Shown one piece after another: positions 1-64,000 of a DNA stretch of 64,000 nt; the first letter of the stretch is position 1, and each line of letters starts with the position of its first letter. Below the pieces are notes generated by a model. That model made no database searches. It was not told where the DNA came from and saw only the letters and a list, made by a program, of their open reading frames with translations. The translations under genes and the position numbers were made by a program. The stretch is from an archaeon (GTDB lineage Bacteria > Gemmatimonadota > Glassbacteria > GWA2-58-10). The stretch lies in the NCBI GenBank assembly GCA_035528795.1, contig DATKXY010000266.1, positions 1,683-65,682 on the forward strand, written 5' to 3'.

Positions 1-1857
1 GGTCGAGAGAATCACCCCCATCCGGCCTACAGCCCAGCCTTTGCCTGTGCCCTCGACCAGGCACACGTCATTGAGCCGGTAACCCTCTATTTTGGGTATC
101 GGCTGGGTGGCGTAATATTCCTCGGCTTTTAGCCGGCCGAGTTGTTGTTCGAGATTTTCCAGGCGGTCAGAGGCAGACTGTGGCCGCTCTGTGCTGAGAT
201 TGCTTGTCAGTTTGTTCAGCTCTTTCAAAAGAGGCTGCGCTTTTTTCCCGGATCCGGATTTGAGTTTTTTTAACTCATGGGAGAGTTTATCTGCGCGCTG
301 CTCTAAAGTTTTCCGGATGTAAGGGTCATAGGCGAAGTCCATTCCGTCAAGCGCGCCGATATGCTCGGGGCTGTAATGATGCCCGCGCGTGGGGCACCAG
401 GCCGCAAGTTCCGCCTCTGTTCGTCCCTGGCCCTCCCGCTCGGTGACTGAGTTGCGGAATACATTGAGTCCCCAGCTTGTTCCACAGCCGGCTGGAATTT
501 CGAAAGACTCCAGGGGGATTGTCAGCTCTGCACCCCACCCCTGGCTGGTGTTGAAAAGGTCCGCAGTGGCGCCGGGGCTCCAGGTGCGGTCCGGGATCCC
601 GTCTGCATTGTAATGGATTCCTTGCACAGCGCCGGAGTTGTATAAAGAGATGAAATAGCAGCCCTGGTGGACTGCATCGCGTCCCGGCGCTCGGGGCTGA
701 AAGATCAGCCAGAACCCCTCTGTCGAGAGCAGGCCCAGGTCTTTGAACACGCCGTTTACCCCCTCCATCTGGGCGGCCATACCTGCATCACCGCTTTTTC
801 CAGCAGCGGCTGGAGTCGGCTTTACCCTGCCGCCCTCCGCTTTGAGGAGGAAGTAAATATGGGAGTCGTCCCGGACCACTTTAAAGGAAGCGGCAGCTTC
901 CTCGCCCACAGGCTCGGCCGTGTCATCGCGCAAAAGAAGGGCGATCTCGCTCGCTCCGGCAAAAACGGTCTCGTTCATCCGGCTGTCCTGCAACGGCCGT
1001 GATCCGGTCTCTTTTGTAGCTACTGACCTGCGCGTGCTGAACATGGTGGCTGCGTTGGGCTGAATGTCAGACATCAGCTCGGGGCGGTCCCAATAATAGG
1101 TGACCCAGGCCGGACGTCTGACATTTGTTCCCTGGGTCAGCTGGATTCCGAACGGAGCGGAAGCGAGCCGCTCCTCATGCTGGTGAAACCGGAGCATCCA
1201 GTTCCAGCCCGAATTGTAATAAAGGTCGAGCCCGCTGAACGGTATTACCATCTCGACAGTCCAGCCGCCTGATAAGAGGGCAGTCGCAGCCTGGGTGTGT
1301 GAATCCCATGAAGTGAAAAAGTATCCCTCCTGATAAGGATCCCAATAAGCATCCCAGACAGTGCCGAGAGGATTGACAGCCACGCTGTAGTAATATCCGA
1401 GTCCGGCCTGGATGCTGTCAGGTAATATGGGGTACAGGTTTAGCTGGACATAGCTCTCCCCGGTAAAGGCTGAATCCGGCAGAGTGACCGCAGCCTTAGG
1501 AGGTCGGTGCGTTTCGATTTTCCAGAAGAGATAAATATTTTCTTTGTCATAGTTCACCAGGACAGAGCAATCCCTTCTGGCGCTGCTTTCAGTTTCCAGA
1601 AAAGGTGAAACCTTTTGCGCTGACTCCCAGAGCGCTTCCTCCGGTTTGCCGTCCAGAGTCGGCTGCTCGAATTTTTGAGCTCTGACCTCACCCGCAGGCA
1701 GGGCCAGCTTTTCCCCGGTTTCTGAAAGGCTTGAGACAAGCCGGTTGCCTGATATAACCTTCTCACCGCCGGCTAGATGCTTTTCGGCAAAAAGGCATGG
1801 GAAAGAGAGAAACAGCAGAATGAATAATATTTCAAGAGGAATTAATTTGAATTTCAT
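1..1857 (-). CDS. Secreted protein with two CBM9/DOMON-like domains, followed by the start of a YCF48/BNR-like propeller (3' end outside window)
   Basis: Not in the ORF track because it runs off the edge. ATG at 1857 after GGAG. Translation: MKFKLIPLEILFILLFLSF signal peptide; PTLDGKPEEALW..YDKENIY..VNPLGT..GWTVEMVIPF; a second GWGAELTIPL..WGLNVFR; ends in GWAVGRMGVILST. Confidence 0.7.
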   Translation of the reverse strand, partial: MKFKLIPLEILFILLFLSFPCLFAEKHLAGGEKVISGNRLVSSLSETGEKLALPAGEVRAQKFEQPTLDGKPEEALWESAQKVSPFLETESSARRDCSVLVNYDKENIYLFWKIETHRPPKAAVTLPDSAFTGESYVQLNLYPILPDSIQAGLGYYYSVAVNPLGTVWDAYWDPYQEGYFFTSWDSHTQAATALLSGGWTVEMVIPFSGLDLYYNSGWNWMLRFHQHEERLASAPFGIQLTQGTNVRRPAWVTYYWDRPELMSDIQPNAATMFSTRRSVATKETGSRPLQDSRMNETVFAGASEIALLLRDDTAEPVGEEAAASFKVVRDDSHIYFLLKAEGGRVKPTPAAAGKSGDAGMAAQMEGVNGVFKDLGLLSTEGFWLIFQPRAPGRDAVHQGCYFISLYNSGAVQGIHYNADGIPDRTWSPGATADLFNTSQGWGAELTIPLESFEIPAGCGTSWGLNVFRNSVTEREGQGRTEAELAAWCPTRGHHYSPEHIGALDGMDFAYDPYIRKTLEQRADKLSHELKKLKSGSGKKAQPLLKELNKLTSNLSTERPQSASDRLENLEQQLGRLKAEEYYATQPIPKIEGYRLNDVCLVEGTGKGWAVGRMGVILST

Positions 1858-2130
1858 TTCAAACACTCCCGGTTGAAATTATTAGGAGGATGAGAGAAAA
1901 TCGAGATGTTTACAAATATTAGAGGACAGTGAGAGTGGCTGATTTTCTTTCCAGCTCCCACAATCAATAAACTACAATCTGAATGCCAGGTATCCCGGTT
2001 GTCAATGGTCAAATCAGGCGTTTTTCATCTTTCATTGTTCAATCGGTTTGGGTTTTATACCAAGTTGCGTTCATATAGATACTTTATATTCTGCGCCTAA
2101 GTTGGCAAAGCCGGTACCAAAAATAAAATA

Positions 2131-2271
2131 AGAAGTCAGAAATCAGAATACAGAAGTCAGAAGCTCCACTCCCGCCCAAAAACATCAAACCCTGAGTTTA
2201 TGAATGACCAAGGTGGCTGTAATCCGGGCAGGGGAGGGATTCTGACTCCTGACTCCTGTCTTCTGACTCCT
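2131..2271. repeat. Inverted pair of heptamer-like tracts (AGAAGTC/AGAATAC units, then TCTGACT/CCTGACT units)
   Basis: agaagtcagaaatcagaatacagaagtcagaag (2131-2163) and ttctgactcctgactcctgtcttctgactcct (~2239-2271) are mutually complementary. Confidence 0.7.
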
Positions 2272-2410
2272 TGACAGTTATAAAATGAAATCAATATTCG
2301 ACAGGCAAGACCTGATTAATAAATATCATTTTATTTGCAACTCAGTATTAGTTGATAATCTGGATTTAAAGTTCGCTCAGATATGGAGGCTGGGAACAGG
2401 AAAGAGAGAG

Positions 2411-2663
2411 AAAGTCACAGGAGAGTCGCCGGTGAGAGGCTGTATGCGGCATTACTCTTCTGTGCCTTGTTGTGAGAGTTCCAACAAATCACTCGAAAGG
2501 AAAAGAGGCAGGCAAACCATAAGAAATCCTTTGCTTCTGCGCCTGCCGATTTCAAGAGCCGATCTTTCTCAGCCGCTTTCTTATGGACAAGCGGAGGCAT
2601 CCGACAGGAGATCCATAAGAAAACGCGGCGGATCGGCAGACGAAAAACCACTCTCTGGACTTT
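2411..2663. ncRNA. Candidate structured RNA or structured 3' UTR directly after the fliW stop
   Basis: Outer stem aaagtc-cag-agagt / actct-ctg-gacttt. Internal hairpins gccgatc..gccgc-tttcttatgga / tccataagaaa-gcggc..gatcggc, ggcaggc/gcctgcc and ttgttg/caacaa. Confidence 0.4.
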
Positions 2664-3175
2664 CAGGTTAGTACTAAAGAGTTTCCGGCTCCGACTTCTA
2701 TCGGTTTGTTTCTCGGAATAAAGACTCCCTGGGTCACATTACTCGATTCTTTTTTGACCATGATCATATGACGTGTGGTGTAGTTACCATCCACCAGCAC
2801 AAGCTGCTTGCCCAGTCGGTTTTTGGTGTTAATCACCAGCGGGCCCTGCAGGTTAGCGGTCATCCGGAACGGATTGTGGCTGATAGAGATGATCGAACAA
2901 GTAATGAGATCCGCTTGATCGTTAATGTTCAGGATCGAGAGCTCCTCTTTGCGCACCGAGACTTTGTAGTCCGGGAAGAAAATCAGAGGATCGCAGATGA
3001 CAAAGGCGATCTTGGGATCATCCATCGAGTGGAGCCAGAAGAAGGGCATGTTTTGCTCTTTATTGTAAATGAAGAACCTTTTGCAGGCGGCAAAGCCCAC
3101 CAGCCCTTCCGGAAAAGTAAGAATATCTTTTTTCTTGACCTCGATAGTTCCGAAACGTGTAGAGTTGACTTTCAA
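2663..3175 (-). CDS. fliW: Flagellar assembly factor FliW (CsrA antagonist)
   Basis: TRFGTIEV..ILTFPEGLVGF..PFFWLHS..DPLIFFPDY..TANLQGPLVIN..GKQLVL motifs; flagellar context. Confidence 0.95.
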   Translation of the reverse strand: MKVNSTRFGTIEVKKKDILTFPEGLVGFAACKRFFIYNKEQNMPFFWLHSMDDPKIAFVICDPLIFFPDYKVSVRKEELSILNINDQADLITCSIISISHNPFRMTANLQGPLVINTKNRLGKQLVLVDGNYTTRHMIMVKKESSNVTQGVFIPRNKPIEVGAGNSLVLT

Positions 3176-3238
3176 TGTATCCTCCGGTTAGAGTGGAAAA
3201 TAAATATTATATTTTCTAATGCATTAAAATTAAACAAC

Positions 3239-6200
3239 TTAGAGAAAATCGAGCAATGAAGGGAGAATAATTCTGCTCGCTGCGCCCAGGGCGGCGTTAA
3301 AGGCGTTTTCCTGGGCGGCCAGCTCGCTTACCGCCTCAACTACATCGAGATCCTCAATCCCGCTTAAGATTTCAGTATTGCGTAAATTGGTACTCACTCC
3401 ACGGTCATTTGTGGTGGTGAGCTGATTTGTGTAGGCGCCTATTTTCGTGCGCTGGTTCAAAATCCGATTGAGAGCCTCGGAAAATTTATCGAGGGTCAGG
3501 GAAATATCCTGCTGATTGTTGTTATGCAAGGCTTCGCGCAGGAATATCAGGTTGCCGACGACATCTGCCGAACCGGTGAGTCCCAGATTGTCGGCGGTTT
3601 CATCGAAGATTGTTGTGCCGTCGGAATGTACTTTGTTTGACCCGTCGGGATTTTGCAGCGCGATTTTGTTGACCATCATGGTGGTACCGCTGGTCCGACT
3701 GCGCAGAGAGATGCCGGTGCCTGAAGAATTGATCGAGGCGACCACCTCTGCGCTCGAGGCATTGATCAGGGTCAGCATGTCCCCGATTGTTTTGGCATTG
3801 CTCAGATCAATTACCTCATCCTTGTCACCATTTGAAATTTTAATCTTGCCCGGGGTAAACGTGCCGCCGTTGAGCAGTCTCAATTCGGTATTATAGGAAA
3901 TGATCGGATCCAGCGCGCTCCCCTGAATACTGTTGCTGCCTACAGTACTTACCCCCTGGATTCCCAGGTCGCTGGCCGTTGTGCCTCCAGCTAAATCCTC
4001 GACCTTGATCAATCCTCTTTGGGTGACTATTTCTATCTGGCGCCTGCTGCCGTCTCCAAGCAGAAGGTTGATTGTTTTGTTTTCGGTATCCACGGACTCG
4101 ATTATGCCTGCTATCTGCTCGTCTCCAGATTCAGGGTCAGAGACCAGATCGACAGTCCGGGCCTGGAATTCTCCCGTGGGCAAAATATTCCCATTGAGAT
4201 AAATCGACTGCCCGATAAAGAGGTTGTCCACCGGCTGTTGACTCAAAACACGGTACAGGGTGCCATTCTCAGTGCGGAGAGAGATCTCGCCTTTTTCTTT
4301 GTCCACGCTCTCGATATCGCCGATAATGGAGATCTCTGTATCCAATGGTTTACTGACCAGATCGAGGTTCCGGGCGATATATTTACCGCTCCCGGTCTGG
4401 AAAGTATTGATTGCCACTGCGTCCCCGACCGAAATGTCGTTAAAAGCCGCGGTCAGGCTGCCAGTGCTGGTCACCTTGTTGATAATCGTGTTCTGGATTG
4501 ACAGATCGGTTATGGTAATACTTTTCTGGTCAGGGGAAAGGGAGGCCACCACGTTGACAAGCCCCTTTCCTTGGGCCCCGGCCTCGTTGATACGGTTAAT
4601 CACGCCTTGAACCGTGTTTACCCCATTGATATTGATAGTGATAGCGCTGCCCATCATATCGGTTATCCTGATCAATCCGGGAGCCACGCCCTGTCCTCCA
4701 TTTAAATCGCCGAGCCTGGTTTCTCCAGTCAAAGCCGGCATGAGATTACTGTGCGTGCCGAGCGGTGTGACCGGATCGACCGGCGTATCCCGCTGGCCTT
4801 CAATACCCAGGAGAGAGGCCGTATAACTTCGGGGCTCATTGGTGATTCTCAATGTGCGCCCGCCCACCAGGCTGACTATAGAAATCCCGGTTCCCAAGTC
4901 GTTAATCTCGGCTTTGATATCCAGCCCGGATTCATTGATTGTCTGGATAATGCCGCCGATCGTTGAGGCTTTCGAAAGATCGATCACCCCTGTTTCCGGC
5001 CCGTTTTCCACCCGGATAGTTTTAAGATCGAACCCCTGGCCGCGGTTAAGCAGCACAACCGGAGTATCATAGCTTAATATTGGATCGAGTGTTTCTCCAG
5101 TAAAGATTCTGCCCTCCGCGCCTGTTTCTGTGGTCAGAATTCCCAGGTCTCTGGCAGTGTGCGTATTTTCTCCGTATTCGGTGATCTTTATGTTGCCCTT
5201 GGCGGATAGCGGGCTTTCATCGACTATCATAATCCCGTTGCCGCCAGTGTTGATATAGGCATGGAGGTTGGTCCCCGCCGCATTGATCAGCTCGCGCACA
5301 TCGACCAGAGTTTGCGCACCGGAAATATCGACAACTGCGCTGTTGCCTGATCTGTCGGTTATCTGAAACTTTCCCAGTTCCACTCCGCTTCCCCGGTTCA
5401 GGTCCTGGAGGCGGGTTGTCAGTTTAAGAAGCGATAGGTTGCGTCCGGTGATCGAGCCGCTGCCTGTTCTGTCCTCTCCCAGAATCCCGAGCTGGCGGGC
5501 CACCCGGCCGTTGCTCAGTTCTTTGACAGTCAGTTTCTGATCCGGGAGGCGGTCTGCGTTGGGAGTCAGGTCCTCGATAATAAAAGCCTCGCGCTCTTCA
5601 TCCAGACGGGCGCTGATTTTCAGTCTCGCCCCTTGGGTGTCCAGGGCGCTGTTCAGCCGAAAGACCACTTCCCCCAGGTTTTCAATACCTGTCAGATCAA
5701 TATTAGCAGTTTTACCCCCAGCGGTCGTGATCTGAATAAAACCGTCATCGACTCCGGTTCCCAGGTTGCACTCGGTCAGCTTGCGTTGGGCCAGCGGAAT
5801 AGATCTTTCCGCATAAGGGTGAAGGTTGGCATGTCCCCCAAGCTCGTCCACTGCGGTCGGCAGAAGCAGGGAACCAGGCACACTGGTGTTGAGCAAAGAG
5901 CCGCTTTCAATTTCGATGTTCGTTATTCCCGAATCGCCGGTATATTTGAGCCCGTTAGCGCTCTCTAAGAAAGGCGTCTGGAGAGTTTCGAAACCGCCGA
6001 AAATGTAACGGTTTCCGATACGGGTGTTTAACAGATCTACGAACTGGCTGATCAGGGCGTTGACCTCCTGCGCCACGGCCTCGCGTGTACGGTAATCAGC
6101 GGTCACATTGGCCTGGTTTATCGCCAGCTCCTGGGCCCGCATCAAAAGACTGCTCATGTCATCAAACACTGTATCGGTCTGGTTAAGTTGCGTTTCGCCG

Positions 6201-6409
6201 CTATCCATGTTGCGCAGAAACTGCTGGGTCTCTGAAAGCCTGGTCCGCAAGCGGATCGCCGTGGCAGTCCCGATAGGATCATCAGAGGGCCTGGTCAGGC
6301 GTTTCCCGCTGGAAAGCTTGGACTGGATTTTCAACAAACTGTACAGGTTGCGGTTCAGATTCTGTATAACCACATTGTTTATAATATTTTGTGTCACCCT
6401 GAAAGGCAT
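3239..6409 (-). CDS. flgL: Flagellar hook-associated protein 3 with a large central insertion
   Basis: Flagellin-like N-terminus (QSKLSSGKRLTRPSDDP, RYIFGG) and C-terminus (IEDLDVVEAVSEL..PSLLDFL); 1056 aa with internal repeats. Confidence 0.92.
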   Translation of the reverse strand: MPFRVTQNIINNVVIQNLNRNLYSLLKIQSKLSSGKRLTRPSDDPIGTATAIRLRTRLSETQQFLRNMDSGETQLNQTDTVFDDMSSLLMRAQELAINQANVTADYRTREAVAQEVNALISQFVDLLNTRIGNRYIFGGFETLQTPFLESANGLKYTGDSGITNIEIESGSLLNTSVPGSLLLPTAVDELGGHANLHPYAERSIPLAQRKLTECNLGTGVDDGFIQITTAGGKTANIDLTGIENLGEVVFRLNSALDTQGARLKISARLDEEREAFIIEDLTPNADRLPDQKLTVKELSNGRVARQLGILGEDRTGSGSITGRNLSLLKLTTRLQDLNRGSGVELGKFQITDRSGNSAVVDISGAQTLVDVRELINAAGTNLHAYINTGGNGIMIVDESPLSAKGNIKITEYGENTHTARDLGILTTETGAEGRIFTGETLDPILSYDTPVVLLNRGQGFDLKTIRVENGPETGVIDLSKASTIGGIIQTINESGLDIKAEINDLGTGISIVSLVGGRTLRITNEPRSYTASLLGIEGQRDTPVDPVTPLGTHSNLMPALTGETRLGDLNGGQGVAPGLIRITDMMGSAITININGVNTVQGVINRINEAGAQGKGLVNVVASLSPDQKSITITDLSIQNTIINKVTSTGSLTAAFNDISVGDAVAINTFQTGSGKYIARNLDLVSKPLDTEISIIGDIESVDKEKGEISLRTENGTLYRVLSQQPVDNLFIGQSIYLNGNILPTGEFQARTVDLVSDPESGDEQIAGIIESVDTENKTINLLLGDGSRRQIEIVTQRGLIKVEDLAGGTTASDLGIQGVSTVGSNSIQGSALDPIISYNTELRLLNGGTFTPGKIKISNGDKDEVIDLSNAKTIGDMLTLINASSAEVVASINSSGTGISLRSRTSGTTMMVNKIALQNPDGSNKVHSDGTTIFDETADNLGLTGSADVVGNLIFLREALHNNNQQDISLTLDKFSEALNRILNQRTKIGAYTNQLTTTNDRGVSTNLRNTEILSGIEDLDVVEAVSELAAQENAFNAALGAASRIILPSLLDFL

Positions 6410-6437
6410 GGAGGCTTATCCTCGAATTGGTTAAAGC

Positions 6438-6707
6438 TCATTTATTGTTTGCCGAATGCTGAGTCTCTTTGCCTCCGGCAGGAGTGTTGATCAGTTGGGC
6501 CAGTCTGCTCAAATCCTTCTCGGAGGTCATGCAGGCCCTCACATTTTCTTGATGAATTTTTTCGTATATCTCTTGACGGTGAATCGTGACATCCTTTGGC
6601 GCACTGACCCCGATTTTCACCTGTTTACCTTGAACCTCGAGCAAGGTCATCTTGATCTGATCACCGATGGCGATACTCTCTCCCAACTTCCTTGTTAGGA
6701 TAAGCAT
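6438..6707 (-). CDS. csrA: Carbon storage regulator CsrA
   Basis: [35 protein letters not shown], plus the C-terminal helical extension typical of FliW-regulated CsrA. Confidence 0.97.
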
Positions 6708-6723
6708 ATATCATCCCTGATAT
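6708..6723 (-). promoter_or_regulatory. CsrA-type binding hairpin covering the csrA ribosome-binding site
   Basis: Minus strand ATATC-AGGGAT-GATAT immediately before the csrA ATG: an ANGGAN loop on a perfect stem. Confidence 0.7.
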
Positions 6724-6809
6724 GAGAGAACTGCCTTTGTCGTTTTCCGTTAAGAAAGGAGGTTTTCCCTTGATCTTAAATCCTCTGTAAGCTTGCTGAA
6801 CTTTAAGGC

Positions 6810-8207
6810 TTAGTATCTGCCTAACTGGATTATTATGTCCATCATCTCGCTTACTGTGGTGAGCACCCGTGCATTGGCTCCAAACGCTTTCTGGAAACGG
6901 ATCAAATTGATCAGTTCCTCGTCCATGTTTACGCCGGATATGGTTTCCCGGAAATTGTTAAAATGCTCGACCAGTATTTGCTGGTTTGCGAGCTTTTCCT
7001 GGACGCTTACAGTCTCCAGGCCGAAAGTGCTGATCAACCCCCCGTAATAGTCCTCGAAAGTGAAGCTCTCGTTGTTCAGGACCTTTTTGCCGCGGAGCTG
7101 GGCCAGCTCCAGGGCATTGGTGTTGTCGCCCGGGGCGCCGGTCTTCGAGGCCGCGATATTGTTGGGGTCGTTCTCGATTTGGCTGCTTAATTTCATGGTT
7201 CTGGCATCCGTACCCTTAAAGAAATCTATTTTAGTGGGCTGGGTGGACCTGATGCCCAGGAGCCCGTAACCCTGACGGTGGACTTCGTTCACCTCATTTA
7301 TTATCCCGGAAGCCAGCTCATCGATCTGCTGCTGGAGCTTGGGGATTATACTGTCGCGGATTTCCAAAAGTCCGTGAAGTTCCCCGGCGGATATTTTGAT
7401 CGGATTATTATCAATCGGGTTGATAACCCGGATCACCTCTTTGCCGTCCTGATTTGTCGACTCGGCTCGAAGAAGGTTGACTTTGTCGATAACCACAAAA
7501 CTTTGGCCTGAAAGGGATACGGTCGTAGAGCCATTGGCCGGGTCCTCGTAGGCTGACATATCCACTAATTTTGAAAGACTGTCCAGGAGCCTGTCGCGGT
7601 TGTCCCGCAGATCATTGGCCTTCGCCCCGAGCGCCTCGGTTGTTGAAATCTGGAGATTGAGCGATCCCACCTGCTCGAGGATTCCGTTAATCTCTGAAAC
7701 CTTGTCATAAATCTCGGCGTTTTTGTTTTCGCTGATATTATCCAGCTGGTTCCAGACCTGGTTGAACATTATGGCCAGGGTACGTCCCTGTTCCCTGACC
7801 GTTGTGCGGACCGAGCTGCTCTCAGGATTGGTGGCCAGATCCTGCAGGCTGTTGAAAAAGTTTTTGATTGAGTTATGCAAGCCGGTGTCTGATGGCTCGT
7901 TGATTATTCCCTCGATCAGATCCATGGATTCGGCCTTTTTCTCCATGTATCCCAGCAGCTTGTTTTCATTACGGTACTGCGTGTCGACAAACTGATCCCG
8001 GGTGCGGACCACATCTAACAGATTGACTCCCGTGCCGAAAACATGGCCGCCGAGCAAGATCGGTTTATTGGCCTCGAACACCGCACGCTGACGGCTGTAG
8101 CCCTCTGTGTTCACATTGGCGATGTTCTGACCGGTGACATTCAGGCCCATCTGGTTTGCCATCAGTCCGCTCAGACCGACATTTATGGCGTTGTTAAGAG
8201 TAGGCAT
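6810..8207 (-). CDS. flgK: Flagellar hook-associated protein 1
   Basis: GLSGLMANQMGLNVTGQNIANVNTEGYSRQR; SGVNMDEELINLIRFQKAFGANAR. Confidence 0.97.
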   Translation of the reverse strand: MPTLNNAINVGLSGLMANQMGLNVTGQNIANVNTEGYSRQRAVFEANKPILLGGHVFGTGVNLLDVVRTRDQFVDTQYRNENKLLGYMEKKAESMDLIEGIINEPSDTGLHNSIKNFFNSLQDLATNPESSSVRTTVREQGRTLAIMFNQVWNQLDNISENKNAEIYDKVSEINGILEQVGSLNLQISTTEALGAKANDLRDNRDRLLDSLSKLVDMSAYEDPANGSTTVSLSGQSFVVIDKVNLLRAESTNQDGKEVIRVINPIDNNPIKISAGELHGLLEIRDSIIPKLQQQIDELASGIINEVNEVHRQGYGLLGIRSTQPTKIDFFKGTDARTMKLSSQIENDPNNIAASKTGAPGDNTNALELAQLRGKKVLNNESFTFEDYYGGLISTFGLETVSVQEKLANQQILVEHFNNFRETISGVNMDEELINLIRFQKAFGANARVLTTVSEMMDIIIQLGRY

Positions 8208-8258
8208 CTCTCTTCTTTAGCTATTGAATGTGATAATTACAAACACACCTCTGTGCGT

Positions 8259-8774
8259 TTACACCTTCTGATCCAGTACCTTGTGAAGGTTTGTCTTCTT
8301 GCTTTTTTTGCCGCTTTTCTCATAAAGGTTGCGGTTTAACCGGGCAAGATCCAAGAGCAGTTTCAACTGCTCGTTTACCAGTTCCCGGGATTTGTTGATC
8401 AGAAACTCGTTTTGTTTTTTCATCTGGATCACTTTGCCGCTTTCCGCCTTCAGGCGCTCGGCGAGTTCGCTGAATCGCTTCTGCCAGGGATCTTCCAGGA
8501 GGCCGGTGAGTTCCCGCAGGCTTATTTCTTGCCTGAGGCCGGTCATCTGGCTCAGCAGCGCTTTCCTCTCCTCCTCTCTGCTGAGATTTTCTCTTGCCAG
8601 GCGCTTTTGTTCTTGCACTGTGGAGATAAAATCCTCGAAATTCCAGCTTATAAGCGCCGCTTGCTGGCTGCGCAAACACTGGTAGAGCCTTTCCAAGCCT
8701 TGGGCCAGGCCTAAAAGGAGCTCGTAAAGTTTTTCTATTTCAGCTTTCCGGATTTCCATTTTCGGCATTTTCAA
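8259..8774 (-). CDS. flgN: Flagellar export chaperone FlgN
   Basis: Helical ~170-aa protein directly upstream of flgK; N..LI..S pattern and C-terminal Y..SGK..LDQKV. Confidence 0.8.
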   Translation of the reverse strand: MKMPKMEIRKAEIEKLYELLLGLAQGLERLYQCLRSQQAALISWNFEDFISTVQEQKRLARENLSREEERKALLSQMTGLRQEISLRELTGLLEDPWQKRFSELAERLKAESGKVIQMKKQNEFLINKSRELVNEQLKLLLDLARLNRNLYEKSGKKSKKTNLHKVLDQKV

Positions 8775-9652
8775 ATGTCTTCCTTCTTTTGTGAGAAATG
8801 ACTGAAAAGGCCTTTCAGGGCCGTAACCTTTTCCACATAGCCCTGCGTTTCAGGGTAAGGGGGCACGCCATTGTAGCGCTGGACCGCAGTAGGGCCTGCA
8901 TTGTAAGCCGCCAGGGCCAGTATCTCATCCCCTTCGAATTGATCCAGCAGATTTCTCAAGTACCGCGTTCCCCCCTCGATATTCTGTTCGGGATCAAAAA
9001 CATCGCCTATTCCGAGCGAGTCTGCTGTCTGGGGCATCAGCTGCATAAGCCCTTGGGCCCCGGCCCGGCTTACCGCCCTTGGATTGCCGCCTGATTCCTG
9101 CATGACCACTGCGGCTACCAGCGCAGGGTCAAGACTGTATCTTGCAGAGTTTTTCTCGATCAATTCCTTGAAGGATGAGAGACCCCTGTCGGATTCCCCG
9201 CTGTTCTCGATTTCTGCGGGCTTGTCTGAACCGGTCTCGCTGTTACCTTTCGGGCTTACAGGACCAAAGACCTTCTTTATGGGATTAAATTCGGCCTCGG
9301 CGGGCGGCACCTCCCTGTGCCGATCCAAGTCTTTGGAAAGCTGTCTATAGATCATACCTGCCAGGCCGATTGAGTTCTCCTCGCTGATTTTCTCTGCCAG
9401 CTTCTGGTTGAACAAATCCCGCCACGTTTCCATCCCGGGAGAGTCGCCGGTTATGCCTTCTTTGGGCACTGTCTTCTGCATCGTGTCCATGAGCTGCTTG
9501 ATAAAAATGGACTCGAGCTCCCGGCTCACCTTGCGCAGGTTCTCATCCTCGGTTTCCCGGTTTGTATAGTTCTTGAGCTGGCGCAGTCTTGTCTCAAGAG
9601 CCTTACTTTCCAGGCGCAGGGGATCATTCCCTGGTAAATTGATTAGGTCCAT
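8771..9652 (-). CDS. flgJ: FlgJ-type rod-binding domain fused to an SLT lytic transglycosylase
   Basis: LRKVSRELESIFIKQLMDTMQKTV..IGLAGMIYRQL; then QESGGNPRAVSRAGAQGLMQLMP, ALAAYNAG, PPYPETQGYV. Confidence 0.85.
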   Translation of the reverse strand: MDLINLPGNDPLRLESKALETRLRQLKNYTNRETEDENLRKVSRELESIFIKQLMDTMQKTVPKEGITGDSPGMETWRDLFNQKLAEKISEENSIGLAGMIYRQLSKDLDRHREVPPAEAEFNPIKKVFGPVSPKGNSETGSDKPAEIENSGESDRGLSSFKELIEKNSARYSLDPALVAAVVMQESGGNPRAVSRAGAQGLMQLMPQTADSLGIGDVFDPEQNIEGGTRYLRNLLDQFEGDEILALAAYNAGPTAVQRYNGVPPYPETQGYVEKVTALKGLFSHFSQKKEDI

Positions 9653-9673
9653 AACTCTTCTCTAGCGGGCTTG

Positions 9674-10828
9674 CTACATGATCTTCAATTCAGCAGCCAG
9701 GGCCCCCGCTTCTTTGAGGGCTTGAAAAATGGCGATAATATCCCGCGGTGTAACCTGCATGATATTAAGCGCAGTTACCAGTTCGCCGGCGGTTCCGCCG
9801 ATCTCGACAAACTTGCGCACCCGCTCCACGGCGGTCACCTCCGCTGAAGGGGCCACCACTGTAGCTCCTCCGCCGAGCGGGGTCGTGGGCTGGCTTATAG
9901 CCGCTCCAGTGCCGATAGTGACTGTGAGTCCTCCGTGGGCCACTTGCACCGGCGAGACAGATACTCTTTCGCCGATCGCGATCGTTCCGGTTCGCTCGTT
10001 TATCACCACTTTTGCGGTGACATCCGGGGTGATCTCGAGGTTTTCAAGTTCCGAGACGAACTCGATGATCTTTCCCGGGTCACGGTACTTTTCAGGGATA
10101 GTCACATAGACCGAAAGGCCGTCGATAGGCAGGCCGACGTCAGCGCCGAAATGCTCGTCCACAGCCTCGTCAAGCCTTTGAGCGCTGGTGAAATCACCGG
10201 CTTCGAGAGTCAGCATGAGCCGCCAGTTGTCGATAAAGCCGCCGTCAACCGAGCGCAGCACCTGGGCTCCCCTGGGAATGCGCCCGACAACCGGATGGTT
10301 CATCTGGATCTGGGCGCCTGCTGCACCGCCGCCTGCCTGCGCTCCCGCGTTAAAGCCTCCGATAGAGACCGATCCCTGGCTTACCGCATAGAGTGTCTGG
10401 CCATCGTAGCCGAAAAGCTGGGTGCGCAGGAGAGTGCCCCCCTGAAGGCTCGAGGCCTCGCCGATCGAGCTTACTGTGGCATCCAGGCGGCTGCCCGGTT
10501 TGACAAAGGAGGGAAGCTCGGCAGTCACCATCACCGCGGCGACATTGGCCGTGGTTATCTCACGGGGGTCGATTTCTATTCCGAATTTGTTGAGCAGGCT
10601 AGCGGTCGAGCGGTTGGTAAACAGGGTCCTTCCATCACCGGTGCCGTTCAGGCCCACTACCAGACCGTAACCGATAAGCTGCTCCACCCGGGTTCCCTGC
10701 AGGTGTGCGATATCCTTGATCCGCGCAGCCTGGACCGCATAAGGCCAGACAGTCCAGGCGAGCAGTAAACAAGTTAAAAGCGCCGGCCAGAGGTTGGTTT
10801 TATTCTCCTGAGTCCTGTAAACTCTCAT
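9674..10828 (-). CDS. flgI: Flagellar P-ring protein
   Basis: ARIKDIA..QLIGYGLVVGLNGTGD, VVINERTGTI, DIIAIFQALKEAGAL. Confidence 0.97.
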   Translation of the reverse strand: MRVYRTQENKTNLWPALLTCLLLAWTVWPYAVQAARIKDIAHLQGTRVEQLIGYGLVVGLNGTGDGRTLFTNRSTASLLNKFGIEIDPREITTANVAAVMVTAELPSFVKPGSRLDATVSSIGEASSLQGGTLLRTQLFGYDGQTLYAVSQGSVSIGGFNAGAQAGGGAAGAQIQMNHPVVGRIPRGAQVLRSVDGGFIDNWRLMLTLEAGDFTSAQRLDEAVDEHFGADVGLPIDGLSVYVTIPEKYRDPGKIIEFVSELENLEITPDVTAKVVINERTGTIAIGERVSVSPVQVAHGGLTVTIGTGAAISQPTTPLGGGATVVAPSAEVTAVERVRKFVEIGGTAGELVTALNIMQVTPRDIIAIFQALKEAGALAAELKIM

Positions 10829-10867
10829 CGCTCTCGTTTCCTTGAATGGGTTAGACCTGGGTAATTA

Positions 10868-11521
10868 TTAGAAGAACCAGCCGAAAATACGGTTGAAAAT
10901 AGTCGGCCGCCTGGCTTCCTCAGCCTCGCCCTTGCCTTTCATGGTGATATGCAGGTCGGCGATCTGGGAGCTTTGGATCGTATTCTGACCGGATATATCC
11001 CTGCTTCTGGCGATACCGGTCATGGCGACCAGCAGCTTTTCATCCGGCATATCGATGACCTTTGAACCCTCCAGGAACAGGTTGCCCAGCTCGTCGCTAC
11101 GCACCACGCGTGCCGAGATCTGGGTGATAAAAGAGGTTATCTTGTTGTTTTGCACCCGCGAGTCGAAATCGTTTGACGAGGAGATCGCACCGCTGAACGG
11201 GTTGAACAGGCCGAACACCTTGCCCGGGCCGACGCCGAATTCGGATGACACATCGGTGCCGCGCTGGCTGCGGAACCGGGCGTTGTTCGTCCCTTGCATA
11301 CTCTCATTGACAACAACCGTGATCACATCGCCGACCTTGTACAGGCGCTCATCTGTGAAAAGGCTCGCCACAGGCCCGCGAAACTCCATCTGGCCGAACA
11401 GCGGCGCTACCCAAAGGAGGGCCATTGCAGAGAACACGGCCATGTTGTATAAAATCTGCTGCGAGATAGTCGAGCTCGTCCGCGGGGGACGGCTTTTGGG
11501 TTTGCTCTTTTCCGTTCTCAT
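10868..11521 (-). CDS. flgH: Flagellar L-ring protein
   Basis: SLFTDER..VGDVITVVVNE, GNLFLEGSK, DISGQNTIQSSQIAD. Confidence 0.92.
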   Translation of the reverse strand: MRTEKSKPKSRPPRTSSTISQQILYNMAVFSAMALLWVAPLFGQMEFRGPVASLFTDERLYKVGDVITVVVNESMQGTNNARFRSQRGTDVSSEFGVGPGKVFGLFNPFSGAISSSNDFDSRVQNNKITSFITQISARVVRSDELGNLFLEGSKVIDMPDEKLLVAMTGIARSRDISGQNTIQSSQIADLHITMKGKGEAEEARRPTIFNRIFGWFF

Positions 11522-11536
11522 CTTTGGTCTCCTGTC

Positions 11537-12520
11537 TTAAGGGGTGATCAATACCGTGTGCGAATCCATTACCTGCCCCATAAGGTTTTTCCCATACTGG
11601 TTCCGCACCAGAATCTTGTCTCCCAGCCGGCCTTTCTGCCAGGCCTTGCCTGCACAGCCGATCCGGATATTCTTGTATTTCACTATCAGTATAACCTCAT
11701 CGCCCCGCTCGATAAGGGGCATGGTTTCCAAATAGTCGAAAGTGAGAATTTGACTTTCCTTAATGCTTCTCTTAAGCCTTTTGCCGGCGGCTTGTTCGGC
11801 TGATGTCACCGGGGTACCGCGCATTCCGGTTATTTCCTGTTCTGCAAAGTCGAAATCCTCTGGAGAAATAATCTCGCTCTGGCGTATGGACTTATTCATC
11901 ACCGCAACATTCTGGTAGGCTCTCACCTTGAGCGAGACCGGGACCCGGACCAGCACCTGGCTGTTTTTCACCGCTGCCACGGAAAGGGCAAATGATCCGG
12001 TGACTTTGGGATTTACCGGAGTGAGGACCTCCAGCTCGTAGTTTTCCGCAGTCAGGTTAAAATCCTCGGGCAGACGCGAATAGATTATTTCCGTGCGCAC
12101 AGGCTCCCCTTGCCAGCAGCGTTTCACATATTCCTCGGCCAGGTTTGTAAGTTCCGCGGCTGAAACCAAGCTCCCGCTGCGGCTCACTTCCACACTGTCT
12201 TCTCCCGCTAAGGCCACCTTGACCGGATCGATGCGGTGGGCCACCATGCTCCGGCGGATTTCCGCCTTGTCGATCGTGAGGCTTTCGCCTGGAACCGGCG
12301 CTGGCCCTAGCGGAAGCTCGGTCAGCATGCTGATCAGCTCCTCGTTGAATCCTTCGACCTGGGCCACATCACCCAGGACCAGCTGGCCGTGGTTGGTCTG
12401 AGCCGTGGATTTGAGGTAAATATAGACCTTATCGTCCGAGGCGGTTTTCAGCTCTTTCGCTCCCCAGCTCAAAAGAACAGCGGCCAGGGCAAGGGATAAA
12501 AATATGGACTTCATGCTCAT
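11537..12520 (-). CDS. flgA: P-ring formation chaperone FlgA
   Basis: Signal peptide, SAF domain, C-terminal LIERGDEV..GKAWQKGRLGDKILVRN; lies between flgG and flgH. Confidence 0.9.
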   Translation of the reverse strand: MSMKSIFLSLALAAVLLSWGAKELKTASDDKVYIYLKSTAQTNHGQLVLGDVAQVEGFNEELISMLTELPLGPAPVPGESLTIDKAEIRRSMVAHRIDPVKVALAGEDSVEVSRSGSLVSAAELTNLAEEYVKRCWQGEPVRTEIIYSRLPEDFNLTAENYELEVLTPVNPKVTGSFALSVAAVKNSQVLVRVPVSLKVRAYQNVAVMNKSIRQSEIISPEDFDFAEQEITGMRGTPVTSAEQAAGKRLKRSIKESQILTFDYLETMPLIERGDEVILIVKYKNIRIGCAGKAWQKGRLGDKILVRNQYGKNLMGQVMDSHTVLITP

Positions 12521-12590
12521 TGTACTTCCACTGCTTAAGATGGTTGTTTATTGCGTTCAAAAGGCTGTCCGTTTTCGCGATATTAATTCC

Positions 12591-12643
12591 GGCGGCTTGC
12601 CGGGTAAGGGATTATTTAATTATTCCCTGGCCGGCAGCCCGCC
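12591..12643. other. Intergenic stem-loop between flgG and flgA
   Basis: ggcgg-cttgccgg-..aggga / tccct-..ccggcag-cccgcc; no U-tract, so more likely an mRNA stabiliser or processing site than a terminator. Confidence 0.5.
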
Positions 12644-12659
12644 CTGGGGCAACTGGTTA

Positions 12660-13448
12660 TTAACGGCCGATATTGCTTGCCACCTGGAGCATGTTGTCGG
12701 CAATCGAGATGCCGCGGGAGTTCAGTTCATAGACTCGCTGGGCGGTGATCAGGTCAACCAGTTCGTCGACAACTGAGACATTCGAGAACTCGATATAGCC
12801 CTGTTCGATACGTCCGAACTCGTTCTCGTTGGGGTTGCCGAGGATCGGGGTATTGGAGGCCACTGTTTCCACGAACAGGTTGTTGCCGACATTTCGCAGG
12901 CCCGCCGGGTTAATGAAGCGGGCGAGCTCGATACGCCCCACATTTGCCGGCTGCACCTGGCCGGGGAGAATGACATCCACATTCCCGTCAGCCCCCACGG
13001 ACACTTTCATCGCGTTCTGCGGAATGGTGATCTGAGGCTGAAGCGCCAGGCCATCAGTAGTCACCAGCATGCCGTCCTGGTTGATTTCAAAATTGCCGTC
13101 CCTGGTATAAGCGACTGTGCCATCCGGCTGGGTGATCTGAAAAAATCCGTCACCATTTATCGCCAGATCCAGGTCATTCTGGGTTTTCTGCAGCTCACCC
13201 TGGGTGAATACTTTCTGGGTGGAGGAGAGACGCACCCCATGGCCGACCTGCAGCTCAGCGGGCACGATCGTGCCCTGGAACTCGGACACGCCCGCGGGAC
13301 GAAGGGTCTGATACAGAAGGTCCTGGAACTGGGCCTGGGTCTTTTTAAAGCCTGCTGTGTTGACATTGGCGAGGTTGTTGGCAATCACATCCACCCGCAC
13401 TTCCTGTGCTTTCATGCCGGTGGCTGATGTGCGAAGAGCTCGGATCAT
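12660..13448 (-). CDS. flgG: Flagellar distal rod protein
   Basis: MIRALRTSATGMKAQ..ANNLANVNTAGFK..FQDLLYQ..QVGHGV, YTRDGNF, SNVSVVDELV. Confidence 0.97.
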   Translation of the reverse strand: MIRALRTSATGMKAQEVRVDVIANNLANVNTAGFKKTQAQFQDLLYQTLRPAGVSEFQGTIVPAELQVGHGVRLSSTQKVFTQGELQKTQNDLDLAINGDGFFQITQPDGTVAYTRDGNFEINQDGMLVTTDGLALQPQITIPQNAMKVSVGADGNVDVILPGQVQPANVGRIELARFINPAGLRNVGNNLFVETVASNTPILGNPNENEFGRIEQGYIEFSNVSVVDELVDLITAQRVYELNSRGISIADNMLQVASNIGR

Positions 13449-13508
13449 ATTCTTATCTCCTTAGCTGTTTCTTAACTTAAATCAGAAATTGGAGGTGACC
13501 CCCCCCGG

Positions 13509-14294
13509 TCAAACTCTGCCGACCTGGGTTATCACCTGCTGCAGGGTTTCATCCTGCATGCGGATAGCACGCTGGCCAAGCTCGAACATTCTCTGGATCT
13601 CTATCATCTTTACAAGCTGGTCCACCGGATGTGCGTTGGCTTTCTCCAGCATGCCCTGCCTGACTTTGAAATTCTCAGAGGTTTTGCCAGCGCCTCCGCC
13701 TTCTGCGGTAAAAAGATTGTCTCCGATTTTGGTCATTTTATAAGGTTTGGGGAAATCATCTATTCTGAGCGTTCCCCGCGGCTCATTGTTCACGTAAATA
13801 TCGCCGTTGCCCTGCACTGTAAGTTTGCCCCCCTGGACATTGATCGGACCTCCAGCGCCCAGTACCGTATAGCCCTCGGCAGTAACCAGATCGCCGTCCT
13901 GACCGATACTGAAATACCCGTTGCGGGTGTACCGGATTCCCTGCGGGGTCTGGATCGTGAAAAACCCATCCCCGTCTATTGCGATGTTGAAATCATTGCC
14001 GGTAATATCCATCTCCCCCTGGGTGAAATCAGTCTGCTCTACAACAACCAGGCTGCTGTTCCCGACACTGGCAGTGTAAGCCGGCGGATAGACATTGATA
14101 CTGCGGGGCGGCTGGCCTGAGGAAGCTACTCCATGTTCGTTCAGGTAAAGATCCGCCGTGACTAGGTCATGGATAAAGGCCCGGTCCTGCTTGTAGCCCG
14201 CTGTGTTGGCATTGGATAAATTATTGGTTACCAGATCCTGCCGGAAAGACAAGGGCAGCATGCCGGCGGCTGAGGTGTATAGGCCTTTGATCAT
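13509..14294 (-). CDS. flgF: Flagellar basal-body rod protein FlgF
   Basis: MIKGLYTSAAGM..NNLSNANTAGYK, YTRNGYF, QGMLEKAN; first gene upstream of flgG. Confidence 0.88.
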   Translation of the reverse strand: MIKGLYTSAAGMLPLSFRQDLVTNNLSNANTAGYKQDRAFIHDLVTADLYLNEHGVASSGQPPRSINVYPPAYTASVGNSSLVVVEQTDFTQGEMDITGNDFNIAIDGDGFFTIQTPQGIRYTRNGYFSIGQDGDLVTAEGYTVLGAGGPINVQGGKLTVQGNGDIYVNNEPRGTLRIDDFPKPYKMTKIGDNLFTAEGGGAGKTSENFKVRQGMLEKANAHPVDQLVKMIEIQRMFELGQRAIRMQDETLQQVITQVGRV

Positions 14295-14387
14295 TTAGTT
14301 TTCCACCTTTGGAACCGGGTTGCGAATTCCAGTCAAGTAAATATCTCGATCAATCAGGCTTGGGAGATTTTGCTAAGAGGGGAAAGG

Positions 14388-14402
14388 GCAAGGTTTGTGC
14401 CA
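14388..14402 (-). promoter_or_regulatory. Sigma54 (-24/-12) promoter of the flgF operon
   Basis: Minus strand TGGCAC-AAACC-TTGC, an exact consensus match, ~95 nt upstream of flgF. Confidence 0.85.
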
Positions 14403-14558
14403 TCGGCCGGTCAGGGCGGAACGCAGTGATAAAGCCAGTTCCGCTGAAATCAGATAATGATTGACTGAGTAAAAAATTCCGGTTAGGATAATTATTTAAA
14501 AAATAGGTGGGTAAATATTGCCTTGTCAGGCCACAATGCGGAGTGATATAAAAGACCC

Positions 14559-14729
14559 AAAAAAAATCCCCATCAACTATGCGCCCCCAGATTAATGCGG
14601 ATAACTCTATGGAAACATCATCCGCCAGCGGGAACTTGAATCAAGTAACTTGCCGGCGCAGACAAAGTTCCAATGGCTTCCTGTGAGTACGTAGCTCACC
14701 TGACGGGCAGTGATGGGGATTATACTTTC
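14559..14729 (-). ncRNA. 6S RNA-like small RNA
   Basis: Closing stem ATCCCCATCA/TGATGGGGAT followed by U8. Central unpaired bubble. Inner stems tggaac/gtttcca, cgccggc/gctggcg and acttga/tcaagt. Has a dedicated promoter. Confidence 0.65.
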
Positions 14730-14735
14730 TAATTA

Positions 14736-14764
14736 ATTGTAAAGATTGGCCGGGGTATAGTCAA
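14736..14764 (-). promoter_or_regulatory. Sigma70 promoter of the 6S-like RNA
   Basis: TTGACT-17 nt-TACAAT on the minus strand. Confidence 0.75.
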
Positions 14765-14802
14765 GAGGTACCGGAAAGGGCGGCAAAGCGTCCAATGATG
14801 TG

Positions 14803-15636
14803 TCACAAAAGCAGGATTCCCAGAAGCCCGACTGCCCAGCAGTAATAGGCGAATCGATCGAACTTTCCTTTTTGCAGGGTTTTGAGCAGGAAAAAGATTG
14901 CCGTAAATCCGGAGATAAAGGCAGTGACTGTTCCGACAGCCAGCGCGCCGAGGCCCGGGAGAGCCGCTGAGACAGTGGTGATCCGGGAGGAGAATTCAAC
15001 TATCGAAGCGCCCAGAATGGCTGGCAGTGCCAGAAGAAAGGAGAATTCAGCGCTTTTCCCGGGACCCAGACCCAGGAAGAGACCTGCAGTGATCGTGGTG
15101 CCCGAGCGGCTTATCCCGGGAAGAAGAGCGGCAGCCTGGACCGTGCCGACCAGCAGCGCCCTCCACCACGTAAGCGGCAGCCTGCTTGTTTTGGGGGAAA
15201 ATCTTGAACTTGCCAGGATCAACCCGGTAATCAACAGCATCAGGCAAACCAGGCGCGGGTCCTTGAATGCCGACTCGATTTTATCTTTGAGCAAGACCCC
15301 GATAATCCCGGCAGGCACAGTGCTAATCAACAGGTAAATGTCGAGCAGAAAGTTTTCACGGGCTGAATCTTGAAGTTCATCTCCGCTCCGGCTCTTTCTC
15401 CAGGCGCCCGGCTCCAGAAACAGGCGGAGAGCTTTGAGCATGGCCAGGATACGTTTGCGGTAGGCCAGCACAACCGCCCCGGCTGTGGCCAGGTGCACGG
15501 CGACCTCAAAGGCGATACCCTGCATCCGGACTCCCAGCAGAGCCTCACCGAGAACGAGGTGGCCCGAGCTGGAGACCGGCAGAAACTCTGTCAGTCCTTG
15601 CAGAACACCTAAAAGGAGGGCATCGATAAGGTCCAT
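14803..15636 (-). CDS. uppP: Undecaprenyl-diphosphate phosphatase
   Basis: QGLTEFLPVSSSGH, PGISRSGTT, AEFSFLLALP. Confidence 0.97.
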   Translation of the reverse strand: MDLIDALLLGVLQGLTEFLPVSSSGHLVLGEALLGVRMQGIAFEVAVHLATAGAVVLAYRKRILAMLKALRLFLEPGAWRKSRSGDELQDSARENFLLDIYLLISTVPAGIIGVLLKDKIESAFKDPRLVCLMLLITGLILASSRFSPKTSRLPLTWWRALLVGTVQAAALLPGISRSGTTITAGLFLGLGPGKSAEFSFLLALPAILGASIVEFSSRITTVSAALPGLGALAVGTVTAFISGFTAIFFLLKTLQKGKFDRFAYYCWAVGLLGILLL

Positions 15637-15937
15637 AAAATAGATAATCCTCTCAAACCGCTTAAATATTTTCTGAGCGATATTATATTTAAAGTGGTGG
15701 TTCTGCTTATACTTTCGCCGTAAAGGGTAAAACAGAATCTAAATCCTTCCGGGCGCTTCTGTCAACTGACATTCTGGCCTCCGGTCTTTATCCTGTCCTT
15801 GAGAACAGGCCGGGATAGAAATTTGATTGAAATATCCTAAACTATCCGCTAGACTGGTGTTCTAGTCTTAGATCTACGGATTAAGGAGTTATTTGATTTA
15901 CAAATGATTTATATCCTATGTTTTAAAATAATGCGTC

Positions 15938-16013
15938 GTCGGAGCGAGGCATGCCTCGCCAGTGAAGTAAGTAAGATAAAAACGGGATTTGAGCGAAGCA
16001 TGCGTTGCCCCTG
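15938..16013. repeat. Degenerate inverted pair of REP-like palindromes
   Basis: gtcggagcgaggcatgcctcgcc ... gagcgaagcatgcgttgcccctg; resembles GTAG-family REP doublets. Confidence 0.55.
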
Positions 16014-16290
16014 AAAGTCATTCCATTGAAAAGACCGAATTGTCGAGGATTATTTTATATTCGAGCAATAGACCCGAAAAGCACTCGATAAAAGATCGGT
16101 ACCAAAAATACTCAAGCTGAGAAAGAGCGTAACAGCACTGTCAGGCTCAAATTCAAGCCACCACTATTAGGGGTGGTTATGGATTCCGGCGAAGCTTATC
16201 AGGTATGTAACAGTTGCCAATCCCGTACCTGCCCGGCTTGCAAGCCGGGAAGCTCAGTTGATAAGTTATCGGGCGCCCGGTGAGGATTGA

Positions 16291-18522
16291 ATGGGAATGA
16301 AATTTTTCAGCAATGAATGGATTCCCCGGCCCAAGAAACCGGAATGGCGGCTTGCCGGCTTTCTGTGGATTTTTATGATCCTGGTTCCGGTCTGTGACTT
16401 GAAGGGCCAGGCTGGAGAAGACACTTCTTATTACTACCAGGAAGCGCTGACCAGGATCTCGCAGGGTGAGTTCAAGGAAGCCCTGCCTCTTCTTGATCGG
16501 GCTCTCGAGCTTGACCCGCAGCACGGGCGCGCCCTTCTTGCCCGGGGGGGATTGTACCTCAAGCTCGGTCTATATAAGGAGGCTGAGCACGATTTCAACC
16601 GGGCGCGTTACGACGAGGAGCCTGAAATAAGGGCGGCTGCTCATATCGGCCTGGGTGATATTTACCGCGAGCTGCCGTTCCGCAACCTGCAGGCCGCGGC
16701 CGAGTACAGGCTTGCCTTGCGGACTGATCCGGCTAGCCGCGAGGCGCTCTATGCGCTTGCGGAAACAGGTTTCGCCCTGCGTGAGACCCAGGGTTACCGG
16801 ATGGCGGCCACTGCGCTTGCCAGACTGATCTGCTTGGACCCTGATTACAGGGACGCCTACAGGCTCTGGCGGGATAAGATCCGCGACCAGACAGACAACG
16901 AGCTGCGAGAGGTGGGCGCCTGCCTGGAAGACTTCATGACCCGGCACCCTGAAAAGAGCCTCTGGTGGCTCGATCTCGCTCGTGACCGCTACCGGCTGGG
17001 GGAGGTGGAAAATACGCTGGCCTTTCTCCGGAAGCTTGAAACTGCAAACCCGGACTATAAAATTTCCGAGCGCAAGCTCCTTGAGGCCTGCTGCCTGTTG
17101 GGCCTGGGCGACACACTGGGTTTTGAAAACTGTTATACCGAGGCTCTCAGGAAAGCGGAAGCAGAGGGGGATTTCACCAGACTCCTTATTGAGGCCGAGC
17201 CTGTGTTTACCCCGGAGGAGAGCGCTGCCTGGAGCAAGCTTGAAAGCGCGGCGGAAAGAGCCGCTTTTTTCCGCAGATTCTGGCTCGGAAGAGATCCCGA
17301 CCCGCTCTCATTCCACAACGAGCGCCTGGTGACCCACTACCTGCGCCTGATCGAGGCGGAAAACCGCTATCGCATACTTTTTCCCCACAGCAGGTTCCAG
17401 ACCTCCCGCGACTACTTTCGTCTCATTAGTCCCCACTCGTTTTTTATTGACTATGATCCGGACCTTTTCTGGAACCGCAGCCGCGAGCTGTTACTGGACC
17501 AGCGGGGGCTCCTGTTTGTCCGCCACGGCCCTCCGGACAGGGTGACCCGGCAGGTTACCTGGTCCGATCCGATGGAGATCTGGTACTATGGCTCGGTGCA
17601 TTTTCTCTTCGAGAAACAGCGCGGCGCAGGGGATTTTATCTATATCCCGAGTATTACCAGGGGTGCGGGCGATATCAATATCGCCATGCAGACCGAGTCT
17701 TTTATCGATCCCCTGCCGGCGTACCAGCAGAGCTACTATGCAGCGGATTTCCTGGGCCCGGATGGATCGGTCGAGCTCGAGTTTTACCAGTCTGCGCCTG
17801 TGGAGCTCGCCAGGAGCCGGGACTCGCTTGAGGCGGCCCTGGGGATATACGACAGCACGTGGGCTGAGGTGGCAGTGAACAGGATCCAGGCCCGGAGGAT
17901 TGGAACCGGCCGCGATACACTGTGGCTTGCCGTGCACAGGCTGCCAATCGAGCCTGGAAGCTATTTCTACGCAGCGCGCCTTGATATTCCAAACCGCAGG
18001 GCCCTGGTGCAGGGAAAGCTTAAGCTCACGCCCTATCTGACCAGGAAAATTGAGTTGAGCGGCGTTGTTTTGGGGAGTTCTGTACCGCCAGGAGCCGAAA
18101 AATTCCACCAGCGGAGAGGAATAAAACTTTTGCCCAGGCCCTCGCTCAGATTTTCGCCTGGGGAAACGATCACTGTTTACCTTGAACTATACGGACTTAA
18201 AGCGAGCTGGGAGGGAGTCCGCTCATACCGCGAGTGGGTCACAGTGAGCCTGGCCGAGGAGGAGAAAAAAGGGGTAGTGAGCTCCTTCAAGCGCCTTTTC
18301 GCTCTTGGAGGTGAAAAAAAAGGCAAGAGCCTCACCCTGACTTTTGACCGCACGCCGAAAGAGCCTCAGGGCGCGGTGGCTGAAAATTTCACTATCGACA
18401 CCTCTTCTCTCATCCCTGGCACCTACCGCCTGCTGATCGAGGTGCGCGACAACAGCACCGGCTACCGCAGCCAGAGCTCGTTGCATTTTGAGATTGCTTC
18501 GGCTGAAAAAAAAGGCCGGTAA
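16291..18522 (+). CDS. Secreted TPR + GWxTD-like domain protein
   Basis: N-terminal TPRs; RAAFFRRFWLGRDPDP..NERLVTHYLR..DQRGLLFVRHGPPD..EIWYY; C-terminal PGTYRLLIEVRD Ig-like domain. Confidence 0.8.
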   Translation: MGMKFFSNEWIPRPKKPEWRLAGFLWIFMILVPVCDLKGQAGEDTSYYYQEALTRISQGEFKEALPLLDRALELDPQHGRALLARGGLYLKLGLYKEAEHDFNRARYDEEPEIRAAAHIGLGDIYRELPFRNLQAAAEYRLALRTDPASREALYALAETGFALRETQGYRMAATALARLICLDPDYRDAYRLWRDKIRDQTDNELREVGACLEDFMTRHPEKSLWWLDLARDRYRLGEVENTLAFLRKLETANPDYKISERKLLEACCLLGLGDTLGFENCYTEALRKAEAEGDFTRLLIEAEPVFTPEESAAWSKLESAAERAAFFRRFWLGRDPDPLSFHNERLVTHYLRLIEAENRYRILFPHSRFQTSRDYFRLISPHSFFIDYDPDLFWNRSRELLLDQRGLLFVRHGPPDRVTRQVTWSDPMEIWYYGSVHFLFEKQRGAGDFIYIPSITRGAGDINIAMQTESFIDPLPAYQQSYYAADFLGPDGSVELEFYQSAPVELARSRDSLEAALGIYDSTWAEVAVNRIQARRIGTGRDTLWLAVHRLPIEPGSYFYAARLDIPNRRALVQGKLKLTPYLTRKIELSGVVLGSSVPPGAEKFHQRRGIKLLPRPSLRFSPGETITVYLELYGLKASWEGVRSYREWVTVSLAEEEKKGVVSSFKRLFALGGEKKGKSLTLTFDRTPKEPQGAVAENFTIDTSSLIPGTYRLLIEVRDNSTGYRSQSSLHFEIASAEKKGR

Positions 18523-19018
18523 ATACCGTCCCCTGTGAAAAGGTATTCTGTTTTGCTGTGATCTGGCAAATTTTCAAATCCGAGCGGTTGGAAAAAATAT
18601 ATACTGCCTAATTCGAATTATTTATAAAGTGGGGTAAGCAGGAAAGATTTACCAGGTGTTAATCTTTACATTTAACGCGTCGGCGGCTTACTTTACATAA
18701 CGACGACTGAAATACTCCGGGAGAAAAGCTTCTACAACTGCCGAAAAGAGGTTTAAGGGCTACTACCTGGGATGATAAAGCCATCCCAGGTGAAACCAAA
18801 GGCCATAAGAAGCCCTGAAGTCCGAGGAACCTGCTTTTGGAGCGTGTAGAAAACAAGTAATTTCCATCATCGCCACATTAGATGTACACCGCCCAGGCAT
18901 GCCTTGTCCGCTAAAGAGAGTGCTGAGAAAAGCAGTCTTTTTTCATACCCAGTTACAAATGATGCCGGCCCGCTTAGATTTCGCCTTTAAAAATTCACTC
19001 TAGACTATCAAAAAATAT

Positions 19019-20683
19019 TCAGTCAAAGGCCAGTCTCAGGAGGCCTGACAAGAAGTAGAGCACCATGCCGCCCAGGGCCAGTGCGCCGGCATGAGAAAAA
19101 TCCCAGGAGCCGCTGATCACGCCGAACAGAAAAGCAGCCAGGCCCACGAAGAAAAGGACGAGGAAAAACTTTCCCCAGCCGGACTCCGGCACAATATGGT
19201 AAGGCGCCCCTTCATCCCGCTCGCTGTGGTTTCGGGCCTCCCACACGCGGTCGATCTGTTCATTGCTCTGACCCGGAAACATCACGGTGACGACCGGGGT
19301 CACCACCAGCACTGTGAGGGTGCTGATAAAGGTGGAAAAGAAAAAGGCATCCACACCCCTTAGATAGGCGCTGATCAAGCCTGCCACTATTCCTGACAGA
19401 TAGCCGATAAGCGCTCCCTGCCAGTTGGCGCGCTTCCAGAGCAGCCCGAAAACGATAGTGATCACGAAAAACGGCATATCAAAAATACCGACCACGGTGA
19501 GATAAGCAGCGACAACGTTTTCACCGATCAATGGGATAAGGTAGGCAAAGGCGATCCCCATGGCCCCGGAAACGAAAGTCATGATCCGCACCACCCAGAG
19601 GGTCTGCTTGGGCGAGGCCTCGCGGTTCACTACAGTCTTATAGATGTCGTTACAGAAAAGCGTAGCCACTCCCTCGAGGTTCGTGCTGATCGTGCTCATC
19701 TGGGAGCTCAACAGCCCGCAGGCCACCAGGCCAAGCAAGATAGTGGGCAGGGTGCTTTGCACGAGTATCGGAAAGGCGCTGTCCATTTCCGTGATCCCAG
19801 GATGGATGATCGAGGCCGCCATGCCGGGCAGGATCCAGAGCAGGGCGAACGGGGTGGTGATAATACCCGCCAGGACAAGGCCCTTGGCTGAGCTTTTAGC
19901 GTCTTTCGAGCTGAACGACATCTGCAGGAGACCCTGGTCTGTACTGGCCCACTGGATGCCTAAAATCCAGATCGCCAGGATAAACTGCCAGTTATACGGG
20001 CCTGCATGGGGAACCAGGTTCAGGTGGCCCTCGGCTACTTTTTCCACCAGTCCCGGCCACCAGCCCACCTGCTGCATGACCAGGGGCAGAAGGATCAGCG
20101 CCCCGCCGAGCATCAGGATAAACTGGATCACATCCGTAATTGTCACCGACCACATGCCGCCGAGGAAAGTGTAGGCAATGGCGATAAAGGCGAAGATAAT
20201 CAGCCAGAATGAAAAATTGCCGGTAAAGGCGAGATTTTCCACCCTGGCGATAGTCATAAAGGCCACTGCCGCGGCCCTCAAGACCACGCCGAGCCAGAAC
20301 GCCAGGCGGAAAACCCAGTACAGGCCTACCAGGAAGCGGATCCAGACATTGTAGCGCATTCCCAGGAATTCCGGCACTGTCCTGATTCTCAACCGTCGCA
20401 GGATTGGGATGATCAAGAGACCTGAAAAAACCAGGCCCATATTCCCGGTCCAGGTCTGCCAGACAATCGAGATGCCGTACTTGTAAGCGGTGCCGCTCTG
20501 GCCGATAAAACTGTAAAGGTTGACATTTGCAGCGGTAAGCGCTGCGGCCAGAATGAAAGGTGTCAGGTGACGGCCCGCCACCATGAAATCATCCGCGGTG
20601 TCGATCCAGCGGGACAGGGCGTAACCGATTAAAAACATGCCCGCCAGAAAAACTATCAGCATGCTGAAATCAACATAGCTCAT
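19019..20683 (-). CDS. Sodium:solute symporter family protein
   Basis: DDFMVAGR, TVPEFLGMRY, YTFLGGMWSVTITDVIQ, FGLLWKRANWQGA; many transmembrane segments. Confidence 0.92.
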   Translation of the reverse strand: MSYVDFSMLIVFLAGMFLIGYALSRWIDTADDFMVAGRHLTPFILAAALTAANVNLYSFIGQSGTAYKYGISIVWQTWTGNMGLVFSGLLIIPILRRLRIRTVPEFLGMRYNVWIRFLVGLYWVFRLAFWLGVVLRAAAVAFMTIARVENLAFTGNFSFWLIIFAFIAIAYTFLGGMWSVTITDVIQFILMLGGALILLPLVMQQVGWWPGLVEKVAEGHLNLVPHAGPYNWQFILAIWILGIQWASTDQGLLQMSFSSKDAKSSAKGLVLAGIITTPFALLWILPGMAASIIHPGITEMDSAFPILVQSTLPTILLGLVACGLLSSQMSTISTNLEGVATLFCNDIYKTVVNREASPKQTLWVVRIMTFVSGAMGIAFAYLIPLIGENVVAAYLTVVGIFDMPFFVITIVFGLLWKRANWQGALIGYLSGIVAGLISAYLRGVDAFFFSTFISTLTVLVVTPVVTVMFPGQSNEQIDRVWEARNHSERDEGAPYHIVPESGWGKFFLVLFFVGLAAFLFGVISGSWDFSHAGALALGGMVLYFLSGLLRLAFD

Positions 20684-20853
20684 GTATCGCTCCTGGGCTG
20701 ATTAAGGATCAAGTAAAAGGTTTGTTTGAAGTCGATTATCTTGAGGAGTCCGCTCAAAATACAGCCAAGGCCCTCTTCAGGTCAACAAGAAAGTTGAGCC
20801 GGCGAGGGTTTCCTTGTGGCCCCTCTCTTAATCAAATCCAATCTCTGAGGAAG

Positions 20854-20882
20854 TTGACAAAAACAGGCTTATCCCTTATACT
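20854..20882 (+). promoter_or_regulatory. Sigma70 promoter for the site-2 protease/trpS cluster
   Basis: TTGACA-17 nt-TATACT. Confidence 0.75.
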
Positions 20883-20951
20883 GACTTCAATTTTTCAAAT
20901 AACATAAGCAGAACTATTTTTTCTAAAATCTTAACTTTTGGAGCTTTTTTA

Positions 20952-21614
20952 ATGCAGCAGTGGCTTATGGTTATACCCATTCTTTTGTTTTCTGTGGTGG
21001 TCCATGAGTGCGCTCATGCCCTGGCGGCTGAGCGCGCGGGGGACCCGACAGCCAGGATGCTCGGCCGGATAACGCTCAATCCGATTCCACATATCGACCC
21101 GGTAGGATCGATCCTGGTCCCAGTGCTCCTTTTGCTCACTCACAGCTCGATTTTTTTTGCCTGGGCCAAGCCTGTGCCGGTAAACCCTTACAATTTCAAG
21201 AATCCCAGGCGGGATGACATTGTTGTCTCTTTTGCCGGACCGCTTTCCAATCTGATTCTGTCGCTTGTTTTTGCTGCTCTGCTCCTGATTTTTATCCTTA
21301 TTATTTCCCCAGGCAGCGGACTTTCTCTACCCACGAAAAGCCTGATCGAGCTTTTCAGATACGGTATCTGGATCAACATTATTCTGGCGTTCTTCAACCT
21401 CATCCCGATTCCACCGCTCGATGGGTCGCACATTTTGAGAAACCTCCTGCCGCCTGCGGCGGCCAGAAAATATGATAAGATCCAGCCCTACGGCTTTATT
21501 ATTCTGTTGGCGCTGATCTATTTCAACCTGCTGTCGGTGTTTTTCGTACCGGCCAGATTGCTTTTCTCCGGTATCCTCAAAATGGTGCTCGCTCTAAGCT
21601 CCCTGGCTTATTAG
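20952..21614 (+). CDS. Site-2 (M50) membrane metalloprotease
   Basis: HECAH, AGPLSN, NLIPIPPLDG. Confidence 0.95.
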   Translation: MQQWLMVIPILLFSVVVHECAHALAAERAGDPTARMLGRITLNPIPHIDPVGSILVPVLLLLTHSSIFFAWAKPVPVNPYNFKNPRRDDIVVSFAGPLSNLILSLVFAALLLIFILIISPGSGLSLPTKSLIELFRYGIWINIILAFFNLIPIPPLDGSHILRNLLPPAAARKYDKIQPYGFIILLALIYFNLLSVFFVPARLLFSGILKMVLALSSLAY

Positions 21615-21710
21615 GTTTGATTTGCCAGGGGCATGAGCCAAAAGTTGATCTGCAGCTTGCAAATGTTCTATTTACTGAATATCAGCCAGATTATTCCTCT
21701 ATTCCCACAA

Positions 21711-21735
21711 CTAGGGGCGGACCGATGTGTCCGCC
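21711..21735 (+). repeat. REP-like palindrome
   Basis: ctaggggcggac-cgatgt-gtccgcc. Confidence 0.5.
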
Positions 21736-21811
21736 TGAAGGTTGATATATTTTGATCAGGCCAGGGTGTACACACGGAAAGAACATTAACAGATAAAATT
21801 GGAGTTTTTTC

Positions 21812-22807
21812 ATGACTGAAAAGAAGGGGGTAATTTTAAGCGGAATGCGTCCTACCGGTAAACTTCATCTGGGACATCTGGTGGGGGCCCTGGAGAACTG
21901 GGTCAGCATGCAGGAGAGTTACGACTGTTATTTTCTGGTGGCCGACCTGCATGTCTTGACCACTGGATTTGAAAAGAGTGCCGAGATACCGGACAACACC
22001 CACGAGATGGTCTGCGACTGGCTTGCCGTGGGGCTGGATCCGGAGCGCTCGGTCTTTTTGATCCAGTCAAAGGTCAGGGAGCATTCCGAACTCAACCTGA
22101 TATTTTCGATGATCACTCCCATGCCCTGGGTCGAGCGCAATCCCACTATCAAGGAAATGATCAGCGACCTGGGACTTTCCGGCAAAATCCATTTCGGGCT
22201 GATGGGCTATCCCATTCTCCAGGCCGCGGACATCCTCCTTTACCGGGCAGACCTGGTACCAGTGGGCGAGGATCAGGTGGCCCATGTGGAGATGACACGG
22301 GAAATCGCCAGGAGATTCAACTATCTGTATCAGCCTGTTTTCCCGGAGCCCCAGGCGAAACTGACCACCACCCCGCGCCTGCCGGGCACGGACGGCAAAA
22401 AAATGAGCAAAAGCCTGGGCAACTGCATCTACATTTCAGATGAGGACCAGGCTGTGAGGGATAAAGTATGGCAGATGGTCACGGATCCGCAGAAAATCCG
22501 GAGGGGGGATCCCGGCAGGCCCGAGGTATGCTCTGTCTATGCCTATCACGAGATTTTCAACGCCGGGGGAACAGAGGAGATTGCCTCAGGCTGCCGGTCC
22601 GGAGCCCTGGGCTGCGTCGAGTGCAAGAGGATGCTGACTTCCTCGATCTGCAACCGGCTCGACCCCATCCGTCAGCGGCGCCGCCCTTATTCTGAAGACA
22701 GGCAAAAAGTGATAGAGATTCTGTTCGAGGGCTCACGGGTTGCCGCAGTGAAAGCCGGAGAGACTATGGACATGGTGCGTAAAGCAATGGGGATGGAATT
22801 CCGCTGA
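21812..22807 (+). CDS. trpS: Tryptophan--tRNA ligase
   Basis: SGMRPTGKLHLGH, YPILQAADIL, VPVGEDQ, KMSKS. Confidence 0.98.
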   Translation: MTEKKGVILSGMRPTGKLHLGHLVGALENWVSMQESYDCYFLVADLHVLTTGFEKSAEIPDNTHEMVCDWLAVGLDPERSVFLIQSKVREHSELNLIFSMITPMPWVERNPTIKEMISDLGLSGKIHFGLMGYPILQAADILLYRADLVPVGEDQVAHVEMTREIARRFNYLYQPVFPEPQAKLTTTPRLPGTDGKKMSKSLGNCIYISDEDQAVRDKVWQMVTDPQKIRRGDPGRPEVCSVYAYHEIFNAGGTEEIASGCRSGALGCVECKRMLTSSICNRLDPIRQRRRPYSEDRQKVIEILFEGSRVAAVKAGETMDMVRKAMGMEFR

Positions 22808-22872
22808 TTCACGCGTGCGTCTCCTGTTTGCCGATTGGCAGTTCATGAATTATTTACTTCTTTTCCGAGGGT

Positions 22873-23655
22873 GTGGGGATGGATGACTATCAGGTGCGCC
22901 TTGAATTTTTCGAAGGGCCGATGGATCTGCTCGTTTACCTGATCCGGAAGAACGAGATTGACATATATGACATACCGATAGCGCTGATTGCGGACCAGTA
23001 TCTCGAATATGTCTCGAGGATTGAGACCCTGAATCTCGAGAAGGCTGGCGATTTTCTGCTGCTGGCGGCCACCCTGCTTGAGATTAAAAGCAAGATGCTG
23101 CTGCCCAGGCCGGAAATCGGCGAGGAGGAGTTCGAGGACCCGCGCACTGAGCTGGTGGAAAAGATAGTCGAGTATATGCAGTTCAAGGAGATCGCCGACC
23201 GGATGAGCACTCTGGAGGATTTAGCAAGCCGCCAGGCCGAGCGCGGCTTCTCCGAGGTGGACCTGTACCGCAGTCAGGAGGATGAAGATCTCATGACCGA
23301 GGCCACAGTCAGTGAGCTCATTCTGGCTTTCAGCCGTCTGCTCGTTCAAGCCTCCCAGCCTGAACCGGTTCACCGGGTGTTGCGCGAGAAGATTTCCACA
23401 GCCGCACGGGTGAACCAGATCAGAAAAGTTCTGGCCCAAAAGAGGAGGGTGCTTTTCTCGGATCTTGTCGAGGAAGGCACCGGACGGTTATTCGTGGTAG
23501 TGACCCTGGTCGCTCTGCTTGAAATGGCCAAGGGCGGCGAAATCCAGGTGGAACAGAACGATACTTTTACAGAAATCTGTATCGCCCGGGCTCGGCTCAA
23601 GCCTGTCGAGGAGGAGAGTGATTTTGAAGAGACGGACCAGGACATGTACGAATAA
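22873..23655 (+). CDS. scpA: Segregation/condensation protein A
   Basis: FEGPMDLLVYLIRKNEIDIYDIPI, LLEIKSKMLLP, ALLEMAK. Confidence 0.96.
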   Translation: MGMDDYQVRLEFFEGPMDLLVYLIRKNEIDIYDIPIALIADQYLEYVSRIETLNLEKAGDFLLLAATLLEIKSKMLLPRPEIGEEEFEDPRTELVEKIVEYMQFKEIADRMSTLEDLASRQAERGFSEVDLYRSQEDEDLMTEATVSELILAFSRLLVQASQPEPVHRVLREKISTAARVNQIRKVLAQKRRVLFSDLVEEGTGRLFVVVTLVALLEMAKGGEIQVEQNDTFTEICIARARLKPVEEESDFEETDQDMYE

Positions 23656-23696
23656 GATAAAAAATTTGCTTTTAAAGGCGTGAGGGGTTTTAAAAG

Positions 23697-24308
23697 ATGG
23701 CTGAATATTCAAAAGAGATGCTGGTTGAGGCGCTCCTTTTCGCTTCAAGCGAGCCTGTTTTGGCCAGAAAAATCGCCTTGGCCGCCGAAATCACGGAGGA
23801 TGATGTCCACACGGCGGTCTTTTCTCTCAACAGGGCGTATGAAAACGAAGGCCGGGCTTTCAGGATTCTTCGGGTGGCCGAGGGGTACCAGTTCAGAACC
23901 CTGCCGGAGTTTGCTGATTATGTCAGGGGACTGGGAAGGCAGATCGCCGCAACCAGGCTTTCTATCCCTGCGCTCGAGACTCTGGCCATTATAGCCTACC
24001 GCCAGCCGATCACCCGGGCTGAAATCGAGAAGATCAGAGGAGTCAATGTAAGCGGAATACTCAAGAATCTGATCGAGAAAAGGCTGATCACTGTTACCGG
24101 GCGGGCCCAGGTTCTCGGGCGGCCGCTGCTCTACGGCACAACCCGCGAGTTCCTGCGCTATTTCGGTCTGGCGGATTTAAGCCATCTCCCCAAAGAAAGC
24201 GAACTTCAGGTAATTCTGGCCGAGGAAGGCGCCGATCAGGTGGGCCGCACCTCGAGTCGGATAGGCAAGGAGCCGGGGGAATCGGACGAACAACAGATTC
24301 TCATGTAA
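23697..24308 (+). CDS. scpB: SMC-Scp complex subunit B
   Basis: VEALLFAS, GYQFRT, ALETLAIIAYRQPITRAEIE, GRPLLYGTT. Confidence 0.97.
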   Translation: MAEYSKEMLVEALLFASSEPVLARKIALAAEITEDDVHTAVFSLNRAYENEGRAFRILRVAEGYQFRTLPEFADYVRGLGRQIAATRLSIPALETLAIIAYRQPITRAEIEKIRGVNVSGILKNLIEKRLITVTGRAQVLGRPLLYGTTREFLRYFGLADLSHLPKESELQVILAEEGADQVGRTSSRIGKEPGESDEQQILM

Positions 24309-24334
24309 ATACCCGCGGTGAAAAGATTCAGAAA

Positions 24335-25051
24335 GTGCTCGCCGCTGCAGGTCTCTGCTCGCGCCGTCAGGCTGAGGATTTAATCCGCCGGAGGCTGGTG
24401 CTGGTGAACGGCGAGGTGTGTGACAACCCCGCGCTCCGGATCGATCCAGCGAAAGACGTGGTCGAGTACCGTGGGAAAAGGATAATTCTCCCGAGCAAGA
24501 AAACCGCCTGCCTGATTCTCTACAAAACCGCCGGCTATGTGACCTCCACCGGAGATCCGCACCACCGGAAGACTGTCTACCAACTGCTCCCGAAAGCCGA
24601 GCGGGGAACGCGCTGGCTGTATGTGGGCAGGCTTGACAAAGATACCGAGGGGCTTCTCGTTTTCACAGACTCTGGAGAGCTGGTCCACGCTTTGAGCCAC
24701 CCATCCTACAAGGTGGCCAAACATTACCGGGTTGAGGTGGCAGGCAGGCTGGGACGGCAGGATCTGAAAAAGCTCGAAAGAGGTTTTGAAGTCGAGGGGC
24801 GCCTGATGAAAATGGATCAGGCCCGAATCTTGCCTAGTGAGAAGAATATCACCCGTCTTGAACTCGTGCTCCATCATGGAGAGAAACGGCAGATCAAAAG
24901 GATGCTGGGCCAGCTGGGTTATAGAGTGATTTCACTTTGCCGGACCCGTTTCGGCCCGCTCACTCTGGCAGGCCTTAAGCCCGGTGAGTGCCGCAGGCTG
25001 GAGGAAAAGGAAATGGAAGATCTCATGCGGGCCATTGGGAAAACAGGTTAA
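24335..25051 (+). CDS. rluB: rRNA pseudouridine synthase (RluB/RsuA family); true start probably further upstream
   Basis: S4 domain CSRRQAE, VGRLDKDTEGL, LCRTRFGPL; conserved scpA-scpB-rluB synteny. Confidence 0.85.
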   Translation: MLAAAGLCSRRQAEDLIRRRLVLVNGEVCDNPALRIDPAKDVVEYRGKRIILPSKKTACLILYKTAGYVTSTGDPHHRKTVYQLLPKAERGTRWLYVGRLDKDTEGLLVFTDSGELVHALSHPSYKVAKHYRVEVAGRLGRQDLKKLERGFEVEGRLMKMDQARILPSEKNITRLELVLHHGEKRQIKRMLGQLGYRVISLCRTRFGPLTLAGLKPGECRRLEEKEMEDLMRAIGKTG

Positions 25052-25071
25052 GACTGTTGATAAATTTTTAT

Positions 25072-25099
25072 TTGACAAAACTATATAGTTTGGTTTAAT
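25072..25099 (+). promoter_or_regulatory. Probable sigma70 promoter
   Basis: TTGACA, then an extended -10 TG-G-TTTAAT (16-nt spacer). Confidence 0.5.
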
Positions 25100-25119
25100 T
25101 TATACAGTTAAGACAATTC

Positions 25120-26106
25120 TTGATGGCGCTGACAGGTGAGTATAAACGGGTAAACTTTATCACTAATGTTAATCGAGAAATGATCTTAAGACCGGCAGGG
25201 AAAACCTTGATGAAGGTTTTATTATATCTCTTGTCTGTTTTGATGATCGGGCCACGCCTGTTGACTGCTCAAGAGCTTCCTTTCTACTTGATGGAAATGG
25301 GCGAGGGCCATAGTAATTACGCTTTTGTCGTAGACAAGAAAAATCAGGTGCTTTCCCTTTTCCAAGGCTCCCCCGAAGGACCACAGCTCTTCAAAAAATA
25401 CCGCTGCACCACCGGAAAGAACAACAATGGGTCCAAATACCGCGCCGGAGACAACAAGACCCCGAACGGCATTTATTTTTTCAGAGGTATCCTGGAAGAT
25501 GAACAACTGCCTGAGAAGTACGGGGTCCGCGCCTTCCCCATGGACTATCCCAATGATTACGACCGCCTGAGCAACAAAACCGGCTCAGGAATCTGGCTCC
25601 ATGCAGTGGATGACGACAACCGGGTGGAGATAAGCTACGATACCGAGGGCTGCGTGGTGGTCACCAATAACGATATGGTTGATTTAACCCCCTATGTTTC
25701 TCTCTATACCACACCGATAATTATCGACGACAGTATTTTTACTGTCTCGAAAGACCAGTTCCAGGCCGAAAAGAAAAAAATTCTCGACCTTGTCTCAGGC
25801 TGGGTGGATGCCTGGCAGAACAAGGAGCTTGACCGCTACATGAATTACTACGATGAGCGCTTCCAGGGCTCGGGACGGAACAGGTCCCAGCACAGGGCCC
25901 ATAAACAAACTCTGAACAGAAACTACAAAGAAATCAAGGTCGATATTTCAGATATCAGGATCTACCACTACCATAAATACATTGTGCTCTCTTTTAACCA
26001 GGAATACCGCTCGAACCTCTTTAACTCGAAGGGCCGTAAAAGGCTTTATCTGGCCAATACAGGAGACGAGTGGAAAATAATCTCCGAAAGATTCCAGCGA
26101 ATGTGA
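25120..26106 (+). CDS. YkuD-family L,D-transpeptidase/carboxypeptidase with a C-terminal NTF2-like domain (Csd6/Pgp2-like)
   Basis: GDNKTPNGIY, YPNDYD, GSGIWLH..TEGCVV; C-terminal WVDAWQNK..YMNYY..FNQEYRS..GRKRLY..WKIISE. Real start may be a downstream ATG. Confidence 0.88.
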   Translation: MMALTGEYKRVNFITNVNREMILRPAGKTLMKVLLYLLSVLMIGPRLLTAQELPFYLMEMGEGHSNYAFVVDKKNQVLSLFQGSPEGPQLFKKYRCTTGKNNNGSKYRAGDNKTPNGIYFFRGILEDEQLPEKYGVRAFPMDYPNDYDRLSNKTGSGIWLHAVDDDNRVEISYDTEGCVVVTNNDMVDLTPYVSLYTTPIIIDDSIFTVSKDQFQAEKKKILDLVSGWVDAWQNKELDRYMNYYDERFQGSGRNRSQHRAHKQTLNRNYKEIKVDISDIRIYHYHKYIVLSFNQEYRSNLFNSKGRKRLYLANTGDEWKIISERFQRM

Positions 26107-26242
26107 TAGAGCCCCTCTGAATTTTACCTGCCCTTGAATTGCACGCTAGAGATAGATATACTGTTAACCAAGAAATGTTTCCCCCCCTTCCCGGGATCAG
26201 TTTAAGAATAATCATACCGTCTAACCGCTGCAGCGTAAAAAG

Positions 26243-29200
26243 ATGAGCCTCCTGACAGTCAGGCAAAAAACTCTGCTTACAAGGATACTGGCGGTCTATC
26301 ATCCGGAGTGGGCCTCCCGGGCCGGCAGCCTGGAATCGCTCGCGGAGCGGGAGCTGACTGAAGCTGCGGATTACCTGGAGCGCGTAGTCGGGACTCTCGG
26401 GCTTTTCATCCCCGGCGTGAGACATGATTTCGGGATCACTGAGAGGGGTGGAGATGCCGTGGTTGCCTATTTTACCGGAAAAGAACGCGGCCGGCTGCGG
26501 CGATTTTTCATGATGCTTGACGTGTCGGGCTTCACCGCCCTTCTCACCTTTTTAACCGACCGGTTCGGCAAGCAGGAAGCGGGAGATATAATGAACCTGA
26601 GTATTCTCAACCGCTATTGCCTGGACAAGATCGGCCTGCTGGTCCACTATTTCGGCTCCCAGGACGGGGAGTTTAGCACGCCGGGGGAGAAAGCCTTGAA
26701 AGTGGCCCTTTCTTTCAGGGCGCAGCTTGCACGGGTCACTGACCAGGTGCGTCGGGAGCTGAGCTTGAAACTGGCAGGCAAGCCGCATCAGGAGACTATC
26801 ATACCTTTTATCCGGAGTCTCCAGATAAAAGCCTCGGGTTCTGTAGTGGCCGCAGCAGGGGGACGGTCGGACTTTTACGGCAAAAACAACCGCGTTCGTA
26901 TCACCTGGGGCCAGACCGCCCGCCGTGTGGCAGCCGCCGAAAAAGTGGGCGGCAGCGATCAGAGAGTCGACCCTAAACTGGCCGAGTGTAAGGGAGTCGG
27001 CCTTGACAGCCAGGCGCTTGAGGCTTTGAAGGGCCTGCTGGAGAAAGGCTGGCTCAGGAAGGGCGACTTCCGCCTGAGAGACACCGGCCGCTATCGCAAA
27101 CTGGTCCTCACCCCTCGCGGCCAGGACAGGCTGCTCGAGCAGGTGGATGGACTTCTGGAAAATTACCGGGTCGAAGCGGAAGAAAGCTCGACATGGACAG
27201 GGGTTCCCGCACCAGACAAAGGCCGCGATCTTTTGCGCATCCGAAAGGCAGCCTCCAGTCTCGAGGAACTCCTGCCTTTCCTGTACGGGGTGGATTTTAT
27301 CGAACTTGTGGTCAGCCATCTGGATTCAGAAGGAGACCGCAGGCTTTTGTTTGCAGACCGCTCGAGCCGGATTCACGAAACCGGGATACTTTTTACCAAT
27401 TTCACGGTTTCAGGCAGCGAGCTGCTCGATGAACTGGCCGAGCTGGTGCATGAGGTGACCTCACGCTATGGACTGATTTGCAAATACAATATTTTCCCCA
27501 GAGGAGATTTCAACCTGATGGCTGTTTTGGGTCTGGGAGCTTCCGGGGCGCAGGCTGCGAACCGATTCTACGCGGAGATTCTCTGGCAGTGCTGGCGGGA
27601 TTTGGTCTCCGGTGTGGAAAGAGCTTTCCGCGACCGGGTGTGTCTGCGTTCAGGCATGAGCGTGGGTAAATGCCTTCAGGGTCCGGTGGGTGATAACCTG
27701 ATCCACAACGAACTGACTGTGATCGGTCCTGACTGCAACCTGGCAGCGCGCCTTCTTGCCCGGGCCCTGACCAAGACCGACGGCAAGAGCGGCACCATGG
27801 TGCTGACTAAAGCATGCTATGGCACATTGGGCCACCTGGTCCAGCCTGTAGAGAGTTTCGAGCGGGCGCATCTGAAGGGATTCTCTGATCTGGTACCGTT
27901 ATATTCGGCAAGCCCCCGCAAGGAGAATGAAAGCCTCGAGGTCTTTATAGCCCGTCTGCGCCAGCTGCCTCTGGTCACTACCGATGGGGTACTGGTTGAC
28001 CAGCAGTCCCGTCTGCGCGACGACCGCTGTCTTGCCGCCTGCCTTGATTATCTGGAAGCCGTTGAAAGGGGAAAGAGAGCTGCGAAGGGAGTTCTTGCTT
28101 TTACAGGAGAGAGCGGACTGGGTAAAACGCGCCGGATGGCCGAGCTTATGCAGTGGGGCTTGAATAGAGGCTGGACAGTCCTGTACGGTGAATGCCTGAG
28201 CTGGTACCAGGGAACCGGGAAGCGAGTGGCCCTTGAGACAGCGGGCGCTGAAACCCGCGCAGTGCCCTACCATCCTTTTATCCGCATCTTGAATGAGCAA
28301 GTGTTCGATATTCTTCCCCATGACACGGCAAGCGCTGCCCTGGAAAAAATCAGGCAGGCTTTTATCCGTTTGTCCATTGATAAGGAGCTTCTCGATCAGG
28401 TGCCCATAGTGGGTTCGTATTTAGGGATTGCTGTGCCGGAGGGAAAAATCCCCGTCAGTTTGAGTCCCCTTCAGCGGCGGAACATTTTTTTCGAGCGGGT
28501 GGCTGAAATTTTCGAGAGAATAATCGCTTCCAGGGGAAAGGGCCTGCTGCTCTCTGTCGATGATCTCCAGTGGGCCGACCAGGGCAGCCTGAAACTATTG
28601 CAATTCTTGCGTCAAAGGATTGGCGAAGGGCTGGTTATCTGCGCCGGCGCGCTCCATCCCGGGAACCTCCAGACACTCGACTCGACAAGAGAGGAGGAGC
28701 GGAAGAACAGTTTCCGCCCGTTCGAGCTGCAGCCGCTTAAAAGGCGTGGAGCCGCTGTGCTGGCCAGAGCGGCCCTCGGCCTGAAACCGGAGGCCGGGCT
28801 GCCCGGGCTTCTTGATAAACGTATCGGCGAGCTTGAGAACAACCCGTTGTTCATTATCGAGTTCTGCCGGAAGCTGCTCGATACCGAGGTGGTTTTCGTC
28901 CGGGATGGCAAGGTCCAGAGAATTGAAGAAGAAGCATTAAGCGGTTTGAGCGTGCCCAATCGGGTGCATTCAGTAATCGAAGAGCTTATTAACAGTTTAC
29001 CCAAGCAGGATTTCGATCTTATCCGCCATGCCTCGATACTGGGCAACACCTTGCGCTGCCGGCATGTGGCTGAGCTTTACAGCCGGCTTACCGGTGATAG
29101 TAAAACAGAGCTCAGCGGAATCTATCAGACCTTGCACAGGCTTGCCGGCGGCCGGGTTCTGGAAATCGAGCAGGACAGAGGCCCGGATTCGGTCTATAAA

Positions 29201-30931
29201 TTCAGCCGCTCCCTGATCGCCCTGTCCCTGTATCAGGGATTGCCTCCCTCGCTCAGAAAGAGGCTTCACGGGCTGGCCGCTGAGATTTTCCAGAAATCGC
29301 GGGAATACAGCCCCCAGGAAAAGACCCTTGCCTGCGCGCTCCATTATGAGCTCGCTGAAAGGCCGCAGGAGGCTTGCGGCTATTATCTGGACTCAGCTCA
29401 CTGGGCAGGGGAGCTTTTTGAAAACGAAAGAGCCCTCAAGCTACTGAACAAGGTCGAACGGTTCTGCGGTCTCCATCATTTTGCAAATGGAGAGCGCATG
29501 CTATTGGATGCTTATGGCCTGCGGGGTAACGTAGCTCTTGCGCTCGGTCATTACGGGAGATCGCTCGAAGACTGCAAAAAAGCGGAGCGCCTGGCCTTGA
29601 GACTCAATGATCCCTGCCTGGCAGGAAAAGCTCTGCTCGTTTCCGGTAAGACTTACCTGACCAGAGCGCAGGCAGACGATTTCCGGCTTGCCCTTTCCAG
29701 ATTCCGCAAGGCGGAAGGAAGGCTGGCCCGAGAGAGATTATTGGTCTTTGAAGCCCGGAACGGCCAGGCGCGGGTGCTGCTTGAAACAGGCCGGCTTTCC
29801 CGGGCCAGGGAAAATGCGGAAATCGCCCTCCGAGCTCTGGAGAGTGTATTAGATAGTAGAAAGCTGTCAGAGGAAGAAATACTTATCAAGGCCGGTCTGC
29901 TGCGTACCATGGGAACATCCCTGCTCCGGATGGGAAAGCACAGCGAGGCTCTCGCTGTCTATGACCAGGCGCTCGATCTGGTGGAACGAAGAAGCGGAAG
30001 CTCCTTGCTCCAGATCAAGGCCATGCTTATCAACAGCAAAGCTCTGGGCCTGGCATCCTCTTTTCGGCTGGCCGAGGCGCTTGACCTTTATTATCAGGCA
30101 AAATCCACAGCCCGCCGGGTGGGAGATATCAACCTCCAGATCGTGATCATGAATAACATGTCGGTAGCGCTCAATGATTCCGGCCAGAACGCCAAGGCCC
30201 TCGACCTCCTGTTAAGCCGTTACAAAAGCCTGGTGGAACTGGCCGGAGAAAACCGCTCGGTTGCAGGCTTCGAGTTCAATGTCGGGGAGTCCTACCATTT
30301 CATGGAAAATTATAGCGGCGCGGAGAGGCATTACAGGAGGGCGTTGGAGATTGCCAGAAAGATCGGCAGCCGGCAGTTTGAGGTGAATGTCATGTACAAC
30401 CTGGGCGAATCGATCAATGATCAGGGACGCAGAGAGGAAGCCTGTTTAATCCTCGGTAAAGGGCTGCGCATTGCCCGCAGCCAAGGATACCGCCAGCAGG
30501 AGATAGATCTGGAAAACCTTCTGGGCGAGATCGAGCGGGATAGGGGAAAACTTCGCCGGGCCCTGCGCCGTCACAAGCATACAGTTTCAGTCGCGCAGGA
30601 GCTGGGCGACCTGTTCGGCCGGAGCTGGAGTTTAAGGAATCTGGCTGTAGATTTGCTCACCCTCGGTAATCCGGCTGATCTCAAGCAGGCCCGGGAGATG
30701 ATTTTCACCTCCCTCGAGCTTTCCCGCAAAGCCGTACAGCCTGAAAACACCATGGAGACTTTGAGGCGGATACTGGAGTTTGCAGGCCCGCTGGGCCTCG
30801 AACCCGGAGAGAGGAGATCACTCTTAAGACAGTTGCAGGAGCTGGCCGGGAAACAGGAGAGCAAGAAATACCTTGAATTTTGCAGCCGCCTCGCTGGGGC
30901 GCTGACAACAGCAGGGGATAAACAGCAATGA
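26243..30931 (+). CDS. Twin class III nucleotide cyclase domains + STAND/AAA ATPase + TPR (sAC-like), paralog 1
   Basis: GGDAVVAYF, LDVSGFTAL, ELTVIGPDCNLAARL, Walker A GESGLGKT, Walker B LSVDDLQW, NNPLFIIE, C-terminal TPRs. Confidence 0.88.
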   Translation: MSLLTVRQKTLLTRILAVYHPEWASRAGSLESLAERELTEAADYLERVVGTLGLFIPGVRHDFGITERGGDAVVAYFTGKERGRLRRFFMMLDVSGFTALLTFLTDRFGKQEAGDIMNLSILNRYCLDKIGLLVHYFGSQDGEFSTPGEKALKVALSFRAQLARVTDQVRRELSLKLAGKPHQETIIPFIRSLQIKASGSVVAAAGGRSDFYGKNNRVRITWGQTARRVAAAEKVGGSDQRVDPKLAECKGVGLDSQALEALKGLLEKGWLRKGDFRLRDTGRYRKLVLTPRGQDRLLEQVDGLLENYRVEAEESSTWTGVPAPDKGRDLLRIRKAASSLEELLPFLYGVDFIELVVSHLDSEGDRRLLFADRSSRIHETGILFTNFTVSGSELLDELAELVHEVTSRYGLICKYNIFPRGDFNLMAVLGLGASGAQAANRFYAEILWQCWRDLVSGVERAFRDRVCLRSGMSVGKCLQGPVGDNLIHNELTVIGPDCNLAARLLARALTKTDGKSGTMVLTKACYGTLGHLVQPVESFERAHLKGFSDLVPLYSASPRKENESLEVFIARLRQLPLVTTDGVLVDQQSRLRDDRCLAACLDYLEAVERGKRAAKGVLAFTGESGLGKTRRMAELMQWGLNRGWTVLYGECLSWYQGTGKRVALETAGAETRAVPYHPFIRILNEQVFDILPHDTASAALEKIRQAFIRLSIDKELLDQVPIVGSYLGIAVPEGKIPVSLSPLQRRNIFFERVAEIFERIIASRGKGLLLSVDDLQWADQGSLKLLQFLRQRIGEGLVICAGALHPGNLQTLDSTREEERKNSFRPFELQPLKRRGAAVLARAALGLKPEAGLPGLLDKRIGELENNPLFIIEFCRKLLDTEVVFVRDGKVQRIEEEALSGLSVPNRVHSVIEELINSLPKQDFDLIRHASILGNTLRCRHVAELYSRLTGDSKTELSGIYQTLHRLAGGRVLEIEQDRGPDSVYKFSRSLIALSLYQGLPPSLRKRLHGLAAEIFQKSREYSPQEKTLACALHYELAERPQEACGYYLDSAHWAGELFENERALKLLNKVERFCGLHHFANGERMLLDAYGLRGNVALALGHYGRSLEDCKKAERLALRLNDPCLAGKALLVSGKTYLTRAQADDFRLALSRFRKAEGRLARERLLVFEARNGQARVLLETGRLSRARENAEIALRALESVLDSRKLSEEEILIKAGLLRTMGTSLLRMGKHSEALAVYDQALDLVERRSGSSLLQIKAMLINSKALGLASSFRLAEALDLYYQAKSTARRVGDINLQIVIMNNMSVALNDSGQNAKALDLLLSRYKSLVELAGENRSVAGFEFNVGESYHFMENYSGAERHYRRALEIARKIGSRQFEVNVMYNLGESINDQGRREEACLILGKGLRIARSQGYRQQEIDLENLLGEIERDRGKLRRALRRHKHTVSVAQELGDLFGRSWSLRNLAVDLLTLGNPADLKQAREMIFTSLELSRKAVQPENTMETLRRILEFAGPLGLEPGERRSLLRQLQELAGKQESKKYLEFCSRLAGALTTAGDKQQ

Positions 30932-33900
30932 TCAGAAGAAGAACAGTCATCAAGGCCGTGCGTGAAGATCAGCCAGCCAGGGAGCTTCTCGCTCAGATTC
31001 TGGCCAATGTCAAAGCGTCCTGGGCCGACTGCTGCCGCAGAAGTGATTGGGACAGTCTGGATCAGGTGGAATTCGGCCGGATGCTCAAATACCTGGAAAA
31101 TGTATCCAGGAACACCCGCCTTTTTATCCCCGCACGCGACCCGGATTATGGGATCTCCGAGCGGGGAGGGGATGCCATTCTGGGTTATCTGCGCAATCCG
31201 GGAGATCAGGGAGCCTATTTTTTCTTTGCCGATGTGAGCGGGTTTACCGCGCTTCTCACCTTCCTCACTGACCGTTTCGGCAAGGAAGAAGCAGGCGACA
31301 TCATGAACCTGGGTATTCTCAACCGCTACTGTTTGAACAAGATGGGGCTGGTTCTCGAGCATTTCAAAGAGGAGCCCGGCCGCGGCGCGGATAGAGGTGT
31401 GGCGGCTCTCAAGGTCATGCTCTCGATCCGGGCCGCCATGCCGCTCATTACCAGAGAGGTGCGCGGCGAGTTGTTCCTTAAGCTTGCCGGCAAGCCGCAC
31501 CAGGAGGAAATAAAAGAGTTTATCAAGAATCTCGAGGTCAAGTCGAGCGGGGGGCTGATTTTCGACCGTCAGGCCAAAAGCGAGTTCTACGGTTCCAGGG
31601 TGCGGGCGAGAATTACCTGGGGCGATACCGGCAAGCTGGTGGCTCAGGCCGAAAAGCTTGGCGGCAGCGATGAAAAGGTGCATGTGGGTGTCAAGGAAGT
31701 AAAGGGAATCGGCATGGATGAGCACTGCTACCGGAGGCTGGATGACCTTTACGCAGAGGGGTGGCTCGGGCTGAATCCAGGCGACTTTGCAATCTTAGAA
31801 TCCTATGGCAAGTTCCGCAAACTGGTTATCCGGCCCTCGGGCATGGAAAAGATAAGTGGTTTTATCGAGGACTTGTGCGCCGGCTATGAGGGTCGCGCAA
31901 AAAGAAGTGACACACGGGGTTATGCAGAACTCGGGGGCCAGGCGGAAAGGGAACTCCTGGACGAGTTCGGGGCCGGGTTTCTCGATATCGAGCGCTACCT
32001 GGGCTCAAGGCTGCTTCTCCTTCATATCGTACAGAATCTTGGATCGAGCGGGGACAAGAATATCCTGATTGACGAAAGCTGCTCCGCAGTCAGGGACAGC
32101 GGAGTTCTGTTCTGCAATTTCGAGCTCGAAGACAAAGGCGTTCTGGATTCTTTAGTCGATGAAGTCCATCTGATTATGTCCCGCTATGGCATTCATTACA
32201 AGTACAATATCTTTACCAGGGGTGATTTCAACCTGATGGGCGTACTGGGCACGATGTTTTCCGAGAGGAAGGGCACGGACCGGTATTTTGTCGAGATACT
32301 CTGGAACACCTGGCGGGACATGAAAGCGGCTATGGAAAAAACCTTTGGCGCCGCGGTGAAAATTCGCGGCGGCCTGAGTGTGGGCAAAGCCCTTCAGGGG
32401 CCTGCAGGCGACAATATCATTCACAACGAGGAGACGATCATCGGGCCGGACTGCAACCTCGCCGCCCGCCTGGTCAATGAGGCTTTGGAAATCGACAGCC
32501 AGGGTAATTTCATCTATCCCTCGGGCAGCCTGTTCACTATCGCGAGCCAGCACAGGAAGGTCGAGCATCTAATCCAGCCCGCCCAGCCGGTGAGAGAAGC
32601 CAGTCTTAAGGGTTTTCGCAAGCCGGTCGCCCTGTACAGCCTTATCGAGCGCGGCGAGGTGGAAACAATCGTCGAGTTTATCGCCCGCCTGCGTAAAGTG
32701 CCGCTGGTTACGATCGAGGGTGTAATCGTGCGGGATGAGGAGTCTATGCGCCAGGACGCGTTTCTCGCTGAATGTATGGACGTGGCCGGGCGCACAGCAG
32801 CCGGCCTCACGGAGCGCTCCCAGTTAGTCAGCTTTATCGCCCAGAGCGGTGTGGGCAAGACAAGAAGGATAGCGGAGCTCGCCCACTGGGCGCTCGGGAA
32901 AGGCTGGCCGGTATATTTCAGTGAATGCTTTAGCTGGTACCAGGGTGAGGGGCCGGGCTCCTCTGCCTCAGATCCGGATGTCATCGACCAGCCGGAAAGC
33001 CACAGCGATGAAGGAGCATACCCCTTTTATCCTTTCATCCGAATTCTGAAAGAGCAGATATTCAGGATCAATAATGTCGACCCCCCGGAGCTGAAGAGGG
33101 GGAAAATCGCCGGAGTGCTCAGCATGCTCGATCCTGATAATCCCGGACTGGCAGAGCAGGCTCCGGTCCTGGCCTCCTTTATCGGTGTGGAGGTACCCGA
33201 AACCGGATTTTCCTCTGCCCTGGACGCCGAGGCGCGAAGGAACATCTTTTATGAGCGCACTGGAGATATCTTCGCCCGCGAGGTTGAAAGACAGGGAGGA
33301 AAAGGTCTGGTGCTGCTTTCCATTGATGACCTTCAGTGGTCCGACCGCAACAGCCTGCACCTTTTAAGCTTCATTATGCGCAGGGTCGGCAGGGGCCTGG
33401 TGGTTTGTGTCAACGCCCGGAAGAAACACCAGCTCGGCATCCTGCTTGATCAAGACCTGCCTGTAGACCGGCATGTTTTCGAGCCAGGCCTCCTCCAGCA
33501 CGGGGCTATCGAAAGACTCGCCCGGCTCGTGCTGGGAGTCGATATCGAAGATCCGGAGGTCGGCTTTCCCCCCGAGCTCAAGGCCAAGCTCGAAAGAGAA
33601 CTCGAGAGCAACCCGTTCTTTGTCATCGAGTTTTGCAACAAGCTCCTGGAGCAGGAGATTATAACCGTGGCAGATGGCCGGTGCACACGGTTTGATGACG
33701 AAACTTTCCGCGACGTGTCGATTCCCAACAAGATCCAGGGTGTTATCGAGGACCGTATCCGCCGTCTCCCGAAAACCGAACACGTGGCTATCCAGTATTC
33801 GAGCGTCCTGGGCAATATCCTGCGCTATATTATTATCCGTCAGTTCCTGCCTGTCGTGGACCACGACAGGATTTTCGAGGGCACCGACCTGGCTGAGATA

Positions 33901-35691
33901 TTCAGCCGGCTCACCGGGCAGGAGATCACCAGGCTCGAGAACGAGAAAGATCCGGACTGGGTGTACGCATTCAAGCGGGCGCTGATTGGTGAAAAACTCT
34001 ACCAGGAGCTGGTTCCCAGTCTGCGCAAAAGACTGCATAAAGAAGTGGCCCGTGTATTCGAAAAAACCGAGCTCGCTAACAGGTTCGAAAAAGTCCTGCT
34101 CACTGCTCTCCATTACACCAATGCAGAAGTGCCTGATAAATCCAGCATTTTTTACCTCGAGGCTGGAAAGCTGGCCAGAGAAGTCTTTGACAATGAGCGG
34201 AGCCTGAAACTTTTCGACCGCATCGAAAAAATCCTCAAGGAGCACAGAATCCCCGATGCCGGTAAACGCAAGACTGACATGCTGGAGAACAGGGGACAGG
34301 TGAACCTGCTGCTGGGCCGGTACGATAAAGCCCTCGAGGATTTCCAGAACCTTGCAGCAGAAGCCTCAGCCCGGGCTGACCGGGAACTGGAAGCCAGGGC
34401 CCATTACCTGAGAGGCAGCACTTATTTTCAACGCGCAGGCGGGAGCGACCTGGACCGGGCGATAGCACAGTTCGCCGGGGCGGAGAGTAAAACAGCGGAT
34501 GACCGTTTGCTCGCCGATATCCTGAATGACAGTGCCCGGACCTATCTGGAAAAAGGGGAACGTGAAGCGGCGCTCAGGCTTTTGGACCGCGCCGAGGAGG
34601 CTTTCCGGCGCTGCGCCCAGACCGAGCCTGCTGTTGATGACTGCATTTTCGAGGCCTTGCTCTTGCGCAACCGCGGCAGCGTTTTTCACCGCCAGGGGCT
34701 GTTCAAGAAAGCAATCGAAATATACAACAAAGCGCTGCGGCTCGTTGATCAGGAAGCCGAAAACCGCTTCAAAAAGATCCGCGCCATGCTCTATAACTCG
34801 ATCGGCCTGTCGCTGATGAAAGCTTTCAAGCTTGAGGAAAGTTTGGAGTATTTCAGTCAGGCTCTCAACCTGGCGCACTCGATCGGAGATCTGAAAACCG
34901 AGCTTCAGGTGCGGATCAACATGGGTGTGGTGGCCAATGATATGGGCCGGAACAAAGAGGCCCTCCAGATGCTTACCGAGCAGTTGTACATGTTGGAGAT
35001 GCTGGTGGGCGAAACAAGGGAGCTGGCTGCGCTCGAGTTCAATATCGGCGAAAGCCATATGTTTATGGAGAATTATGCCGAGGCTGAACCGAGGTACCGC
35101 CGGGCGCTCGATATCGGGGAGCGTGTCGGTTACAAGGAGTTCGTGGTGGCGACCCGTTATAACCTGGGCGAGGTGCTGCACACTTTAAAGCGCCCGGAGG
35201 AGGCCCTTGAGGTGCTCGAGCCGGGGTACGGGATGGCTGTTGAAGGGGGCTGGGATCTCCAGAGAATGGATCTGGCAAATCTGTTGGGTGAAATCCACCG
35301 GGAAGCCGGCCGGTTCTCAAAAGCCGGCGAATACCATGAACAAGCCTTGGACCTGGGCCGCAAGCTCGAGGATGAATTCGGTACGAGCTGGGCTCTGCGC
35401 AATGTGGCCCTGGACACACTGGAGGATCCGCAGGCCACGGAGGAAGACCTGGGCGCTTGCGCAAGCCTGCTCGAGGAGTCGCTCGAGCTGGCGCGCAAGG
35501 CCGGGCAGCCGGAAAACCTGATGTACTCTCTGCGGGAACTGATCCGCTACAAGCTCGACCGCAGGAATGATCCACCGGGGGCGAGACCCCTTTACGAGGA
35601 GCTGAAAAAACTGGCCGATAAGGTCGAGAGCAAGCAGTTCGGCAGTTTTTGCGAGAGTGTCAGAGACCGTCTCAGGGAACCGGCGGAATAA
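30928..35691 (+). CDS. Twin class III nucleotide cyclase domains + STAND/AAA ATPase + TPR (sAC-like), paralog 2
   Basis: GGDAILGYL, FADVSGFTAL, EETIIGPDCNLAARL, AQSGVGKT, LSIDDLQW, SNPFFVIE, TPRs; ATGA overlap with paralog 1. Confidence 0.88.
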   Translation: MIRRRTVIKAVREDQPARELLAQILANVKASWADCCRRSDWDSLDQVEFGRMLKYLENVSRNTRLFIPARDPDYGISERGGDAILGYLRNPGDQGAYFFFADVSGFTALLTFLTDRFGKEEAGDIMNLGILNRYCLNKMGLVLEHFKEEPGRGADRGVAALKVMLSIRAAMPLITREVRGELFLKLAGKPHQEEIKEFIKNLEVKSSGGLIFDRQAKSEFYGSRVRARITWGDTGKLVAQAEKLGGSDEKVHVGVKEVKGIGMDEHCYRRLDDLYAEGWLGLNPGDFAILESYGKFRKLVIRPSGMEKISGFIEDLCAGYEGRAKRSDTRGYAELGGQAERELLDEFGAGFLDIERYLGSRLLLLHIVQNLGSSGDKNILIDESCSAVRDSGVLFCNFELEDKGVLDSLVDEVHLIMSRYGIHYKYNIFTRGDFNLMGVLGTMFSERKGTDRYFVEILWNTWRDMKAAMEKTFGAAVKIRGGLSVGKALQGPAGDNIIHNEETIIGPDCNLAARLVNEALEIDSQGNFIYPSGSLFTIASQHRKVEHLIQPAQPVREASLKGFRKPVALYSLIERGEVETIVEFIARLRKVPLVTIEGVIVRDEESMRQDAFLAECMDVAGRTAAGLTERSQLVSFIAQSGVGKTRRIAELAHWALGKGWPVYFSECFSWYQGEGPGSSASDPDVIDQPESHSDEGAYPFYPFIRILKEQIFRINNVDPPELKRGKIAGVLSMLDPDNPGLAEQAPVLASFIGVEVPETGFSSALDAEARRNIFYERTGDIFAREVERQGGKGLVLLSIDDLQWSDRNSLHLLSFIMRRVGRGLVVCVNARKKHQLGILLDQDLPVDRHVFEPGLLQHGAIERLARLVLGVDIEDPEVGFPPELKAKLERELESNPFFVIEFCNKLLEQEIITVADGRCTRFDDETFRDVSIPNKIQGVIEDRIRRLPKTEHVAIQYSSVLGNILRYIIIRQFLPVVDHDRIFEGTDLAEIFSRLTGQEITRLENEKDPDWVYAFKRALIGEKLYQELVPSLRKRLHKEVARVFEKTELANRFEKVLLTALHYTNAEVPDKSSIFYLEAGKLAREVFDNERSLKLFDRIEKILKEHRIPDAGKRKTDMLENRGQVNLLLGRYDKALEDFQNLAAEASARADRELEARAHYLRGSTYFQRAGGSDLDRAIAQFAGAESKTADDRLLADILNDSARTYLEKGEREAALRLLDRAEEAFRRCAQTEPAVDDCIFEALLLRNRGSVFHRQGLFKKAIEIYNKALRLVDQEAENRFKKIRAMLYNSIGLSLMKAFKLEESLEYFSQALNLAHSIGDLKTELQVRINMGVVANDMGRNKEALQMLTEQLYMLEMLVGETRELAALEFNIGESHMFMENYAEAEPRYRRALDIGERVGYKEFVVATRYNLGEVLHTLKRPEEALEVLEPGYGMAVEGGWDLQRMDLANLLGEIHREAGRFSKAGEYHEQALDLGRKLEDEFGTSWALRNVALDTLEDPQATEEDLGACASLLEESLELARKAGQPENLMYSLRELIRYKLDRRNDPPGARPLYEELKKLADKVESKQFGSFCESVRDRLREPAE

Positions 35692-35774
35692 ATTATCCAA
35701 CGCCCTAAAGAGCGAAGGCTGCGGTCAGCGGTTTTCAATTTTTTAAGGCCTGATCCCTTTAATCGAAAAGATTT

Positions 35775-35910
35775 CCCCGCAGCTTGCTGCTGGGTAAACG
35801 GCCCCTTAAGCCAACCGTAGGGGCGACCGGCGGTCGCCCGGGGGCGGTGGGTGAAAATAATCATTACCAACCTTATGATACCTCGCGCACTTGCCGCGGG
35901 GTAGTTCATT
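35775..35910. repeat. Cluster of three REP-like / HUH-transposase-type palindromes
   Basis: ccccgcagcttgctgctgggta (35775), gtaggggcgaccggcggtcgccc (35817-35839), atacctcgcgcacttgccgcggggtagttcatt (35878-35910). Confidence 0.6.
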
Positions 35911-36135
35911 TTGCCGGCTGGTAATATGCGTTTTCCAATTCAAAGGAAAAAAATATCCCGAAAGACACTCTACTGATAGCAACTCATTTTACCGGATATT
36001 GAACTTATTTAAAACTAATTTATTGAAATAATTGCCAGAATTTGTTAACTTAAATCTTTTATTTGATCGGTAAAATTTTAAAATATTAACCGGCCTTTTT
36101 CATAAAAACAACTGCATAATCTTATTGGAGAAAGA

Positions 36136-37476
36136 ATGGGACGCATTGTAATGAAGTTCGGAGGTACTTCTGTCGCTACCGCCTCCCGTATCCTTGCTGT
36201 AGCCGAGATCATTCGCTCCGTGCTGGAAAGACGGCCGCTGGTTGTGGTTTCCGCCGTGGGAGTTTCCGAGAAGGGAGAGGCCAAAATCACCGATCAGCTT
36301 GAAAGCATGGCGGAAATCGCGTACGAGGGCAAACCATTCGACCAGAATCTAAATACGATATTGGTCAAGCACGAAAAGATACTCCAGGAGCTAGAGCTCC
36401 CCTGGGATATTATCGCTCCGACCTGGGACAAACTGAAAGAAACGCTTGCCCAAACCGATAGAGCGTACTGGGAATTTCTGGATCAGGTTTTTTCTTTCGG
36501 TGAAAGGATCTCCAGCCGCATCATGACAGCGGTCCTGGAAAAACAGGGTATTCCCGCCCGGTGCGTGGATGTGGACGAGTTGGGGATAATAACCAATGAA
36601 AACTTCCAGGATGCCACAGTGCCGGTGAAGCTTGAGAACCGGGTGCTTTCCGGGTTGCGCAATGAGGAGAGGATTCTGGTGGTGCCGGGTTTTGTGGGCC
36701 GGACGCCTGATGGCAGGATTACCACTCTCGGGCGCGGAGGCAGCGACTATACGGCGGCCCTGGTAGGGGCGGCTTTCAATGTGGATGAGATCCAGATCTG
36801 GACCGATGTCAGTGGCATGCGCAGCGCCGACCCGAGGCTGATTCCCGACGCTGAGCGACTTGATTGCATCTCTTTCGATGAGGCCAAGGAGCTCGCATCA
36901 TTCGGAGCCCGGGTCCTGCATCCCAAAACAATCGAGCCCGCCATGCGCAAGAACATTCCAGTGGTAATCCTCAATACTTTTGCGCCCCAGGCTGAGGGTA
37001 CGACTATCCGGAACGAAAGAATCAAACAGGGCAAGGTGATTAAGGCAATCGCAAGCAAAACTAATATTTGCCGCCTGGATATCGAGTCCACCAAAATGCT
37101 CGGCGCTGCAGGCTATCTGGCCAAGCTGTTCAATGTTTTCGCCAGATACGAAACCGAAATCGATGTCGTAGCCACCAGCGAGGTCAGTGTCTCGCTCACC
37201 GTGAATAATACGCGGAACCTGGATAAGGTTATCAACGAGGTCAAAAAGTTCAGCAATGTCATTGCCGAGAGCGGCAAAACCATTATTTGCGTGGTGGGCG
37301 AGGGAATGCGGCATACGCCCGGAGTGTCGGGAAGAGTGTTCAGCACACTCGGTACGGCCGGCGTGAATGTGGAGTTGATTTCCCAGGGCAGTTCCGAGAT
37401 CAATATCACTTTTATGGTGGATGACAAGGATGCCGAGCGCGCAATCAAAGCCCTGTACTATGCCTGTATAAGCTAG
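36136..37476 (+). CDS. lysC: Aspartate kinase with two ACT domains
   Basis: VMKFGGTSV, TTLGRGGSDYTA, IWTDVSG..ADPR, FGARVLHPKT, SEVSVSLTV, QGSSEINI. Confidence 0.93.
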   Translation: MGRIVMKFGGTSVATASRILAVAEIIRSVLERRPLVVVSAVGVSEKGEAKITDQLESMAEIAYEGKPFDQNLNTILVKHEKILQELELPWDIIAPTWDKLKETLAQTDRAYWEFLDQVFSFGERISSRIMTAVLEKQGIPARCVDVDELGIITNENFQDATVPVKLENRVLSGLRNEERILVVPGFVGRTPDGRITTLGRGGSDYTAALVGAAFNVDEIQIWTDVSGMRSADPRLIPDAERLDCISFDEAKELASFGARVLHPKTIEPAMRKNIPVVILNTFAPQAEGTTIRNERIKQGKVIKAIASKTNICRLDIESTKMLGAAGYLAKLFNVFARYETEIDVVATSEVSVSLTVNNTRNLDKVINEVKKFSNVIAESGKTIICVVGEGMRHTPGVSGRVFSTLGTAGVNVELISQGSSEINITFMVDDKDAERAIKALYYACIS

Positions 37477-37559
37477 AAATACATGAGAATCGGCAAACAA
37501 GGACAGAATAAAGGCCTTTTAATACAAATCTTTAGAATGGCATCGGATAGTTAATTCAT

Positions 37560-37610
37560 AAGGGCTTGCTCAAGGCGCAGAGTAGCGCTCGTGCAAGCCT
37601 TTCTTTTTCT
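37560..37610 (+). terminator. Probable intrinsic terminator after lysC
   Basis: Stem ggcttgc..gcaagcc followed by ttttctttttct. Confidence 0.5.
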
Positions 37611-37780
37611 TGATCGAGGCTGATAAGTCAGGTGTATTTATCCGGGACAGAAAAACCTGCAATGTCTGCGGTTATCGTTCCGATGCCTGATCCCGGCATC
37701 TATGGTCACGATGTACCGGGCACCTGCAGATTACGGTAAAATTTGCTTACCTCGTTTACCCTGAAAGCACGGAGAGTCCA

Positions 37781-38899
37781 ATGAAAAGGAGAAATTTTAT
37801 CAGCCGCAACTTCGCTGCGGCCCTTTCAGGCGCTGCTCTGGGCGCTTCTTTTTTCGGAAAAACCAAATCTGCCGCAGCCAAACCTGCGGAGACTCCGGCG
37901 AAGGTCTCTGGCCCAGGCGGCCGGACCTTGAGAATCGGCATGGTGGAGCTTGATACCAGCCATGCGGACAGTTTCGCCAGAGCGATAGCCGAAATCGAGG
38001 GTGCCGAGCTCACGGCGGTGGTGAACCGCGGACTGGTTTACGGCAGGGAAAGAACTGACAAGTTTGTCCAGGATTATAAGATCAAGCATGTCTGCAAAGA
38101 TCCCGCGGAGATGGTTCCCCTGATTGATGTGGCTCTGGTGATCGGCGTAAACTGGGAGAACCATGTGACCGATGCCGAGCCGTTCATCCGCGCGGGCACG
38201 CCGGTGTTTGTCGATAAACCTTGCGTGGGAACAGAAAGGGATGCCGCAAAACTCCTGGATCTCGAGGTCAAATACAGAACCCCCATTTTCGGCGGCAGCA
38301 CCTATCGCTATTCGGACACTCTGACCCGGTTCAAGCGCGAATTCACTAAGCGCACTGACACTGTCGCCCTGACAGTTTACGGCAAGATCAACTCCCACGG
38401 CCGCGATGATATGCTCGATCTCATTTATTACGGCATTCACGGCACTGAGCTCATGCAGGAGCTCATGGGTCTGGGGGCGGTCAAGGTGAATTATGAGGAT
38501 TTTTACCGCAAGCAGCACATGATCCACGTGCATTACGACGACAGGCCGCTGGTGGTTCTACTGCTCGGCTGGGCGTTGAGAGAGAATGAGCTGGCCCTGC
38601 TTACTGACAAGTCGGTTGAGCGCCTCACGCCCTCTGGTGGGAATCCATACCCGCGGATCATTTCCCTGATGGCCGAAAGTATCTCCAGCCGCCGGGCCGA
38701 TCGCCCGATTTCAGAGCAGCTTGAAGCCTGCCGGATCCTGATCGCCGCAAAGAAAAGCCGGATGCTCGGCCGCCCGGTTTACCTTTCCGAGCTGGAAGAT
38801 GAGGATGGTTTCGACGGCAAAAAGTTCGGCCTGGAGTACGCCAGGTTCCGTGCGCTGCCGCAAGAAGAACAGGAAACCTGGCGCAAGAACGAGCTCTGA
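37781..38899 (+). CDS. Tat-exported Gfo/Idh/MocA-family oxidoreductase
   Basis: MKRRNF Tat signal, IGMVELDTSH, PVFVDKP, YYGIHG. Confidence 0.85.
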   Translation: MKRRNFISRNFAAALSGAALGASFFGKTKSAAAKPAETPAKVSGPGGRTLRIGMVELDTSHADSFARAIAEIEGAELTAVVNRGLVYGRERTDKFVQDYKIKHVCKDPAEMVPLIDVALVIGVNWENHVTDAEPFIRAGTPVFVDKPCVGTERDAAKLLDLEVKYRTPIFGGSTYRYSDTLTRFKREFTKRTDTVALTVYGKINSHGRDDMLDLIYYGIHGTELMQELMGLGAVKVNYEDFYRKQHMIHVHYDDRPLVVLLLGWALRENELALLTDKSVERLTPSGGNPYPRIISLMAESISSRRADRPISEQLEACRILIAAKKSRMLGRPVYLSELEDEDGFDGKKFGLEYARFRALPQEEQETWRKNEL

Positions 38900-38990
38900 T
38901 CCGTGCATGAAAGGTCAAACGGGCCCTGATTGAGGGGTGGATTATTGATCCGCTTTAGGCACCTTCACACAACCTCACAAAACACCACAA

Positions 38991-39025
38991 AAAGCCTTGA
39001 CAGATAAGGCTTTCAGCACTATATT
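38991..39025 (+). promoter_or_regulatory. Integrase promoter with an overlapping operator-like palindrome
   Basis: TTGACA(38997)-17 nt-TATATT; AAAGCCTT-N7-AAGGCTTT spans the -35 box. Confidence 0.65.
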
Positions 39026-39069
39026 TAATCATACAGCATCATTTAAAAACATCCTATTTAATCGAAAAA

Positions 39070-39090
39070 GTTTGGACAATGTTTGGACAA
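39070..39090 (+). repeat. Tandem direct repeat, candidate integrase arm-type sites
   Basis: GTTTGGACAA-T-GTTTGGACAA just upstream of the integrase. Confidence 0.55.
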
Positions 39091-39123
39091 CTTTAATCTT
39101 TTGATTTTTTAAAGAGGTATAAT

Positions 39124-40332
39124 ATGACAAATTATAAATGGCAAAAAACAGCCTATCGAGGTGTGCGGTGCCGGCTACACCCCGTAAGAAAATTTGGAGT
39201 TAATCAAGACCGTTATTTTACAATTCAATATCGTCTTGACGGTAAAACAAAAGAGGAAGGGCTAGGCTGGGCCTCGCAAGGGATGACAGCAAAAAAAGCC
39301 TCTATCTATCTTGCTAAACTTAAAGAGGCCCGGCTTACAGGAAACGGAGCGCAAACACTGAAAGAGCAGAGAGAACAGGCAAGGGCGCAGCGGGAACAGG
39401 AAAAACGGGAAGGACTTACCTTTGGAGAATTTTTTGAGCAAACATACTTTCCCCTAGCTATGGTCAATAAAACTTTCAAATCCTATAACCGGGAGCGAAT
39501 TTTTTTCAATATTTGGATACAACCTGTTATAGGAGACAAACCGTTATCCAAAATATCGCCGCTGCACCTGGAAAGAATAAAAAAAGACTTGGGCGATGCT
39601 GGCAGGGCACCGCGGACCATCCATTACTGCCTCGCAGTGATAAGGCAAATCATTAACCTGGCAAAAATTCTTAATCTATACGAGGGAGATAATCCGGTAA
39701 ACAAGGTTAAAAAGCCGCACGTAGATAACCGGCGGGTGCGCTTTCTGTCTCATGAAGAGGCGGATAGGCTCCTCCAGGACCTTGCTGGCAATCCGCAGTT
39801 CCACGACATGGCCCTGCTTAGCCTTCATACTGGCATGAGAGCCGGTGAAATATTCAAGTTGACCTGGGACTGTGTTGACCTTGAACGTGGAACCTTATTT
39901 CTGAAAGACACCAAAGGGAGCAGAAACCGAGCGGTCTATATGACTGAGCAGGTAAAGAACATGTTAATTGAGAGGAAGGGAACGGGCACCGGCTATGTTT
40001 TTAAAGACAGGAACGGCGGGAAGTTTGAAAAAACTTCCAATGTTTTTTGGAAAACTATTAAGCGGCTAAAATTTAATGAGGGTGTTACAGATACCAGGGA
40101 CAAAGTTGTTTTTCACACCTTGAGGCACACCTTCGCAAGCTGGCTTGTCGAAAGCGGAGTTGATCTGTACACGGTTAAGACACTCCTGGGCCATAGCACC
40201 CTTGCAATGACCGAAAGGTATAGCCATTTGTCTCAAGGCACGCTTCAGGAGGCCGTCAAGCGCCTCGAGCTATCAATAAAAGAAAGCAAGCAGGCGGAAG
40301 TGGTAGAGCTCGCTCAAAAACTTCAATCATAA
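39124..40332 (+). CDS. Tyrosine recombinase / phage integrase
   Basis: TGMRAGE, KDTK, HTLRH, LLGH, RYSH: catalytic set intact; N-terminal arm-binding-like region. Confidence 0.96.
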   Translation: MTNYKWQKTAYRGVRCRLHPVRKFGVNQDRYFTIQYRLDGKTKEEGLGWASQGMTAKKASIYLAKLKEARLTGNGAQTLKEQREQARAQREQEKREGLTFGEFFEQTYFPLAMVNKTFKSYNRERIFFNIWIQPVIGDKPLSKISPLHLERIKKDLGDAGRAPRTIHYCLAVIRQIINLAKILNLYEGDNPVNKVKKPHVDNRRVRFLSHEEADRLLQDLAGNPQFHDMALLSLHTGMRAGEIFKLTWDCVDLERGTLFLKDTKGSRNRAVYMTEQVKNMLIERKGTGTGYVFKDRNGGKFEKTSNVFWKTIKRLKFNEGVTDTRDKVVFHTLRHTFASWLVESGVDLYTVKTLLGHSTLAMTERYSHLSQGTLQEAVKRLELSIKESKQAEVVELAQKLQS

Positions 40333-40472
40333 GTGGTAGCTTCCTTTAGACTTCGCCCCGCTTCAAGATCGCCTGTCCTTGGCCGTTCTGAATACAACAA
40401 AAGACAGAATTCTCGCCGCAGTAGCGCTCTCGCGGCGAGAAAATGAGGGACAACGGAAAAAGGAGGTGCGCA

Positions 40473-40583
40473 ATGGGAGACAAAGGCAAAAAGGATAAGG
40501 ACAAGGGTCGGAAACAGAAGATAAAAAAACAGGAACAAAAGACACAAAAGAAGCAGGATAGGCAACCGAGCAAAGCCCCTTGA
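40473..40583 (+). CDS. 36-aa Lys-rich small protein
   Basis: Strong SD AAGGAGGT before the ATG; MGDKGKKDKDKGRKQKIKKQEQKTQKKQDRQPSKAP*. Confidence 0.65.
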   Translation: MGDKGKKDKDKGRKQKIKKQEQKTQKKQDRQPSKAP

Positions 40584-40611
40584 CAGAAAACATGAACCAA
40601 AGGAGCCTGAA

Positions 40612-41073
40612 ATGACCATCGAAGAACGCCTGGAAGTGGTGGAACGGGAACTGGCCGTCTCGCGGCGGCGCACCCGGCGTCTGTGGATAAGCCTGGGACT
40701 GGCCGGGGCGGTGTGCGCCCTGGTCTGGAGCCTTACGGCAACCACGAGTACCGCAAAGGCCCAGGAACCCGGGAAGGTCATTCGGGCCAATGCTTTTATT
40801 GTGGAAGACGAGAACGGAAAGGGCCGCGCCATGCTGAACGCCAACAAGGACGGGACGGGACTGTCGCTACGCGACGAGAACGGCCAGATACGCGCTGGGA
40901 TAGACGCCTACAAGGACGGGCCGATGCTGGGGCTATACGACGAGAACGAAAAAGTCCGCGCCGAGTTGGGCGTGGGTCAAACCGAGACGCCGGACGGCAG
41001 AATAATAACCCACCCTGAGTCTTCCCTGCGCCTGTATAAGCCTGTCGAAAAGGTTATATGGAGCGCGCCCTAA
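40612..41073 (+). CDS. Membrane-anchored beta-repeat protein, copy A
   Basis: SD AAGGAG; short coiled coil + TM segment + (L.DENG..RA.L....DG) repeats + WSAP end. Confidence 0.8.
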   Translation: MTIEERLEVVERELAVSRRRTRRLWISLGLAGAVCALVWSLTATTSTAKAQEPGKVIRANAFIVEDENGKGRAMLNANKDGTGLSLRDENGQIRAGIDAYKDGPMLGLYDENEKVRAELGVGQTETPDGRIITHPESSLRLYKPVEKVIWSAP

Positions 41074-41210
41074 AAGGATGAGAAGGACACTGGTAATGAG
41101 CGGAAAGCCATGAAAGCCGGCGGCTATTAGCTGCGGGATGTCTCTTAATTCATTCACCGGGGCCAGGGAAGGCCCCTTAACGCCTGCAAGGGCAAACAAG
41201 GGAAGAACCG

Positions 41211-41462
41211 ATGTACTATCTAATTAATCATATTGCCCCGGAGTCTGTATGGGCAGAGGGCAAAACGCCGATGCTATGTCTACAAAATTACAACCTCAAT
41301 GTCGATTCGGGAGAACAATTAAACACCGGTCAGATTTTAGCCGGTTATCGCAATAGCAAAATTATTGAATTGAATATCAATAATCAATTCAGCCTAATCT
41401 CCAGGGAAAGGCTATTTGAACATTATCCCGACATGGTGAAATATCTATCAAATAATGCTTAA
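41211..41462 (+). CDS. Hypothetical protein (AT-rich)
   Basis: 83-aa ORF bracketed by two copies of the GGCCAGGGA element. Confidence 0.5.
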   Translation: MYYLINHIAPESVWAEGKTPMLCLQNYNLNVDSGEQLNTGQILAGYRNSKIIELNINNQFSLISRERLFEHYPDMVKYLSNNA

Positions 41463-41758
41463 CCACCGGCGGCCAGGGAGGGTCACTCACTGCCCGTAAG
41501 CATTTCGAGGGGAAGGGCCAGGCGCAGGAGAGGATCATTGGCTAAAAAGTGTGAAAAATGTGGGGGATCAGTGGAGGTAATTATTAGAAAAACCAATTAC
41601 ACTCCACGGTATTGTTATCGTTGTACGAATTGCGGTCCGGTTTTAAAGAATGAAGTAGTGCCTTTCGACCAAGTGAAACTTCAATCACCCTGAGAGCCAG
41701 GGTTCGATCATTGAACCTGGGCCGCCTGGGGTCTGAACAATAACCAAAGGAACCCCAT

Positions 41759-42379
41759 ATGACCATTGAAGAACGCCTGGAAGTGGTGGAACGGGAACTG
41801 GCCGCCTCACGGCGGCGCACCAAGCGACTGTGGATAAGCCTAGGGCTGGCCGGTGTGGTGTGTGCACTGGCTTGGAGCCTTACGGCAACCACGAGTACCG
41901 CAAAGACCCAGGGAGCCGAAAAGGTCATACGAGCCAATAAGTTTATTGTGGAAGACGAGAACGGCAAGGGCCGCGCCGTACTGTCTGCCTATAAGTACGG
42001 GCCGATGCTGATGCTGATAGACGAGAACGGCCAGCCCCGCGCCGAGCTGTCTGTCCCCACGTTTGGGTCGTCGCTGTCGCTATACGAGGAGAACGGCAAG
42101 ACCCGCGCCGTGCTGGGCATCGACAAGGACGGGTCGATGCTATGGCTGGCAGACGAGAACGGCCAGCCCCGCGCCATGCTGGGTGTCTCCAAGGACGGGC
42201 CGGTGCTGTGGGATGAGAAGGGTAGACTCCGCACCGTGCTGGGCATCGACAAGACCGGGACGGGGCTGTGGCTATACGAGGAGAACGGCAAGACCCGCGC
42301 CGTGCTGGGCATCGACAAGGACGGGTCGGGGCTGTGGCTATACGACGAGAACGGTAAGGCAATATGGAGAGCGCCCTAA
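41759..42379 (+). CDS. Membrane-anchored beta-repeat protein, copy B (expanded repeats)
   Basis: Same N-terminus as copy A; about six ~22-aa repeats; WRAP end. Confidence 0.8.
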   Translation: MTIEERLEVVERELAASRRRTKRLWISLGLAGVVCALAWSLTATTSTAKTQGAEKVIRANKFIVEDENGKGRAVLSAYKYGPMLMLIDENGQPRAELSVPTFGSSLSLYEENGKTRAVLGIDKDGSMLWLADENGQPRAMLGVSKDGPVLWDEKGRLRTVLGIDKTGTGLWLYEENGKTRAVLGIDKDGSGLWLYDENGKAIWRAP

Positions 42380-42519
42380 AAGGATGAGAAGGACACCGGT
42401 AAAGAGCGGAAGGCCCTGAAAACCGATGGCTATGAGCTGCGGGATGTTTCTTAATTCATCCACCGGGGCCAGGGAAAGCCACTTACCGTTTACAGTGCAG
42501 ACAAAGTCATGTAATATCC

Positions 42520-42666
42520 ATGAATGTGAATGATATTGCTCGTGAACTGCTCCAGAGCCACCAGATGAGGCACTTAAGAGAGGCGGCTGATTTTGCTAGT
42601 GATATTATAAAACAAGCCCTAAATGAGAATCAAAGGCTTGTAAATCTAACCAGAAAAAGAAAGTGA
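42520..42666 (+). CDS. Small hypothetical protein (48 aa)
   Basis: MNVNDIARELLQSHQMRHLREAADFASDIIKQALNENQRLVNLTRKRK*; ends 10 nt before the next ORF. Confidence 0.4.
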   Translation: MNVNDIARELLQSHQMRHLREAADFASDIIKQALNENQRLVNLTRKRK

Positions 42667-42676
42667 CCTTCTAACT

Positions 42677-43507
42677 ATGAATGAAGAGCAGAAACGTATA
42701 GATGAGGCGTGGGATGCTTTTTACAAGTCTGAAGAAGCATTGAAAAATGTTAAAGCGCACCCGGAGGACTCGCCTATTAAAAAAAAGAGATTGGAGAAAT
42801 ATAAGCAAGACATACTGGTTGCTAAAGTACAGGAGTTATTGCCAAAAATTCCCACAGAAAGAATAAGAGAATTTATTACCGATTTACAAGATATTCTAAA
42901 GAACTTCGATGAAAAGACGGTGCACGCTTTTATCAATGATGTTGCTATGGCGATGAGGAATGAGATGGATATGACACCTAAAAAAGTGATAAGATTGGCA
43001 ATAAATAATATCAAAAAGTTGAATAAAAAGATTTCACAGATGAATGACGAACTGCAGGGCTTCACAGATTTCTTTAATGTAAATTATATTAAATTTTATA
43101 CTTACTTTCTTCTTTCTGATGGCATATTAGAGGCTAAAAAAGCTTACAATAGCCTTACTGAACTTCAAAAATTAGCAATCCAAATTATTAATGATAAACC
43201 AGCTAGTCCTCGTGGCCGAGAACCAGCTGAAAAGGATTCTCTTGTCCTCACAATTGCAATTTTGTTCAACGAGTTCTTTAAACGGCCTTCTACTAATCCC
43301 TTGGGCCCATTTTACAAAATAGTGCAGAAAGTCCGCGATGAACTTGGTCGGGACAGCGTTGATCCATCCAAATCAGTAAAGGCAGCTGTAGCCACTTTGA
43401 GAAAAAGGAGATTTGTCACGATTAAAGAAGAAGTAGAAGAAGAAGTAGAAGAAGAAGAAAAATCAGACTTCGAAGAGGACTATCCCCCCGACATTGTAAT
43501 CATATGA
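42677..43507 (+). CDS. Hypothetical helical protein with an acidic C-terminal tail
   Basis: 276-aa ORF; ends EEVEEEVEEEEKSDFEED. Confidence 0.7.
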   Translation: MNEEQKRIDEAWDAFYKSEEALKNVKAHPEDSPIKKKRLEKYKQDILVAKVQELLPKIPTERIREFITDLQDILKNFDEKTVHAFINDVAMAMRNEMDMTPKKVIRLAINNIKKLNKKISQMNDELQGFTDFFNVNYIKFYTYFLLSDGILEAKKAYNSLTELQKLAIQIINDKPASPRGREPAEKDSLVLTIAILFNEFFKRPSTNPLGPFYKIVQKVRDELGRDSVDPSKSVKAAVATLRKRRFVTIKEEVEEEVEEEEKSDFEEDYPPDIVII

Positions 43508-43751
43508 CATTCAATCCCACTAATGATTCTTCTCGTTTATTAGATACCAACCATCTTTAGTTTTTCCCATGTGCTATATTTTTATTCAAACTTTCCACCT
43601 ACATATTTGATTCTATCGGTCGGGTTTTTTTATGACTTTTTCTTTCAAATTTAAAAGAAAAAGTCCGTAGCGAGATGGTTTCAATCCTCATAATTTGAAT
43701 AAATGGTATTATTAAATTGAAACATAACCATTCACACACACCTTTTTCAAT

Positions 43752-44000
43752 TTGGAGGTAATAATGAGTGTTTTTGAAAAGCTCGCGTTGACCTGGCCTT
43801 CTGCAATCGTCTCGCGCAGTGAGGTCTCAAGATTTAGTGGCGGATTAATAAATCCCAGGAGCTTAGCGAATATGGACAGTTTGGGCCTGGGTCCGGCTAA
43901 CCGCTTCAGATGCGGTCGAAAAATTTGCTATCCTGTTTCTGATTTAATCGCTTGGCTGGAATCCAGAGTGACCGTGGTGAAGCCGTCGGGAAAATTCTAA
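43752..44000 (+). CDS. AlpA/excisionase-like DNA-binding protein (likely start ATG 43764)
   Basis: SRSEVSRFSGGLINPRSLANMDSLGLGP..GRKICYPVSDLIAWLE winged-helix pattern. Confidence 0.7.
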   Translation: MEVIMSVFEKLALTWPSAIVSRSEVSRFSGGLINPRSLANMDSLGLGPANRFRCGRKICYPVSDLIAWLESRVTVVKPSGKF

Positions 44001-44024
44001 ACAAGTTAAACAGCGAGCCGCGCT

Positions 44025-44588
44025 ATGGATGAAAACAAGAAATATATGTTGCCCGTCAAGGGAGATAAAAAGGGATTTAGCATTATTGAAAATGACCTGC
44101 TACGCTCACCGGCCCTCTTGAGCTTGGGGGCGAGTTCCTTAAAACTTTACTTGCTTCTGCGAAGTCATGCGATGGTAACACACCCGGTCGGGGGAAAGCC
44201 AGGTAGGGGCGGGCGCTCATGGATTGAAAATAAACTTATTTTAACCTATAAAAAGGCTGGGGAATATTTCAATCAAGGCAAGAAACAGAAAGTATCGAGC
44301 GCAACTATCTCAAGAGCTTTCCGTGAGCTTATAGAAAAGGGTCTTTTGGATGTTGATAAATGGGGACACGGAAAGTGCAAGGTGGCGAGTGTTTACAGCT
44401 TATCGACCAGGTGGAGGCTATATGGACAGCCAAGTTTTCAACAGGTAGATATAGATAAATGGCATAACATTTCTTTGGCCGGGCAGCGGGCATTGATTGC
44501 TTTCAATTCCAGCGAGAAAACGCCGGCGACCTTTTTAGACACAGTAGAAGCAGGTAAAGATAAAAGAACAAAGAAAGATACCACCTAG
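44025..44588 (+). CDS. HTH protein, putative replication initiator
   Basis: LSLGASSLKLYLLL..SSATISRAFRELIEKGLL..SVYSLS; followed by a repeat array. Confidence 0.55.
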   Translation: MDENKKYMLPVKGDKKGFSIIENDLLRSPALLSLGASSLKLYLLLRSHAMVTHPVGGKPGRGGRSWIENKLILTYKKAGEYFNQGKKQKVSSATISRAFRELIEKGLLDVDKWGHGKCKVASVYSLSTRWRLYGQPSFQQVDIDKWHNISLAGQRALIAFNSSEKTPATFLDTVEAGKDKRTKKDTT

Positions 44589-44610
44589 ACCTGGCATATT
44601 ATTAATAATG

Positions 44611-44789
44611 ATGTCAAAATCGACATTTGAGGACATAAAAAACGTGAAAACGCAAAACTACTTGAAAAGAAAAGATTTAAGCTGTTTTGGCAGCCTCGTC
44701 AAATGTCAAAAACGACATTTGGAAAAAAGGTGGAAATAGTTTTCAAATGTCAAAAACGACATCTGTCAAATGTCATGGACGCCATTTGG
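44611..44789. repeat. Four palindromic iteron-like sites, ATGTC-N6-G(A/C)CAT
   Basis: Copies start at 44611, 44703, 44747 and 44770, in an A-rich context. Confidence 0.8.
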
Positions 44790-44887
44790 AAAAAACTTTT
44801 GACCTGCCTTTCGAGGTGGGTCCAGTGCCGGGCAGTTCGTTTCCAGCGCGGCGGCGGGCTGCCTGGCCAATTTTTTTCTGAGTAAGG

Positions 44888-45253
44888 TTGAATGATAAGA
44901 AAGGAATCATTATGAATTGCTGCTTGTGCAGAGAGATGGAAAGGCAGTTCAACTTTTTTAGCGGGAAACACCAGCCGCCCAGAATACCCGAAGGGACAAA
45001 AAAGATAGTTTGCAGCAAATGTGTTCAGATACTTTTAGCCGCAACCCAGGAAGATCTCCAGAAAGCCCATCTGTTAGCCCTGGAGAAAGGATTCCAAGAT
45101 AAAGCCGATGCAATTAAATTCTTTTTTAAAGGAAGAGACGACTATGTACCAAAAGCCAGAAAGCCTGGAACGCGTGTGGCCAGAAAAAGAACTCTGCGCT
45201 CAGTTAAATCTGCCAATATCAGAAAAATCAGGGCGCAGCACCCAATTGTCTAA
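44888..45253 (+). CDS. Putative Zn-finger phage-like protein
   Basis: CCLC..CSKC. Confidence 0.55.
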   Translation: MNDKKGIIMNCCLCREMERQFNFFSGKHQPPRIPEGTKKIVCSKCVQILLAATQEDLQKAHLLALEKGFQDKADAIKFFFKGRDDYVPKARKPGTRVARKRTLRSVKSANIRKIRAQHPIV

Positions 45254-45356
45254 CTGGATAGCAGGTGGTTTGAAATGCGCTGAGAAGGCAGGGCGCCGGT
45301 ATTTTTTCGAACAGGATGTGATTGACTACTTATGGGAGAGACGAGATAAGGCTTGA
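45144..45356 (+). CDS. Xis/MerR-like winged-helix protein
   Basis: EKELCAQL..LSNWIAGGL..GRRYFFEQDVIDYL; ATG 45144 follows AAGGAAGAG. Confidence 0.55.
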   Translation: MYQKPESLERVWPEKELCAQLNLPISEKSGRSTQLSNWIAGGLKCAEKAGRRYFFEQDVIDYLWERRDKA

Positions 45357-45581
45357 GACCCTTTCAAGGCTGAGTGTAGAACGGGCTGAAATGGAATAGG
45401 ATTGAATTCAACGGGATTCAACGAGTTTAAAACGGAGTGTTTTTTCGCACCCATACCAAGTTATAGGTGATAAATAACATGAGCTATGATTCGACAAAAG
45501 ACAGCGTGCTGAAAACCTTCAAAAAGCGATGCTGGGCCGCATCCTCGCCCGGCCTTTTCTTTTGCACGTTAGAAGGATTCA

Positions 45582-45968
45582 ATGAAAAAACTAGGTCGAA
45601 AAAATAATCGTGGCGGTAGGCCACAATCTCAAATCAACTATGAAATATTAGAAGAACTTTGCTGTATCCAATGCACAGGAGAAGAAGTAGCCTCTGTCCT
45701 CAAGATTGACTATGATACGCTGAATGCAGTGTTGAAACGGGATGGCCACAAAAGTTTTTCGGAGTATTTCGAACAAAAAAAGGGAAACGGAAGAGCCTCC
45801 TTAAGACGCCGGCAATGGAAAGCGGCAATGGATGGCAATACAACAATGCTTATATTCCTGGGCAAACAATATCTCAATCAGTCCAACAAGCAAGATGTTG
45901 GCCTAACCGGGCAGATCATGTACAAGATTGAGGAAGCGAAAAAACCAAAACCGGAGACGGCACGGTGA
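45582..45968 (+). CDS. Putative terminase small subunit
   Basis: GGRP..CTGEEVASVL HTH; SLRRRQWKAAMDGNTTMLIFLGKQYLNQ motif common in phage TerS-like proteins. Confidence 0.7.
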   Translation: MKKLGRKNNRGGRPQSQINYEILEELCCIQCTGEEVASVLKIDYDTLNAVLKRDGHKSFSEYFEQKKGNGRASLRRRQWKAAMDGNTTMLIFLGKQYLNQSNKQDVGLTGQIMYKIEEAKKPKPETAR

Positions 45969-46263
45969 TAGCCTTGGCCGATAAATAGGAAACGATCCAG
46001 GAGTTACAGTATACTCCACACCCATCATTGCGGCTATTCCAAGAGTAGAGTGCGCCGCACAGGGCCATTGTTGGTGTCAGCGGTCGGAGCGCCTGGCCGG
46101 GGAAATACTTATTGAACAACCGAGAGAACAAGGGAAAAGGACAGATTTAACCTCGTTTCATGATGAAACCAGGTTACAGGAGCTTGGCATTGAAAAAACT
46201 CAGGCGCATCGCTGGCAGAAGATAGCGGCACATCAGAAAATCAACCGATATTCTCCATATTAA
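45965..46263 (+). pseudogene. Adjacent remnants: large-terminase N-terminus, then a phage methyltransferase-associated N-terminal domain
   Basis: GTGA-coupled frame reads VIALADK*ETIQELQYTPHPSLRLFQE*SAPHRAIVG. From ~46087 another frame reads ERLAGEILIEQPREQGKRTDLTS..LQELGIEKTQAHRWQKIA. Confidence 0.55.
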
Positions 46264-46388
46264 AACTGATACCGCTAAAGATAGCCTTCTTTTTCGATTC
46301 TGAGCTGAAATCTTTCGTCCTTTTGAGCATACATCGAGACATTCCCTGTGTTTCTACAGTAATTTAGCTTCATTTTTAAAATCCCAAC

Positions 46389-49300
46389 TTAATCAGATGT
46401 ATTACTCGATTCTGCTGTGGGTTCCGTCCGAATTTGCTCATATACCTGTTTCAACAGGTTCTGCCCCACGACATCCTGGAACTCTTTTTCGTTCATAAAT
46501 TTGGCGGTTATCTCTTCGTTTTGCTCCATCCGGTCGATAAAAAGCCCTTCAAGAGCCTTTAGAAAGACATAACCGAAGTTTTCCATAGTATTGGCTAAAG
46601 CGGCCTGGCGCAGCGTGGTGTCAGAAACAGCGTCTTCCCGAATGGAGTCCAGAAACAACTGGTCGGCAGGCTTGAAATCCGTTCCAAAACGCTCATTGAG
46701 AATATCGATCAGTTGTGAGAGCTCGATTGTCTCCTCGTGACTGACACCTGTACCGACTTCAGTCGGGCCGGAAACCTCGCCACCCTTACCTGCCTCAAGA
46801 TCGAGCGAAATCTCGCCGATTTTTTGAAGCCGGTAATACTTGAGAGCCACCTCATTGTCAAAGTCGTATGCGGGTCCTGGGTCCCGCTTAGGCAACTTGT
46901 TCAAAAGGAATCGGATATAAGAATACAATTTTTCCAGATCGGAGTCATGGAACGGTATCACCTGCGACAGGAATGAGTACAGGTTCCTGTAAGCGACCAG
47001 AACCTTGCGGAACTCCTCCTGTTCATTTTCATCAAGCTGCTTGAATCGGTTTACCGCCGGATCGATACAGGCGTTCATTTTAGCGTGATCTGCAGGTGTC
47101 TGGTTTTTCCTGGGCTTATAGAACACCTTGCAGAACTCTTCTACCTCAGCCTTGTAATATACTTGTTGGGCATCCAGCTTGGCCTGCAGTTCATACAAGT
47201 GGCGCGGCTCCGCCCGTTCGCCAACAGCAGTCTGCTCATAATACGGTTGAAACGAGTCGAGGATCTCCTGGGTCTCGTTGACAAAATCCAAGATAAATGT
47301 ATCTTCCTTGCCTGGATGGGTACGGTTGAGACGCGATAGCGTCTGGACAGCCTGTATGCCCGACAAGCGTTTATCCACGTACATGGTGTGTAAGAGCGGC
47401 TGGTCAAACCCGGTCTGGTACTTCTCAGCCACAAGGAGCACCTGATAATCATCAGTGCCGAACCGCTCGGGAAGCTCTTTTTCCCGGATGCCTTTATTCA
47501 TGCCGACTTCGGTATACTCAATATTAGGAGCATCCGGGTCGATTACTGTGCCGGAGAAAGCCACCAGCGCCTTAATCCCTGTGTATCCCTTCTCCGATAT
47601 ATACTTGTCGAAAGACTGCTTGTATCGCACTGCGTGGAGCCGGGACGAGGTTACTACCATCGCCTTAGCCCGCCCTCCGATCTTGTGACGGGTAAAGTGA
47701 TGGAAATGCTCGATCATGACTTCGGTCTTCTGGGCGATATTATGCGGATGCAGGCTCATGAACCTCGCCAGGGCGCGGGCCGCTTTCTTCTTGTCTACCT
47801 GCGGATCATCTTCAATTGACTTGATCAGACGGTAATAAGTCCGGTATGTAGTGTAATGCTTAAGCACATCAAGGATAAACCCTTCCTCGATGGCCTGGCG
47901 CATGCTGTACAGGTGGAAGGGCTGAGGCTTGCCGTCAGACCCGGGCCGACCGAAAACTTCCAGGGTCTTGTACTTGGGTGTAGCAGTGAAGGCAAAAAAG
48001 CTGATATTAGGCTGCCTGCCGCGCATAGCCATAGTGTGGAGAATTTCCTCCTCATAATCCGGCAGACTCTCTTCTTCCGCCTGCTCCTTCACCTCTTCCT
48101 TAATGGCTGTGCCAGCCAGCACACCTTTAAGCTCTGTCGCGCTTTCACCCCCCTGTGAGCTGTGAGCTTCGTCTATGATAACAGCGTATTTTCTTGCAGG
48201 AAGCTCGCCAATCTTCTCGGTCACGAAAGGAAACTTTTGTAGTGTTGTGATGACAACAGGCGCCCCGGCAGCAAGAGCCTGCGCAAGCTGGGTGCTGTTT
48301 ATGTCAATTTTCTGCACTACGCCCTGCTTATGCTCGAACTGGTAGATAGTGTTCTGTAACTGCTGGTCAAGCACGAGCCGGTCTGTAACCACAATGACCG
48401 AGTCAAAGACTTTCTCGTCCTTCTCGTTGTAAAGGCTGGCCAGGCGATGGGCGATCCAGGCAATGGAGTTGCTCTTACCGCTGCCGGCTGAATGCTGTAC
48501 CAGATAGTTGTTGCCTGTTCCCTTACCACGAGCGTCCGCCACCAGCTTGCGAACCGAATCGAGCTGGTGGTATCGGGGGAAAATCATTCTCTCCTTCCGA
48601 ATCCGCTTTCCACTAATCTTTTTCTCCTCAACCTGCAGGTGAATAAACTGCGCCAGGATATCCATAAAACTATCCCGCTGCCAGACCTGTTCCCACAAGT
48701 AAGCCGTCTTGTATCCACCAGGATTCTCCGGATTACCGGCACCTGTGCCGTTGCCCAAATTGAAGGGCAGGAAATGCGTGGCTCTGCCGGAGAGACGAGT
48801 TGTCATGTAGACCTCATCAGGGTCAACGGCAAAATGCACTAGAGTGCGCTTTTTAAACTGGAAAATCAAATCCTTGGGGTCACGGTCGTTCTTGTATTGA
48901 TGAATGGCGCTGCGCCATGTCTGGCTGGTCATGGGGTTTTTGAGTTCCGCGGTGGCTACGGGAATGCCGTTGAGGCTCAGGATCAGGTCAAGCGTATTAC
49001 CGTGCCTGTTCGAGTAACGGAGCTGGCGCGTGACTGTCAGGCGGTTGGCGGCATAAAGCCTCTTGGTCTCTGGATTCATGCCGCTGGCTGGGGCGAAATA
49101 GGCCACTCGGAAGAGTTTGCTGAAGCACTTGAACCCATGGCGCAGCACTTTGAGACAGCCTTCATGCTCAGAATCCAGAGACCGGCAGAGATCATACAGT
49201 AGTGTCTCTTCGGCTTTGTCTTTTTGTATTTTCTTGAGATATTCCCACTCTTTGGGCTGAGTCTCCTGAATGAATGAAAGTAGTACAGTGGGATTAAGGC

Positions 49301-49409
49301 AACGTTCCCGGTCGAAAGTGGCAGGATCGCCCTTAACGTAACCAGCTATTGTTAATAGATGATTTTCGATAGCAGTTTCAAATGCTATTTCCTTAGTGAT
49401 TTTAGGCAC
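46389..49409 (-). CDS. hsdR: Type I restriction endonuclease subunit R
   Basis: DLILSLNGIPVATAELKN, HSAGSGKS, IIDEAHSSQ, FTATPK, QTGFDQP, QTLSRLNR. Confidence 0.96.
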   Translation of the reverse strand: MPKITKEIAFETAIENHLLTIAGYVKGDPATFDRERCLNPTVLLSFIQETQPKEWEYLKKIQKDKAEETLLYDLCRSLDSEHEGCLKVLRHGFKCFSKLFRVAYFAPASGMNPETKRLYAANRLTVTRQLRYSNRHGNTLDLILSLNGIPVATAELKNPMTSQTWRSAIHQYKNDRDPKDLIFQFKKRTLVHFAVDPDEVYMTTRLSGRATHFLPFNLGNGTGAGNPENPGGYKTAYLWEQVWQRDSFMDILAQFIHLQVEEKKISGKRIRKERMIFPRYHQLDSVRKLVADARGKGTGNNYLVQHSAGSGKSNSIAWIAHRLASLYNEKDEKVFDSVIVVTDRLVLDQQLQNTIYQFEHKQGVVQKIDINSTQLAQALAAGAPVVITTLQKFPFVTEKIGELPARKYAVIIDEAHSSQGGESATELKGVLAGTAIKEEVKEQAEEESLPDYEEEILHTMAMRGRQPNISFFAFTATPKYKTLEVFGRPGSDGKPQPFHLYSMRQAIEEGFILDVLKHYTTYRTYYRLIKSIEDDPQVDKKKAARALARFMSLHPHNIAQKTEVMIEHFHHFTRHKIGGRAKAMVVTSSRLHAVRYKQSFDKYISEKGYTGIKALVAFSGTVIDPDAPNIEYTEVGMNKGIREKELPERFGTDDYQVLLVAEKYQTGFDQPLLHTMYVDKRLSGIQAVQTLSRLNRTHPGKEDTFILDFVNETQEILDSFQPYYEQTAVGERAEPRHLYELQAKLDAQQVYYKAEVEEFCKVFYKPRKNQTPADHAKMNACIDPAVNRFKQLDENEQEEFRKVLVAYRNLYSFLSQVIPFHDSDLEKLYSYIRFLLNKLPKRDPGPAYDFDNEVALKYYRLQKIGEISLDLEAGKGGEVSGPTEVGTGVSHEETIELSQLIDILNERFGTDFKPADQLFLDSIREDAVSDTTLRQAALANTMENFGYVFLKALEGLFIDRMEQNEEITAKFMNEKEFQDVVGQNLLKQVYEQIRTEPTAESSNTSD

Positions 49410-49419
49410 TTCAATTCCT

Positions 49420-51708
49420 CTAATTGTTGAAAATTAATTTTAGTTCTTTAGCAGTTTCTAAATCGGAATCCTTGATTTCTGGTTTGGCTTCATAATGATA
49501 GGATATATACCGAAACGCATCTGTCTCAATACGGTTATAGAAGTAGCAAGCGTTTAGTTCAGTTTCGGGCGCTGGAGCTATTTTAATAATAGGAAGTAGC
49601 TCTAATGCGGCTCTATCTTCTTCACCAATAAGATGTAGTTTATTGGAATTCAGAGGGATATTTACTTCAACTTCTATATGCTTAAATGGTGTTCTTGTAC
49701 CCATCACACTATTGGCTTGGACTTTGAAGATACCTTCTTGTAGATTCATTTTGCCTGTAGAGATTAGAATCCACCGCGACCAAATATCTCCAAAACACTG
49801 GCGTAATTGATTCAAATATTCAAACAATTCACTATTCCGTATTCCTGCAGTTCGGTCGCTAACAATACCCCCATGACCACGCCCTTCGTTTCTAAGGCGA
49901 TTAGTCTTTTGTAGAATTTCTACTATTTTTGACGAAGATAGATTTTCTAAAATATCTAAAGTTGATAATTTGAATATATTTTTAATCCGAAGTTGCATTG
50001 CTTTGTCTTGGCTGTTAATCATTTTTCTCGTTTGCTTCGCTAACCGCTCTGTAATTACTACCCAAGTTCCGATAGTGGATCGGTCCATAGAAAGTCCATT
50101 CTTTTCTAAAATTTCCTTAATCTTCTTTTTTTCTTTGATAAATAACTCAGAATCATTCTTGAAAGCACTTAAATAAATTGTAGCGATGAATTCTGGTAGG
50201 GCTTCGAAAAAATGATCTAGGTGCAACAGTTTTTTTTGGTTGTTGTCTTTTTCGATATGATAAGCCCATAATATTGAAGCCAAGGGAAAAGGCAGATTAT
50301 CAAGCCAATCTTCAAATCTATCCTGACGATTAACCATGTTTATTCTTTTCACAGTCTTTGACACATCGCTAGGGCGAGACCACAGTAAAGTCCTAAGTTC
50401 TTGCATTTCAGTAATAAGAGTATTGATTTTGAGATCAGCATCAAGAATAAGAAGTTGAGATTTCTTTTTCTCTGGCAAATACATTTTTGTTTCAAATAAA
50501 GATGTCTTTGAGATTTTAGGTATGACCATCCCAGAATAAGCGCTTTCTCGAATCGTTCTTCCAAAAGGAGTATTCATGAAATTAGCAAGAAATCTAACAT
50601 CAACTTTTTCTGTATTTAATATTAACTGAGCGTAATTATGAGGTTTGATCTTTAATTCAGATGTCGAAGTAACAACATCGCTACTGCCTATTAAAGGTAG
50701 ATATATAGCATCATTTCTTTCTTCAAAGCCTGGTAGTTCTTTAGCTTTGGCTAGGTTAACTTCAATAACAACATCTCTAAAACTCACTGGCTCAAGACCC
50801 ATTCTTTGGGCCATGCGCTCTGCACGGTCTTCAGCTACTAATACTTGGTAACCCCTAAATTTGTCTCGGGCAATTATTCGGCCTTGTGAAGGATCTTTGC
50901 CCTCTTTCCCTTCAAGGTAATTAGCGAGAAGTCTTTGATTTTTCTCATAATTTAAGGATAGTTCTCCTACAAATATGTTTTCTGACATACCATGTTTAAC
51001 AACTATTAATGCGCTGGGTATTGAAGTATCACTATGTACAGGATAAGGTAAGGCAAAAAAGGCATTTACATGTAAGTGAAATTTTTCTAAGTTTGCGAAG
51101 ACACCCTGATTTTTTTGGACAATCAGCGCTCCTTGAGGAATTACAAAAAAACCAACCCCATTTTCTGAAAGATGCAGTAATGATTTGAGTATTATTAAAT
51201 TACCCAAGTCATCCATCAGGCTTTTTTGGCTGTCTTTTGTTAAAAAGATATGAGTAGTAGGGCGGACTCCGAAAGGGGGGCAAGAAACAATTACATCATA
51301 TTTATTTTTCAATTTCTCCAATTCATCAAGTGGATTGCCAAGTATCCAAGTCATCTTTTTTTCTTTATCTAACTTATTTGCTAACTCAAAACTTTCTTTT
51401 ATGACACAGATACCCTTTGCGTTTTTTACATTAATTGTCTTTGTCAACTCAAGAAGCATCGCTCCAGAGCCAGCCCATGGATCGAGTATCGAATTAACCT
51501 TGGTTTTAAAAAGACCCTCTCTGATAAAATCAATTAAAGCAGACCAAGTTATCCAATATTTGGATAATCCATCCGCCAGTTCTTTTGTTCCGCTATATTC
51601 AATTTGTTGAAAGGTTTCAAGTATTGATTTTGATAATTCTTGCCAGCTTTCCTTTTTCCAGGCAGGCAGGTAAACATGAAAATCGTGAATGTGAGCATAA
51701 GAAGCCAT
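49420..51708 (-). CDS. N6-MTase-like + TRD/HsdS-like + putative HEPN fusion protein
   Basis: ILDPWAGSG (motif I), VSCPPFG (variant motif IV), FLANFMNTPFG..SGMVIPKISK..YLP (TRD-like), LRNEGRGH (Rx5H). Confidence 0.7.
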   Translation of the reverse strand: MASYAHIHDFHVYLPAWKKESWQELSKSILETFQQIEYSGTKELADGLSKYWITWSALIDFIREGLFKTKVNSILDPWAGSGAMLLELTKTINVKNAKGICVIKESFELANKLDKEKKMTWILGNPLDELEKLKNKYDVIVSCPPFGVRPTTHIFLTKDSQKSLMDDLGNLIILKSLLHLSENGVGFFVIPQGALIVQKNQGVFANLEKFHLHVNAFFALPYPVHSDTSIPSALIVVKHGMSENIFVGELSLNYEKNQRLLANYLEGKEGKDPSQGRIIARDKFRGYQVLVAEDRAERMAQRMGLEPVSFRDVVIEVNLAKAKELPGFEERNDAIYLPLIGSSDVVTSTSELKIKPHNYAQLILNTEKVDVRFLANFMNTPFGRTIRESAYSGMVIPKISKTSLFETKMYLPEKKKSQLLILDADLKINTLITEMQELRTLLWSRPSDVSKTVKRINMVNRQDRFEDWLDNLPFPLASILWAYHIEKDNNQKKLLHLDHFFEALPEFIATIYLSAFKNDSELFIKEKKKIKEILEKNGLSMDRSTIGTWVVITERLAKQTRKMINSQDKAMQLRIKNIFKLSTLDILENLSSSKIVEILQKTNRLRNEGRGHGGIVSDRTAGIRNSELFEYLNQLRQCFGDIWSRWILISTGKMNLQEGIFKVQANSVMGTRTPFKHIEVEVNIPLNSNKLHLIGEEDRAALELLPIIKIAPAPETELNACYFYNRIETDAFRYISYHYEAKPEIKDSDLETAKELKLIFNN

Positions 51709-51748
51709 ATTTGCTCCTTAGAAGAAAGCTAATGATGTTTCTGCTAAT

Positions 51749-52633
51749 TCAGCTCCTCTCATAGCTCTGTTCCAGTAGCGGCCTGGCCTTTTCCAGATCA
51801 TCCATAGACAGGATTGTTATCTGGAGGTTCCCTGTCCCCAAATGCCCGATTTCCCTGACATCTTTACTAAAGCCTTTCTCAAGCTTTGTGTTTTCCGGAT
51901 CGACTTTAACATAAACCTCAAGTTTTTTAGCTTTATTGTAAATCTCAACACAGGCAAAATTTTTGATTTTTTTGAATGCGAAGTAATATTTCAGGGTTTT
52001 CATCTGCACGTCATCGCCAAAATTGAGCAACATCTCCTTTAGTGCAAAGAAAATGTCAGCCAGGTCACGCGGGGCTTCTTCCAGGGTCTGCTCTATGGTC
52101 TTATACTCCCCGCTGCCTGTATCCGCACTGACAGCGTTCACCAGCTCGAAGAGCAGCAGATCCTCACCAAACCTGCCGTAGCGAATCAGTTCGATATTGC
52201 GGTTGATCTGCTGTACTGCGTACTGGTCATACTTTGTGAAATCTCCGGCAATGCATATCAGGCGCGGGGAAGACCAGTCGATTTTTTTCGAAACTTCCTT
52301 GCCGCACTTTTCGAGCACGAGCAGTTCGTAATCTCCGCGATGGTCGAGCAGCCAGTCCAGGTAAAAAAGACCCTGGTTGATCACATTCTGGTTTGTCGCC
52401 CGTTTATACTCGATAATCACCGGGCAGCCGTTTTCATCTATTCCGAGGGTGTCGATGCGCCCGCCGTGGACCTTACCCGTGGAGTATTCCGATACAAGGA
52501 AAGTCACGCCCAGGAAAGTATCCATATATTTTTCTATCTGATCCTGCAGGGACTTTTCTACAGCCACAGACCGGCCCGCCAGTTCGCTGACTTGGTTTTT
52601 ATCTATCCGAAACAGCTTTATATCACTCATCAA
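51749..52633 (-). CDS. NucS/DUF91-like PD-(D/E)XK nuclease + DUF5655-like domain
   Basis: EKSLQ..GRIDTLGIDENGCPVIIEYKR..QGLFY; C-terminal KYYFAFK..DVREIGHLGTGNL. Confidence 0.8.
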   Translation of the reverse strand: MMSDIKLFRIDKNQVSELAGRSVAVEKSLQDQIEKYMDTFLGVTFLVSEYSTGKVHGGRIDTLGIDENGCPVIIEYKRATNQNVINQGLFYLDWLLDHRGDYELLVLEKCGKEVSKKIDWSSPRLICIAGDFTKYDQYAVQQINRNIELIRYGRFGEDLLLFELVNAVSADTGSGEYKTIEQTLEEAPRDLADIFFALKEMLLNFGDDVQMKTLKYYFAFKKIKNFACVEIYNKAKKLEVYVKVDPENTKLEKGFSKDVREIGHLGTGNLQITILSMDDLEKARPLLEQSYERS

Positions 52634-53849
52634 GGACCTCCTGGCGAACGTCTATTTTGCCGGTTACTGCGGCGGAAATTAGCGCCGTGCGGTATTCGCG
52701 TAATAGTGATATAATATTTTGGATTTTTGATATTAATTTTTCAATCTTGGAAGACTCAAATCTAATAAAACGAATAATTTTCTTTTGTTCTTCACTTGGT
52801 GGTAATATCACATTTTGTGATTTCACCATAGTTCCTGTTACAAGTGGCTGAGCGTTTTGATTAGCAAGTCGATTTAGATTAATCGATTGCAAGAAAAAGA
52901 ACAGATAATCCAAATTGAACTCCCTCACACTTTTAAGCATTAGTGCATTATCGGTAATCCATGCTGGTGGAGTTATAAGATGTACATTTCCACAATGTGC
53001 ACCAACTCTCCCAATTGCGATAGTAGTACCAATAATATTAGATTTAGCTGTATATCCCATAACTCCATTACCACCAATAACTGGATAAGGTAAATCAATG
53101 GTTTTTTCCACCATAAACTCTGAATTATTAAGCCATTCTCCACTACTAATTCTTAAATACCAGCGAAGAGGCACAATCTCCCACCTCTCCGGCACTTCTC
53201 CCAGCCACTCTATGCCGGAGTCTTTCATTTTGGCGTTGGGGTTCAGGCCCTTGGTTGCCACATGGCTGATAAGCGCGGTGCGTTTTTCCTGCAAAAGCTC
53301 AATCTGCCGCTCTTTTAAAGCAATAAGCCTGTCAATTTTCCCGGTCTCCCGATCCAGGAAAGTAGCAATGGCGCTCTGCTCTTTGATATGACAGAATGGT
53401 AAAATATTTTCATAAGCATCTTCTCTCGAAAGCCCAGGCACAGCCGAATCTTTCGTAAACGAGTCAAGTTGCAACCATTGAAGGCTGTAAAAAAGCCAGC
53501 GAAGGTTATTTTTTGATAATGAAGAATCGATAAAATAAGTTGTATCTATCGCAAAGCATGGTTTTTCAGAAAATTGTACTTTACCATATGAACCTTTGCG
53601 CCCAACAATGAGGCAAGGACCTTTCGTGTTTGGCATGTCATTCTCACCGACAATTCCATTTGAACCATATACATGGAAATTACCTGAAACACGGTCTTCT
53701 GCCGGAAGAGAATCCCCATAACCAAAGCGGGCAACATTTTTCAAGCGCAATATACACCAATGCTCTGGTATCTCCTCTAAATAATCTATCCCGGTGTCTT
53801 TGTACGTCGGGTACGGTTTCTGCCTGGTTTTTGTTTTTGCGGCTGTCAT
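52623..53849 (-). CDS. hsdS: Type I R-M specificity subunit S
   Basis: Two TRDs; conserved YKDTGIDYLEEIPEHW / MKDSGIEWLGEVPERW and EYRTALISAAVTGKIDVR. Confidence 0.96.
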   Translation of the reverse strand: MTAAKTKTRQKPYPTYKDTGIDYLEEIPEHWCILRLKNVARFGYGDSLPAEDRVSGNFHVYGSNGIVGENDMPNTKGPCLIVGRKGSYGKVQFSEKPCFAIDTTYFIDSSLSKNNLRWLFYSLQWLQLDSFTKDSAVPGLSREDAYENILPFCHIKEQSAIATFLDRETGKIDRLIALKERQIELLQEKRTALISHVATKGLNPNAKMKDSGIEWLGEVPERWEIVPLRWYLRISSGEWLNNSEFMVEKTIDLPYPVIGGNGVMGYTAKSNIIGTTIAIGRVGAHCGNVHLITPPAWITDNALMLKSVREFNLDYLFFFLQSINLNRLANQNAQPLVTGTMVKSQNVILPPSEEQKKIIRFIRFESSKIEKLISKIQNIISLLREYRTALISAAVTGKIDVRQEVLDE

Positions 53850-53861
53850 TTCTTTTTCGCG

Positions 53862-54338
53862 TCAAAGTGTCAGCGTTGTTTTGTAAAATCCCGGCTCGCC
53901 AGAATCATCAGCCCAGGTGATCTCCACCTCGAAATTTTTTCTATATCCTCTAGTTATAGCCATTCTATAACGTATGACAGATTTTGGCCCTATCTGCTTG
54001 ATTTCCTCTATGGTTTTAGGAATTACGGGATGTTCAAGAAGCGGCATTTCATCTAATTTTACACAAACATCTCGCGCTTCTGCCTCCCCCTCGTTTTTTA
54101 TTTGCAGTGTAAAGCTCGTAAAATTTCGATGGTACTCATGGTCAATGATTGCCATCAGTATTGCTTTTTTTGACTGCTTGATTCTGTCCTCTTCCCGTGC
54201 TTCCTCTATCTCAAGCAATTTTTTCTCAGTCTTTGAAGATTTGGAGTAGGCCCAGATCGAAACTGCAATGGCTGACAGAGACAACAATAAGCCGATAATA
54301 CTGGTATTCTGATTTAACCAATCAAGTATTAGATCCAT
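53862..54338 (-). CDS. Hypothetical protein with an N-terminal TM helix
   Basis: IIGLLLSLSAIAVSIWAY + coiled coil + IKNEGEAEARDV beta domain. Confidence 0.7.
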   Translation of the reverse strand: MDLILDWLNQNTSIIGLLLSLSAIAVSIWAYSKSSKTEKKLLEIEEAREEDRIKQSKKAILMAIIDHEYHRNFTSFTLQIKNEGEAEARDVCVKLDEMPLLEHPVIPKTIEEIKQIGPKSVIRYRMAITRGYRKNFEVEITWADDSGEPGFYKTTLTL

Positions 54339-54426
54339 TTTTGTGCGCCGTACAATATACGTAATAGAATTTGTGTTCCATAAATCAGAAAATATGGCAC
54401 ACTAATTTTTTTGTGTGCCATTCATG

Positions 54427-55536
54427 CTACATAAGACTCTCGCTTTGAACGATTCCAATAAGCTCCGGAAACATCAAAAGCTCTGGTCTTCTTCCTCTGC
54501 CCTGGATCAGAGAAGTTATTATCTTTTTTTCTTTCATTGCATTTAATACTCTAATGGAGCTTGTTTTGGAAATCCCTGTATCCTTGATAAAGTCAGTAGT
54601 GGAAAAAATCGGCAGGCTAAAAATAAAATCTATAATTTGCACTGCATGTTGTGAGCGAGTTATTTCCGGCACCTTTTCTTTCATCTCATCATACAAGTGG
54701 AGAATTGCCCTTGCTTTATTGGTGTTACTCTCAGCCTGAACCGAAATCGCCTTGAGAAAAAATTCTATCCACCCGTTCCAGTCACCCTGGCTGGAAATGG
54801 CTCTTAACCGCTCGTAATATGTTTCCTGGTTTTGATCCAGATAAGCGCTGATATAGAACATAGGGCTTGAAAGCCGTTTCCTGTAATAAAGAAAGATAGG
54901 CACGAGCATGCGCCCGATCCTGCCGTTACCGTCAAGGAAGGGGTGGATCAATTCAAATTGGGCTTTGGCCACCGCAAGCTGCACCAGCGGGTCTTTTTCC
55001 TCCATATGGAGATATTTTTCCCAATTGTCCATTGCCGGCATTACCTGTTCCGGCGAGGGAGGAACGAAAATAGCTTGTTCAATCGGTTTTCCACGGGGAG
55101 CTATATAGTTCTGACTTCGTCTGAATTCACCGGGCGCCCTGTGCCTGCCCCGTACACCTTGCATCAAAACAGCATGAAGATCCAAAATCAAATTGATGCA
55201 CAGCGGGCGTTCTTTTAACTTTTCCACTGCCTCACCCATTGCCTTTCGATAATTGATAACTTCCTGGATGTCCGCTTTTTTTTCAGGGTCTATTTTCTCT
55301 TTCGGATTAGCCTCGAATTGAAGCACTTCTTTCAATGTGGCCTGAGTGCCCTCGATCCTGGAAGAAATGACTGCTTCGTTGGCGAGGAGAGGGGAAAGCA
55401 ACACCCAGGGATTGACAATACTCTGCAATATGCCGTCATATCGCGCCAAAGCCGCATTTGCCTGCCCGATTAAAGTAACATGCCTGGTCCAGTCTATGTT
55501 ATTCAGCGGCAGTTTTTCCGGTTTATAAGGCTTCAT
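54427..55536 (-). CDS. Fic-family AMPylase
   Basis: HPFLDGNGRIGR; N-terminal SSRIEG autoinhibitory motif; C-terminal wHTH. Confidence 0.95.
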   Translation of the reverse strand: MKPYKPEKLPLNNIDWTRHVTLIGQANAALARYDGILQSIVNPWVLLSPLLANEAVISSRIEGTQATLKEVLQFEANPKEKIDPEKKADIQEVINYRKAMGEAVEKLKERPLCINLILDLHAVLMQGVRGRHRAPGEFRRSQNYIAPRGKPIEQAIFVPPSPEQVMPAMDNWEKYLHMEEKDPLVQLAVAKAQFELIHPFLDGNGRIGRMLVPIFLYYRKRLSSPMFYISAYLDQNQETYYERLRAISSQGDWNGWIEFFLKAISVQAESNTNKARAILHLYDEMKEKVPEITRSQHAVQIIDFIFSLPIFSTTDFIKDTGISKTSSIRVLNAMKEKKIITSLIQGRGRRPELLMFPELIGIVQSESLM

Positions 55537-55709
55537 CCATTACCTCCGCTAATATTTCTACGATTTCTTTCTCATCTAGTGAATTGTGCAAAATACCAGA
55601 TTTTCTAACTTTTCCACCTTTCAAAAAAGCAAGTCTCTATCTGCTCCGGTATTTTCTCCAGCCGCTTTATGCCTGATGGTTTGTACTTTTTTATACGGCT
55701 TCCGTTTTA

Positions 55710-56081
55710 TCAGCTTTCCTTTGAGATAGGCTCCTCACACAAGTCAAAAACTATGCTGTGTATCCGTATATTGAAGAAACTCTTGAACGCCTTGAAAGAC
55801 AAATCTTCAGGCCACAAAGATTCATCAGTGCACCAGCTTTCCAGCTCCAGCTCGAACATTTCCATGTAGTGCCGTTCGATATATGTTTCAGGGGCTTCAT
55901 CCACATCCGGTATAAGATAGACCGATGTGTCCTCGCGAAGTTCTTTCAATGTTAAGCCAGGATCACCCTCGGGATTGTGACGGGCCCATTCGAGAAAAAG
56001 CTTTGTCGGCTGGAGCACTACGGCAGCCCGGTTAATTGTCAAAGCGCCAAGGGAGTCCTCATTGTCGTTAATTCGAATCAT
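55710..56081 (-). CDS. Acidic hypothetical protein coupled to hsdM
   Basis: ATGA overlap with hsdM; INRAAVVLQP..FELELESW..LWP. Confidence 0.75.
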   Translation of the reverse strand: MIRINDNEDSLGALTINRAAVVLQPTKLFLEWARHNPEGDPGLTLKELREDTSVYLIPDVDEAPETYIERHYMEMFELELESWCTDESLWPEDLSFKAFKSFFNIRIHSIVFDLCEEPISKES

Positions 56082-58090
56082 TTCATCATCTCCGTCAGCA
56101 AATCAGCAATCTCTTTCTCAGTGGCCCTGAGATCGGCCTCGATCTCCTCCAGAGGGCGCGGAGGCGTATATTTATAAAAGTAGCGGTTGAAGTTTACCTT
56201 GTAGCCAACCTTGGTCTTTGACTCGTCGACCCAGGCGTCAGGCACATGCGGCAAAACCTCCCGGGCCATGTACTCATCTATGTTCTCCTTGAGCGGCACG
56301 TTCTCATAATCCCGAAGCTCCGGGTCAGGCTCAGGGTTGCCCTTGCTGTCTAAGCAAGTATCCGCAGTCTCATCGCGCTCGGCTAAGGCCATCAGGATGG
56401 CTTTAAAGAGAGGTGCCTGGACTACAAGCCCTGCTTCCCTGAAGCTGGATTTGAGCATATCGCTGAACTGGTCGCGATTTTTAACCAAACCTTTGGAAGC
56501 CAATTTTTGCACGGTATCCAGTGTAGCTTGCTGAATTTTTTTACCCTCGGCTATTTCGGCCTCAGCCGCTTTTATATCTTTACGTTTTTTGCTTGTAGCC
56601 AGGGCAACGAACTGACTTGCATCCCGGACTCTTGCCAGCCGCTCCTCATTGACGGCAAAGTTGAGCCGCAACGGACGCTCTACAGTGATACGCCTGCAAC
56701 CGAAGTCCTCATTGTCGAATATTTTTACAAACTCGCCTTCCTTGAACTCCCCGTAAAGACGGGTGATTTCATCGCGCTGGGGTTCACAGATCTCGTTCCG
56801 CTTGTTGCCCAGGCTTTTGCGCATCTTCTTGAAAAAGCTTGTGGCGTCGATGAGCTGAATCTTGCCCCGGCGATATCTTTCTTTGCGATTTGTGACGATC
56901 CAGAGATAGGTGAATATACTAGCATTGTAAAAGAGTTGGTCGGGCAGGGCGACAATAGCTTCAAGCCAGTCGTTTTCAATTATCCACTGGCGAATGTTAC
57001 TCTCTCCTGACCCGGCTGAACCCGTAAAGAGTGGCGATCCGCTGAATACAATGGCCAGCCTTGTTCCGCCCTCCTTAGGGTCTTTCATTTTGCTGATCAT
57101 GTGCTGGAGAAAGAGTAATGAACCGTCATTTATACGCGGCAATCCCGCACCGAAACGCCCGCCGAAGCCCTGCTCCTCGTGTTCCTTGCGGACAGTGTTT
57201 TCCTCCGGTTTCCACTCCACGCCGAAGGGTGGATTGGCGAGCATGTAATTGAAAGTTTTACCAGCGAAATAGTCATCTGTGAAGCTGTCACCGAAACGGA
57301 TATTGTCCAGGCTCTGATCTTTGATCATCATGTCCGATCCGCAGATGGCATAGGCTTGGGCATTGTAGTCCTGGCCGAAGACTTCCAGGCGGGCATCCGG
57401 GTTGAGCTCGCGTACATATTCCTCAGACACAGAGAGCATGCCGCCTGTGCCGCAAGCCGGGTCGTACACTGTCTTGACGATGCCTTTGGTGGTCAGCACA
57501 TCGCTGTCAGGGGCGAAAATGAGGTTAACCATTAAGCGGATAACTTCGCGCGGAGTGAAGTAGTCGCCGGCCTCCTCGTTACTGGCTTCGTTGAACTGCC
57601 GGATAAGCTCCTCAAAGATATAGCCCATCTCGATGTTGGGCACTTTGTCGGGGTGCAGATCAATCTCGCAGAATTTGGAAACTATCAGATACAACCGGTC
57701 TGCTTTTTCGAGTTTTGCTAGATGCTCTTCGAAGCCGAAATGCTCTATGATCTCGCGAGCATGGCTGGAAAAACTCTTGATATACAGTGTGAAATTCGCC
57801 GCGATGTTGTTGGGATCACCTTTAAGCCTTTCAAAAGTGAATTGGCTGATGTTGTGAAAAGCCTGACCGGCAGCCTTGTTTAGAATCGGTTCGAGGTTTG
57901 TGACCTTGCTCCAAGAAAGGCTTTTGAGTTTCTCAAGTACTTTATCCTTAGTGGGTTCGAGCACGCAATCCAGACGCCTCAGGACAGTCATCGGCAGCAT
58001 CACATCTTTAAACTGGTTGGGCCGATACGGCCCGCGCAGCAGATCCGCAACAGACTTAATAAAACTGACCTTTTCACCAAAATTGTTCAT
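56078..58090 (-). CDS. hsdM: Type I R-M methyltransferase subunit M
   Basis: LPMTVLRRLDCVLE, FTPREVI, YDPACGTGGML, ANPPFG. Confidence 0.97.
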   Translation of the reverse strand: MNNFGEKVSFIKSVADLLRGPYRPNQFKDVMLPMTVLRRLDCVLEPTKDKVLEKLKSLSWSKVTNLEPILNKAAGQAFHNISQFTFERLKGDPNNIAANFTLYIKSFSSHAREIIEHFGFEEHLAKLEKADRLYLIVSKFCEIDLHPDKVPNIEMGYIFEELIRQFNEASNEEAGDYFTPREVIRLMVNLIFAPDSDVLTTKGIVKTVYDPACGTGGMLSVSEEYVRELNPDARLEVFGQDYNAQAYAICGSDMMIKDQSLDNIRFGDSFTDDYFAGKTFNYMLANPPFGVEWKPEENTVRKEHEEQGFGGRFGAGLPRINDGSLLFLQHMISKMKDPKEGGTRLAIVFSGSPLFTGSAGSGESNIRQWIIENDWLEAIVALPDQLFYNASIFTYLWIVTNRKERYRRGKIQLIDATSFFKKMRKSLGNKRNEICEPQRDEITRLYGEFKEGEFVKIFDNEDFGCRRITVERPLRLNFAVNEERLARVRDASQFVALATSKKRKDIKAAEAEIAEGKKIQQATLDTVQKLASKGLVKNRDQFSDMLKSSFREAGLVVQAPLFKAILMALAERDETADTCLDSKGNPEPDPELRDYENVPLKENIDEYMAREVLPHVPDAWVDESKTKVGYKVNFNRYFYKYTPPRPLEEIEADLRATEKEIADLLTEMMK

Positions 58091-58194
58091 TGTCGATTCG
58101 CCCTTTATTCAGACAATACCCGATAGCATCGCTTAAAATGGCTATTACTACCCTTGAAGCTATAAAAATTCATAATAGACTTGTTGATCTGTAT

Positions 58195-58737
58195 CTACTG
58201 TTGTGCTATGTCTATTTTCTCTCCTGCATTTGCTATTTTACGATAGGCAAAGGTACCTAGAATGCCTTGAAAGAAAAAATAGGCAAAAATTATTGCCATC
58301 CACCATCCTGTTGCTTTTCCTGTATCTACCCACATTAAAATTTTTGAGCCTATAAAATATAGAAACATTATTAGTGCACATGCCCTACTTTTCTTGTAAA
58401 CGCCGAAAGTAAGGCTAAAAATTAGAGTGACGTCTAATATATTCCATAAGTCAAAACCCATAAAATCGATACCAGCAGCGCCAATTTTCGAATACAAGGT
58501 AGCGATCAACGTTAATACACCACAAAAAATTCCCGCTATAACGGCACTTTTGATTGCATTTTTTGCTCTTTTAATATTTGTGGCTAAATCCGAATTCGAT
58601 GTTTTCACCAAAATCTGCGCCGACTCAATAGGCTGCTGAGTAGCTGGTTTTGGGGTATCTATTGGTAACTTTTTCCCGCAAGAAGAACAAAATTTGGCTT
58701 GACTATTTACTTGTAGCCCACAATTTGGACAGAACAT
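58195..58737 (-). CDS. Zinc-ribbon membrane protein
   Basis: MFCPNCG..KFCSSCG, then four hydrophobic segments. Confidence 0.8.
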   Translation of the reverse strand: MFCPNCGLQVNSQAKFCSSCGKKLPIDTPKPATQQPIESAQILVKTSNSDLATNIKRAKNAIKSAVIAGIFCGVLTLIATLYSKIGAAGIDFMGFDLWNILDVTLIFSLTFGVYKKSRACALIMFLYFIGSKILMWVDTGKATGWWMAIIFAYFFFQGILGTFAYRKIANAGEKIDIAQQ

Positions 58738-58889
58738 TTATTTTTTCTCCTTATTTTGTTAGAACTCTCTAAGATTGTAAGTTTGAGCTGCTTGTATTAA
58801 AGAAGTCAGGAAATCGTTAAAAGTAATTCTTTTATCAAGTTATATATTTTCGTCTTTTCTATCAACTGTAGAACCTATCTCTTTTTAAC

Positions 58890-59540
58890 TTAAAATTTTT
58901 CTTTTTCCTTTATAACCAAAGTTCCGGCCAATATATCGTGCAAAGCCTGTTTTTTCTCTGTTAATGCTGCTACAATGAAACCAATGCCAAGACAACAAAG
59001 ACTTAAAACCCATTTTCCTAATCCTCTCCCAAGAGCCCTCGTAAAAGAAATTCTATCGCCATGTAGATCGGTAACTTTTATTTTGAGTGCTAATTTACCG
59101 AGAGTTGCTTGAAGAGAGGAGGCTTCCATATAAGGAATATATAGCGCAGCAATAGGGCCAATCACAATATAACATATGAAATCGATTATATTTCCATTCC
59201 CTGATAAACCGGGAACAATTCCCCAAGTCCAATCTATCCAAGTTATTAAAACAATCCATGCCAATATAATTACAATATCAATAAGAAAAGCCACTACTCT
59301 TATCCAAAAACCTGCATATTCCATTCTTTTTTCATGTTCTATAATTTCTTGATCGGTTGATTCTTTTGTAAATTCAACTTTCTTTTCATACTGCCTACTA
59401 CCATTATAGTATTTTTGAGCAGTATTTTTAGACTTTTCTAAGAGATGCTTTGGAAACTTTATCCCGCAGGAAAAACAATAATCGTCTTTATCATCGGTTT
59501 TTGCTCCGCAATTTGGGCAAAACATTGTTTGTTCTCTCAA
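58890..59540 (-). CDS. Zinc-ribbon + RDD-family membrane protein
   Basis: MFCPNCG..YCFSCG; YAGFWIRVVAFLID, QATLGK, KQALHDILAGTLV. Confidence 0.9.
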   Translation of the reverse strand: MREQTMFCPNCGAKTDDKDDYCFSCGIKFPKHLLEKSKNTAQKYYNGSRQYEKKVEFTKESTDQEIIEHEKRMEYAGFWIRVVAFLIDIVIILAWIVLITWIDWTWGIVPGLSGNGNIIDFICYIVIGPIAALYIPYMEASSLQATLGKLALKIKVTDLHGDRISFTRALGRGLGKWVLSLCCLGIGFIVAALTEKKQALHDILAGTLVIKEKEKF

Positions 59541-60069
59541 GGATATTAAATTATTGATGAAGATTGCTTATAGTAGTCCATTATACCTGACCCTACTTGC
59601 CTACCACTCCTACTTTAATAATTGCCTCATATCTCCTTTGTGAAACAAGATTAGCCGATACTAACTGTTTTTCAAAATTGCATTTTTATAATTTTTTATG
59701 AAAATCTATACATGAAAGCATTTTTTCAGCATAAAAACGGTCTTTAATGCCTTAGTCTTCGAATCTTGAGAAATTATTGGCAGCGAAAACAAAGGTTCGA
59801 GCTTGAGAATTATCAATTTGTGGAGAGCCTAATCGGTTTACTGGTATGCAGATCGAATAATCAATTTTACTAATCTCTCTTTAAGAAGTCAACGTAATTA
59901 AACTGGTATTACCGACGGTTCTATTGAGTCTGGCGTTTTGTGAAGAAAGCGGGTAGAGAGTAAATCATCAGCAAAGGGATAGTTTTAGACCTGTACCGCC
60001 TTTAAGGTTAAAGATTGGGATAACATTCTGTCCCTTTTTTGAAACTGGTTTCTCTTTAATAATGTGCAG

Positions 60070-60131
60070 TAGCTGCGATCTAATTTGACCACTACCTTTT
60101 TGAGCAGGAATGTCGGATTAGATCGCAGCTA
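60070..60131. repeat. 15-bp perfect inverted repeat
   Basis: TAGCTGCGATCTAAT ... ATTAGATCGCAGCTA. Confidence 0.8.
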
Positions 60132-60356
60132 ACACAGATCATTGTTATGGAAAAAGCCGTACTTTCAATAAGGAACTCAGATCATCGATTATAGTTTTGA
60201 ATGTTACAGTTCATTTTTCTGTAAAAAATTGTGTAATCGATTAGGCAAAGAGGGATTGACATTTTACTTTTAAATAATCTATCTTGACAACAGATATTTG
60301 TTCAAGTTAAAATTTACTGAAACATTTAACTTTATTAAATGTTTTTGGATGTATAT

Positions 60357-63300
60357 ATGAACAAAAGAAGCGGCAATAATCATACGTATAATTATACCTA
60401 TAAATTATTATATCTACTTATTATCCCCTCGTTCTTTTTATTCTCCTCCTTATTATCGGCACAAAAAATTAAACGCCACCTTGACTCCGCGCAGCTGCAG
60501 GCTTTGCATGAACTCAATGAGTCCTCTCCACGACCCGATTGGCGGGTACGATTCACTGGAGAAGGCAAGAACCCGAGCTTTCTGACTGGCGGGCGATTCC
60601 AGGCGGCAAGCTCCGAACCCGTGGAAGCTAGCCGGGAGTTCTTAAACAAGGCTCGACAAATATTCAGGATGCGTGATGCGCGCGCTGAATTTAACGCAAG
60701 CGTTGTGAGAACTGATAAGGATGGTGTTTTCCACGTCAGGCTGGACCAGAAGGTGGGGTCCTTACCGGTTTTTAATGCACAAATGATCGTGCATGGTGAT
60801 GCGGGTGGAAGCATCTGGATGGCTAATGGCAACTACTATCCGAATTCAGGAGAGATCCCCACACCGGCAGTATCCCGCGAACAGGCTCAGGCAAACGCCT
60901 CCACGGCTTTAAATCTAAATGGTGCGGTGGCTGCGGATTCATGTCCTCTCGGTTTTTATCCGCTGGATGACAATCTTTATCTGGCTTACCGGATAGTGTT
61001 GCTGCCCGGACCCTCCAGCACAGGAATGTACGAAATGGTATGTTATGTCGATGCTATTACAGGCGAAATCCTGAGATCATACAATGACTTAAAGACACAG
61101 GGTACAGAACGAACTACAACCGGCATAGGTTATGGGACCAAAGATATCGAGAGAACTCTGAATGTTACAGCCTCCGGCAGCAATTATTATCTCCGCAATA
61201 TCTCACGGCGTCAGGGAACCTCCGGAAGGATGCTGGCGAATCAAAAGATCGAGGTTTTCGATGCCAGGGGACAGATGATAAACAGTATCGTAAAAGTTGA
61301 AAATCTTTCATCTATTGTAAGTATCGGAGACTCGATATTCAGGGGTAACGCGGTGGTCAGAGCGGCTGTAGATGCCTTCTCATTTTTGGACTCGGTCTAT
61401 TTCTACTATAATAGTGTGCATGGATGGAACAGTTGGGACGATAAAGGGACAAGTGTATTTGCCGTTGTTAACCTGGGTGACAATGACTGGATATACAACG
61501 CTTGTTGGTGGGGTGACAAGAAATCAATGTTTTTCGGGCTTGGCGATGACAGTCAATTCTATCCGTTCTCCTCGGCTTTGGATGTAGTGGCCCATGAGTT
61601 TCAACATGCTGTCACAGATGCCACAGCCGCCCTTGAATATTACGGTCAATCAGGAGCTTTGAACGAAGCATATAGCGATATTATGGCAGCCATGATCGAT
61701 AGAGAAGATTGGCTTATGGGTGAGGATTTATATGTGCGCGGCGGTTACATGCGTAATATGGCCAATCCATCGGCTAATGGCGATCCTGACCACATGAGCA
61801 AATACATATTTACCTCAGAAGACCAGGCCGGAGTGCATTTGAACATGACTATCCCGGTCAAAGCCTTTTACCTGATGTCCGATGGCGGATTCTTTGAGGG
61901 AGTGAGTGTCAATGGTTTCGGTCGTGAAAAGCTTGAAATCCTGCTGTTCCAGACCTTGAAAAATTATCTGACACCACAATCGAATTTCGAGGATGCCCGG
62001 CTGGCAATGGCAGAGGCGGCCAAGGCATTGTACCCAAGTGAGCCTGTAATTGCAGAGGCAGTGGGAAAGGCATGGGACGCGGTTGGGGTGGGTGTCCAGA
62101 ACGTGGCTCTGGGAAGCCCGAAAAATCTCTCCTTGCAGCTGAAAGACCGGGGGATTCAGGTCAGTTGGTCTCCACCTGATCGGGTAATTATACCGGGCAG
62201 CGGTTACAGCTTGAGCGGACAGGTTAGAAGGAATGATGGTGGGGATGTCACTGGGACTGCGGTAATTCTCCAGAAGCTTCCATATGAGAACGACCCCTTG
62301 GTAGTCTACTCCAATTCTTCCGGCAGTTTCAGCTTCTCGGACATCGCCAAGGGACACTATTCACTATTCGCCATTAAAGATATAAATGGAAACGGCAAAA
62401 TAGACCAGGAGGACTGGGTCGGTTTCCTGGACAGTAACTCAGACGGTAATCCTGACTCGATGTGGGTTGATCACAATATTACGGGACTTTCATTGGTCAT
62501 GTACCCCTGGAGTGTACTCGGCAGCTCAACGGTTTCGGGAAAAGTCGTGCGGATTGATTTCGGCAGTGTTGCAGGTGGAGTAGTCGGCCTTATCGGCCAG
62601 GGCAGCGCCGGTTACGAGGGTGGAAATGTCTATAGCCAGGTATTGAGTGCCACCGGTCAGTACAAGTTTGAAGGTGTGAAAGCGGACAAATACATCCTGG
62701 CCTCATTGGTAGACATGGACGGTGATAACGAGCTTGGCAATGGAGACTATTTGGGATTTTACGACCCCAACCTGGATTTTGAACCGGACCTGATTGACAT
62801 ACCATCTGGGATGACGATCACCAACGCCAACATAATTCTCTACAGAATCAACCTGGAATCCACTGAGGTAGAGCCTAACGACAATTTCTTCCTTGCGGAT
62901 CCTCTTGTCTTTGGTGGGGTGATGAAAGCGTCTATATCATCCCCTACCGATATTGATGTTTTTTCGATCAACGTTGACGAGCCGACCACTATTGAAATCG
63001 ATCTGGATGCAGAATCAATAGGATCAGGTCTGGATGCTACCATGGGACTATTTGATGCGGAAGAAAACATTTTAGCAGCCAGTGCGGACGAAGACGGAAA
63101 AGACCCGAGGATAGTATACCAATGTCCTGCTGCAGGGATGTACTATGTTGCCGTTATTGGCGTCTTCACCACCGGGAAATATGAATTGAAACTCGGGAAA
63201 AATAGTACTGCCGCAGCGAATCTATTTCTGCCGGGGAATTTAATTCCGGAGGGGAAAGGCATTGGAAGGCTATACAGCCTTGCTGACAACGGTAAAGTGA

Positions 63301-64000
63301 ACATAAAAACACCGTGGGGCTTGGCAATGACCAAGAATATAATGCGCAGAGGTCTTAATTCCTTAGCGCCATCCAGGATGGGCCTTGTCTCGACGGTTTT
63401 AACGGACACTGACCGTTGGGTGCTTCACGCCTCCTATTTTTCGACCTTGAACTCTGATCAGACAATTACTGGTTATCGAGTTTACCGGGCCACACTGGCC
63501 AACTTCGAGACAAACCAATCCTCGCTGGTGGCGGAAGTGTCAGACACTAGCTGGATTGACCGTAATATCCAGAACAGGCAACGATATTACTACAAGGTAA
63601 CGGCGCTTTACTCTTCGGGAGAGAGCGCGCCCTCAGTTTCTTCATTTATTCTGGCGCAATTCAGCGACAATTCCAGTATCGCTTTCTCCGACAGCCTGCT
63701 GGATTTTGGGGAAATACCGCTTGACAGTTCTTCCCGCAAGAGCATAGCCATAAATAATGCCGGAACCAGCAACCTGCAGGTTTCCAATATTATCTCAGAC
63801 AAGAGGGTATTTGTCCCGGACATCACTTCCTTTACTCTGGCTCCGGGTAGCTCCATGCAGGTATATGTCGTTTTCAGGCCCACTGCTAAGGGTGAATGCA
63901 ACACAAAGCTTACGATTTACAGCAACGACAGCAACACGCCCAGCAAGGAGATACTGCTGCTTGGTAAGGGGGTGGAGAGAAAAGTGTACTTTCTCGGAGA
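60357..64000 (+). CDS. Secreted M4 (thermolysin-like) metallopeptidase with FN3/PPC/Ig-like domains (3' end outside window)
   Basis: Not in the ORF track because it runs off the edge. Signal peptide, FTP/PepSY-like propeptide, DVVAHEFQH (in frame at 61593), QSGALNEAYSD, GVHLN. Confidence 0.9.
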   Translation, partial: MNKRSGNNHTYNYTYKLLYLLIIPSFFLFSSLLSAQKIKRHLDSAQLQALHELNESSPRPDWRVRFTGEGKNPSFLTGGRFQAASSEPVEASREFLNKARQIFRMRDARAEFNASVVRTDKDGVFHVRLDQKVGSLPVFNAQMIVHGDAGGSIWMANGNYYPNSGEIPTPAVSREQAQANASTALNLNGAVAADSCPLGFYPLDDNLYLAYRIVLLPGPSSTGMYEMVCYVDAITGEILRSYNDLKTQGTERTTTGIGYGTKDIERTLNVTASGSNYYLRNISRRQGTSGRMLANQKIEVFDARGQMINSIVKVENLSSIVSIGDSIFRGNAVVRAAVDAFSFLDSVYFYYNSVHGWNSWDDKGTSVFAVVNLGDNDWIYNACWWGDKKSMFFGLGDDSQFYPFSSALDVVAHEFQHAVTDATAALEYYGQSGALNEAYSDIMAAMIDREDWLMGEDLYVRGGYMRNMANPSANGDPDHMSKYIFTSEDQAGVHLNMTIPVKAFYLMSDGGFFEGVSVNGFGREKLEILLFQTLKNYLTPQSNFEDARLAMAEAAKALYPSEPVIAEAVGKAWDAVGVGVQNVALGSPKNLSLQLKDRGIQVSWSPPDRVIIPGSGYSLSGQVRRNDGGDVTGTAVILQKLPYENDPLVVYSNSSGSFSFSDIAKGHYSLFAIKDINGNGKIDQEDWVGFLDSNSDGNPDSMWVDHNITGLSLVMYPWSVLGSSTVSGKVVRIDFGSVAGGVVGLIGQGSAGYEGGNVYSQVLSATGQYKFEGVKADKYILASLVDMDGDNELGNGDYLGFYDPNLDFEPDLIDIPSGMTITNANIILYRINLESTEVEPNDNFFLADPLVFGGVMKASISSPTDIDVFSINVDEPTTIEIDLDAESIGSGLDATMGLFDAEENILAASADEDGKDPRIVYQCPAAGMYYVAVIGVFTTGKYELKLGKNSTAAANLFLPGNLIPEGKGIGRLYSLADNGKVNIKTPWGLAMTKNIMRRGLNSLAPSRMGLVSTVLTDTDRWVLHASYFSTLNSDQTITGYRVYRATLANFETNQSSLVAEVSDTSWIDRNIQNRQRYYYKVTALYSSGESAPSVSSFILAQFSDNSSIAFSDSLLDFGEIPLDSSSRKSIAINNAGTSNLQVSNIISDKRVFVPDITSFTLAPGSSMQVYVVFRPTAKGECNTKLTIYSNDSNTPSKEILLLGKGVERKVYFLG

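What the first reader, a model, noticed from the sequence alone, without database searches (positions are those of the whole stretch)
26243..35691. Tandem sAC-like cyclase-STAND-TPR pair with a rearranged catalytic domain
Established: class III cyclases carry the first metal-binding Asp in FxDxxGFT (beta1), then two helices, then the beta2-beta3 hairpin with the second Asp (KFxGDA). Seen: in both proteins the hairpin-like segment (GITERGGDAVVAYF at ~26432-26473; GISERGGDAILGYL at ~31150-31191) lies BEFORE DVSGFTAL. It is absent at the expected place, where LNRYCL.K.GL..HYF runs straight into ALKV.LS. The second cyclase domain keeps the normal order (KYNIF.RGD, E.T.IG, NLAARL). Both diverged paralogs share this order, which argues against an assembly error. 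Inference: a segment-permuted but catalytically complete nucleotide cyclase gated by a STAND ATPase/TPR sensor, possibly an undescribed family.
Basis: partly seen in the sequence, partly recalled or inferred. Interest (0 to 1): 0.85.

Follow-up and report, generated by a model that had tools for sequence, protein, structure and literature searches.

The report
Soluble-type adenylyl cyclase pair, relocated hairpin
Two neighbouring giant genes encode signalling enzymes built like the soluble adenylyl cyclase of animals, but the small hairpin that carries one of the two metal-binding aspartates lies before the strand it normally follows, a rare rewiring of a well-known enzyme fold.

Summary
Two overlapping ORFs (26243-30931 and 30928-35691, + strand; 1562 and 1587 aa; 40% identical) each encode N-terminal helices, two class III cyclase-homology domains, an AAA_16 STAND NTPase and TPRs. 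This is the domain order of soluble adenylyl cyclase (sAC) and of Chloroflexota-type tandem cyclases.

In domain 1 the ERGGDA hairpin lies about 20 residues before DVSGFT in 39 of 40 family motif sites, against 0 of 91 canonical ones. The canonical slot is about 9 residues short and has no GD. Moving the hairpin in silico to positions 136-142 nearly doubles the match to a canonical C1 profile (15 to 28 bits; 6 of 1000 shuffles as good).

Both models put the hairpin as a meander against strand beta1, with D71 opposite D93/V94. I had no coordinates, so no distance was measured.

D71, D93, K414, T492, N499 and R503 are invariant in 37 of 37 members. Among 41 genomes of the phylum the family was found only in one bacterial family (Glassbacteria-named records). 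Verdict: a new variant of a known kind. Catalytic activity is inferred, not shown.

The parts
26134..26162 (+). promoter-like site in the 136-bp gap upstream of the first gene
   Evidence: consensus scan, TTGAAT-17-TATACT, 9 of 12. This is a pattern match only.
26243..30931 (+). gene 1 (P0001, 1562 aa): helices, CHD1, linker, CHD2, STAND NTPase, TPR. Paralog clade A.
26243..26401 (+). N-terminal helical region (residues 1-53), ending in the LFIP motif shared with canonical tandem cyclases
   Evidence: DSSP H6-53. hhalign aligns query 21-60 with template 34-75.
26426..26488 (+). relocated beta-hairpin (residues 62-82) with invariant ERGGDA (67-72, nt 26441-26458). D71 is the proposed second metal-binding Asp.
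   Evidence: strands E63-69 and E72-81, pLDDT 75-86; invariance; relocation test
26519..26536 (+). DVSGFT (residues 93-98) at the end of strand beta1 (84-95). D93 is the first metal-binding Asp.
26648..26680 (+). the slot where the canonical beta2-beta3 hairpin is missing (residues 136-146, end of helix 120-138 plus a variable loop)
   Evidence: gaps in hhalign. Best insertion point 136-142 in 20 of 20 sequences.
26426..27112 (+). cyclase-homology domain 1 (C1-like, residues 62-290)
27113..27352 (+). helical linker between the two cyclase domains (residues 291-370)
   Evidence: DSSP H291-316, H326-346, H350-358
27353..27922 (+). cyclase-homology domain 2 (C2-like, residues 371-560), in canonical order. 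N386 replaces the beta1 Asp. K414, D422, R469, T492, N499 and R503 are present.
28043..28618 (+). STAND-type P-loop NTPase (AAA_16, residues 601-792). Walker A lysine is K628 and Walker B is D773 D774.
   Evidence: Pfam PF13191, 62 bits against a cut-off of 32.6; Walker residues
29897..30607 (+). TPR array (Pfam hits between residues 1219 and 1455)
   Evidence: TPR_12 E 3.5e-23 and others; Pins/LGN TPRs in the PDB
30928..30931 (+). ATGA start/stop overlap of the two genes
30928..35691 (+). gene 2 (P0002, 1587 aa), same architecture. Paralog clade B.
31144..31197 (+). relocated hairpin of gene 2 (residues 73-90) with ERGGDA (78-83, nt 31159-31176). D82 lies in the turn.
   Evidence: E74-79 and E83-89, pLDDT 78-86; invariant columns
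31231..31248 (+). DVSGFT of gene 2 (residues 102-107) at the end of beta1 (96-104)
32071..32655 (+). cyclase-homology domain 2 of gene 2 (about residues 382-576)
   Evidence: alignment with P0001; own CHD profile 23.6 bits (row d8)
32830..33396 (+). STAND NTPase of gene 2 (AAA_16, residues 635-823)
   Evidence: Pfam 28.1 bits, below the 32.6 cut-off, but collinear with P0001. Walker residues are conserved.
34441..35373 (+). TPR array of gene 2 (residues 1172-1482)
   Evidence: TPR_12 E 3.8e-40 and others
35714..35736 (+). terminator-like hairpin with a T run, 23 nt after the stop of gene 2
   Evidence: consensus scan. This is a pattern match only.

Best explanation
Each gene encodes a soluble, single-chain, pseudo-heterodimeric class III nucleotidyl cyclase, most likely an adenylyl cyclase of the Lys/Thr (sAC/CyaC-like) type.

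The first cyclase domain (C1-like) supplies the two metal-binding aspartates. The second (C2-like) supplies the purine-recognising Lys and Thr and the transition-state Asn and Arg. Together they form one active site at the domain interface, as in sAC and the membrane cyclases.

The unusual part is in C1. The beta2-beta3 hairpin with the second Asp (ERGGDA, D71 in gene 1 and D82 in gene 2) is encoded before strand beta1 (DVSGFT, D93 and D102) instead of after helices alpha1-alpha2. It folds back as a beta-meander into the same place in the sheet. The order of the chain differs, but the three-dimensional active site is kept.

The C-terminal STAND NTPase and TPR array probably act as a ligand- or partner-controlled switch on cyclase output.

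Shown here: gene structure, homology, motif order, predicted fold and topology, and the conservation pattern. Inferred: metal binding by D71, cAMP as the product, and regulation by the STAND/TPR part.
For: Homology to canonical tandem cyclases.
- hhalign of the family alignment A1 against 94 Chloroflexota-type PF00211+AAA_16 proteins gives 99.6%, E 1.3e-23, 453 columns, query 21-567.
- Against P0044 alone it gives 92.6%, E 4.6e-7.
- The A1 profile hits CyaB 3r5g at E 2.3e-5.

Predicted fold.
- Model of P0001 1-585 (pLDDT 73.7, pTM 0.75): Foldseek ranks human sAC first (4clk, E 1.7e-10), and sAC fills ranks 1-22.

Hairpin equivalence.
- Strands run 63-69, 72-81, then 84-95 after a two-residue turn, so by my own count A72 pairs with D93 and D71 lies opposite V94. 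The same hairpin-then-beta1 order is seen in P0002.
- Moving residues 62-80 to every position from 84 to 299 gives the best score against a canonical C1 profile at 136-137: 27.9 bits, against native 15.1, hairpin deleted 14.0, and a mean over all positions of 15.4 (sd 3.4). The best position is 136-142 in 20 of 20 sequences, and 6 of 1000 shuffled hairpins do as well.
- With a general CHD profile the best position is 136-141 in 18 of 20, and 26 of 2000 shuffles do as well.

Active-site conservation.
- D71, D93, K414, R469, T492, N499 and R503 are kept in 37 of 37 members.
- The pseudo-site is relaxed: N386 replaces the Asp in 37 of 37, and D422 is kept in 33 of 37.
- Walker A K and T are kept in 37 of 37.

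The host uses cyclic nucleotides. The genome has 9 canonical PF00211 matches and 17 cNMP-binding matches (16 above the curated cut-off).
Against: - Pfam Guanylate_cyc does not match either protein at E <= 1, and the genome-wide PF00211 search does not pick them up.
- Native domain 1 scores only 2-10 bits against a general CHD profile.
- No coordinates were available, so the D71-D93 distance was not measured.
- The models rest on only 20 related sequences, and the C-terminal half of domain 2 is poorly modelled (pLDDT 33-55 for residues 478-585).
- The alternative hhalign alignment leaves room for a degenerate relic of the old hairpin inside helix 120-138. If that stretch were really a hairpin, the AlphaFold topology would be wrong.
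- No activity, product or ligand has been measured for any member.
Confidence: 0.65

Rival explanations
1. Pseudo-cyclase. The tandem cyclase-like module binds ATP or another nucleotide as a sensor but does not cyclise it. The protein would be a STAND/TPR scaffold whose N-terminus is regulatory, like the Pseudomonas aeruginosa class III cyclase-like ATP-binding protein.
For: - Domain 1 is too divergent for Pfam.
- The rearranged hairpin could have come with a loss of catalysis.
Against: All residues needed for one catalytic site are invariant in 37 of 37 members of two paralog clades that are only 40-46% identical, while the pseudo-site positions drift. That pattern is what purifying selection on catalysis would give. 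It is also compatible with tight nucleotide binding alone.
Confidence: 0.17
2. The upstream hairpin is only an extra N-terminal sheet extension or a regulatory lid. Domain 1 has simply lost its second Asp and works with one Asp, or borrows another invariant acid (E112 or D115).
For: - E112 and D115 are also invariant.
- An hhalign alternative suggests a relic of the canonical hairpin in place.
- No distance was measured.
Against: - The upstream segment matches the canonical hairpin profile far better than shuffles of itself, and only in the canonical slot.
- ERGGDA is invariant.
- Two models put its turn at the Asp end of beta1.
- D115 lies at the start of the helix that aligns with canonical alpha2.
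Confidence: 0.1
3. An anti-phage STAND (Avs-like) defence pair whose cyclase module is an effector. On sensing a phage protein through the TPRs it would make a pyrimidine or other unusual cyclic nucleotide, or deplete NTPs.
For: - STAND plus TPR with an N-terminal enzymatic domain is a common defence architecture (established knowledge, recalled).
- An integrase gene lies 3.4 kb downstream.
Against: - PADLOC gives only a generic TPR hit.
- The genes sit among housekeeping genes: TrpRS, ScpA/B, a pseudouridine synthase and aspartate kinase.
- The family was found in 12 of 12 genomes of one bacterial family and in 0 of 28 other genomes of the phylum. The tandem order recurs in all 7 genomes (own included) where both copies lie on one contig; in two further genomes the copies are on separate contigs. 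That points to vertical inheritance rather than a patchy defence island.
- The Lys/Thr pair points to ATP.
Confidence: 0.06
4. Assembly or annotation artefact: a chimeric contig or a frameshift created the odd order.
For: None was found. The genome is a draft of 287 contigs.
Against: The same order is present in both paralogs here, in 20 modules from 13 genomes and in 39 of 40 database sites from independent sources, all in uninterrupted reading frames.
Confidence: 0.01

Closest known systems
Chloroflexota-type bacterial tandem cyclases (PF00211 x2 + AAA_16 +/- TPR; e.g. P0044, named 'adenylate/guanylate cyclase domain-containing protein [Chloroflexaceae bacterium]')
   Same: - They share the N-terminal helices with the (Y/F)(I/L)P motif, C1, linker, C2, STAND and TPR.
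- They are collinear with the window's family over 453 columns (99.6%, E 1.3e-23).
- C2 has the same extended K....GD hairpin and the same T, N and R.
- The group is large: 484 proteins at E <= 1e-10.
[quoted passage not shown] That these are the same tandem proteins as this group is my recollection, not checked here.
   Different: They keep the canonical order: beta1 Asp, two helices, then LLKFGGDA. Of 91 sites, 88 have the downstream GD and none has an upstream one. They are recognised by Pfam. The window's family is about 9 residues shorter at that place, carries ERGGDA upstream, and is not recognised by Pfam.
Mammalian soluble adenylyl cyclase (sAC, ADCY10), full-length isoform
   Same: - It is a soluble single chain with C1 and C2 followed by a predicted STAND domain with a P-loop (passages of PMC12802110).
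- It has Thr rather than Asp at the second purine-specifying position (class IIIb, recalled).
   Different: Canonical hairpin order (recalled; consistent with the collinear alignments here). Only 12-16% identity. The bicarbonate-site residues were not tested here. sAC is eukaryotic and single-copy.
Membrane adenylyl cyclases (AC9, AC5, AC8), C1/C2 catalytic core
   Different: They have membrane anchors and G-protein regulation, no STAND/TPR, and the canonical order.
Pseudomonas aeruginosa class III adenylyl cyclase-like ATP-binding protein (PDB 6yii)
   Different: The entry title describes an ATP-binding protein rather than a cyclase. I did not compare its catalytic residues. It has no STAND/TPR tail in the solved chain (473 residues).
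Actinobacterial cyclase-AAA-TPR-LuxR proteins (Rv0386 type) and TOMM kinase/cyclase fusion proteins (TIGR03903)
   Same: A CHD is followed by an AAA_16 STAND and TPRs. TIGR03903 matches the STAND region of both proteins, far below its cut-off (90 and 56 bits against 705.75).
   Different: One CHD that must homodimerise, plus a LuxR or kinase module. The Rv0386 architecture is recalled, not tested here.

Membership tests
Class III nucleotidyl cyclase (cyclase homology domain, Pfam PF00211) | Match to the Pfam Guanylate_cyc model above its gathering score | tested here: not met
   No PF00211 hit at E <= 1 for either protein. The six-frame PF00211 search of the genome finds 9 other genes but not these.
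Class III nucleotidyl cyclase (cyclase homology domain, Pfam PF00211) | Demonstrable homology to bona fide members | tested here: met
   hhalign against 94 PF00211-bearing tandem cyclases: 99.6%, E 1.3e-23. CyaB 3r5g E 2.3e-5. Domain 2 scores 18.8-44 bits against my profile of 41 canonical CHDs in 20 of 20 sequences.
Class III nucleotidyl cyclase (cyclase homology domain, Pfam PF00211) | CHD (palm-like beta-alpha-beta-beta-alpha-beta) fold in both domains | tested here: met
Class III nucleotidyl cyclase (cyclase homology domain, Pfam PF00211) | Canonical order of elements: beta1 Asp, alpha1-alpha2, then the beta2-beta3 hairpin Asp | tested here: not met
   In domain 1 the hairpin precedes beta1. 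Domain 2 has the canonical order.
Class III nucleotidyl cyclase (cyclase homology domain, Pfam PF00211) | Two metal-binding Asp side by side in space | tested here: inconclusive
   Both Asp are invariant, and the strand register of the model puts D71 opposite V94, next to D93. No coordinates were available and no distance was measured.
Class III nucleotidyl cyclase (cyclase homology domain, Pfam PF00211) | Transition-state Asn and Arg, and purine-specifying Lys plus Asp/Thr, on the partner domain | tested here: met
   K414, T492, N499 and R503 align to the canonical positions and are kept in 37 of 37 members.
Class III nucleotidyl cyclase (cyclase homology domain, Pfam PF00211) | Cyclase activity | not testable with these tools
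   Needs an enzyme assay.
sAC-type architecture (C1-C2-STAND-TPR on one soluble chain) | Two non-identical CHDs in tandem forming a pseudo-heterodimer | tested here: met
sAC-type architecture (C1-C2-STAND-TPR on one soluble chain) | P-loop STAND NTPase and TPRs C-terminal to C2 | tested here: met
   AAA_16 scores 62 bits in P0001 and 28.1 bits in P0002, the latter below the 32.6 cut-off. TPR_12 gives E 3.5e-23 and 3.8e-40. Walker A and B are conserved.
sAC-type architecture (C1-C2-STAND-TPR on one soluble chain) | Bicarbonate-binding residues at the pseudo-site | not tested
   No residue-level superposition was possible without coordinates.
Known anti-phage defence STAND systems (PADLOC models) | Match to a defence-system protein model | tested here: inconclusive
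   Only the generic model PDLC01169 'TPR' matched, at E 4.1e-9 and 1.7e-11. PADLOC dates from 2023.

The most novel reading that the evidence does not exclude
This would be the first class III cyclase (and, as far as my searches show, the first palm-type nucleotidyl cyclase) in which a catalytic element has been moved along the chain without moving in space. The metal-binding beta2-beta3 hairpin is encoded ahead of beta1, a non-circular permutation, and the enzyme is still active. Because the change predates a gene duplication and is fixed in a whole bacterial family, it would be a natural, functional example of how a conserved active site can be re-threaded. The nearest canonical relatives (the Chloroflexota tandem cyclases) are available for retracing the path.
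Probability: 0.5. Interest if true: 0.7.

Novelty: new variant of a known kind. Interest (0 to 1): 0.58.

Why it matters
Class III cyclases are among the best-studied signalling enzymes, and their motif order is treated as fixed. Pfam's model encodes that order and misses these proteins entirely.

- A family that keeps the active-site residues while re-threading one catalytic hairpin is a test case for how protein folds tolerate non-circular permutation.
- It shows that profile-based annotation can overlook real cyclases.
- It adds bacterial relatives with the C1-C2-STAND-TPR build of mammalian sAC, whose STAND/TPR tail is still functionally unexplained (PMC12802110, passages).

For the organism it is probably one more input to an already rich cAMP network: 9 other cyclase matches and 17 cNMP-binding matches in this genome. 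If the proteins prove inactive, the finding shrinks to a divergent pseudo-cyclase family.

Tried and rejected
- Single-sequence searches of the N-terminal 586 residues against PDB sequences gave nothing meaningful (best E 0.57). Pfam and NCBIfam gave no hit for residues 1-590.
- The exhaustive HMMER search of 1.84 billion representatives with residues 1-580 gave only 10 hits at E <= 0.001. Seven are family members or fragments. Of the other three, two are canonical cyclases and one has no cyclase hit, and all three match domain 2 only. No wider permuted family was found with this query.
- I considered D115 in the invariant EAGDIMN as the 'real' second Asp. I rejected it because this stretch aligns with the start of canonical helix alpha2 in both hhalign runs and is helical in both models.
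- I considered that the N-terminal helices are a relic of a duplicated alpha1-alpha2. I rejected it as unsupported, because they align with the N-terminal helices of the canonical tandem cyclases.
- The defence reading was checked with PADLOC and gene context and found weak.
- The ESM Atlas feature search of domain 1 gave 'adenylate cyclase' clusters at 0.94. This is a lead only.
- The tRNA scan of the window found none.
- Literature searches on permuted cyclase or palm domains and on Glassbacteria plus cyclase found nothing relevant. One search was unproductive. Supplements of papers were not opened.
Full report
WHAT IS THERE. Two long ORFs on the + strand fill the reported interval: 26243-30931 (P0001, 1562 aa) and 30928-35691 (P0002, 1587 aa). 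They overlap by the four bases ATGA. A promoter-like site lies in the 136-bp gap upstream (26134-26162), and a terminator-like hairpin with a T run lies just after the second stop (35714-35736) (pattern matches only). A two-gene operon is therefore plausible. The two proteins are collinear and 40% identical over their whole length. The neighbours are housekeeping genes: an M50 peptidase, TrpRS, ScpA, ScpB, a pseudouridine synthase and a YkuD transpeptidase upstream, and aspartate kinase downstream.

This is not chance or an assembly error.
- In an alignment of 20 N-terminal modules from 13 genomes, E67 R68 G69 G70 D71 A72 and D93-T98 are invariant.
- Among 37 database members they are kept in 37 of 37.
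- In a motif census, 39 of 40 D-x-S-G-F-T sites in family proteins have ERGGDA within 40 residues upstream. The one exception is an N-terminally truncated entry.
- Among the listed canonical tandem cyclases, 0 of 91 sites have it upstream and 88 of 91 have a GD at the canonical distance downstream.

WHAT THE PROTEINS ARE. Pfam sees only an AAA_16 STAND-type NTPase (P0001 residues 601-792 at 62 bits; P0002 at 28.1 bits, under the 32.6 cut-off) and many TPRs. It finds no cyclase domain at E <= 1. NCBIfam adds only far-sub-threshold matches of the STAND/TPR part to a kinase/cyclase fusion family.

Homology of the first 580 residues to cyclases appears only with profiles.
- The family profile hits P. 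aeruginosa CyaB (3r5g) at E 2.3e-5 with its second domain.
- A read-everything HMMER search found, besides family members and fragments, three weak hits to the second domain. Two of them are genuine Guanylate_cyc + AAA_16 proteins and the third has no cyclase hit.
- One of these, P0044 (Chloroflexaceae), is a canonical tandem cyclase. Its relatives number 484 at E <= 1e-10, with names from Chloroflexaceae, Roseiflexaceae, Oscillochloris and Anaerolineae.
- hhalign of the window's family against 94 of them gives 99.6% probability, E 1.3e-23, over 453 columns, from the N-terminal helices through both cyclase domains.

AlphaFold models agree.
- The P0001 1-585 model (pLDDT 73.7, pTM 0.75; domain 1 well modelled, the C-terminal half of domain 2 poorly) has human sAC as its top 22 Foldseek hits (best E 1.7e-10).

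The architecture is therefore helices, C1-like CHD, helical linker, C2-like CHD, STAND, TPR. This is the build of full-length mammalian sAC, for which a STAND domain with a P-loop is predicted (PMC12802110, passages read). Bacterial adenylyl cyclases homologous to sAC, such as those of Chloroflexus, are known to share its bicarbonate activation (PMC11006738, one passage read).

THE REARRANGEMENT. In the canonical relatives the order is beta1 (ADLSGFT), two helices, then the hairpin LLKFGGDALTAFF (P0044). In the window's family that place is empty. There is an 8-column gap against P0044 exactly at the hairpin, and the family is about 9-10 residues shorter than the 94-sequence profile, with no GD. 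In both models helix 120-138 (P0001 numbering) runs through a short variable loop into the next helix.

The upstream segment forms a beta-hairpin in both models: P0001 strands 63-69 and 72-81, and P0002 strands 74-79 and 83-89, with G-G-D in the turn. It leads straight into beta1 (84-95 and 96-104), at pLDDT 75-89. In P0001 the second strand and beta1 are joined by a two-residue turn. By simple register (my count from the DSSP strand limits, not a tool output), A72 pairs with D93 and D71 lies opposite V94.

In the ferredoxin-like palm fold the sheet order is 4-1-3-2, and the beta2-beta3 turn sits at the C-terminal end of beta1 (established knowledge, recalled). A meander hairpin attached to the N-terminus of beta1 reaches the same position from the other side. 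The canonical second domain of the same model shows the same local pattern: the Asp is the last turn residue and the next residue starts the strand (D422/F423 against D71/A72). I could not measure a distance, because no tool returns coordinates.

A SEQUENCE TEST OF EQUIVALENCE. I built a profile from the C1 domains of the canonical tandem cyclases and scored the 20 family domains after moving residues 62-80 to every position from 84 to 299.
- Native order scores 15.1 bits on average, and hairpin deleted 14.0.
- Moved to 136-137 it scores 27.9, against a mean over all positions of 15.4 (sd 3.4).
- The best position lies at 136-142 in 20 of 20 sequences.
- Of 1000 shuffled hairpins tried over positions 130-142, 6 reach the real score (mean z 4.8).

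A general profile of 41 canonical CHDs (38 domains from genomes of this phylum, 9 of them from this genome, plus P0046 and both domains of P0044) gives the same picture with less power. The best position is 136-141 in 18 of 20 sequences (the other two at 177), and 26 of 2000 shuffles reach the real score. The 20 sequences are related, so these are not 20 independent trials. The result says that the upstream segment is a recognisable beta2-beta3 hairpin and that its home slot is where the gap lies.

One nuance remains. A second-best hhalign alignment (78%) pairs NRYCLNKMG-LLL.HF with the extended hairpin of canonical C2 domains, so a degenerate relic of the old hairpin may survive inside helix 120-138. 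That would favour duplication and decay over a clean transposition. It could not be settled here.

IS IT AN ENZYME? The conservation pattern is that of a heterodimer-type cyclase with one live site.
- The two Asp of domain 1 (D71, D93) and, in domain 2, the Lys and Thr at the purine-specifying positions (K414, T492), the Arg of strand beta4 (R469) and the Asn/Arg pair of helix alpha4 (N499, R503) are kept in 37 of 37 members.
- The mirror-image positions are degenerate. Asn replaces the beta1 Asp of domain 2 in 37 of 37, and its hairpin Asp is His in 4 of 37.
- The assignments in domain 2 come from an alignment to my CHD profile at 18.8-44 bits in 20 of 20 sequences.

Lys plus Thr is the signature of the sAC/CyaC subclass of adenylyl cyclases (recalled classification), so cAMP is the likeliest product. 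The STAND Walker A Lys and Thr are kept in 37 of 37 members, and the two Walker B Asp in 37 and 36 of 37. The genome is rich in cyclic-nucleotide signalling: 9 canonical PF00211 matches elsewhere and 17 cNMP-binding matches, 16 above the cut-off. None of this shows activity. A nucleotide-binding pseudo-enzyme like 6yii is the main rival.

DISTRIBUTION AND HISTORY.
- With the N-terminal module as query, matches were found in 13 of 41 genomes searched: the window's own genome and 12 of 12 other genomes of its bacterial family, against 0 of 28 genomes of five other families of the phylum.
- Named database members are labelled Candidatus Glassbacteria.
- A maximum-likelihood tree splits the 20 modules into a P0001-like clade (7 rows) and a P0002-like clade (13 rows), each with 100/100 support.
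- Both clades carry the rearranged order, so it predates the duplication.
- Of the 12 other genomes, 8 have both paralogs. In 6 of those 8 both copies lie on one contig, in the same tandem order as in the window; in the other two they are on separate contigs, so adjacency could not be checked. The remaining four (three of one genus at 88-100% completeness, one at 76%) showed only the P0002-like copy.
- This steady, vertical pattern, the housekeeping context and the lack of any PADLOC hit beyond a generic TPR argue against a mobile defence system.

VERDICT. These are sAC-like tandem class III cyclase-STAND-TPR proteins in which the catalytic hairpin of the first domain is encoded ahead of the strand it follows in every other cyclase examined here. 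This is a new variant of a known kind, confined as far as seen to one uncultured bacterial family, and invisible to Pfam. Three literature searches found no description of such an order, but the library lacks most subscription journals and supplements were closed. Still open are the measured geometry, the activity and product, the role of the STAND/TPR tail, why two copies are kept, and the evolutionary route.

Noticed in passing
window 39124-40332 (+) and 42000-60000: A phage-integrase-family gene (PF00589, E 1.6e-31) is followed by a long stretch of lower G+C (0.35-0.47, against about 0.55 in the cyclase region). This may be an integrated mobile element or genomic island. No tRNA gene was found in the window.
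   Followed up: partly
L022/L023 (G002:C210:1736-3437): In one relative the P0001-like copy is split into two adjacent reading frames that meet at query residue 349. This is a frameshift, a sequencing error or a decaying copy. The P0002-like copy next to it is intact over the part held.
   Followed up: no
P0001 residues 107-118 (window 26561-26596) and the same stretch in P0002: The stretch RFGKeEAGDIMN between beta1 and helix alpha2 is almost invariant, with E112 and D115 kept in 37 of 37 members. It is matched by a GreGaE insertion in the canonical tandem cyclases. Its role is unknown.
   Followed up: partly
G000 contig C130 (L033, L034, L036): Three canonical Guanylate_cyc genes lie within about 5.5 kb on one contig of the same genome, and two cNMP-binding matches lie on the same contig. 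This looks like a cluster of cyclic-nucleotide signalling genes.
   Followed up: no
window 25120-26106 (+): The gene just upstream encodes a YkuD L,D-transpeptidase domain fused to a Cds6-type NTF2-like C-terminal domain. It starts at TTG in the ORF list.
   Followed up: no
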